64,000 nt of DNA from Iphione sp. A-MEVVRFRX5. Taxonomy: Eukaryota. Below the pieces are notes generated by a model. It had not been told where the DNA came from. It made no database searches and was given only the letters and a program-made list of their open reading frames with translations. Shown piece after piece: positions 1 through 64,000 of this stretch. Position 1 is the stretch's first letter; every line of letters starts with the position of its first letter. A program made the translations under genes and the position numbers. The stretch spans positions 63,860,001 through 63,924,000 of the forward strand of contig OZ320316.1 of assembly GCA_976226885.1 (NCBI GenBank), in the 5' to 3' direction.

Positions 1-13351: not shown

Positions 13352-16300
13352 TTATGGTGAGCCATAAATATGCGGACACCGTGTCATGCACATCTGCCCA
13401 GGGTTTTGAAATTGTAATTATGACAGCTTTAATCCTAATGAGTGTCCAATATCCATTTGCAATATTCTAAAACAAAAATCACTTTGCAGAAATATCTATC
13501 ACACTAACATGCGATATAACGGTCTATTAGCTTTGTTATATCTTTGCCAAGGAAAGAGCTCTAGCATAGTGCATAAAATCCAAAATACCAATTACGATAA
13601 TAATTTGCACTGGTAGGCCAGGATAAATATATTATGTACGGCATAACTCAATACACGCTCTTGAAAATAAAGGAGGATGCAGCTAGTGGGGACACTGTCA
13701 CATTTCATTTGCTAGAAACGTACTGACGCTTAGCTGAAACAAATGAAACCTTAGTGACAAATTAATGCACTGGCGAGCGGTCTGTTATTGAGGATTATAT
13801 CACACTTATAATCATTGACGGGATCGATTTCTCTAAACTCGTACTTGTTTAACTGTTACTGTAAGAAACGGGAAGAACTTCTATGCTCAGAAAATATAAG
13901 TTGCCATGTCCACACAAAGGTACGACTACAGTACAACTAGCCACGTCCCTTAACACACAAACCCGCGCGCACACACACATTCACAAGCATGCACACACAT
14001 ACCACACACTCGACATAAGATGAGGTCTGCCCAGTGTCTCGGCGCCGATTAGTTACAGTGGCAGGGCTGTAGTATTCACCATCCCGATAGAGGAGCTCGG
14101 CAATGATATGCAAGCTACCTCGTCATGAAAGCATCTACTTCTTGCTCGAGCTTCTAACCGAAAAAGGGCCATTTCATGTTATGTGTCACTCATGCTAAAA
14201 GGCAAGGCACGAAGCACGCCTCTGTAAAGACAGTCAGTAGGTGGACCAAGGAAAGTGGCAGGGCGAAAGCCATCATGAAGTATGCACGAAGGCTATCTAA
14301 ATGCGCGGCTTCAGCACGGAGCGGGTCACCTGGGAGGCCAGAGCCACAATGAAGGCCACCTCCGACAGGTTACTGAAAGCAGATGTAGGTGGACAGAATA
14401 GACATAGGTGTGTAAGTCACATATGAGTGGGCAGACAGGGTAAAGGTCCATGCCTAAGGGAGGGAAAGAAGGGCTGGTTGGTGTGTATGTAAATACGGCA
14501 GATCGTAGGTGGAGCAAGTAGAATAAACTACGACAAGGCTTCAGGGTGCTGGTGCTTAGCTGTAAATACAGAAGGGGCGAGGCGGCAGGAGTCAACATCC
14601 TGGGTAGTGTATGCGTCTGTGTGGGGTGGACCGTACTAACTTCACTGCATAGTGGGTCTGTGTTTAGGGTGGGCCCATTTGTTAATTCGAGCCGTCCTCT
14701 AACTCTGTCCCATATAAACTAAAGAAACATTACAATAGCTTTGTGGCAGGATCATGTTTGTGCTCATTATAGGACACAATCCAACGTTTGAACGATGTCG
14801 ATCGCCGTAACATCGAAAGAGGAAAGTCACTCTATATTGCTTTCGCGTGATTGGAAACTTTCCGTATACTACTTGCGTCCGCCCCGAGGGCGACATCCAA
14901 ACACGGTAAGACAGTACATGTCCTGTCTACTTCCCTCTAAACGTTGACAAATAGTTAGCGCTGTAATACATGATTAAATGCTACGTGTGCAGCGTTTAAA
15001 GGTTAATATGTGCATATGTGTCTTATAGTCCGAAGGCATCCATAATTTGTGCTAACAAAGCACGTGCAGTTATACGTCACGGCAGTTCCTACAGATACAA
15101 TTCTCTCTACACGTTGCTAATGCGGAAAAATGCTTGAAAGATGGACTAGGTGGATTCTGATTCATTACATGTGCTGTTACATAACATCTTTCCCTATTCT
15201 CCTCAATCGGGATGATTAGTGGAAGAAATGGCGGCGTGGAAGCTAATGGCCGGAATCGATTCGGTACAATACGGACCAACGATTCGCAGTTTCCCTTTTG
15301 AGTAAAGGGAAGGTTTATTAGTAGAAATCGGACGTGCATGGTGACTTCAGCTACTCGACGTCCATTAAACCAAAATACGGCGGTTTTAACGTAAGGGACA
15401 GATCAAAACATATATATATATGAGTTATAATACACACTGAATATCAGGATGAAGTATTGACATATCAGAATGAAAGTAGCCATATTTATCAGGACGAATT
15501 ATTCTATTTCATAATGAAGGCATTGTATAATAACTCCTAATACCTCATCTGCTGGTTCATATTACATGACTGTGCTATACGTACATACAAATCTATATGT
15601 ACAACTGTATGTTTTTGGGCTGCCGAAGTGATAATTCGTTATACACTATTTAGTGTACATATGCTTTCCAATTCTTCAAGGAGGAAACAGATCCAGTCTC
15701 TACCGGGTAATACCATGCTGACCCATCATCTTTTTATTAATACTGTTGTCTTTGATGTTTAACTTAAACGTTTATCTCATTACATTCTGTTCGCAAACGT
15801 GAACCTCAATCACTATCGACAATCCACACGACGTGGTGTGCAGTAACTAAGAAGATGATCATTCTTTTCTGAATTACAGACCCAAAATATATTAGATCTA
15901 TCTGTATGAAGGAGTTTCACCACTGAAACAGTTGTCTGACCCACTTCAGAAACTAATCGAACTAAATTCAATAATATTGTCTATTTAGGGTTGTTGCCTC
16001 ATTCATTTAAACCAAATCACGTTAAACCAAAAACAGCCCTAAAGACGTTACCTTCGTGACGGTGACGCATGTAACGCAATTTAGTGGTCTTCCCCTGAAG
16101 ACCACAAATATACAAGGCTTACAAATTGCAAACTCTTAGCTGATGAAGAGAACGAACAAAATGTCAGAGAACGAACAAACTGTCAGAGCGTTTTTTGAAA
16201 GGTTATATATGATCAAATTGGAAAAACTGTAACAGTATCATGCTGTCTGTCGATAACTCTTCTAGTATAATTACAAATATGTGTAACTATCGCCATAGGT

Positions 16301-19182
16301 CAACCATATTAAACATATCTATAGTACGACGATAATGAGACGATTCGACGGACAATTTAGGATGACACGAATGTTCTTTGGTGTATCTTAAAAAGGCTTT
16401 ATGAACCACAGAATAATTTCCCCTATTGCTGTACACTTATGACGTTTAAATTGTGAATAACGACCATACAGTGTTCGGTAAATATCGCCCGTAGGGCTGG
16501 TGCATTTATATTACATGTGATTGATAGGTAGAATTTTTAATTGCCCGACGCAGGTCACTAATGATCGAGCAGCTTCCTTCTGCCGACTCCGGTTTCAGAC
16601 CCTTGCCCCTCGTCTTTATTTAATGTATCTTCGGATTAGACCCAGCAGAGGTCCGCCAGGACCTTCATACTGCTGTGGATGCTACAACTTTCCACACTTA
16701 ACAATCGCTCGTTAAATACCGGAGACCCTTAGGGCAAGCCCTTAACATGCATACGAACTCTGGCCGCCTTCTACATAAGGAACCTCCCCGGAGAGCGGCT
16801 ACTACTGCTACTAATGTTACGAATACCGCTGCTGTAGCTGCCGCTGCTGCCGCTGCAGCTATCTGCAAGTGCGAAGGCCCGGCTCGGCGGAGGCAGTGTC
16901 TCAATTCTACCACTGCACCTAATGACGGCAATCTGGGCTCGGCCATCCTTTAGGTAACTAGCAAGTTTCTCTGGCTTGCAGTAATGAGTTGTTTTCCCCC
17001 CACGATAATTATATCGGAGCCGCTCGCTGGACGGTAGCAGTTTCGGAGGGTTGGGGAACCGGGCACATGCACGCCCTCCCACCTCCCACGGGCTACCCAA
17101 GCATCTTCAATATAGGTGCAGCAACACAAGTGGCTTCTCCATCTTGCACTGTCACGTGGAGGCGTCAATGGAAGAGCCTCCCGACTAATCACTCCAGGGT
17201 AAAGAAACCTTAAGGTAATTACTAAGTCTGCTTGGCAATTACCTGTTACATACGGACCCGACAGTCCGTCAGGATCGTTGCTAATCAGGACGCTATGTGA
17301 GTGTAAGAAATGAGCCGTTCCTTTTGTGCCCTCACCACAATGCATCAAATATAGCTCTTTATACGGACGATAGTTGACACTTTCTTGTATTGCTCCGCTT
17401 TTAAGACTTCTCTGCCCAGATTATTTTCGCCCTCCCCCCTTCGCCCCTCTCGGTGGAGAGAGAGAGAGAGAATGCCCCAGCACGGACGCTTTCTTTCAAT
17501 TCGCGACAATCTGCGCGTTGTCTTTCTCTGGCGTACCACCGACGTTCACTTATCGCTTCCTGCTGGTGCCCATTGCTGGCGCATGGCCAGGGGCCCGTTC
17601 ATTGTTTGCTATATGGCAATGGCGAAAGTAAACCTAGCGCGGACTTCACAGAAGGGGTGTGAGAGTCTCGAAACGTGCCTCAGATGTCAGTGTGCCCGTT
17701 GAAGTCAGAAGGCCCTTTTCTTGTTGAAGGAAGCAGCGTGCACAGGCGTGCTGCTGGGAGGAGCAGGCTGGCAATAGTACGCTCAATATCGCTGTGCAGC
17801 GATCGACGGGGCCCGACCTACTCGTATAGTGCAGATTGAGAGATCGACTGCACATATACAGAAAAAGGGACGCTATCTAATGGTTTCTGATAACTATGGT
17901 TGGCGACGCTTAGCGGCTGAATGCAATATACTCTAGTTATTCATCGCACAGTTTCCCATAAACAGCACGGGGTATGTGTTCTATTCTTTTTCATATGGCC
18001 ACAATCTCTTCGTGCGAATACGCTTTACGGAATTCTACATACAAGTAGTCCTTGGTTGCAGTGAGAACTGCCCTCTAACAAAAACACTTAATGCATATCA
18101 GAGGTTTTTGCGGAAGATGATTATGAAGTTGAAGAAAACCTGCTCCTGATAATGAATTTCCATTTTTCATTATTGTTTTATCATTTAAATTCATTTTACG
18201 AAACTGAAGTAGGGAAGGTACCATATTTTTTTGGAGTTTCTATCAGGTTCCCATCTTTAAAGCCCACACCTCCAAAGACACAGCTCACAAAGTATGGCAG
18301 GTCAACGTTGGACTTAATAGACTTCCTTCGAGCCCTTTAAACAGGGCCACCACACCGCGTAGCATGGTATAGGAGAATAGTGTGTACGGCCCAAGCAGCA
18401 AGGTGTACGATATAGAAGGATGAGAGGAAAGGGTGGTGGATAATAGAGCGTCCTTTTTCTATGCACTAATTCGAGGAAAAGTGGATCTATAGAGGCGTGG
18501 CTGATACACTAATAACAGGGCTGGGGATAGGGCCTTAATCTATCTGAAAGGAGTCCATTATATAGTGTCGAAAATACCATGCCCATTATGTCTCGAGATT
18601 TGTATGTCTCTTGGGCTTAATATACAGTGCAAGTAAGGAGCGCTGCGGAGACCTTAACGTTCTGGTTATTTCATCCATAACCTGTGGTTCACCACCTTGA
18701 CAAAAGAAGCTGGTCGAGGGGGAATCAGGTCGGGAGTGGGTTCAATGTGTCGACAGGTAATGACTGTGGAGTACCTAGAGCTGGAACCAACGGCATGTGC
18801 CCACCGTATACTGGGACATTGAGGTGTCACACTGAGGTCCTGACAATTACACCAACCACAAATAAATGTCAGAGGCAAGATACAATTACTTCCGAATATG
18901 AACCCCAGTAAGTTTTTAAAGGCCGTAGTATAGCAAGATAGCCTGCAACAGAAAATGTGTGCACAATTTATCAATTAAAAGGACTGACCCTCATGATATG
19001 TATAAATGTTTATAAAATCTAAGTGGGGCTTTGTAGTTACCAGAGTTATGTAAGGAAAGGTAATGTTTTAGTCTTCATTTCAGATCGAAATGTATAACAG
19101 ATCTTTCGTGATAAAAGGTCAAAACGTACTTCATATACGCCCTTTTCACATTGACATAAAGAATTCTTAAATTAATAAGTGC

Positions 19183-19210
19183 CTGATGAGACATATGTCG
19201 AAATCATGTT
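19183..19210 (+). other. Hammerhead-ribozyme-like core, probably eroded (Penelope-type remnant?)
   Basis: CTGATGA-GACATATGTC-GAAA-TCATGTT: intact catalytic boxes with a G-C-closed stem II, but no pairing stem I. Confidence 0.25.
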
Positions 19211-19658
19211 ATAGAAGTAAATATAAACAATATGCAACTCGCTAAAAACTTATCAGTGTGAGACCTAAAGGAACCCTCACCATAGCAACAAACATGACAG
19301 ATATAAAAGCCAGGGTGTATGCACTTGGCTGGTTACTTGACTCGATAGCACTTCACGGAGCCGATCTTTGCCACGGCTTCACAAATTCATGTGCCTCCTA
19401 AATGCGGCACTATGAAAATAATGAACACTTGATTGGTTTCCTGTTTTCCTTCGTCCTTCACCATTGTCAGTTCTATTAATAATCTAAAGATAGATCCTGT
19501 TGATTAGGTTTTCAAACGGAAATTAAAAACTGCATAATCATCTGCTTCAGATCGAGACCAGCACATCTTCCTCCTAGCTATCCACTAATTAAAGTTAACT
19601 GTAAAACGGTCCACGGCATTCTACAACTGCGACTTCTCGTCAAACTGATATTAGCCGT

Positions 19659-19710
19659 ACTGGGCGCTGTCCAGAGAGATGCTTTAAGAGGCGACCTGTT
19701 TCATCTAAGG
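19659..19710 (+). repeat. 52-bp dispersed repeat, copy 1 (copy 2 at 21767-21818)
   Basis: ACTGGGCGCTGTCCAGAGRGATGCTTTAAGAGGCRACYTGTTTCATCTARGG, 48/52 identical, all differences transitions; looser similarity extends about 20 bp upstream. Confidence 0.85.
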
Positions 19711-20180
19711 TCGTGGCACTCGGCAGGTAATGAAATAGATCTCTACAATCTATAATACAATATTGATCATGTTTTCCTGACAACCGTTTTTAAATGTTTC
19801 CATCTATCAAACCACAACGACAATCGGCAGACGGGCGGGCTACCCTGAAGTTTTGTATCAGAATACACATTTTTCCAGGGGTAGATAGGATTGCGTTTAC
19901 TGAAGAAAGATAACGTCAACGGTGACATATCTTATCAATCATCTACCAGAAGATCTCCAACCGCACAAATATCAAAGGGTAAGCACAGGAAAAGACTGAT
20001 AGATCAAGATTCACTTGGGCTCTTTAAAATGCACCAAGAGGTCTGCGACGAGGCAAATTCTCTTCCTACTACGTAGTATGCAACCTATTTCTCAATGTTC
20101 CAAGAGGGTTTACTTCAGACACGTAGTTGACAACGAAGGCACCACAGATACTAAAAGCGTCAAAACTGTATGAGTGCCGA

Positions 20181-20208
20181 GGGTGGGGGCGGGGGAGGGG
20201 GCGCGGGG
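20181..20208 (+). other. Potential G-quadruplex
   Basis: GGG-T-GGGGG-C-GGGGG-A-GGGGG-CGC-GGGG: five G-runs with short loops. Confidence 0.6.
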
Positions 20209-20999
20209 CTTAATCGAAGGTGGAAACAAGGGTTATCTCCGCATAGCAGTTCACAATAGCACATCTTTCCCGCTGTACGTGCCGGCTGATGGAACCGCTG
20301 CGTGTGGGCATTCCGCTGTTAGAGGGCGCTGAGGTAAGATCCGTTAGAAATGCTCTTCTACTTCACAGACAGCCTCTTGATGTATGGGTGTCGGTCGACT
20401 TGACACGATCTTCTCGATAATAAATGTCTGCGGTGCGTGGGCATGCTGCCTTTTACGTGAGGTCACCTTCCGCTCTGACACAGCGTATCTGACACCAGTC
20501 GTTTGGACTTAATTTTGTTTTTTACATTCGTCCATTTGACAGAGCTTAACTTGCTCAACGGTGGACAGATTCCCAGAATTCGTCGCACCTGATGTGGTAA
20601 ATCCGTGAGAAAAGAGATCGCATATCCAGTCAATTACCCGTGAATGATAGGAAACAGTAATGGGCTGACGTTCATGGCGCACCTGTCGCTGAACTTATTA
20701 ATTTGTCCGTGTCTTCATTAGAGCCAGAGTAATCACGTGTGCGACACACGAGCTGCAACCTGCGGCTAAACAGGTGTCAGTGTCGGGCCTAAGACAAGAA
20801 TTCCAGTTCTGAAATCATCTTCGTTCAATTAGCACACCAGGTCTGATCTGTCCTCTCACATCCGGACCACCTCCGCAGGAAATGAAAGTAAAACCGTGTG
20901 CACCAGGCTGAGGCGTGAAAGAAAGACGGGCTCCTTAGTTTAGACCAACAGAAGTTGAAGTGACTTTTTCCAAGGGCGACCTTTACAAATTTAAACATG

Positions 21000-21600
21000 A
21001 TTTGCTCCAAACTACCATCAGCTGTAGGGGTGACATCCCAATAACACAGCACAGAAATTACCTGTTTCTTTCATAAATCACTTGTGAGTAGGTGTGTGCC
21101 TTAAGACAATAACCAAACGTGGAAGGAGGACCACAACACTGTTATTTTCACTGTATATCAATCTTTAAGTACGAAAGAATATAGATTCAACAATCATCTT
21201 TGGGGAAGGAAGACAATTGAACCCATATAGGTGTTATATGTAAAATGTCAGGGAATATTGTTTTTTTCTTAAAACTATCATTTTAAAACAGGACATGATC
21301 GTACATTTTCCTTCTTACTGACTTTATTTCGTTTATAATCTGTAAAGGCGCGCTTGACGTTATCTTTTGAGACAAGATCGCTTCACTGAAGCGGCTAAGT
21401 GAAGTAGATGTAGAATATAAAGACTGCCTGGGATGTTCCTCGACCTTGTGAAAAAGACGATTCAATATCTCCAGATCAATGATTCGCAATGCCCCATGTA
21501 TTGCCGTACAGTGCAAATATAGTTCAAACGTCCATATAAATTCCCACATCGGGACATCATCTTCCATCTTTTACTTTCTTAAACAAGGATACGAGTAGGG
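21000..21600 (-). mobile_element. Possible heavily eroded non-LTR retrotransposon reverse-transcriptase remnant
   Basis: One minus frame with many stops gives, in RT order, LLVSLFKK, SFSQGRGTSQAVFIF (cf. GFRxGRSTxxAIF), NVKRAF (cf. DxxKAFD) and PQR*LLNLYSF (cf. PQGxxLSPxLF). A frameshifted YAD-like stretch follows near 21020. Spacings are shorter than canonical. Confidence 0.35.
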
Positions 21601-21766
21601 AAAGTACACGTTTTGATGAAAAGGTTCCCAGATGTTCTTTTCTTAAAAATACACCATAGACGTCTAGGTACAAGGTGCCGGATGTTTTCGGTGTGTTTAA
21701 TGATACAAATCTATTTTTTAAATTTTATTTTACCTGCTCAACTTGCTTCAAACTAATACCAGCTCC

Positions 21767-21818
21767 ACTGGGCGCTGTCCAGAGGGATGCTTTAAGAGGC
21801 AACTTGTTTCATCTAGGG
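21767..21818 (+). repeat. 52-bp dispersed repeat, copy 2
   Basis: 48/52 identical to 19659-19710. Confidence 0.85.
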
Positions 21819-21866
21819 CTTATCATATTGTACATGGCAACAGGAGTTCAATTACATTGTGTTGAC

Positions 21867-21896
21867 TACTAACCTTTTACTGTTACATAGGTGAGT
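21867..21896 (+). other. Antisense (plus-strand) 3' splice site immediately followed by a 5' splice site
   Basis: TACTAAC-cttttactgttacatag|GTGAGT; branch A at about -19. No supporting transcript or plus-strand gene is seen. Confidence 0.35.
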
Positions 21897-23836
21897 TCAG
21901 CTTACATGGTGTTTATCACAGGGTCTCTAGATATAGGTAGGACTATGGTGCTATCCGGAAACTAGTAGTAAAGGTCTTGTTACTTCTGTGACGATGTAAG
22001 GGGATGATAAGGCAAGGGTTGATAGAAATATCAGTGATTAGAATATGAAAAAAACTTTCGAGTTATTCGAGGAAGAAAATAATTTCCGGTATCTTTTAGA
22101 CAGATACAGTCGCAAATTTTGTGGGCAGCCATTTTTATTTCACAAACGTTTTGTCACAGTTAAAGGTGTGTTTGAAATATGATCCGCGCATTTTGGGGCA
22201 AGAAACTGTTTTCGTCGCGAATAAAAAAAAATTGTGGAGAGTGCCTGCCACCTACTTGGACACAACTGAATCAGCAGCCTGAGCAATGCACATCTGGGCA
22301 AAGCAATTGTTTTTTTGTACGTGAATAAATTCTTTAGCCACACGGTGGGTAAACAAAATGTATCATATACTGTGGAGAACGGGTTAACTTAACGTATCAA
22401 ATGAATACTACAAAAAAACGCATTAACTTGATGTCAACACATATCACCCAGCTGTAGTGAGTGTGTTGATGTGAGAGGCGTGCCATACAATCGGCCTTAT
22501 CAGTAGTATGTAAGAATGGACCTTAAACCCGGACCGAAAGTTACATGTACCAAGTGGCTTCGTCGGTGGCTTCTATGTCTTCTAGGAGCATGCTGTAGGT
22601 AGGGGCAGCATATCATTGAGCCTATTGCTGAAACCTAAGCTTCCGACTGGCCCTCCGCTTCTACTAGATGCGACCCTAATGAACCCTCTAACTTCATGTC
22701 CTTACCATCAATCATAAGACAAGTATTGCAGCTCCCAACGCTCCCTCCTCAAAAGTATTCCGAAAGTAGCAAGGACGACTTCGAAGCTCAGAATGGTTGA
22801 GTCGGTAATACTGACAGCTCAAAGTTCCTCTGAGGCAATCGCACTACGCAGGATAAGTAGTGGACACTGACAGAAACTCGAGAAACACAGATGGTATGGC
22901 GTATAAGTGGAGGGGGGATAAGGGGGCCTCCACCTCTCAAGACGCACATTACGGGGAGGGCGTACAGAGAGCGAACGAGAGAAGGAGCGACAGCTATCCT
23001 AGAGGACAACATTATCTCATGTCTCGGAATATGTTGCCGGTAGACGAATGGCCCTCCTCACGTGAGCCTGCTCGCTAACATGGTCCGATGCACTGCAAGC
23101 CGCCAAGCCACAGCCTCTGTAAAAGGCCTATCCCCGGAGCTCCCACTGGGGGATAGCAAAGCACACCATAACTGACCGCGGCGGGGAAAACGCCAAATAA
23201 CCCAACTTATCATGCCCACTGCCCGTGTCAAGCAAACGTGGGCCACGTATGTAGCAATTGTGAACGTCGCCCGGCGTGGGCAGCGATTTTCTTTGCAGGC
23301 ATCAATCAGTTAATAATAAGAGCGCGTATATGCTTCAATGGCGGCAGCCTTTATCGACGGCACTCGAACCGTTTTCGGTGGCGGCTGCAGGACGCCTCTT
23401 TCCTGCGGGCCACATCCAGCAATGCCACCAGATGAGCCGCGGTAATTACAGGCGGCGAGGGTGGACCTTGCCAGCCCCAGCTAAGCCGGCTTCTAGGGAC
23501 GAGCCACCGGGCGAGACACTAGCTTTCCAGCAGTGTGCCCGCCAGGCAATGTTCTCATCCAGCTGGTTAGACATGGAGCCTGCCTCCTCTGGATTTGTCG
23601 ACGCCTCTTTGCTACTGGTCAGCGTACGCAGAAAGACAATCTCGACTGTGTATGTGAGCCAGGAGGCCCGGTGGGGATAAAGCGAGGAGACTTATCGAAT
23701 AGGGTGGAGAATTGGACATAATAATAGCAAGCGTGTCGCAAACCATGGCGAACATATCGCTTTAACGTGTCACTACTAATAATCTTATAGATTACCTTGA
23801 TGCCTATTGAATGCAGATGAGTAGACAGTCACATAC

Positions 23837-23920
23837 CTGTTGACTAGTAAAGGATTGTTGGGAGACGAGGTGGAAAGTGCATACATACCTATAAAAAGAA
23901 AAGAAAATCAACTATTAGTA
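23837..23920 (-). other. Candidate recursive splice site with 52-nt RS-exon (23888-23837)
   Basis: Minus strand: TACTAAT (branch A at -27), then agttgattttcttttctttttatag|GTATGTAT, then a 52-nt exon ending ACAG|gtatgt. It is on the Fat sense strand. Confidence 0.6.
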
Positions 23921-26900
23921 AAGGAAATGGAATGATATTTACGACAAAGAATTAGTTATAGTGTTTACACATTACACAAGTTAAAACCTCACCGAGTAAA
24001 AATTATCTTAAGGGGCTCTTAAGGACCTGACTGCTATAAAATCATGAAGGAAGTGTTCTTTCTACGCCAAAGTTTTCTTCGGCATCTTTGAAGGGGAAAC
24101 TTTTCAGTTAATATTGCAATCAACGCGTGTTTTCATGTATTACCCGGTAAAATCTGCTTACGACCTCGGCATCAGCTACATGTGATGTGCAGGACGCCAT
24201 GTTAATTGACTAGGATAAGCGTTCGTAATAATCTCGAAAGAATCCCCACGACTTGGATCTTTTGAAGCTTTCTTCCTCACCCTGCGTCATTTCTGAACAA
24301 TTAATTCTTCTTCCTCCAATCGGATTAAGGGGACCTTTTTGGCGTCCTTTCCGGACCCAGTCTTCAATCTTGGATACAAGCATGTGACGGCCTGCTGGGT
24401 ATTAATTGAGAGTTACCTCATGCGGGCGGCATTTTTGCTGGCGGTGTGACGCCGCCTACGTCATCAACCCGCAACAATCTTCCCTGTTGGATTCACAGAT
24501 GGATCTTCACGACGCAAGAGACACGTCGTCTGGGCGGCAGCGGCGGGAAAATGAACGATCTCGGCGCGTCCGACCGCCAAGAAAGGCACTCTGATCTCTG
24601 CCGAAAATGTCTTTCAATTACATGTCATTGTTTGACTGATTTTTCATCACTCCCATCAGCAGTACCGGGTACACCATGATCAATGGAGATTCAGCATGTA
24701 GGAAATAAACCTGTAATTAGTTCCTCAGATGTCGTCGCTGGTTACGTGATGAACAAAGCGGATCGTGCCGCTTACCGACAACTGTCAAGCAGTCTCATCG
24801 AAATCAAATACTACAAATACACATAACAAGAGAAAAAATACGCAAGAAAGTCTTCCTCTACGTGCAGTTGAAATAACCACACTGTTCTTCAAGAGGCTTC
24901 TATCAATGTGACCAACATGTTTTTTGTTTGAATTTTCCATATGAACGTCAATCAAATTAACACTTTATGCAGTGTCCTGCAAATCAGGCGAGGGTAGAGC
25001 ACCTTATCGAACAGGAACTTCTAAAACTGTCAAATATCTCTATGTCGCGCTTTTTTTTTGTGCGGACATTGCAATATTTTGCACGGTAGCGATTTCTGCC
25101 CGAGGGGAATCTCCCAGAAAACACCCACAAGCCCACAGCACAGCATGGCGAATCCTAGGAGTGACATATGCAACGCTTCCTTCCAATTGCTGGAACGTAA
25201 GCCGTCCGTCACATAAAAGATCGATGAAAGGCGGGCCACAACGGCCTCCTCAACAATGGCGAGGGGCGTGAAGGAGTCCCGAGAGGGCCCCAGGAGGCAA
25301 GCAGTGCCCTGGCCATCGATGCTCCTACTAGGATGGCGCTGTCGCCTGTCTCCTCCCGATCTTTTTTTCTTTCCATTTATTTTTCTACCTCCACCTTATC
25401 ATAGGACATATCAGATGTTTAATTCATGAACCGGCCCTGGTGTGGTATCACCTGACGCTGGGCACTGCTGCCATCTTGTCTGACTTTGGAGTGGATTATC
25501 TCTTAAGACGGAGACATTTATAATATACTGAGGATGAAAGGTTGCGTCTGGTGGAGATTCTCCATATAGAGCCTGAATGATGTGTCCTGTGTAAGATTGA
25601 ATGGTGGAGACTGATGACGGCTTTGCTTTAAAGTGGATATGTTTGTTTCTACAATATCGAAAGATCGGTTGCCTATGGCTGGATCATACATATTTTCTGG
25701 AAATAACAGACGTTACTTTGTGATATACATCTGTATTCTTTTGATGATGTTCCAAGCATATCCATGTACATAGGGGGAAACATGCATCATATTACAACAT
25801 GAGTTTATAGTGTCTATTTACTATCTGTGAAGATATATAACAAACAAGGGTCAAGAAAATATTCTTCCAACCCTTGGTCACGTTACATGAATGACTGAAC
25901 AGCTAACACACTTGACGTTTGTGCAGTTCTCGGGTGTTGTTCCCAGGCTGTTTTATGTTCCCGGGTGAAAATGGTTGGGCGGTCAGCTCCGAAAAGGAAG
26001 AAGCTGATACAGCAAAGGATATTGGAGAACCGACGTTCAAAAAGACTTCCAAAAAAGGGGGAATTTTCTTTCAACCCTGTTGTGGAAACATGCAGTTTAC
26101 CTCAGCCGTGCCTGCCCTCTAGCAGGATTCTGTGGCCTAGCTTCAGTGGACGTGGTCGATCTGCTGAGTGGAATGAGCCCATTTGGAAATATGCCAACTA
26201 ATCTGGCCCCAGTCTAAGAGCTGCTCTCTGGCAAGATGCCCGAGCGGTCTCACAGGCCGCCCACCCAGCGCGACAACCTACTCGACCGGTCTCATCATCG
26301 CTCTCCATTGGACTCATCCATTTCTTATGTCATTCAGTTTATAACACGATCAAGAATTTTTTCGCCGCAAACTAACACATAGACATGCAATACAACCATA
26401 CCTGGGGGATGAGCAATCGGCAAGACAAAATGACTTGGAAAAATGCATACTTCAGTCGACTGCTTTACCCATACATGGAGAAATGTGTCGCCTTATCTAA
26501 TATAACATAAGCATTCCGGAGAGATGAGGGAACGCGCCATACTCGACTAGAAGGTCGCGTTAGATTAAATTACATTTATTGCAAAAATTTCGTGTCGAGG
26601 ATTCGTTCATTCGAAAGATTTATTGCACATTCTTGATGTTATGAACAATGTTGTAGAGGTACATTATCTCCAATATGATTTCCGCAGCCACTTTCCCCTG
26701 AAATACCAAGTGGCATTTAAATTAAAACATACTAAATTTCACTTGCTTTACCGAGGTGGTCCTCCCTCAAAAGCTTACTTCACACCGAACACACTTGTTG
26801 GCATATTCTAGGTCCTTTTAACAGTAGCTGTCTCGACTTCCCGTTACATGTACATAGATTAGCCATGCATGTTGTATAGGGAGTGCAGTTTGCCTGCTTC

Positions 26901-29900
26901 CTCCTAGGTGTGCGGTGCGAACTGAATGGTCCGAAAATGGAGCAAACGTATGTATGTAGACTGCTTCATATTAGCCTGCACTTGGCAAGGGCCGCCGCCT
27001 GTGGCAGCACCACTGTTTCATTTATAACAGTGACTTGCCCTTGACAAGACCTACCGCAGCGCCGCCATAGTTGGCCTCTTTTTTCCCTCTTAGTTTCCAG
27101 CCTTTTGGGCCTGGATTTTCCATCAGGGACTGCACTGACGACAATAAGTCTGCCTGAAGCAGGCCAGACCCAAACATTCCATTTCATATACTGTTATGAG
27201 GTTGGGATGAGAAGCGACGCAAACGTCATTATCATTGGTGGCTATGGTGATGCTTTTTCTTCATTTTTTGTTTGAAAATAACATTCATACTATAAAACGG
27301 CGCGGTGATGCATGGACGGTTATTTACTGTAGCTAGGAACTCAAACAAAATGCAATAGTTTCTGGTGAGGGATACCCACTGCGTTTTCGTCCATTGTAGG
27401 AAAACCACAATTGGGACGTATTGATTCTTTTTGAAAATACTCCCATGGAAAAATTCTACTGCTGGAACCTTGTGGTGAAGTCGTGGCAACGGTGCCGAAC
27501 CATGTCTCTTATTAATGGTATGGGCATAACTTTCAACCTGTTTACATCTACAAGAGAACACTGACCCCGATGTAGTAGCTTTTAAAGGTAATAACGCTGA
27601 AGACGTGCCTCGGGAGACACGTCAATTCTCAAACATAACATGTAAGCCCATCGTTAAATAATAAGCTTAATTGACTATCTGCTCCAGTGCTATTAGTGTA
27701 TCAGTGTATCAGAACCACTAAGCTTTGTTGGTTGTCTTGTGGGTCGGCGTAACGTGCTTGGCGAAGAGACCACAGAGCCATTTGACACAGACCGAAGCCC
27801 TCAAAGGGGACCCAATCTGGACTAGGCCGGGCGATGTCTCACGACCACTGATTGCCTGGAAGACCCTCAATTCACGCATCTGTCCGGCTAACAATTCGCT
27901 GCCGCCGCTTAATTCTGACCGTCTGAGTCCTCTAAATTAGGCGTGAATGCCAGTCGCATGCCAAGCCGTTATCGGTGCGTGGCTTGTCGTGGCCATCGTC
28001 GACAGCGATGACAGGATCTCAGAGGTAGTCGGCGAGGCTTATCAAGTCCAAAAAATCTTGCGTCATGCACCATCTCAACAGTTTTCAGGTAGTTCTGGCG
28101 GTGCTTCGACGCCGACTTAATTAGTTGTGAACTGGTTAAGTGGTCTCAAACTGGGAGAAATGGTGGGGAGGAATGTTTGTTAAGATCTGGCTAAAGGTAC
28201 CATTCGATCGTTAGAAATGCATTGTTGTTGCTCATGGGAATCCCGCGGTAGCTGATTTTCCACAGTGATACCGCCACTAGAGCGCGGTTAATTCATTTCC
28301 TCGAACAATAGCCAGATGTTCTCAATACACGGCTCTTTAAAACTCAAACCGCTACCACACGGTACCAGCCTTCTCAAGCAAGAAAGGCAAAGCAATATGA
28401 GATAAATTCAAAGCGTACAACACACTAGGACTGTTTCGGTTATATCCATCATCACCCGGACTTGATGTCTCTACATGTCTGTATTTGATGGAAAACGGGC
28501 GTTTTTTAATTTCTCAAGATGCCTTATTAGAAATGCCTAATTCTACAGATCGAGCAGCTCTATTCAATTTTCTGTCATTAATATTCCCACCAAGGTCCAA
28601 TTAGCAACGTGGCTTTACTAAATGGCAATGGCGGATTCTGGTAGCAGCTCTGTCATCAACCATCCTCAATTATGCGATGTCCTTCGCTTTAAGAGAATTC
28701 CCCAGTGTAAACTTTAGACATGTACTATTAATAGACGAAGTTCCAGGTTTCCCGCCAGAAACTCAAAGGTGAATGAATGGGAGCTGCCCCGAGAGCCCAA
28801 TCACATGAACATCTATATCGTTTCCTGCCCCACCAAGCCCCACCGCCACACGTCAGTGCGATCGGTAGGGGCGGATTGAGCGATCGCGGCGTCAGTAATC
28901 GAATCAGAGACGAACACCCATATTTCGTTTCCAGACCCTACGATATAATCGTACTACTGGTAGTTATCGTCACTAGGTGGTGCTTGCGTTCCATAGCAAC
29001 GGTCGCCAGGAGGTGCACTACCATTGAAATATGGGTGACATTAGGGGTATGACGAAAGTATGCACCTAACTGGAAAGGGCCACCCTTGAGCAGCTAGAGC
29101 GGCTAGGCATCTAACACACACCGTAAACGGGCGTCTCTACTATCCTTATATCATCAATACAGACGATCCTATCAGGACTAGATCACTCTAAATAATGTTG
29201 GCAAGATAACACCGAAAGCAGTCCAAGGAAAACGCTCGCCAAAGTCAAATCTCCAAGATTCAAAGCGACCACATTTTTTGTTTCGCGTGTCCTTTTGTTA
29301 TCAATATTCCTAAAGGAGGGCCTGCAATCAATTTATCTGAGAAACCTCGTCGATACGAATATCAAATGCAGTTTTCCTGCTAAGGACGTCGCCGCCGCAC
29401 CAGAAGGGCCGCTTTACCACGGTTTACGGGATCCAGCCTGACCTCATCAAGCAACTTACCTTCATCTCTTAATGTAAGAGATAAACTGAACTTCTCGTCA
29501 CTAGTAAATAAATTCAACGCCGCCCAATGATTTAGCCATCTCTTACATATAAAAATGAAACGATATTCTCGAAATATGTACAGAATACCAGAAATCATCT
29601 TTATCCTACAAGTACCTTATTCGGGTAGAATACAACTACAAACTTGTACAAATTCCAAACGCGAACGCACAGAAGGGAGGAATGGAATGGGAAACTGGTG
29701 GATTCAGATTGTACACAGTCAGCAGGGTAATCTAACGCAACGCACGAGTTGCACTGTCTGCCAGAAGTCCCTTTTGTGACCAGGTGATGTCCGGAATAGG
29801 AATGATAATTTGCTGTCTGAAATAAACACCACTATTGAAAATTTGACACCAGTACACACCCCAAAATGCAATGCCACTTATTACTGAAATACTCGAAAAA

Positions 29901-29977
29901 TATTTTTAAAAATATAAAATTCTTTTCGTGTCTTGCTGACCTCCCCGATGCTTTTTGGGTGGTATTAGTCCTGTAAT

Positions 29978-30159
29978 TGACAGATTGCTGTGTGACAGGA
30001 TGACATGTTTTACAGTGACAATATCTGTCAAACTGTTCCATAGCCAATGACATTGTGCTATTTTGTCACATGACTCATACATCCAATCCGTGCAGACGAC
30101 ATTCGAGTGACAGTGTCACTCATGTGTGACCATACTAGAATTATGACTGCCACATGTCA
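29978..30159. promoter_or_regulatory. Dense TGACA/TGTCA homotypic cluster (TALE-homeodomain-like sites or transposon subterminal repeats)
   Basis: 10 copies counted in about 180 bp, including the palindrome GAGTGACA-G-TGTCACTC (30105-30121); four more to 30436. Confidence 0.4.
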
Positions 30160-31042
30160 TAATGTAGTTATGCAAATATATAGACATTATATCCATTGAG
30201 AATGTGCTGAGGCATCTATATTTATTTTCAAAGTGTATGAGAAAGTAGAGTATAATGATACTATAACTAGAAATCTTTTTATTACATTTTGAACATGACC
30301 ATAGTGTAAGTACAACTGTCACCTTGTGATGGGTGGGCGTGGCTACGTGACAGTACGGCAATGTGTCAATTGGATAAGGAAGACCAAGGATACACTGCCA
30401 GTGGCTACAGACTCAAATAACTTCGAATGTTTGTCACAAGTATCCCGTGGCTAATCTTTCTTTCATGCAGCATGTACGAATACGAATAGTACGGTAGCAT
30501 ACTATGTGCCGACTCGAGTGTATGCGAACAAAAATATGGCACAAATGTTGCACACGTCACTGAACCTTTATATATATAGGATATCCTTTCATCAGCGATA
30601 GGTTACTTACCACTGCCGTACCAGGGCAATTAAACGTAATCGGTTCTTTTCCTTTCGTGTTACATATCCAAATTCACAGAGAAATTAAACTTAATTACAG
30701 CATAGATGACCAATTATGGAGTTGGCTGATACAAGTATTCGACTGAAATGTTTAAGAAAAATCAACACGCACTTAATTACAGGACTTGCATTCAAGGGCA
30801 CGACCACCTAGAAAAAAAAACAGTCACCTAAAGCCTACCAGCTGTTCTCTAGATGTTCCACTTAATGGTCTGACGAGAAAGCTCGATGGGTGGACCTAAT
30901 TCGCTTTATCTACGCTTTCTCACGTCGAATAGCTTCATGGACCAACACCAAACAGTAAGCTGTTTGTGGCTTCTGATCGTGGCTTCCCCATGAGCCAAGA
31001 AATCCGTTGCGTGAATTAGGAAGGTAAAAGGAAGGGTAGAGT

Positions 31043-31059
31043 GGGGGTGGGTGGGCGGG
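31043..31059 (+). other. Potential G-quadruplex
   Basis: GGGGG-T-GGG-T-GGG-C-GGG, 1-nt loops, at the edge of a CpG-rich island. Confidence 0.55.
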
Positions 31060-34000
31060 AACGACACCCCTGTGCCTCTTGACGCAGCCGCCGCCACCGC
31101 CGCCAGTCTACCTAACGACGTATTTCCTATTGCCAATCATCAGCTCTCTGGCTGCCGCCTTCCTCGGGAATCTTTAATCGGAACGCACTTGTGCTCCTAG
31201 TCAAAAGAGCTGCGTCGCATCGGCCAATCGATGGGCCAAGACGCGCCTCTGGCAGTATGAGCGGCTCAAGCGACCGGCCGGAGCAGCTCCCCTTCCAAGT
31301 CAATACAGATGGGAGGAGAGTGGACCAATGGATAACTGTTTTAGTACCACCCAGACTGTATTTAAGCGGTATTGCTCTTCATAAGGCATTTAAAGAAGTT
31401 GTTAATAAAATGACTTTAGTAAAACGTGTTCTGTCAAGAATATCGAAGGGCGAGCGGGGATTGGATGAGCAGGCGGGGCGGTATTCAACGCTTCGCTGAA
31501 CAAAGGACTGCGGCGCTACTGTTTATCGTTCATCGTACTTCCACTGTTCCTAACGCTTTTAATTTCTGTCGTTTAGTCCTGAGAGGCTGTATGATGGTGA
31601 TGACTAAAAACAGAACTGGTGAAACAAACAGCTAGAGTATCGGGAACTGGAAGGAGAAATAAGGCCGCATTAAAGAACACTAAGACAATTTATCGATGCC
31701 CTCGCTCTATTGGACTTGTCAATAGTCTTCCTACTGGTCCATTACTCAGCCACCGCTGACTGTGGAGAATCTTTGGTCGCCTTAATGCAGACGCCGATGA
31801 AGTTGCCGTGTAAAGTAAGTTCAGACTGCCAGACTCGAGCAGTTCATCAAGACACGCAGCTCGTCGATGAGCCTCTCCTCAGTCTTCGCACTCTGTCAAG
31901 TCTCAAGTAGCGAGCTGGTCGCCAGCCGTGGACTTACATGTGTATGATGGAGTGGGCAGAGCTCCGTGGACGCGGCTATTATGCCCAATTGGCGGCCCCC
32001 AGCCTGCGACATCATGCCCTCTATTGAGGCTCATATGAAGCGGCAAGCTGAGCGCCGTATCCAGAATGAAGAGGGATGACTAGGCTAAGGGGACGAGGTG
32101 AGGAGGACGCAAAGTACCATACAGAATGGAGTGACGGGGGCAAAAACTGAATTTTAGTTGCATTACGGAGCGACCATTACTAGCACAATGACCCGCCAGA
32201 AGGCATTCACCATACAGCGTTACCTAAAAATTATTCAATGCAACTATAATAAATTAATTGACCTGACATTACAGTATATACAACGGGAATATTCAATCAG
32301 GAAATTGCTGTGGTATGCCTGGTTGAGAGTGTTCCACTGTGAAGTGAGGCGCACCCGAGTATTAAGTGGATGGGAGCCCACTGGCTCTATGGGGTTTTAA
32401 AGCAATGAAAGCGACTGTAGAGATACTTTACTGAGTAAAATGAAAAAAAAATGCAATTAACAAGGGCCTCTCGCCAGCAACGTGATTGTACATATCACTG
32501 CAATACCTCTATGGATTGCTTGTAAGTGTTCTACGAAGGACAGACTCATCATACATGGAACGTATATATACATATGCATTCTTATACACACGTATATATG
32601 TACAGTGTATCAACCGCTATTGTCAAGAGAATAATAAAAGTAAATCCTGGAGCACACTAAAGAGAGGTGGAGTTCTACATATAAAGAGTTTGTTTATTCC
32701 ACTCCGTACAAAAACATATCCACTTCTCTACTTTGTTGGTGAAATGGAATTGTTCTGAATGCAAAGAGGTCTGCCGGATCCAATCGTAATATTCCTTCTT
32801 CAGTGTTTAGATTCCAAAGTCGCTAATATACAACAACGCGGCAGGTGGTGCCGAAGGATTGTGCTAAGTTGGACCGAGCGACGGAGAGCTAGGTTCGTGG
32901 GGGCGTGGCAGACTAGTTGAGATTGCTGGGGGGGGGGGCGGATCTTAAACTTGTTGTTGACAGACATACGCGGTCCAGATAGACGCGATCCACGAATCTA
33001 ACGGAAGACCTGCGTGTCTGGCCGCAGGGCTATAGGAAGACTGCGCCTGATAGAATAATCCCTGAATCATGTTATCTGGGACCGTGCCAGCGCGGCCGCC
33101 GACGTGGTCAATGTTTAATGACGCAGAGTGGGCTGCTGCTGGCTCTTTTATGTTTGGCTGCCCTGGACTTGGGGCCCCCCCATGTTCAGTTAATCGTACA
33201 GCAAAGATCAACGGCAACCGAGGCTCCTGCATCTACCTGCTTGTGTACTGGCCTATGGCTGGAAGTGCGCTGCCTGACCCAATGACTGATACACTCATTG
33301 CCTGGTCGTAGACAGCTGGTTGCCTTAATGATTAAGCACCCTGCTGATCTGCTGCCTGCTGACAGTTTGTTTTGTAAATTAAGAGCAGCTAATGTTTAGT
33401 TCCAAGACATCCACCTCCTTTACATCAACACTGTTATTGCTACCACACAGCATGCGGAAACCTTTGCGGCCAGGCTGCTTGTTAGATAGGCCGTTTCACG
33501 CTGATCTTATCCTTTCTCTAAATACAAATGGCGCATTAGGCATCCAGAAGTTCACCGTACTACGAAGCAAAGAAGACCGATAAATACTACGGGCACCTTC
33601 CTCCATACGAAATACAAAGGATCAGTTATAACGATGCTACTCATTCAGATACCCTTCTATCTGAAGCATTCGTACACAGGCGTATATCTCCCTTTTGTAC
33701 AGAATAATGAAGTTAATGAGGTGTGCTACTAAAACAATCAAGAACACATACAGGGGTTGGACACCTGTGCCCATCGATTATTCTAGCAAAAAGATGAAAT
33801 GAAACCAAAAAAACCACAAATGGACAGACGCGGACGACAGCATGAAAAGGAACACTAAGTAATTGATGTCTTTAAATGCACAAACGTATGTCTGTACATG
33901 TACACTGTGTATAAGCGTGTGTAAGCGCGAGCATGAGTGCGTGCGTGTGTGTGAATGTAAGTGCCGTCCGTCACGCATTCGTTCAGCTATGCCTGTATAC

Positions 34001-37000
34001 ACTGGGTCATCTTTGAGTAGTGCTTTAACACCGCGGAGCCCAGTTCTGGACGCCGCCAGGAGACTCCATGATTAAGGTCACATCTGGGGCCTGCCATTTG
34101 ATGAGCCGAAAGAGAGGCGAGGGATACATCGCTGTGGGCCACTGTTCGATCTGGGTCAATTTTCTAACGGCAGCGATGAGGGCACACCAGCACTCTCGAT
34201 ATGCCTGTCAGGGCAAAGCCCGAAATTAAGAGAAGGACCTCTTGGATCAGAAGTGTTCGGGAAAGGGGGCACGGTCAACGAAGAATGAAGTAGGGGTAAT
34301 CAGAGAATACAAAAAGCAACCGAAGCCACGGACAGCCTATGGGACCTGGGCGTAGGTGGAAGGCCCCTGCTACATGTGGGTATCATGGGCACTGGGCATG
34401 TACAGGGCAAAGACATAGGCTGATTTATGATAGTGCAAACGCATCGCGCTTTATAAGGTAATTCACGCACCTGCATGCTAGTCATAGCTGTCTAGTTCTC
34501 GATGCGGAAGACTTGGTTTAAGATAGATGCGGTGGGAGAAATTCTATACTATGCAGGCCAACTGAAATGACCTTAAGTTGATCTATGCACCGCTTCGAAG
34601 GTTAATTAATTGTCTGAAAACTCTGGCGGCGTTCAGCTGAGATGAGCGATGCTGCACCATGAGGACATGAGAATGTCAATTAACTTCTGGTTACATAAAA
34701 ACCTTATATGACCTAAGTTGACTGGGACGATCTTGCTGGAGGTGGCGCAGCTGACTTCACTTGAAATTACCAGGATAGCTGGGATGCGCAAGGAGTTCTT
34801 TATGAAACATCAATCACTCCACCCATTCAATGACCTGGAGAAGGGGTACAGCGGAAGGACCCTCAAACGCATGTTTCCTTCTGAGGACTCTGGCTGGTAT
34901 CTACGCTCCGAAACTCAAATCTGCAGATTAATTACAACATCAGAAGCTACTCTCGCCCCCAAGGTACATAGCAGGTGGGCCACGCCGTTGCTATGACGAC
35001 GACTCCAACTTAACACGTACAAGAGAAGACATGGAGGAGGAACGCGATGACGAACAAGATGGCGGAGTAGTTACGAGGGCACTGCCGGCGGCTCTAGTCA
35101 TGATGGACCAGCCAAATTTCTGAGCAAGAGCATGGACTCTCATCACTAAAAATAGTAATCAAGACACTGGTATGACCTCCCAAGGCAAATTGGTCACGTT
35201 TTGATCCATCGTGTCGGTGCTTATCTGCCATTTCAAAGCGTGGCATGTTGAGCAGAGTAGCAATATTTGCAGTACTTTCTCCTTTAAAATGGACACACGC
35301 GTGCCCTTTATACTATTTGAGCGCAGCATGACATTCATTAGGATACATCAGGACGAGTATAAAGCATTCTACACTTTGGTATAGATGATGATGTCAACAT
35401 CTTTTCGGTCGGACCCAGATACTCTGACACGCACGCCTGTGTAGAGAGATACATGGATCTTCCAGGGGATATCAACGGGCTCGGAAAAAAATAAATACAA
35501 CGCGTTGAATTTTTACGTGTGCGAGGCGAATTGGACACTTCTAATACGATAAGACATACCCCTCAAAATTCCCATGCATGACCAGTTCAACTGGAAAACC
35601 ACATTGTACCGAGGTGTGCACAACCCACTCCCCTCCGTTTAGGACTTCTCCGGCGTGAAAGTGTAATCTCCCAATCAATATGCATCGCCCCGCGGCAATA
35701 GCGGTACCCAAGCGAACACGAGGAATGGCGGGCCGCGGACGGTAATGAGAAGACGACCTTCGGGGCCCCCGCCGCTGACCGTCAACCTGTCCCATCCGCA
35801 AAGCGCGGCCGGGTAGCCGGCAGCAGCCCTTGACACCTGTACCTGAGGTTGCCCTAGGCCTACCAAGGTCATCTATCAAATGTCTGCCTATCCGGGTGAA
35901 CCCGTTAAAGGGTTCGAGAAGCAAGTGCGGAATGTCCAGCGGCAATACTTATATCGTTGGATAAGGTCATCTTCTGCCAAAAGCGCGCATTTCATACCCC
36001 TTCCGGCTACAGTTCACAAGCGCGGGCCAAATGACGACATCACTGTCGATGATGTTAATGTGTTCTGCAACCTGATGCTTGGATAATAATGGATATGGGA
36101 ATAGAGTCGGTTGTGCTTTCCTGCAAACTTCCTGATTCAGAAAAAGCCAAATCCTGCTGTTTGCAGCGGTATGTGCATGTATAAGAAGTGACCGGGGTCT
36201 AAATCCATATTGATTTTCTGATTTCTTTGGTTACTGGGCTGCTCCTGAAATGTTCAAGGAGCGAACGGTGAGTTGTTCAGTGACTAGATGCGGTTGATAG
36301 ACATGTGGTCTCACTCGACGCCACACGAGATGGGCGTGGGAAGCCGATATATTCCAGACGCGAAGAGCATGGGGGGACATCATGTGGGCGGGACAGGGTG
36401 GACGTAAGGGATCCGGGTGCAGACCCAGGGCGCTGTGCAGAGGTCACGAGCTTGCCCCCTGCTGACGGTCTGTTACCCCTGTTGGCTAGGCTGAAATGTA
36501 CTGGACAAAGGGCGACCCAGCGGGCGGGTGTTGACAGCTTTATCAGGCTGCCTGTCATGGCTTATCTAAACACCACCAGCGACCAGCAGAGACCGACGTA
36601 TTGTTAACGTCGTACCAATAAAACGTCACGCCTTCAACCAGGAAGCAGCCGTTGTTCGGGCCACCCATTCTCCGGTCCATGCATCATGCACATAAGGCCT
36701 GCCATAGATCTTCCGAACAGGGAGAGATATATAGTACTGTCATTTTTATGGTAGCGCCTTCCTTTAGCCGCCAAAGCGGGCGGTGGCGGCTTGACCCCGA
36801 GTTTTGATGCAAAAGATGCCCCGGCGTACCTTTGTCACCTTCTGTGATTGTCAGTATCTTTGTGGGGGGAGACTCTGCTTGACCGTGACCGAATTCTTTA
36901 GAGCTAAGGGAAAACAGAACAGGCGTGGATTTCTCTATACATCACCAACCAATGAAGGAAGGTCAAAGTGAGGGTCGACAATGTGCAATCGTCTCCATCA

Positions 37001-38907
37001 AAGTGTGTGGCCCAGTTGATCCCTGTGTAGGTGACGGTTGACAACTCAGCAAGCATACGACACGGTTACGTCAGCGGCCAATAAATAAGCCGTGGTACGG
37101 AACATGACGCCCGACAGTCGGTCAGCGGTCGGGTCGCGTGGGCGCCGCGCCGACAAGGCCGAACGCCATTACATAAAGAGAAATGAAGACCGCCGGTCCG
37201 GCCTCCGGTCCCTGGATACGGCTCCCCGCTCGTCTCCGATATGAGCTATGTGGCTGGTGTCGACGTGGGAGCTCGACGTGGGGCCACTGGGGCAGTCATT
37301 TCGGGCACCCGTTCCACAGTCGACAACCAATTAAGTCAGTGCTAATTAAGGCCTTGCCAACGGCTGCTGACCTCCGAGTGACGCGCCGCCGCGACTCCGT
37401 CGAACAGCTGACCAACACACGCTGGCTTGCGCTAACAGCGACGAACCTTGGTATGGGAATTAAATTCACTCATCACATCCAAGGATGATCCTCGTTGGCC
37501 GACCGACTGAACTTATTATTTCCTCCTCTCTGCCATCATTTTTAAAAGTCGACAGAACGATATAGATGGCTTCACGCTGGGTTTGTCTGTTCATAAAACA
37601 AGCCCGATTTCATCACCCTAATGGATTCTAGTTCGCTTACTGAGTCCTGGCGTCATCAATCACATGGAGGACGCGACATAATCCTCACCTAATGACGATG
37701 ACAATAGGCCGAATGAGAAGCCCTCCACTCCATCACGGCACGATCACCGCGAATATACTATATACAACATGTGCACGAGGCGAACTGAGCAGCGCCACTT
37801 TAAAAGATAATAGCAAAATGCGTACACGCCAAAAGATCAGAATGACCAAATTGTTCTGGACTATCGCCAAGGTGACCGAGTTATTATTCCAGCGGGGTAA
37901 CATTAGTGCACTTCGTGGTTTCTTTGTTACAGTCAGTGGTGGGTCTAAACGGTTGTCATTCAGGGAGGGCGCACTGACTTCAAGTGCCCAACTTGAACTA
38001 TCAACACATGTGGCGTCGGTTGGGCAATAGATCACGGTACAATTAGAAGTGTTCCCATGCTCGATCTGGAGAAGATTTTTCGGATGCAATATCTTTCCAA
38101 TAGTAGACCAACTTGTGTCCAAGCTGTGCGTGACTCAGGGCCCACATACAGGGATGCTGGTGCGTAACAAATAAGCGTCAGGCGCTAACTTGTGGCCCCA
38201 AACTACAGTATGAACAGCCCCGGGAATGACCGTGATGACCGACGCAGAACATCCGCCCACTGGGAGATCATGAGTTCAGAAACAGTGGAACATAAAACTT
38301 ATAAGTAACTCGATCCGTGATAGTAACTTGAGAGTTCACTAGTTTTATACATGAACATCTCCCATCCTGGGAGAGAAGATCTAGTATAGCAACATGGCCG
38401 GAGGGAAGGCTGCAGCAGGATATTCTAATAACAAACCATAGATTATGTTTTTCATGGAGTCATTTCTTTGGGTATTAAGTGGTCCTTCTCATGAGTTCTG
38501 CTTCATAATTATAGAAATCCGCTGTCTCATGATAATTCACACGAAAGCATTCATGATACTTGCACATGCATCACCCTTTGATGAAGCAAGAACAAATCTT
38601 GGCTCGGATTAAATAAAAAATAGTATAAAGAAGCTCAACTCCTCTTTTCCCGCCTGTTCCATTGAAGGTCTCGTGGGCTGTCGTATGTGTTGGTATTGGT
38701 GTTTCTGTGTACAACTAGTACTACTCACTAAAATACTCTGACCTTAACGAAGGACCCCCGACCAACAGAAAGACTGGCCTGTTTGCCGTATACCAACGAC
38801 CATCCAGGGACCAGTCGCATGAGTAAATGATGGACCGTAACCATCACTTCAAATGTCTAGTATCTTTACACTTTTACTGCAAATAATGCCGATAAAGATC
38901 GGTATAA

Positions 38908-39475
38908 GGCCCGGTTTCCTTACATGCATTGGTATGCGGCAAAGCTCTGCATGCATTTCCTGTGCGTTGAACTTTTGCCGCATGGGAACACACAGGGGTG
39001 TTCCATACATGCGGGAGAGAGTCTGCGGGATAGTGCGAGAAATGATGGGGAAAAATACAGAAAACAGCCGAAAAATGGCAATTTAATGGAAACTGGGCAG
39101 AAAAAAGGGCTTATTTCATGGAAATCCAGCGAAAACCTGCAAATTACATGGAAATTCGGCCTAAAAACGGCAAAATTGTGTGGAAAAATTTGGGGAAAAC
39201 ACGACATTGTGTGGAAATGTGCGGAAAAGTCCAGTATCCACAGTCAAAAGTCAAATTTAGTCAGTCAGTCAAAATGAGGAAATAGCAGTGTGTTGGTCTG
39301 CGTTGGCGTCCGTCTGCGGCAAATTTACGGACCCTTCCCGAAAACGGGCATCGCATGTCCACACATGTCACCACAGGTATGGAACACCCTTAACTGATAC
39401 TCTATGGACGGATAATAAAGCATTTCACTGCATATCACCACACACGCATGTCACCACAGGTATGGAAACCGGGCC
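38908..39475. mobile_element. PIF/Harbinger-like MITE, family A, copy 2 (568 bp)
   Basis: TIR GGCCCGGTTTCC(T/A)TAC at both ends, perfect TAA target-site duplication (38905-38907 and 39476-39478), internal homology to 291-761. Confidence 0.85.
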
Positions 39476-41968
39476 TAACAATCACCCCATCACAAACTTG
39501 TTATGTACCATATATATATATACACACGTCTATATATATAGCTAGCTTTAGATTCTTGCTTTTCCGACAGCGGTGCGAGGGAAACGAAGCAATATGCTGT
39601 TAGGCTATTGTCATACTGAACTTAGCCATTGGTGGGTTAAAAGCAGCTTGTTCTATACAAATGCAATCTTTTGTTGTCCGCTGGCGGTTTTAAGTGGTCG
39701 TGGTCGCTACTAACCACAGTCAATTATGACGGTTTCTACGTTTACTTTTACGTGGTTCTCCTCTAGCCCGAGTTAACGCATGATGCACAGGACTCGTAGA
39801 GGGGTATTCATTCAGTTTCTCCTTTGAAGTTTGCATCTCTACACTGGCCGGGCAATGTGACACGCACACACTTTGGGAACGGCAAGACTCATTGTGTACC
39901 TCTGACCCGATTTGCCCGACCTAATCCATCACCAAAGTGTAATATTGCATTAAGGTAGGCAACCTGCTAGAGAACCGAGTCAGGACTAAGTTTGGCCAAT
40001 AAATCAACACGAGGAAACCACCTGTGTAAAATGTGTTCCATTACTGTGGCCACTCCTATCTACCGAGGTGGACGAAGCTGCTTATTGCTGATGGGACAGG
40101 GAAACAATAACGACCTCAGATATGAGTGCAAATCTCGGCACTATTTATCACGTTTGCAGGTGATGAAGTATGATGTTGTGCTAGGCAAGCGCTTTCCGCG
40201 CCAAAAGCGATGACGGACGGCCCCGGGTGTCGAGTGGAGTGCATGGCTCGCTGGCCCAAGAGCGGGCAGACGGGCAAGCGAGCGACAGGTATGGATCAAT
40301 AGAGCCACCAGGCGTGACTGGCTTTATTACGACCAGGGCTCTTACCAGGAGCCGTTCGAGTGATCCACGCCGGCGTTGAGAGCTGCGCTGGACATGGCTT
40401 CAAGACGGATGGCCAGTTCCCTGCAGCCACAAGACTGCTAGGCACCCATGGGCAAGCCGGCAGGACGGCTGGCTGCTACAAGAAGGTTACATACTGGACT
40501 GGTTCAGAGGCGGGCAGGATCAGAGACGGCAGGGTAATAAGGGGAAGCGGGCCAATGCGAAATTAAGGTTAACTCCACGTAAGGCCAAAGGAAATGCATA
40601 GAAGACAACCGATGTTATCAGCAGGTTTTAGGCCATAAGCTTACAGCAAACGGCTATTCCACTGTAGGAAAAGAGGGTTTAAGCAGTGGGTCAATCTGCT
40701 GACAACGGAATAAGAGGGGCTAAGCTTTCCTGCCTGCTAAAGCACAAATCATGTTTAAGGTTCAAGTGAGCAACGGAAACCTGAGGCAGCAACGGGAAAA
40801 ATACCTCCTGGACATATTAGGTTGAAAAGTGTCCTTCGTGATGACCCTTCCAAATTGTTTTTGCATTATAAAAGATAATACACCATTGGAGGCAAACATT
40901 CAATGGAAGATCTCAGTTGTCTCTCTGAAAATGGATATAATCTATGTTCATCAGATTATCACATTACTGAGTCAAAAATACAAAATGGAGCCATGAAATA
41001 ATGTCAACGTGATTTCGCTATACACATAAATAAAACCTCCCCTGGACGTGGTGAAGCATTCGGCCAACATTCGAGGGGCAGTGGTGTGTACCAGATGGTT
41101 CTTCATGGCCAGCCGCAAAAGTGTTGGTGAAATAATTCTGCCACCGAAACTGGGAAGTTACACCTGCACAACAACAATTTTATAAGATGTCCTCCAAATT
41201 ATACTTTTACCTCAATGTCAATGCACGTTCGTTCTCATGCTTCTGGTCCGCTTCTCTCAATCTCTACAACTACATGTATGTAATACACGTACGAGTAGTA
41301 CGAGTTTTACCTGGGCGCCCAGTGCAATCGCTGTGCACAATCCCTGTGTGGTTCATCGCGATATTTTTTGCCCTCGAGAAACATTAATTGAGTAACAAAT
41401 CAGTTTATCTCCAATGTAGACTTATCTAGGAAGCCAAGCGAGAGCCTGCTCAAAAAAGCCAGGTAACAAAGGACCATTTAGTGACACCTTAGGAAGCCAA
41501 ACATAATGTAACCTGGTACCTGCCAACGGAAGCCATGTGAATTGAGCAATGGCTTCTCCATGGCTTTCATCGTCCCGGGAACGAACTGGAAGTCGTTCTC
41601 ATCTTTCAATAAGTCCTCTTCAAGTTGACAGAAGTAATACACATTACATGTATTCTGTTAACTATGGGCTGAACATGAATATTGCCTAGAGTCCGTCTAG
41701 TGTCTGAAAGATATACAACTGTCACGTTGCCTTCATCAATACTTTGTCAATGAATGGAATTATAAATCTCTAGAGGTGATCTTAAGGAAAATGAATAATC
41801 AAATGCAACAACCGAAGCTACCTGTCGACGCTATGATCTCTCACCGGTGAAGTTAGGATGAAAATGAATTCTTACTACATATTCTGATACCAAAATATAT
41901 ATCGTCTTCAGTGGGTACGTAACATCAGTATGGGCATACAGTGTTGTACTATGGTATACATGTAGGTG

Positions 41969-41999
<31 letters not shown>

Positions 42000-44900
42000 G
42001 TGTGTGCTGTGTTGGATTGGTAATTTGAATTTCAGTAAATGTATGTCCTTTTTAAAAAATCGTACATCTCTTATTCAACAGCGGGAGAGTATATTACTGA
42101 AGCTGCCATAAGAAAAAACTGATTGATGCATGTTTAGTAAAAACAGGCTGTTCAAATGTAGCTTACACTTCTTACAAAGAATAACCACAACGTAACAAAT
42201 GCGTGTACATGTATCTGGTCACTGCGAATATTTCCACATAATCACAAAGGACGTGACCTGCAGAACTCGATCCATCCGAAGAAAAAGTAATATGAGCTCT
42301 TTCCATTATGGCATATCATTCTATAGTAGAATCACAAAAGTAATATTACCCAATGGTAAAAATGAGAAATGACTTTGATGCATTGTTCAGGAAAGTGACC
42401 GTGAAGGCCAGAAGTAGCAGGTCACACAGAGGTTACTTAAGAATTTCCAGCACTTTTTTTCTGATTTCTTTTAGCTAGGAAGCCACGTGACGGCAGAACA
42501 TCCTGAGAAGCTCATAGAAACTATTGGACCGGAAACGTTCTTGCCGTGACAGATTTGTCAATATGTAATTTTTGTTACAGGCCTCCAGCGAGTAAAATGA
42601 TAAAATGGTCTTAATTACAATCAATTTTATGGCTGAGACCAGAAGAGTGGACCGTTGGGGAAGCAGGCCGTGGCACGTTCGCCACTGAGGTAAAAGAAGT
42701 CCTACCGCTGGAGGAGCCGCTCGTCCGGAGGTGATTAGTGCCCGTCAATGTCCCGTATCCGCACTCCAACCTCCTCCAGAGTCGGGGAAAAAGTGAGTGG
42801 CAAACTGGACAGGCTATCCATCTCCCATCCACATGACAGCTGCCACGTGACAGGGTCAATACGCGCGGCCTAATTAATTCATTAATCACATGCTCCACAA
42901 AGAGTCACTGCCCTCAGCCGAGCCGCTCACTGGCCACTCGCTGGTAAGCCCCTGTCGCTTGCAAGGGGTCACGTGAGGGTTAATGAGCCCTCGGAGAGGT
43001 AGGGCTCAACCTTGGCTGGTTCAAGCAAGACAGGTTCGTGAGATTGCGGGGTGGTGTGTGTGTGTGTAGGGGGGGGGGTGTACGAAGGGCAGACTCGTGC
43101 AAGTATGAAAAGAGCCTTCCCGGTCCCGCTTGTTGATAAGGAAAAGCAAATACACCTCCTCCTGCTGGGATTCTCGGGCAGTACCATTAGCCACAAACCT
43201 GGAACATGCGTGTAACACGGTATTATGGCCAGGAGCGTCGGGCGCGCCGTGAACGCGCTCACTGCTTCGCTGACAGTCAATTGTTTTGAACTGTGTGCTT
43301 AACATTGAGTGGTATTTCGGAAGTTTTGCCAGCGCAACAAAGCGCTCTGGATCTAAATTGAAAGTGCGTGCCTACCAGGTATTCGGGATTTCGTAAATGG
43401 GTGAGGCATGGGCCCTTTTAAAAATGGACGACCAAAGAATACGGAAGTGCTTATGTGCGTGTCGCTTACGTTTGTGTGTGCATGGTTTGCCAGTTTCGTG
43501 GAAAGAAAAGGTTATACAGAAATACCACACATCTAACTGCTCCAGTGAACATTATTGTTTCACGACAGATGATCTTCGGTACGTTTTCCATGTTTCCTGA
43601 CTAACTCATAACTACGAGAGGAGGTTTTGAAAATCTGCCCTGCGATTATAACTATAATGGGAACTATGTAGTCCCAAGGGTAGGAAGGCGCGGGCTGGGC
43701 ATCCACACGATCAAACCGAAGAGAGGCAAAGCGGCAAAAGCGGCGGGACGACTTGTTGGTTGATGAGCGTGGCGGAGCACCTGAGGTACAGACCACTGTC
43801 TTGCTTGCTTATACCGATCAATCACGCCCAGCACTTTTAGCGGCACTGCCCAACACTTCCAAGCGTCCTGGATCACATAGATGGGAACGGAGCGCGCCCG
43901 TCTGCGCCTGTGTGGGCACTATGGGAGCCAATGAGAGTTCTAAGAGCACTGGAGGGAGAAAAAAATTACTCTGGACTTGGAAGTGACTGATGAATGAGGC
44001 GAGTTTGGCTGGGATCAGGTATAGGAATCAGTCATTGTTGGTTGTATGCGAGACACCTTCATGAGGGGGAGGGGGCTGCATACTACTGGGAACTGCTACT
44101 TGCTGACCCACATTTCAATGGCCAAGCTAAGTGCAATCGTCATCATTCTTAAATGAACTGTAAACCCTACAGACGTGTATACTATTCTACGAGGTAATTT
44201 GTTCGTATTCAATAGCAGGAACTATAGTTTTCCCCACTAGTGAGCATTGTGTAATCAATGCATTCTATCGTTGACAATGACAACTTGGCTGTGAAGTGCA
44301 AATGGAAACGAAGTTCCTCCACGGGGGGAGGGCAGCTACACCGGAGACCCATTTCTGCTGAAACTTGACACTGACATATCGAAGTGGCCTTCTGTCTGCC
44401 ACACTGTTTGAGACAAGCCCTCCTGACGCCGGTAACGGCTTGTGGGCGCCTTCTCACTTCAGGCAGCCTGTCGCAAACATGGCTTCGACGCCTTTAGCCG
44501 ACTTCACTGATCCCTTACAATATTGACATAGTATCGGTTGGTCGCGCGAACAGTACGGCAAGTAGCGGCTCGTCCACTTGCCCCTGTACAGTAAAACAAA
44601 GAACCATCATGGCAGAATAATAGCGCTAGTTGTAGGGACCGTGGCAACATGCACATACAAATTGATGTAGTGGTGGGCCGCCATTTTTGCGGCGCGGGGA
44701 GTGAGATACTCCCGGCAGCCAAAGTGGCAGACGGGGTCCGAAAAGTACACAATGGTAGTGACTGGATCCGTGCCATAGGCAGGGCGGGGAAACACAAGGT
44801 CTGGCCTGAGAAAGAGACTTTTCTATTACTAGCAGTCGTCGGGATCTCACAACATGGCCTACCGACAAAGCCTGAAACCAGAAGTTTACAGCCCTGAACG

Positions 44901-45640
44901 TAAAATAAAATTGGATATAATAGGTTAAATTCCTAACCTTACAGACGGCCTGGCATAGATCCAGCTTCGCTGAACCACACGTGTTCTATACCCTCATTTT
45001 CGTATTATATGGGTTGGCTAGGTCGGTTAACACCGACCAGCGTTTGCCCCACCAGTGCCAAAAGCATATTTTATGACACACAGCTTAAGGATCCTAACAA
45101 ACACCACTAACGTTCCTGTGTGAATACTTGGCGTATACTCTGGACAGAAATAACTGATGCTGTTTTAACGGAGATCCATATAACTCCGAATCGGCCTAGC
45201 GTTACTTACAGAGATGATACCTGTTTTTACACAACGTCTTCCCATTAACGTACAGGAGAATCTGATAGTCAGAGTGAAATATTACATGTATTTCTGTATA
45301 TTGCCGAAATGCATCGGCAGTGCTACAATGGCATTGTGTATCTTGCCCGCCGGTGACTGAGCCTTCGTTAACAACGCATACAAGGTGTGTGCAGTGTGCA
45401 CATGGTGCTTCCCACGCCCAGCCATGGGGTCTCTGCCCTTCTACTACCGGGGTTGTCGGCGTAGGGCGGCGGTCCCGATCGATAACCGATGTGCCAGCAA
45501 AGACGCACCACAGACACGTCTAAAGACAATATTTCTATGGATGATGCTTCAAGCAATGCGACCACCGTTCACAGAAAGCTTAAGAATAACAGTGTCACCA
45601 GTGAAGAAAAAAAAATCAAATATATGCAGTGTGCAAAGAT

Positions 45641-45671
45641 GGGGGCGGGGGGGGGCGGGTGGAGGCAGGGG
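45641..45671 (+). other. Potential G-quadruplex
   Basis: G5-C-G9-C-G3-TGGAGGCA-G4. Confidence 0.5.
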
Positions 45672-45688
45672 AGAATATGATTTGAAAA

Positions 45689-45765
45689 GACGGATAGACG
45701 ATTATGGGTGGATGGATGAATGGATGGACCGATGGATGGATGTGAGGATGGACAGACGGATAAGG
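45689..45765 (+). repeat. Degenerate (GGAT)n tetranucleotide repeat
   Basis: ggatggatgaatggatggaccgatggatggatg... Confidence 0.85.
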
Positions 45766-48716
45766 AGGGAGGGATTCCTTGTAAGGAAAATATAAATAGG
45801 AATCAGAAGATTGTGCAAAGATGGAGCTAGACTGCAAATGATGCCTGGGCAGCCAGGCAAACATACATGCATGGAGACAGAGGTAAGCTGACATGACACA
45901 ATCACAGAGGAAGACCCAGTTTGAAAGTGCGTACACCTACAGCTTTGCTTCCCGAAGCCTATATCTGTTTCTTCTGATTTGTCCTCTACTTCAGAGCTTA
46001 AAGCTATAATTCCCCCCATCCCATCCCTTAGAATATAAGGCATTGTATTATATTGCTTCCCCTCCATACACATGGTTTATATATGGTGATTTCTCTCCAA
46101 TGTATTTTAGAACACTTTTAAGCCCATTCAATTCTGAGGAAATGATGATAAAATCTCTGAAGCTGGCCATTTTGGGTGAGGTGAACAACAAAGGGCACTG
46201 TCTGCCTCAAAGCCTTCAGTAGTTGGGGTATAAGAGATCTGTACTAGAGATACATGGATGGCTCCTGGCTTTGACACCGCATCTACTTTGTATAGACGCA
46301 CCTAAGCACATCGTAGACCAGTGCACCAGATCATATCACTAATCTCCCAAAACGCTGAATAAAAGGAGAAAAAGGAGAATGACCTTCCGACCTTCATACT
46401 TATGCCTGTAAACTCGTTCCCAAAATATATTCGTTCACACCCTGTCCAACTAAGCATGCAGCAAAGAACAAACTGATTTGTCCCGAATCAGTAACATCAA
46501 GATGCTTCACATGTAGGTGTACTTGCTGGGACGGTTGCTTGTTTCAATTTCTGGACCGTAGCTGCTAAATATTTCTACTAATCCAAAATAAATACACCCC
46601 AACGGAAAATATAGTACTGCACAATACCGGAAATATCTGTTGTGCTCAGACATATACCTAATATGCCGACTCCACATGGAGGATTACTATCCCCGAATCC
46701 AAGTGTGGGTAATTGGGGATGCTGGTGGTCAACCAGATTAGGTCAATACCCGTTACACAGTAGGCTCGAGGGCCCGGACTAGAGGGCGGAAAACAAACCA
46801 TCATTCGTAGAAAGGGTGCACAGGCAGCAATTACTTCAGTAATGTTCTGAATCTATTGACACGGTTAGCCTTTTACTATTGGGCGTGCCTCGGCGGGTGT
46901 GACCCATGTGTTTCGGACCGGTTCACACGACAAGAATAGTCCCCAGATACACCAAAGGAGACTATATATTGAAACGATCCGCACCATCTCCCGAGCAGCA
47001 TCCGTCATCCTATCTGGCAGTGTAATGTTCAACAGCAGCCAGTCGTCTGGCATAACAGATGAGTCGGGGGACTTAAGTAGTGGAGAACTAGCTCTATGTG
47101 GCGGCCTGGGGGTCGCCTCCGAGGTCGTACGCATGTACTAGTGGGCTGAGCATGTCGCCAGTGGCCTCCAGCCCCATCCGTGCTCGCAGATAATTACTGT
47201 GACCATTGACACATCGACAAGCTGGTAATGAGTGTCTAATGATATGCTCTTGCGACCGAGCGAGCATCAATCTACACATGCTGCTCGGCGCCGCTGACAA
47301 AATGCGGCGCCTGATGAAGGTCCCCTTGGCCTAGATGGATCACCACGACGAACGGCTGCCGACTTGCTGTAATTGTGCGGCCTGTTTTCGACTGTCGGGC
47401 CTGATTTATGGCTCTCTGCTTGGGTTTTATATCAAGCTGCCCTCTCGCTGGGAAGGGCATGTGATTAAGCGCATCTTCGGCTGTCCCGATGCGGCATGGC
47501 TCACTCGTTCACTGTGCACGCAGCTGAGTTTGTTATTGGGCAAGCGACACACGTATCAGGCTTTTACGAGGCGAGGGCCTAGGAAAGTCCGAGTACGAGC
47601 ACAAAATAATACCACATGTCTCGCCAGCAGACGGAGACACAGGTCAGCATTTTACCCTGAGAAACTGTCAGGACTGCAATGGGCGTAACAGGCCCTCTCC
47701 GCCCCTCGACCTCATCCGACAGTCCCTTCTTCGCTTGCTCTTCTCAATATAGACCCTCTTTCTCGGGAATGGAGCCCACTTGTACACTTGTGGGACACTT
47801 GTCACGTTAGGAACTGGGTCGACCTCGATTTTTCAGATGTGTCGGAGGATAAACACAGGGCGGGCCATAAAAGAGGTTTGTACCGGGCGCGGATCGTGGC
47901 TGCATGGCGCCGCACCAGTGGAGTTGCTGGTTTCCACCAAGAGGTGTCAGCACAAAGGCTCCATCTCAATGCTTTAAAAGCGCCCCCGCCGCCCCACCAA
48001 CCCCTATCTCCCCCCCCCCCTCCGGCACGAGGTCCAAGCTGCCGATTGCAGTGGGTGTAATTATCCCATTGCTCCACCTGTCGCCGTCAACCCGACAGCC
48101 CGTGAAACCTGGGTCGTGTACACGTCGCTCTGCGTTCGTCGACCGGGATCGCGTTTTCCATTAGAGACACCCCTGGCCACACCCGCCCTGTCTGCGTGGA
48201 ACCGGGGGAGGGGCTGTGAAGTATTACCGTGCTTGGTCCCATTCACAGCGCTGCCCCCTCCTGGGAAGGGGTCTCTGTACTACTTGGTATAGCATCAGGT
48301 TGACCCTTCGCTCGAACGTAGACGCCCTCGACCGGAGTAGGCCCTGCGCACGCACAGCAGTCGACAACTGATACCTTCGCCCGACGCGCCAGATGTCGGA
48401 CTTGGACACCTGACCGCTTCGTCTGCGCGTCACATTTCGCACTGTCCCCATATCGGCATCACAGCCGCTGCCCCCCCCCCCACCCTCCTTCCACCGCCTA
48501 CCGGCAACCAACTCGGACATGGTAAATATCATTACGACGTCGGGCTTACCGTGCGCACCGCCAAGCGGAGCCTACGGGAACGTTGGCAGGCCTCCACAGC
48601 GAGCTGACCCCCAACAGACAATGCCCTATAGTGCACAGATACAATGGTGCAATGAGGTCACAGCTAAACCCTCTCATCTGACAATGGTTTGATCCACAGT
48701 GTAGACTTTGGCCTAA

Positions 48717-49027
48717 GGAGTCTTTCACGTGTATGTGGAAGAAAAATCTGTCTCTGTGTGCAAACGCGGATAAACCCCCTGAAGAGTTTGTTAGTTAATT
48801 GGTTGCATATGATAACCAAATGTGACTATACGATTGCTTCCTATGGAAATCCGCATACGTGTCTGGACCAAAAACCCATGGCACACGGTTAAGACATCTG
48901 CACCCACATGCGGATGCAGAAAAATCAGTGAACATGTGAATGAGTACAGTTGTGAGAGAAGGCTGGAAAAATGTGGCACCTGCATGTGGATACGGAATGT
49001 AAAAATCGGGATGCATGTAACAGTGCC
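48717..49027. mobile_element. PIF/Harbinger-like MITE, family B, degenerate copy 2 (311 bp)
   Basis: TAA on both sides (48714-48716 and 49028-49030). The length matches 13042-13351, and the 3' end GTAAAAATCGGGATGCATGT-AACAGTGCC aligns with GTAAAAATCAGGATCTATGTGAACAGGGCC. TIRs are eroded. Confidence 0.6.
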
Positions 49028-49384
49028 TAAGGTTATAAAAAAAAAACCCTGGTGAAATACAAGGCATAAGATGTATGTCATTAACTGGTTACACAATACT
49101 ATTCTAAACTACGAAAAGTCATTTTGTTATCTGCTATTTACCGGTATGTAAGTACATGTAAATGCATATATGTACATGTACAGGAAAAACTCGCTTTGCG
49201 ACCCTCTCACTTTGCGACCAAATCGACTATTGCGACCATTTTGGGTCGGAACGGAATTATTTTTAGTACATTCTCTATATGACAGTGTCTTACTTTGCGA
49301 CCATATTGCTTTCCGACCATATTCAGTCTGCGACCACACCTCCTAGGGTCGTTTTTAGTACATTTTAATATCACTTTGCGACCA

Positions 49385-49750
49385 TCACCCTGGAGGGGTG
49401 AGGCCAAGAGTGGTCGCGGGCGTCAACTTTGACGACTTTGATGTTCCTCACACCGTGGAGGGGTTGGCCGCGGTGGTCGCGGGCGTCAACGGCGACGTCT
49501 TTGATGGTCTTTCACCCTGGAGGGGTGAGGCCGAGAGTGGTCGCGGGCGTCAACTTCGACGACTTTGATGTTCCTCACACCGTGGAGGGGTAGCCCGAGA
49601 GTGGTCGCGGGCGTCAACTTCGACGACTTTGATGGTCTCTCACCCTGGAGGGGTGAGGCCGAGAGTGGTCGCGGGATGTCGAGGCATCAACTTCGACGAC
49701 TTTGATGGTCTCTCACCCTGGAGGGGTGAGGCTGAGAGTGGTCTCTCACC
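49385..49750 (+). repeat. GC-rich minisatellite, about 63-65-bp units, about 5.5 copies with A/B alternation
   Basis: Units start at 49385, 49448, 49512, 49575, 49640 and 49713 (A,B,A,B,A,A-partial). Confidence 0.92.
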
Positions 49751-49760
49751 TCTTTGAGTC

Positions 49761-49886
49761 ACTTTTAGTCATCAAATTCAGCACTTTTTGGACTTAAAGT
49801 CATCAAATTGAGCACTTTTTGGACTTTTAGTCATCAAATTCAGCACTTTTTGGACCTAAAGTCATCAAATTCAGCACTTTTTGGAC
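49761..49886 (+). repeat. 31-bp tandem repeat x4
   Basis: ACTTTTAGTCATCAAATTCAGCACTTTTTGG units at 49761, 49792, 49823 and 49854. Confidence 0.95.
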
Positions 49887-52800
49887 GTTTCATATGTTAA
49901 TAAAGAGAGAGGGAGAAAAGGTTATGATTTCAAGCCCAGACCCCCATACAAAATCACTTTGCGACCATATTCGCTATTACGACCATTTTGGGCCGGCCCA
50001 AGTGCTGGTCGCAAAGCGAGTTTCTCCTGTATGTACATGTATGTACATGTATGTGTACACAGATAGTGTGGTACGTATTTCTTGGGGAAGCGAAGATTCA
50101 TTCCTATGTAGATTCTAGTGAAATAACCGGTACAGAGATCAAGGAAAATGCGATGGATGATGCTACCCTAAACGTGAAGACAGTCTTCCACCACAGTGAG
50201 GTTCTATTGGTAGCGGTAATATATTTGTACTCTATTTGTGCATACAAATAGATGTCGTCGTTTTATTATTCGTTATCTATTTAATATTTCGTTGTTTTTA
50301 ATCTTAAAAAATGCATATTGTACTTTAAACCGCATGCCCATATTCATATAAAATATCAACCCCTCGCACGACGTTTGTGAATTTTTCTAAATTCCCGATC
50401 CCCACGCTTCTTTCAGTGGCACTTTGACTGTATTGTTGGTCTTGCTGATGGGGTCGCCCGCAGTTTCAAAGCTGCATTAAACCAATTTATGGCTAAAAGC
50501 AACGTGTGGTACCACTTGTTCTAGAAGCCAGAGGTATCCTGCTTCTATTCAGTGACCCCTCGCCACTGGCATTCGATTTTTGGACCCGGCAGAAATGGCA
50601 GAGGAGGTTCTGGGGTGGAGAGATAGATGGTTTGCTGGCCGACTGCATCAAGTAATTTTGCGGCATCCAGTGGTGTGTGGAGTGGGAACATTGCGATCCA
50701 TTCGATGGTGTTTCTCAGTGTCAGATTCTCGGCTCCGGGGCCCTCGGAATAACAATGTACACCCAAGTCTACGGGAGAGATCTCAACGTCCGACAGACGG
50801 CCGTGGCCGTTCAAAATGAAGTGGTTTCACTTTTCTACTTGCATTAGCAGACTGTTCCTCTTGTAGTAGAAGTGAGTTACAGAATATGCCCGCGTTCCTT
50901 TGATTCGTTTGGGCGCACTATGTCAGAGCGAGCCTCATGAAACATTACATTCGAGCTCTAACATACTAGAATTTCCGTGTCAGAAAGCAACTGGATGAAC
51001 ACTTCATTATTCCTGAGAATTATTCATTCGTAATAATGCATCATGGTTTATCAGTGAAACGGCCACTTATATTGGGATTATTAATATTTAATTCTGAACC
51101 TAGACGACAGTGACCTACGTCAACTGAAGCCAAAATCCCTTTTCCATGAATAGACCTTTTTGCCATTATGCAAACTACACGTGCTCATTCAACAGAACAT
51201 GCGTCTCCATGACTGTAAGACTTTCCCTGCAATTATCCAACACTGCTTTCTTTTTCTACAACCCGCAGCCTGATGTGCTGACTCGGACCTAATTTCGGGG
51301 CAATACCTGTTACTCGTGCCACCGACTCCCTGGTGCACTGCCGGGATTTGTTACATGCGGTTGCTTTGCCTGTTTTATAACATCTTGGCCCTGACTAAAA
51401 GCTCTGTCCGAGAGCCGATGATCTACCTCCAACTGTAATCAACCGACTACTGTGTGTGTTTTGGGGGCGGGGGACCTGTGATGCAGCAGGTACTGTTTCC
51501 TTCCAGCTACGGGTGAGACCATGGGAGCGCCCACTGCGGTTTCCGCGTCTGAATTCAAATTTATTCGCCTCCACTACCATTGTTGGAGCCTAGGTGTTGG
51601 TGCGGATTAACTGGTAACGGGTTAGGCAGATGCTATTTCACTACAGCTATTGTATGTAGGAAGTGCGTTGTACCCTAACTGTAGGAGAGAACTGCACGTG
51701 CCTGTACTGGGACCGCAGAATTATTTCTGGCCAAGCCGATCATGTCTATCAACATGAAAAAATAAGGACATTCGACTACAAATTGATATGAGTCAAACAT
51801 CGCATCCCGATTCAATATAAAGCAATCGTAGGCAAGAAAGCACCACCTTATCGTTTCCCATCGTTATCACAGTTTATTAAATTAATTTCATTTCCTATCC
51901 ATAGGTGGCTCCCGAATAAATCACTTTGGTTGATTGTTCCTGCCTAGTGCGCAACACGCATAATAAGGTGCGTTACGACTTCTGGATGAACGTTTACATG
52001 GCGCAAACATCACATAGTGTCTAGCCAAAAAAGAGTGTAAAAGTAGAATCTGTATAGGTAATACGACCTACCGCGGTTAGAGGCACACTTCAGGGAAAGT
52101 CAGATGTTTCGAAGGATAGTTACGCGGGCTCCCCCTGGTAAGAAAATCACAGTAGATGACAAAATATCTATCAGATGCATTACCATCGGTGGCAAAGAAA
52201 ACACAAGGTATGTAAAGTGAGGGGGGGAAGAGCTCCTGACGGCTTGTGATCAAGACACGGTGTTATTGTAGGTGAATAAGGCCCGGCTTGTTTTCCCTCC
52301 TTTGTCTTCCACTGGCGGCCCATAACCTGTCATGAGACATCAAAAGACAGCCAACCGTAATTAGCTTTAGCAAGTTTTTCCATCGCGCTGTCAGGCCTTG
52401 GCATAATTAGATAGGGCTCTTTTTCCCGACCTACCACAACTTGAGAGCACCAACTGCGAACTTCTGCCCATCACACCTCCTGCAAGACACTCTGACACAG
52501 TGTAGGCTGATCCTACAGCGTAATCTACACCACGTTAAGAGACATAAGCAGATTTTATCAGTAATGGATGCACTCTGCCCTTAATGTTTTTTCCCTTGTC
52601 AATGTCATAAATTTCATGATTAAATGTTCTTTATTTCATTGTATTTTTTTAGTTGATACTGTGCAGATGTCTTAGTATCCCTTTAAACATTTTGCCGTGG
52701 CTGCGCTTAAATTATATATGTGCACGGATTGCCTTGCGGCACATCTATTAACTTACTCTTGTGTAGTGCCCTTCTAGTGTTTCGAGGAGGTCGATGGCTC

Positions 52801-55800
52801 AATAGATGATATGGGCGGCTCACCTTTAGCCGACTTGGCGCCTTCCAAACTGACTACCATCTACGTTTATTTGTATATCTCAAGGGCCAGTCGCTTTCGG
52901 GACAGCGCGCGAGAGACCTGTAATAGAAGCTGCGTGCCTCTGACCTCTGACCCCTGTTTCACTGCCTTCTGGCGGAAAGTTTGAGCATCATGCATGCGTC
53001 TTGGCCTGAACACGTTGGTCAGATCCCGGGTTTGCTTACTATCAAGTGAGATGTTGAGAAGGGGATGGGGTGCGGTATCCGACCTCCGAGACGCACTAGA
53101 TAAACAAATGTTCCTCCTGCAGCGCTCCAAGACCTCGACTTTGCCGCCAACGAAAATACAGGGCCCTATAAGACACCGTGTGCTGTCTCGTGCTTAAACA
53201 TTTGGTTGCAAAAGCCAAGGTACCAGACACGCCATGTTGACAGACGAGCTACCGATCTGCCACCTTCCCTGCGGCCTTTCCAGAAGACAGCCCAGTATTA
53301 GCAAGATTGTCTCAGTCCTAGGCTTTCCTGGAAGGCAAGGCATTCCTTCCTGTAAGTCATGGATTGGCTGCCTTTATCGAGGAGAACGTGCCATGCTGCA
53401 GGCACCTATGAGAACCAACTATCCAAACAAAAACGGAAAATGGATTATGGGCATTTTCATTTTTGTTTGGGGGGGAGCAATAAAAACTGTTTTTCTCCAA
53501 AACCTAATAAGAACGAGGTGCATGACGTTAGCATCACGGGTAACTCATCAGCTTAGTGGCGCAGAGGGAGAAAGTTACCTGCCAATGGGGCAGTTTGGCA
53601 GTGCTCTTGTCACCTCAATTGCTTGGCGTCACGGCCTTGTAGTAGTTATCGGTAATCATAGAGGAGGCGGACAACCTGGAGCGAAGGGTGATCGAGCCAG
53701 TGCACTTGTCCCCGTCGACCGGAGGATGGCGTGTCTTGACACGACGGGTCAGGATAATCCTCGATTATCTCCTCGAAGACTGAGCGGAAGAAAAAAAACA
53801 CTGACAGTATCAGAAGCTGAAGGTCCTAGTCATGAATACGAATTCTGCGTATTTCCGGCAGGTGAACTGCATGAATATTCACCTAGAAAAACTGAAGGAT
53901 GTTGGAAGTGGGGTATACCGTAATTTCGCAGACACGTCCTTTGTCCTATACTAAGGTATATAGAAGATAGAGCTGAGTGTTTTATGCTTGTGAACAAGAC
54001 AATACGAAAGTGTTTTTACCGAGCATGCATTCACCTTATACAAGAACATAGAATTTCGCAATCATAGAGAGATAAGTTCATTCAGTGCAAGATTGCAGTC
54101 AATTCGGAAGTGATACAGAGAATGCTAGGGTAGGTATTACTTGTTTCTTGTGTGAAGGCAGATATACCAGTATAAAAATCGCAATGGAATCCATCATGTG
54201 CAATGACATTATTAATGACGAAAAAACGGCCTTGAAGATACTGCAGATCGATTTTCTTCACTCTTGTGCATTAGGCAGTATTATCTATGTTCCATGGTAA
54301 TGGGCATGGACACGGCCGTGTATATGTGAGGAAGTGATGTTTTTCTTAAGCATATATATATTTATCTTCCCGGCCCTCCATACCCAAAGAGGGTTTGCCA
54401 TCAGCATTACGTGCATAAATGAAAATAATCTTGCAAGCGGTCGGCCATTAACAACACGAACTTGTGAAGACGAAAATCCTGCAAGGCCCATGAAAAATAT
54501 TCTTCGTCAGTTGGGCTGCACATACCTAAAGACTGACTGAGGTAATGGCAGGTCTGGATGTCAGAAAAAAGCCATGGTGCCCCCTTGCGGCGAACATGGC
54601 AAAGGTCGGGTGATTGTCCAGGTGGACTGGGAGCGGGTCGGCCGTTCCATCTGGCCTCTGGTAGACCCTGGTTATGGATATCTTGTGTTTGACGAGATTC
54701 TGGTACAACAGTCCACCTTCCTTTGCTTTTACGGGAGGACGTCAAGGGGCCTGGAGACAACTCAGGGCTTTTTCCTCCCGTCTCTGATGGAAGCAAGGTA
54801 AGGTTTAGCTTGGGGATGCCGAATAAAGGATTGGCTATTCACCACGGTGAAAGAGAAGCATAGTCTGGCGCGCATTGCTATAGGCTGGCAGGGAAACACT
54901 GTTATTAATATCCCGCATAAAACACAAGGAAGGTCGGTCTGGTGGGAGGAGACAGCCTCAAGGAGCCTTACATGATCACTCCCCTGTGAACAAACCTGCA
55001 GATCTGAGCCCATGGCATGCGACCGATCTTAGCCGGGGGCGATAACAGGGTCAGGCGGGGGATCTTTCTGACAGCTAACTCACCCTCTCTGTTTCTTTAT
55101 CCATCTACAGGGGTACAAACCTCCATTTTATAACCTTTGGAGTATGCATACAGCGGTTGAACAATGGGTGAGGATCAATGACGCGACATGTTTCCTCCGC
55201 TGGCAGTCCACGAATTACTGCCGACCAAATTTCACAGCATTCCTTTGATACAACTAGCTTAAAGGGCAGGAATAGATGCCGAGTGACGGGATTTATATGT
55301 GCACACGATGGCCTACAGCTATAAACAAAATCCACCGCCGTCTAAGCAAGCGGATACAATTGTGGCGATATAAAGTGCACTTCAATGCTATGACAGCATC
55401 ACTTCTATCCCTGATCTGCACAAAGTAACGTAAATAGATCCGATGCGTGCTTCCTGCGGAAGCCAAGCAGCACTTCCCATGATTATTTAACCAATAAAAA
55501 ACTCATCTACCTCTGTTTCTTGCGTCATCTTTACTGTATGGCTTCCACATACGAACAGCCGACGATGTCTTCCTTGTTTGAGATACCATTATTGAGGCGG
55601 ATGACAAGGAAAGTTACAAGATAATCATTATTAGCTGCTTCCTTCAGGAAAGCGAAGTCTATTTTGCCAGCGGCAAAGCTTGATTTAAAGTAAAAAGATG
55701 CTACCGACATCCGATAGACCTCTCCGCACATGGAACATGGCTGTTTTAGACCCAAACTCTGATTATCCTGAATTATTCATAGCAGCCTAAGAAAACTGAA

Positions 55801-57039
55801 CGGCCAGCTGAAATATGTGCGCGATAGATATGCAATGTTCTCTTTCATTTCGGGGCTTTGGTTTTCTTAGCTGCATGCACAGAGCTCTTCCGCTCTATAG
55901 ACATTGGTACTGAGCATGTCTCTTGTTCTGCGATGTCTCTCACCCACGGCATTTCGCTGCACGGATGGAACATGCTTCTAACATGATCGAAGTAGGCAGC
56001 TACGATCTTAAAATATTGCCTTTTAGGAACTTTGTAAATTAAAATGTCTCTTCCTTCGGTAACAAGTATGGGAAACTTTCCACCAAAGTTATGAACGAGC
56101 CATTCGCCGCCGGCGGATCATCAAAGTTCCCATTCCTAGTCCCTTGAAGGTACCAAGTATCTCGATGAGCTATCACTTCAACCATTGCTCATACGAAGGA
56201 ACGAACTCCGGGAGCGACCACTTAATATGTTCGCTGGCATGGGTAATATGAGAGGTTAACTCACGGAGGCTCAATCAGTTATTGCATGGCTAGTTTTCCA
56301 TCGGTCTAATTATGACGGTAACGAAATATATGTAAAATACAGGCTGATAACCCGCCTGGATATCAGTATGGGTAACATTTCCAATATCGGAATTAGGAAG
56401 TTATTGTTTAGGTATCTGAATGAACGGTTATTATGGTTACGGAGTGCATGTGTATTAAGAAAATAAAGGCCATCGCACTAGGATGCCTTTAGATAATTCT
56501 GGCTAAAACCAAATAATAACGCCCTTTGTGACTCATCACTTTCTCGACAGATATTTCCCCGAGTACATCCCCATGCTTCATCTTTCCGACTGCATCATAA
56601 AACAATCTCAAAGGAGAATGTGTTTACAAGAAGGGCCTGGCATCAGCCATACCCTCATTAAGTTCGTCTTTAAAATTTCATAGGTTACATAGTTGGGAGA
56701 TGCTCATATCCCTGGTACGTCATGTACCTCATTAGGGCGCGCGCCATTAAATAAATAATTGGCTGGTCGTAATGACGTTTTCCAGGAGGGAGGTGGTAGA
56801 GGTCTCCTCAAGAAGAAGACAATTTGTTTAAACAGCAGCAGGTAACCGCAACTGCAAACTAGGTGCGAGTTCGGTTCCGTAGAAAGTAACGGATCGTAAA
56901 AACGTCCGTCTTGGGCGGTTAGGATGAGAATCTATGGCTCGCCGAGATAATCATCGGGGATTGTCACACGTTCCTGACGCTAAGTATGGCCGGTCTTATA
57001 AAAGTAATGGCTTTCAGGGAATCCTGCCTGGGTCCTTAC

Positions 57040-57354
57040 CTGTAGTCGGGTGGATGTGGAAGAAGCCCTGCGGGTCACCGCCGGTGATGGCGTAGGTAAG
57101 AGCGTTGCTCGCCCCCACATCCTTGTCACGTCCCTGGACACGCACCACAGACGTGCCCTCCGTCGAGTTCTCCACGACGGTCGGGTAGTAGACGGGCTCC
57201 TCTGTTTGGGGGATGTTGTCGTTGACGTCGTTGACTTGGATGAGCACCTCGACCCGGGCCGCGCGGGGAATGGTGCCGCGGTCGTGCGCATATATGGTCA
57301 ACCAGTAATGGGATTGACTCTCACTGTCCAGCACCTCGTTCGTCCAAATCATAC
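57040..57354 (-). CDS. FAT1: Internal coding exon (315 nt, phase 1 to 1) of a FAT1/2/3-type atypical cadherin, one cadherin-repeat length
   Basis: Acceptor ctctctccactctttcag| and donor ACAG|gtaagg. It encodes (G)MIWTNEVLDSESQSHYWLTIYAHDRGTIPRAARVEVLIQVNDVNDNIPQTEEPVYYPTVVENSTEGTSVVRVQGRDKDVGASNALTYAITGGDPQGFFHIHPTT(G), with cadherin Ca-binding motifs (DxG, DVNDN, DxD). SHYWLT, PQTxEPVYYP and GxPQGFF are FAT1/3-type signatures. Confidence 0.95.
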
Positions 57355-60300
57355 CTGAAAGAGTGGAGAGAGCTGCTGCTTTATCCTGTTTAGTCACCCG
57401 ATGTATAAACAGCATCTACATATTTTAGGTGATAACACACACTACTGGAGCTTCACTCACCTCCCCCCCCCAAAAAAAAAGTAAGGCGCCCAACGTGTAT
57501 GGACCTGCACATTTAAATTTACTTATTAGCATACATGTACTGTACAGCTGAATGTTATAGGAGACAAGTATGTTTTCCAGTCGGTATTAAGTCCACAGGA
57601 TATAAAATGTACAGCTCCGAATAAACGTCACTATTTTAAGAGCTTCAATTACAGTGTGAGTAATATATTCAGTTGTACGAGACACACTTTTTAATCCCTC
57701 CCAAATGATAAAAATGACAAGCACAGCAATGAGACAGATAAATACGTAGGCGCTGAAACAGTTGATGATAATGAATTGTTCTTATCGGCAATAGGGCAAC
57801 ATGCTAACATCAAATATCAAGGAAGCAGTGGTACTTGTGGTATAGTCGGAATTCAATATGGTTAAAAAGGCCTGACTACACATCACCATGCAGCCCACCT
57901 GACGATTAACCTTCAGTAGGCTTCAACTGATTACTGCTCCACACTAGCCGTACCGCCCTCACGTCTCTCCCTAGACCTGCCGGAGTCGCCTCAGCACCAG
58001 CGCCCGCGGCAAGATGGCCCCAAGACGCCTCATTCCATCTACGGATCCTCAGCCAATCTTGGTATTTTACCAACAGCCACTGAGGAAATCCAAGCAATGT
58101 TGTTTACTCAGTGCTCCCTGCGTGAACAGTTTTACGTCGACAGAGTGCATTAAGAAATTATAGCTGTACTATGGAATCTGCCTGAGAGGTGCTATAATGA
58201 AAGCAATTTCCAGTACTCGTTTCACGGTATTCCGAAATAATTTTCCTGATGCATTCACATAATTCATGATGGCCTTGATAAACAGGCGATTAGGCACTGG
58301 CCTAAATAAGGAATCAGGAACGACACGCTTTGGCAGCTTGTTCATTTTTGAAGTCTAGGTGCCGCCGTCTGGGAGAGCGGCGCGATTTTCTCGCCATGCC
58401 ATAAATCATGGCGTCTGACTTGATTACTCCTACCCAGACGGCTGATCGCCGTTTTTTGAAGAGTAGAGTCCCCATATATGATGTACGCTTGGTACAGGCT
58501 GACCGGAAACCAAACACCTTTGCGTCTCCCGGGTTTGGCGGCGGCCCTTCGTGGCAAAAGCTACAGAGGTCAGGAGGTCACGGTGGGTAGCCTAGGGAAC
58601 AGACCGGTAGTGAGACTAGAGTGACGTATGGTGGAGGAACATGGCCACCGGACTATTGTATATTTATGTGTTATCGCGTGTCATATGCATTGATCTTGTC
58701 CCACACTTCCTGCTCATTTCCTTCGGGTGACGGGCGTCACATGAAAGACAATTATCCTCGGCTCCGTCTTACATCTGCCCCCTTTAATATGAAACAGCCG
58801 ACGGGGTGAATTTGCCCCTGGGCCGTGAACTGCAGCAAGGTGGGTTTAACGTACCTATATACTCGACATTCTTAGCACAGTAGACCAACTACACTGTGTA
58901 GGTAAAATTTACTTGGACGATCAATGCTTCGGGGAGTTAACCTGGATGACCTCGGGTCGTCTGAGGGTGATGGCCATTAGTTCTTTCCGCGAGGCGGCGG
59001 TCGAATGCTGTGAGGGGAGCGTGATTTGGGATAGTGAAGGGTTGATGTATTCAGTGCTCACCTGTCCAATCAGTCATCATACGCTGCTTGGTTCTCATCC
59101 TCTGAGAGCCTATCATACCGATGCCGGGAAATTGGCGAGTTTACGGGTCCCTTTACATGCACATCATGGCGGACATGCCATAATTTTCTGCAGCTACTAC
59201 TAACCAAAAAATGCCCGTACTTTTTTCCTCCATAGCCTCCTAAGAGTACTAATATGCTAGCTGGGGCCTGGTACGGATATGAGTACTTTGAAATATATAC
59301 ACAGACAATATCTAGATTTCACCTTCGTTTGAATGATAAAGGATTAAGACATACATAGAATGGCTTAGACCCATGTGGTTGTCATCGAAAGAGAGCGACC
59401 TAATCAGTATCCCGGCTTTTAGCGCGCACTGCCACCATCTCAACACTCGCTCAACCACCAAAACAACCTTCGGAACTGGCTTCTCAACGGCTATTGGCTA
59501 TCCTGGCTTCCTCTGTGGCTTCAATTCACCGAGTGTGCTCACGCCGCCATGGTCAATCAGCAGGGAGCCACGTCAACGTACGGTTATCACTGTTCCTTGC
59601 TAAGACCCACCGCTGTCTGAGCTGGCCTTCGTCTAACACAGACAGCTCGTGACAACATCATTGTGATTGAAGGCTTGGAGCTGCTCGTTTCAGGCTGAGC
59701 ACGTCGAGAGGCTCGGCGCCCCTTAAGTATAAACACTGGCGCCCTCTGACGACAAGGCACAAACTGCGCCGATCTGCCTGGTCGCCAGAAGCAGCAGTCG
59801 GCCCTATGCCTTGATAGTTTAGGGAGGGTATGACAAGTAGCACAGCCTGCAGATGGCCCACTAGCAGGTTGGTCAGATAAAATCTGCACCGCAGGTTTGG
59901 AGAGGATCGTTCAAGTGTTGCGGGGGCGGGGGGGGGGGCGCGACGCTCTAGGGACTGTGACTGAATCCTACAAGCTTTGTCAATAAGGCGGCCGGATGTC
60001 TAAGGGGTTTCTGGTGTCTGTCTGCCAAGAGAGTCACAGAGGGATGCCCTGCTGCACTTCTCGCGTCGGCCTTGCTGGAGAAAGACACTGACCCCTGATC
60101 TCTAATGCCACACCCCATCAGTGCTGACGGTCGCACAGACCACCGACAACATAAAACTGTACTACGAAAATCCCTGGTATAGCCTTTAAAGCACAGGGCC
60201 AATAATCTGAGGTTCCCTGCAAAAGTTATCAAGAACGGCCAACAAGAATGTGGCAAGTCAGCGACAAGAGCCAATAATGTCCTTACCGCAGGAGAGTTGG

Positions 60301-61447
60301 ACAAACCCGCTGTAGTCAACGTTACTGCCTCGAAACAATCTTGTTGCTGTCTTCCCCCCTCGGTTAGGTCAACTTCCAGGGAATGTATTGCCCCTCCCAT
60401 AAAGAAGTCAACGAGCCCGCGGTTGGGATGAAGGCATGTGGTCTCACGTTTTGATGGACACTAAGCGCTGCTGCATGCCAGGAGACCTTCGTAGTAGAGG
60501 GAAATTGGGTCTATGTGGGGCGGGAGGAGGGTGTCCGCGCAAGACAGGCAAAACGTACTTCATCATCTACTGAATCAATATAAAGAAATAAGCAAATCTA
60601 ATTACCTGGCAAAAGCCTTTCTGACTACCCGGACAGGTGTTTTATTAAAGAATTAGTTGGTCGAAACTGCTCATTGGATGCACTTAACTAATTTCAATGT
60701 AATGTTATAGAATGTCATGTCCACTAAAGAATCACTATTCCCTACTCCAGGGAATACACGGACCGGAGGAAAGATACTTCACACACTTCCCTGCGCAGAC
60801 CACCGTGAAATCGGTTCTGAGTCGGCTTCACGAGTCCCATCAAGACTGCCATCTCCCTGGCCGAATCAATCTGTATCTCGAAAGTGAAAACGATCCGAAA
60901 CCGATGCGACTGGCCTGCTCTTGGACCATTCCGACCTAAGCGTCTGCCACTGCACAGATGAAAGCCTGATGAACCCGGACGCGCCATAGCAGAACCCTAT
61001 CCGTCGGACAAGGTATCCTAAATGCCTTGGCTTCAACAGCCTGAAGATTAGTGGCGCGTAACAGCGTCTGATTACAATGCGGAAAACTGCTAAGATATAC
61101 CCAACAGGAACAATAATGGCATGTATGCGGCGATGTGATAGTGTGAGTGTCATCTGCGACTGGGACTGCAGAGAAGTGAGCCCTACCCGTGACAACTCTT
61201 GCGGAACACGGCCATCATAGTGGCAGCACTAGCCTCCGCGACCTTGCTCCGGTGTGTTGTTCGGAAAGAAACCCCCGAGAGCAGTGGAAAAAACAATTAG
61301 TACGATAAAACAGCACCCTCTTCCCGCAAGGAAGGCTCAGTCTCTGGCCGCAGTAGCTCTAGATCAATAATGACAACTGACATTCCCGATAGAGAGCCGA
61401 CACAACTTGCCTCAGCTGACGCAGAAGAGCAGCTCTAGCTTCGTTAG

Positions 61448-61494
61448 GACGATGACGACGGCGGCGGCGGCGGCGACGACGAAGACGACAACGA
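61448..61494 (+). repeat. Compound (GAC)/(GGC) trinucleotide tract
   Basis: gacgatgacgacggcggcggcggcggcgacgacgaagacgacaacg. Confidence 0.8.
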
Positions 61495-64000
61495 AAGAAC
61501 CGTGTTATGCTGTGCATTTAGGCTCCTGTTGGTACACTTCTCAGCTCGTCTGGTGTGTGATAGGGTTGTTTTTAGAAAAGGAACTTCGTATATGTGTCTA
61601 TGTGCTTCCATCGCACTTTCATGTTGAGGTTTTGGCACCAGAGGTATATGAAATTGATATGACGCAATATCCCATTTGTAACTCAAGCAGTCATGTTATT
61701 CCTATGATATTTTCGATCGCGGTTTCTCGACTGCAAAAACTCCATCGATCGTGTTAGCATTTTAAGACTAACCTTTCTCCGTTACATCCCACTAAAAATA
61801 CTGAATCATTTACAACCTTTTGAAAAAATATCCAGACGTTTTCTTATTAAAGAGATTAACATGCACATTTAATCGAATGAAATTATGAAAATACTTATTT
61901 TAAGGGCAATAAGCCGCGCCGGGAAAAGGCCAAATGGACAGATTCTTGTAAAAGAAAAGGCTTCGACGTACCGTGGCTCTGCTCAGAACTCGTACTTCAA
62001 ATGCATATTAAAAAAGTGAGTTCAAAAGGCCAGTGCGGTAGAACAGGCTGGCAGTGGAGGATATTAGCCGCCTGGCGTTTCTTGATGTATGCTCGGCTGC
62101 TAGGGGCAGCAGTGACCGTCAGTGGACACGCGGGCCCTGGCGGGGTCTTATGGTCTGCAGACGGGATTTGACTTACCGCCAATAGGTCCTCGACCTGCTA
62201 GCCCCATCACTTGCTGTCGCGCTCCAGTAGGGCCTGACCCTGGAGGAACAGACCACCAGCACAAGGACCTCGGCATACTCTTCCTGTGCCTCTCCTCACC
62301 CTGAGGTATTGGCACTTTGTAAATACATGTATTGCCTTCTTACCCAGACGATTCTTTTCTGAATAATTGATCTTTATTGCTTATCGAAATCCTATGCGCA
62401 CCGCATTGTGTGCACCAGCAAAAATACATTTAAAATGGAAATTCATGGTCTAATCAATCATATACCGGTACACAATGATATATACGAGTATAGCGTTTCT
62501 TACTGCATGGTTAAATCTTAAAGATATGAGATCCAATAGTGTACCTATGTACCTACCATACTATCCAGTCTAGAAGGAATGCAGAGCCCTCATATTCCTA
62601 TTAAGTATACTTTAAGATTTCAGACTTGATTTGCCCTTTGAAATACCGCCGTTTCCTCTGCAATTCGTCCACAACAAATACAGCCGGCGTTGGCTACCGA
62701 AACGGACAGTCGGACAAATAACAGAGGGCATAGGCAAGCAGTACTAGGAGAAGGCAAAAAGGTGCAATCTTTCTGAAAGCCAGACAGGTGGGCAGGAGAT
62801 AGTGGCGGCGGTCGGTTATCAATCACCTGAAGGCTGTGCCTGTCACAAAGGTTCTGTTGGTTCTGGATTCCTCAGAGAATAGACGGAGCCAACTATACAG
62901 GGTCGGCCCCAAGGCGAGTATAGTGGGCGCGCTGGGGGCCCGAGAGAGGGGTAAAAGGGTTCAGACGGGCAGACTAACTGATCAGTGGCAAGCCTGGGCG
63001 CACACCGTAAACAAAGGCGGCGCTAGTCAACGTTTAGATGAGCGCCGCTTGTGTCCAGCCCTTTGCAGTGGCAAACAGAGACAGCATGATCTAATGATCA
63101 TCATCGAAGCCCTGGAGTCCCCAAGGAGCTGGCTCGGCCGCGCTGGAAATAATGAAGTGACGATGACTCCTTATTATAAGAACTAATGCCGCTCCGCCTC
63201 TGGTATGATCTATCAAAGTCAGCCCCCGCCGCCGAAAGTATCTAACTTCATTTGTAGCCGGCCTTGCCACCATTTCGGGCACAATTTATCTAGGTTACCT
63301 CGCTCTTTAAACAAATCTCCTGGATGTCTGGTCGGCCGCCGTTCTGAGCAGGGATTTCCCTGGGACTAGGTAGCGCACCGCTTCCAGAATCAAATCAAAT
63401 TAGTCAATAAGAACGGGCATATATATTAACTGCGCTCTTATCGATTAATTTCTACGATTCAATTGGACACATTTGTTGTAGGGATACCGCTTCCCGTGCA
63501 AGTGGCCCTCCTTATTTGTGTCACCTTTGATAAGTACCAGGACGAAGTACACGTGTATGGAACTTGATAGGCTGAAGAGTGAAGGACTCGCTTTTAGCGA
63601 CTAACTTCCTCAGTATTTTTTTAACTAATTTCCGGGAAAGGGAGAAATGATGCAAATTACCGCTTATCATTAAAATCTTACCTCAACTACTGCGTTCTAC
63701 TCTTAGGGCTGATTTCCTTACCTCCGTCGGTGTCTGTGCATTGTGGGTCCATTTGAGTCTGTTTTTATTGAAACCATGATATCTATTGTAAGGTGTCAAT
63801 TGTGTCCATGTGTGGTAGTGTCTGTTTTGTGTCTGTTGCTCAATACGTGTCCCAGACCAATAATTTAATGCACACGGACACCAAATGGACAGTAGTATAC
63901 AGAAGATAGTCTTTGAATCAGGAAAAAAGGGTGAGTAAACATGCACATTAACTTACTGCACATTTATCCACACTTTCTCCCTGAAATGTGCAATTTTTTG

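Follow-up and report, generated by a model that had tools for sequence, protein, structure and literature searches.

The junction 23889|23888, deep within a 55,811-nt intron of a Fat-like cadherin gene of Iphione sp. A-MEVVRFRX5, fuses an acceptor directly to a donor, and we consider it fairly probable that this is a genuine intronic recursive splice site, through which the giant intron is probably removed in two steps. Support for this reading comes from the outlying score of the site, from the restriction of comparable sites to the sense strand, and from the orthologous intron of a relative, where this kind of site is found again and its core is selectively conserved. Use of the site in vivo, the order of the two steps and the skipping of the 52-nt segment that follows the junction are points that we infer only from the DNA itself. 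The window, by which we mean the whole stretch of DNA that was analysed, comprises 64,000 nt (GCA_976226885.1, OZ320316.1, positions 63,860,001-63,924,000), and the gene lies on its minus strand.

Host gene and giant intron

The gene is a multi-cadherin-repeat gene of Fat-like type. Its upstream cadherin-repeat exon (57040..57354, minus strand; 315 nt, phase 1 at both ends) was delimited by sequence and open reading frame and matches Pfam PF00028; it ends in ACAG, and its own acceptor reads tttcag|GTATGA. The downstream cadherin exon (1167..1228, minus strand) measures 62 nt. When the two exons are joined, the 57040-1228 junction reads ...HIHPTTG|LITTTNRRLDRE..., also written ...HIHPTTG|LITTTNRRLDREKQEEHILE, and one cadherin repeat runs across it unbroken, which indicates that everything from 57039 to 1229 (1229..57039, minus strand) belongs to one intron, 55,811 nt long, beginning with GTAAGG and ending with TTGCAG. 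The Fat label for the gene should be taken as provisional, having been only weakly checked; it is backed by a faint match to Pfam Cadherin_FAT4_N in the large upstream exon of one relative.

None of the ten open reading frames within the giant intron that were compared with Pfam gave a match, so that they provide no sign of a nested gene or of a transposon reading frame, and Rfam and tRNA scans of the intron returned no family and no tRNA. A search of a protein collection with the exon peptide yielded no transcript-derived fragment of the source species, all matches being genomic open reading frame calls of other species. The giant intron also harbors a tandem array at 49385-49890, built of a 64/127-nt unit in about 5.5 copies with 84-88% matches, and a 31/62-nt array of about 4 copies that follows it directly. 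Two runs of N are present in the window, one of 208 nt at 777-984, in the intron that follows the 62-nt exon, and one of 135 nt at 3674-3808, in the giant intron.

Architecture of the predicted fused splice site

Read along the minus strand, the site has the layout tTACTAATagttgattttcttttctttttaTAG|GTATGTA. It consists of a predicted branch-point sequence, TACTAAT (23914..23920), whose branch A at 23915 precedes the G of the AG by 26 nt; a polypyrimidine tract (23891..23913) with 17 pyrimidines among the 20 positions from -23 to -4, 15 consecutive pyrimidines and TT at -5/-6; and the putative ratchet point itself, the fused 3'/5' splice site AG|GTATGT (23883..23890), in which the AG occupies 23890-23889 and the G of the GT is 23888. 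The first-pass annotation had described these elements as TACTAAT, a near-pure pyrimidine tract and TAG|GTATGT, and all of them were verified in place on the minus strand. Its distances of 33.2 kb from the donor and 22.7 kb from the acceptor also hold, as the site cuts the 55,811-nt intron into 33,151 + 22,660 nt, at 59% of its length from the donor side.

As an acceptor, the site scores 11.9 bits, above both flanking real acceptors (5.6 and 9.2 bits). The upstream exon was checked to end in ACAG, so that joining it to the site would, at the level of sequence, recreate ACAG|GTATGT as had been proposed; the predicted regenerated donor, ACAG|GTATGTAT, scores 5.7 bits, compared with 7.4 and 6.4 bits for two real donors. 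A second GTATGT donor (23831..23836, minus strand) has its GT at 23836, in the context ACAG|GTATGTGA, and delimits a candidate cryptic RS-exon of 52 nt (23837..23888, minus strand). This RS-exon donor has the same score of 5.7 bits as the ratchet donor at -3 to +6, and the bases of the two are identical from -4 to +6, in line with the earlier description; they differ at +7/+8, where the ratchet donor has AT and the RS-exon donor GA. Inclusion of the 52-nt segment would shift the reading frame (+1) and place a TGA at the 3' end of the 62-nt exon, and the stop codon expected there is indeed present.

Comparison with chance expectation

Long T-rich stretches are common in introns, and an acceptor-like stretch might merely have come to abut a GTATGT, the resulting juxtaposition being unused and without function. 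The octamer AGGTATGT taken alone is unremarkable, with five matches in the window against two expected. The full combination behaves differently: among the 222 AG|GT sites on the sense strand of the intron, a single one, that at 23888, unites YAG, at least 15 pyrimidines in 20 positions and GT[AG][AT]G[TA], while the antisense strand has none under the same criteria and order-2 Markov simulations predict 0.15. So as not to depend on criteria tuned to the site, all AG|GT positions were given a score from a generic acceptor-plus-donor matrix for metazoans, which uses general consensus frequencies and was not trained on the source species. With this fused score, 23889|23888 reaches 17.6 bits, the next sense site 9.0 bits and the best antisense site 10.2 bits.

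In 150 simulated introns, the maximum per intron had a mean of 9.8 bits (sd 2.1; top value 15.8), which places the site about 3.7 sd above the null maximum, a level never equalled in any of the simulations. When the 138 kb of intron from the two species scored here are pooled, scores of at least 12 bits are found at four sense sites and at no antisense site. The predicted branch point, moreover, is a consensus match at the right distance, whereas ACTAA[CT] within the -42 to -16 window is found at 0.5-1% of random positions (0.5% in the source intron). These results, and the fact that a relative has the same architecture with a core under apparent selection (below), make a chance juxtaposition unlikely.

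Recurrence in the orthologous intron of a relative

The exon peptide led to five genomic open reading frame calls with 63-78% identity, in all of which the reading frame continues into an intron whose phase-1 position is the same. The in-depth comparison was made with one relative (relative 1; ENA ERZ25767047 ctg39058, a contig of 3.9 Mb), in which the exon is 76-78% identical at the protein level and about 74% identical at the DNA level. Its intron was followed downstream from one open reading frame call to the next over 82 kb (loci L001, L003-L007 and L010-L012), and the next exon was not reached within this distance, so that the orthologous intron must be giant in relative 1 as well (>82 kb). 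No alignment between the window intron and the relative 1 intron was obtained apart from (GT)n.

Fused sites nevertheless recur in this non-alignable intron. On the sense strand of relative 1, sites of 16.1, 15.5 and 12.5 bits are located 46,499, 76,235 and 74,082 nt from the donor, respectively, and the antisense strand has none of at least 12 bits. Simulations gave a mean of 0.4 sites of at least 12 bits and none of at least 15 bits in 120 runs. At the two best sites the sequence is cACTAATgaactgt[t/c]tgttttctgtctttgCAG|GTATGTA, and both have cACTAAT, a pyrimidine stretch about 26 nt long and CAG|GTATGTA. What they share with the window site is ACTAAT at about -27, a pyrimidine tract and YAG|GTATGTA, and TT occupies -5/-6 in all four fused sites (one in the window and three in relative 1).

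This likeness does not extend beyond the splice signals, and the sites lie at different distances from the donor (33 kb in the window versus 46 and 76 kb in relative 1), for which reason orthology between the window site and the relative 1 sites cannot be established; the sequences point to a likeness in kind, with positional orthology unproven. A second relative (relative 2; ENA ERZ26168297 contig_344) has no fused site in the 14 kb of intron covered, and in a fourth species (NCBI GCA_029979725.1) the contig ends 4.9 kb into the intron. Most of the gene calls on contig_344 of relative 2 (L002, L009) contain several in-frame TGA codons; these calls on an animal contig are evidently artefacts, made when eukaryotic DNA of a metagenome assembly was passed through a prokaryote-style gene caller under a TGA=Trp code.

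Paralogous modules in relative 1

Judged by their sequences, the two best sites of relative 1 are paralogues. Each belongs to a ratchet-type module of 116 nt (L006:19310-19425 and L012:5887-6002, the latter on the minus strand of L012), and the two modules stand in the same orientation, 29.7 kb apart in one intron, with the third, weaker fused site 2.15 kb upstream of the second. The block from -34 to +82 (116 nt) is 83% identical between the modules, and the sequences flanking it are unrelated. The 20 mismatches are unevenly spread, with one in the 41-nt core (-34 to +6; 40/41 identical) and 19 among the remaining 75 nt (binomial P = 0.004). As the mismatches avoid the splice core, selection appears to act on the fused splice signals themselves.

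The existence of two copies with unrelated flanks, 29.7 kb apart, could also be taken to mean that the motif is a piece of a dispersed repeat or a transposon, in which splice-like signals occur by accident. However, the relative 1 module has only these two copies in 92 kb, both in the sense orientation, and the 1 kb around the window site, module included, has no second copy within the 64-kb window or the fetched loci. An open reading frame that spans one of the relative 1 modules found only itself among 5.8 billion proteins, and neither core had an exact-pattern match in the metagenome contigs scanned. With no further module matches in these searches there is, within their limits, no sign of a dispersed repeat family. 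The distribution of mismatches likewise differs from what neutral repeat decay would produce. We thus regard an origin of the site as a mere repeat fragment as most unlikely, and such an origin would in any case be compatible with present use as a ratchet point.

Returning to the recursive-site reading, it is tempting to speculate that the ratchet points of this lineage form a distinct GTATGT-type class that was spread by copying of a module of about 116 nt within expanding introns, although we hold this to be rather doubtful. The copied module would contain the branch point and the pyrimidine tract as well as AG|GTATGTA and the first part of a cryptic exon. If this were true, giant cadherin introns would gain recursive steps by duplication and not by point mutation, and the relative 1 modules, 29.7 kb apart, would represent one such event.

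The 52-nt segment downstream of the junction

Downstream of GTATGTA, no similarity between the window and relative 1 was found, nor a matching downstream donor. Site A of relative 1 runs at once into G-M-stop, and no donor in the 300 nt downstream of it scores higher than 1.3 bits; at site B the downstream donor is only a weak CAG|GTCAGC at +45. The RS-exon and its donor are thus without counterpart in relative 1, suggesting that the 52-nt exon and its strong donor are specific to the lineage of the window.

This bears directly on the proposal of the first-pass annotation that the two matched donors tune the dose of Fat, with the 52-nt RS-exon acting as a regulated poison exon, included at a regulated rate and leading through a frame shift to NMD. 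The donors are indeed identical from -4 to +6, and inclusion would lead to an early TGA within the following exon. Regulated poison exons, however, tend to be highly conserved, and since the 52-nt exon has no conserved counterpart in relative 1, the dose switch is left unsupported. The 5' end of U1 is complementary to AT at donor positions +7/+8, which gives the ratchet donor the better extended match (AT versus GA) and thereby a small edge to skipping of the RS-exon; with the two donors equal from -4 to +6, such skipping is not assured. In vertebrates, deposition of the exon-junction complex can repress the regenerated donor and so favor inclusion of the RS-exon (Blazquez et al. 2018). In flies, on the other hand, cryptic RS-exons of about 50 nt, which show little conservation and are mostly out of frame, are recognised and then excluded, the acceptor|donor core being conserved (Joseph et al. 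2021, PMC8605326). On balance, a regulated poison exon seems quite unlikely, and the evidence points to the 52-nt segment being a cryptic exon which, by analogy with flies, would be skipped once it has been recognised.

A further reading would see in the very strong acceptor the start of an ordinary alternative exon, either a cassette exon or an alternative last exon that yields, for instance, a truncated ectodomain isoform, with the GTATGT being incidental. In the window, the in-frame read-through does stay open for 34 codons. This frame is not conserved, however, with site A of relative 1 reaching a stop after two codons (G M stop), and no polyadenylation signal is found within 1.7 kb in the window or within 3 kb at site A of relative 1. 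In addition, the conserved part is AG|GTATGTA itself, which an ordinary acceptor does not need. We therefore consider an ordinary alternative exon very unlikely.

Taken together, the original proposal of a recursive site gains from the outlier score, the sense-only occurrence, the TT at -5/-6 and the recurrence in relative 1, all at the sequence level, while the proposed NMD switch of Fat dose is left unsupported, the 52-nt exon not being conserved.

Proposed two-step removal and relation to known systems

Under the recursive-site reading, the spliceosome would recognise TACTAAT, the long pyrimidine tract and the AG, with branching at about 23915. This recognition would probably be aided by exon definition, which would span the 52-nt RS-exon and its ACAG|GTATGT donor. 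In the first step, the exon 57354..57040 would be joined to 23888 and 33.2 kb removed, leaving a recursive intermediate in which the upstream exon is fused directly to GTATGTATGC and by which the donor ACAG|GTATGTAT is regenerated. In the second step, this donor would react with the acceptor at 1229, so that the remaining 22.7 kb are removed together with the cryptic exon and the mature mRNA carries the plain 57040-1228 junction.

To our knowledge, flies and vertebrates are the only groups in which experiments have demonstrated recursive splicing. Drosophila reportedly has ratchet points with cryptic RS-exons (Hatton 1998; Burnette 2005; Duff 2015; Joseph 2018/2021; Pai 2018), and vertebrates are reported to splice recursively through RS-exons (Sibley 2015; Blazquez 2018). 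The consensus of the fly ratchet donor is GTAAGT, and the donors of fly RS-exons are generally weaker than the ratchet donors. At fly kuz and Bx, a weakened ratchet donor reportedly leads to exon inclusion and loss of function. Recursive sites are present in most fly introns >40 kb, near the midpoint (Pai et al. 2018, PMC6110457), and the segments that they delimit range from 2.6 to 63.6 kb (PMC8605326, PMC6110457, bioRxiv 10.1101/006163). TT at -5/-6 is found in 196/197 Drosophila ratchet points; among ordinary acceptors of the fly, its share is only 44% (Duff et al., bioRxiv 10.1101/006163). Intronic sites that are fully suppressed are few in vertebrates, many of whose RS-exons are annotated and included (PMC8605326).

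By analogy, the closest match to the window site is the Drosophila intronic ratchet point. In both cases, a sense fused acceptor|donor lies deep in an intron >40 kb and near its midpoint (here 55.8 kb and 59%), with a prominent pyrimidine tract and TT at -5/-6, and the segments of 33 and 23 kb fall within the fly range of 2.6-63.6 kb. Both also have a cryptic exon (a candidate one in the window) of about 50 nt that is out of frame and poorly conserved and has its own donor, and conservation, in the window as far as the comparison with relative 1 suggests, is confined to the acceptor|donor core. In contrast to the fly sites, the donor is GTATGT at all four sites found here, the host is not an insect, the site is a prediction from sequence, and the RS-exon donor of the window is as strong as the ratchet donor from -4 to +6. 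Vertebrate RS-exons resemble the window segment in that a downstream donor defines the exon, inclusion leads to a premature stop and the host is a long cell-adhesion gene; they differ in that the window exon is unannotated, as far as is visible, and not conserved.

A separate likeness to annotated vertebrate RS-exons is seen in the 315-nt cadherin exon, which likewise starts with a 5' splice site-like sequence. AG|GTATG, with Gly-Met codons, opens this exon in three species (window 57349-57360 on the minus strand, L001:10050-10062 and L002:9993-10005), and in the window its start, ttcag|GTATGA, has a fused score of 9.7.

For amphioxus, and likewise for Fat and Dachsous cadherins, our search of the literature brought up no account of recursive splicing. 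The recurrence of the ratchet motif in the non-alignable intron of relative 1 suggests that another animal lineage may handle very long introns in the same way as flies and vertebrates, here in a cadherin of planar polarity and growth control. Such a finding would be an incremental extension of a known mechanism and not a new mechanism. With regard to the donors, the four real exon donors that we saw read GTAAGG, GTAAGG, GTAGGT and GTAAGT, and the fused sites have GTATGT in 4/4 cases; it may be that ratchet donors favor +4U specifically in this lineage.
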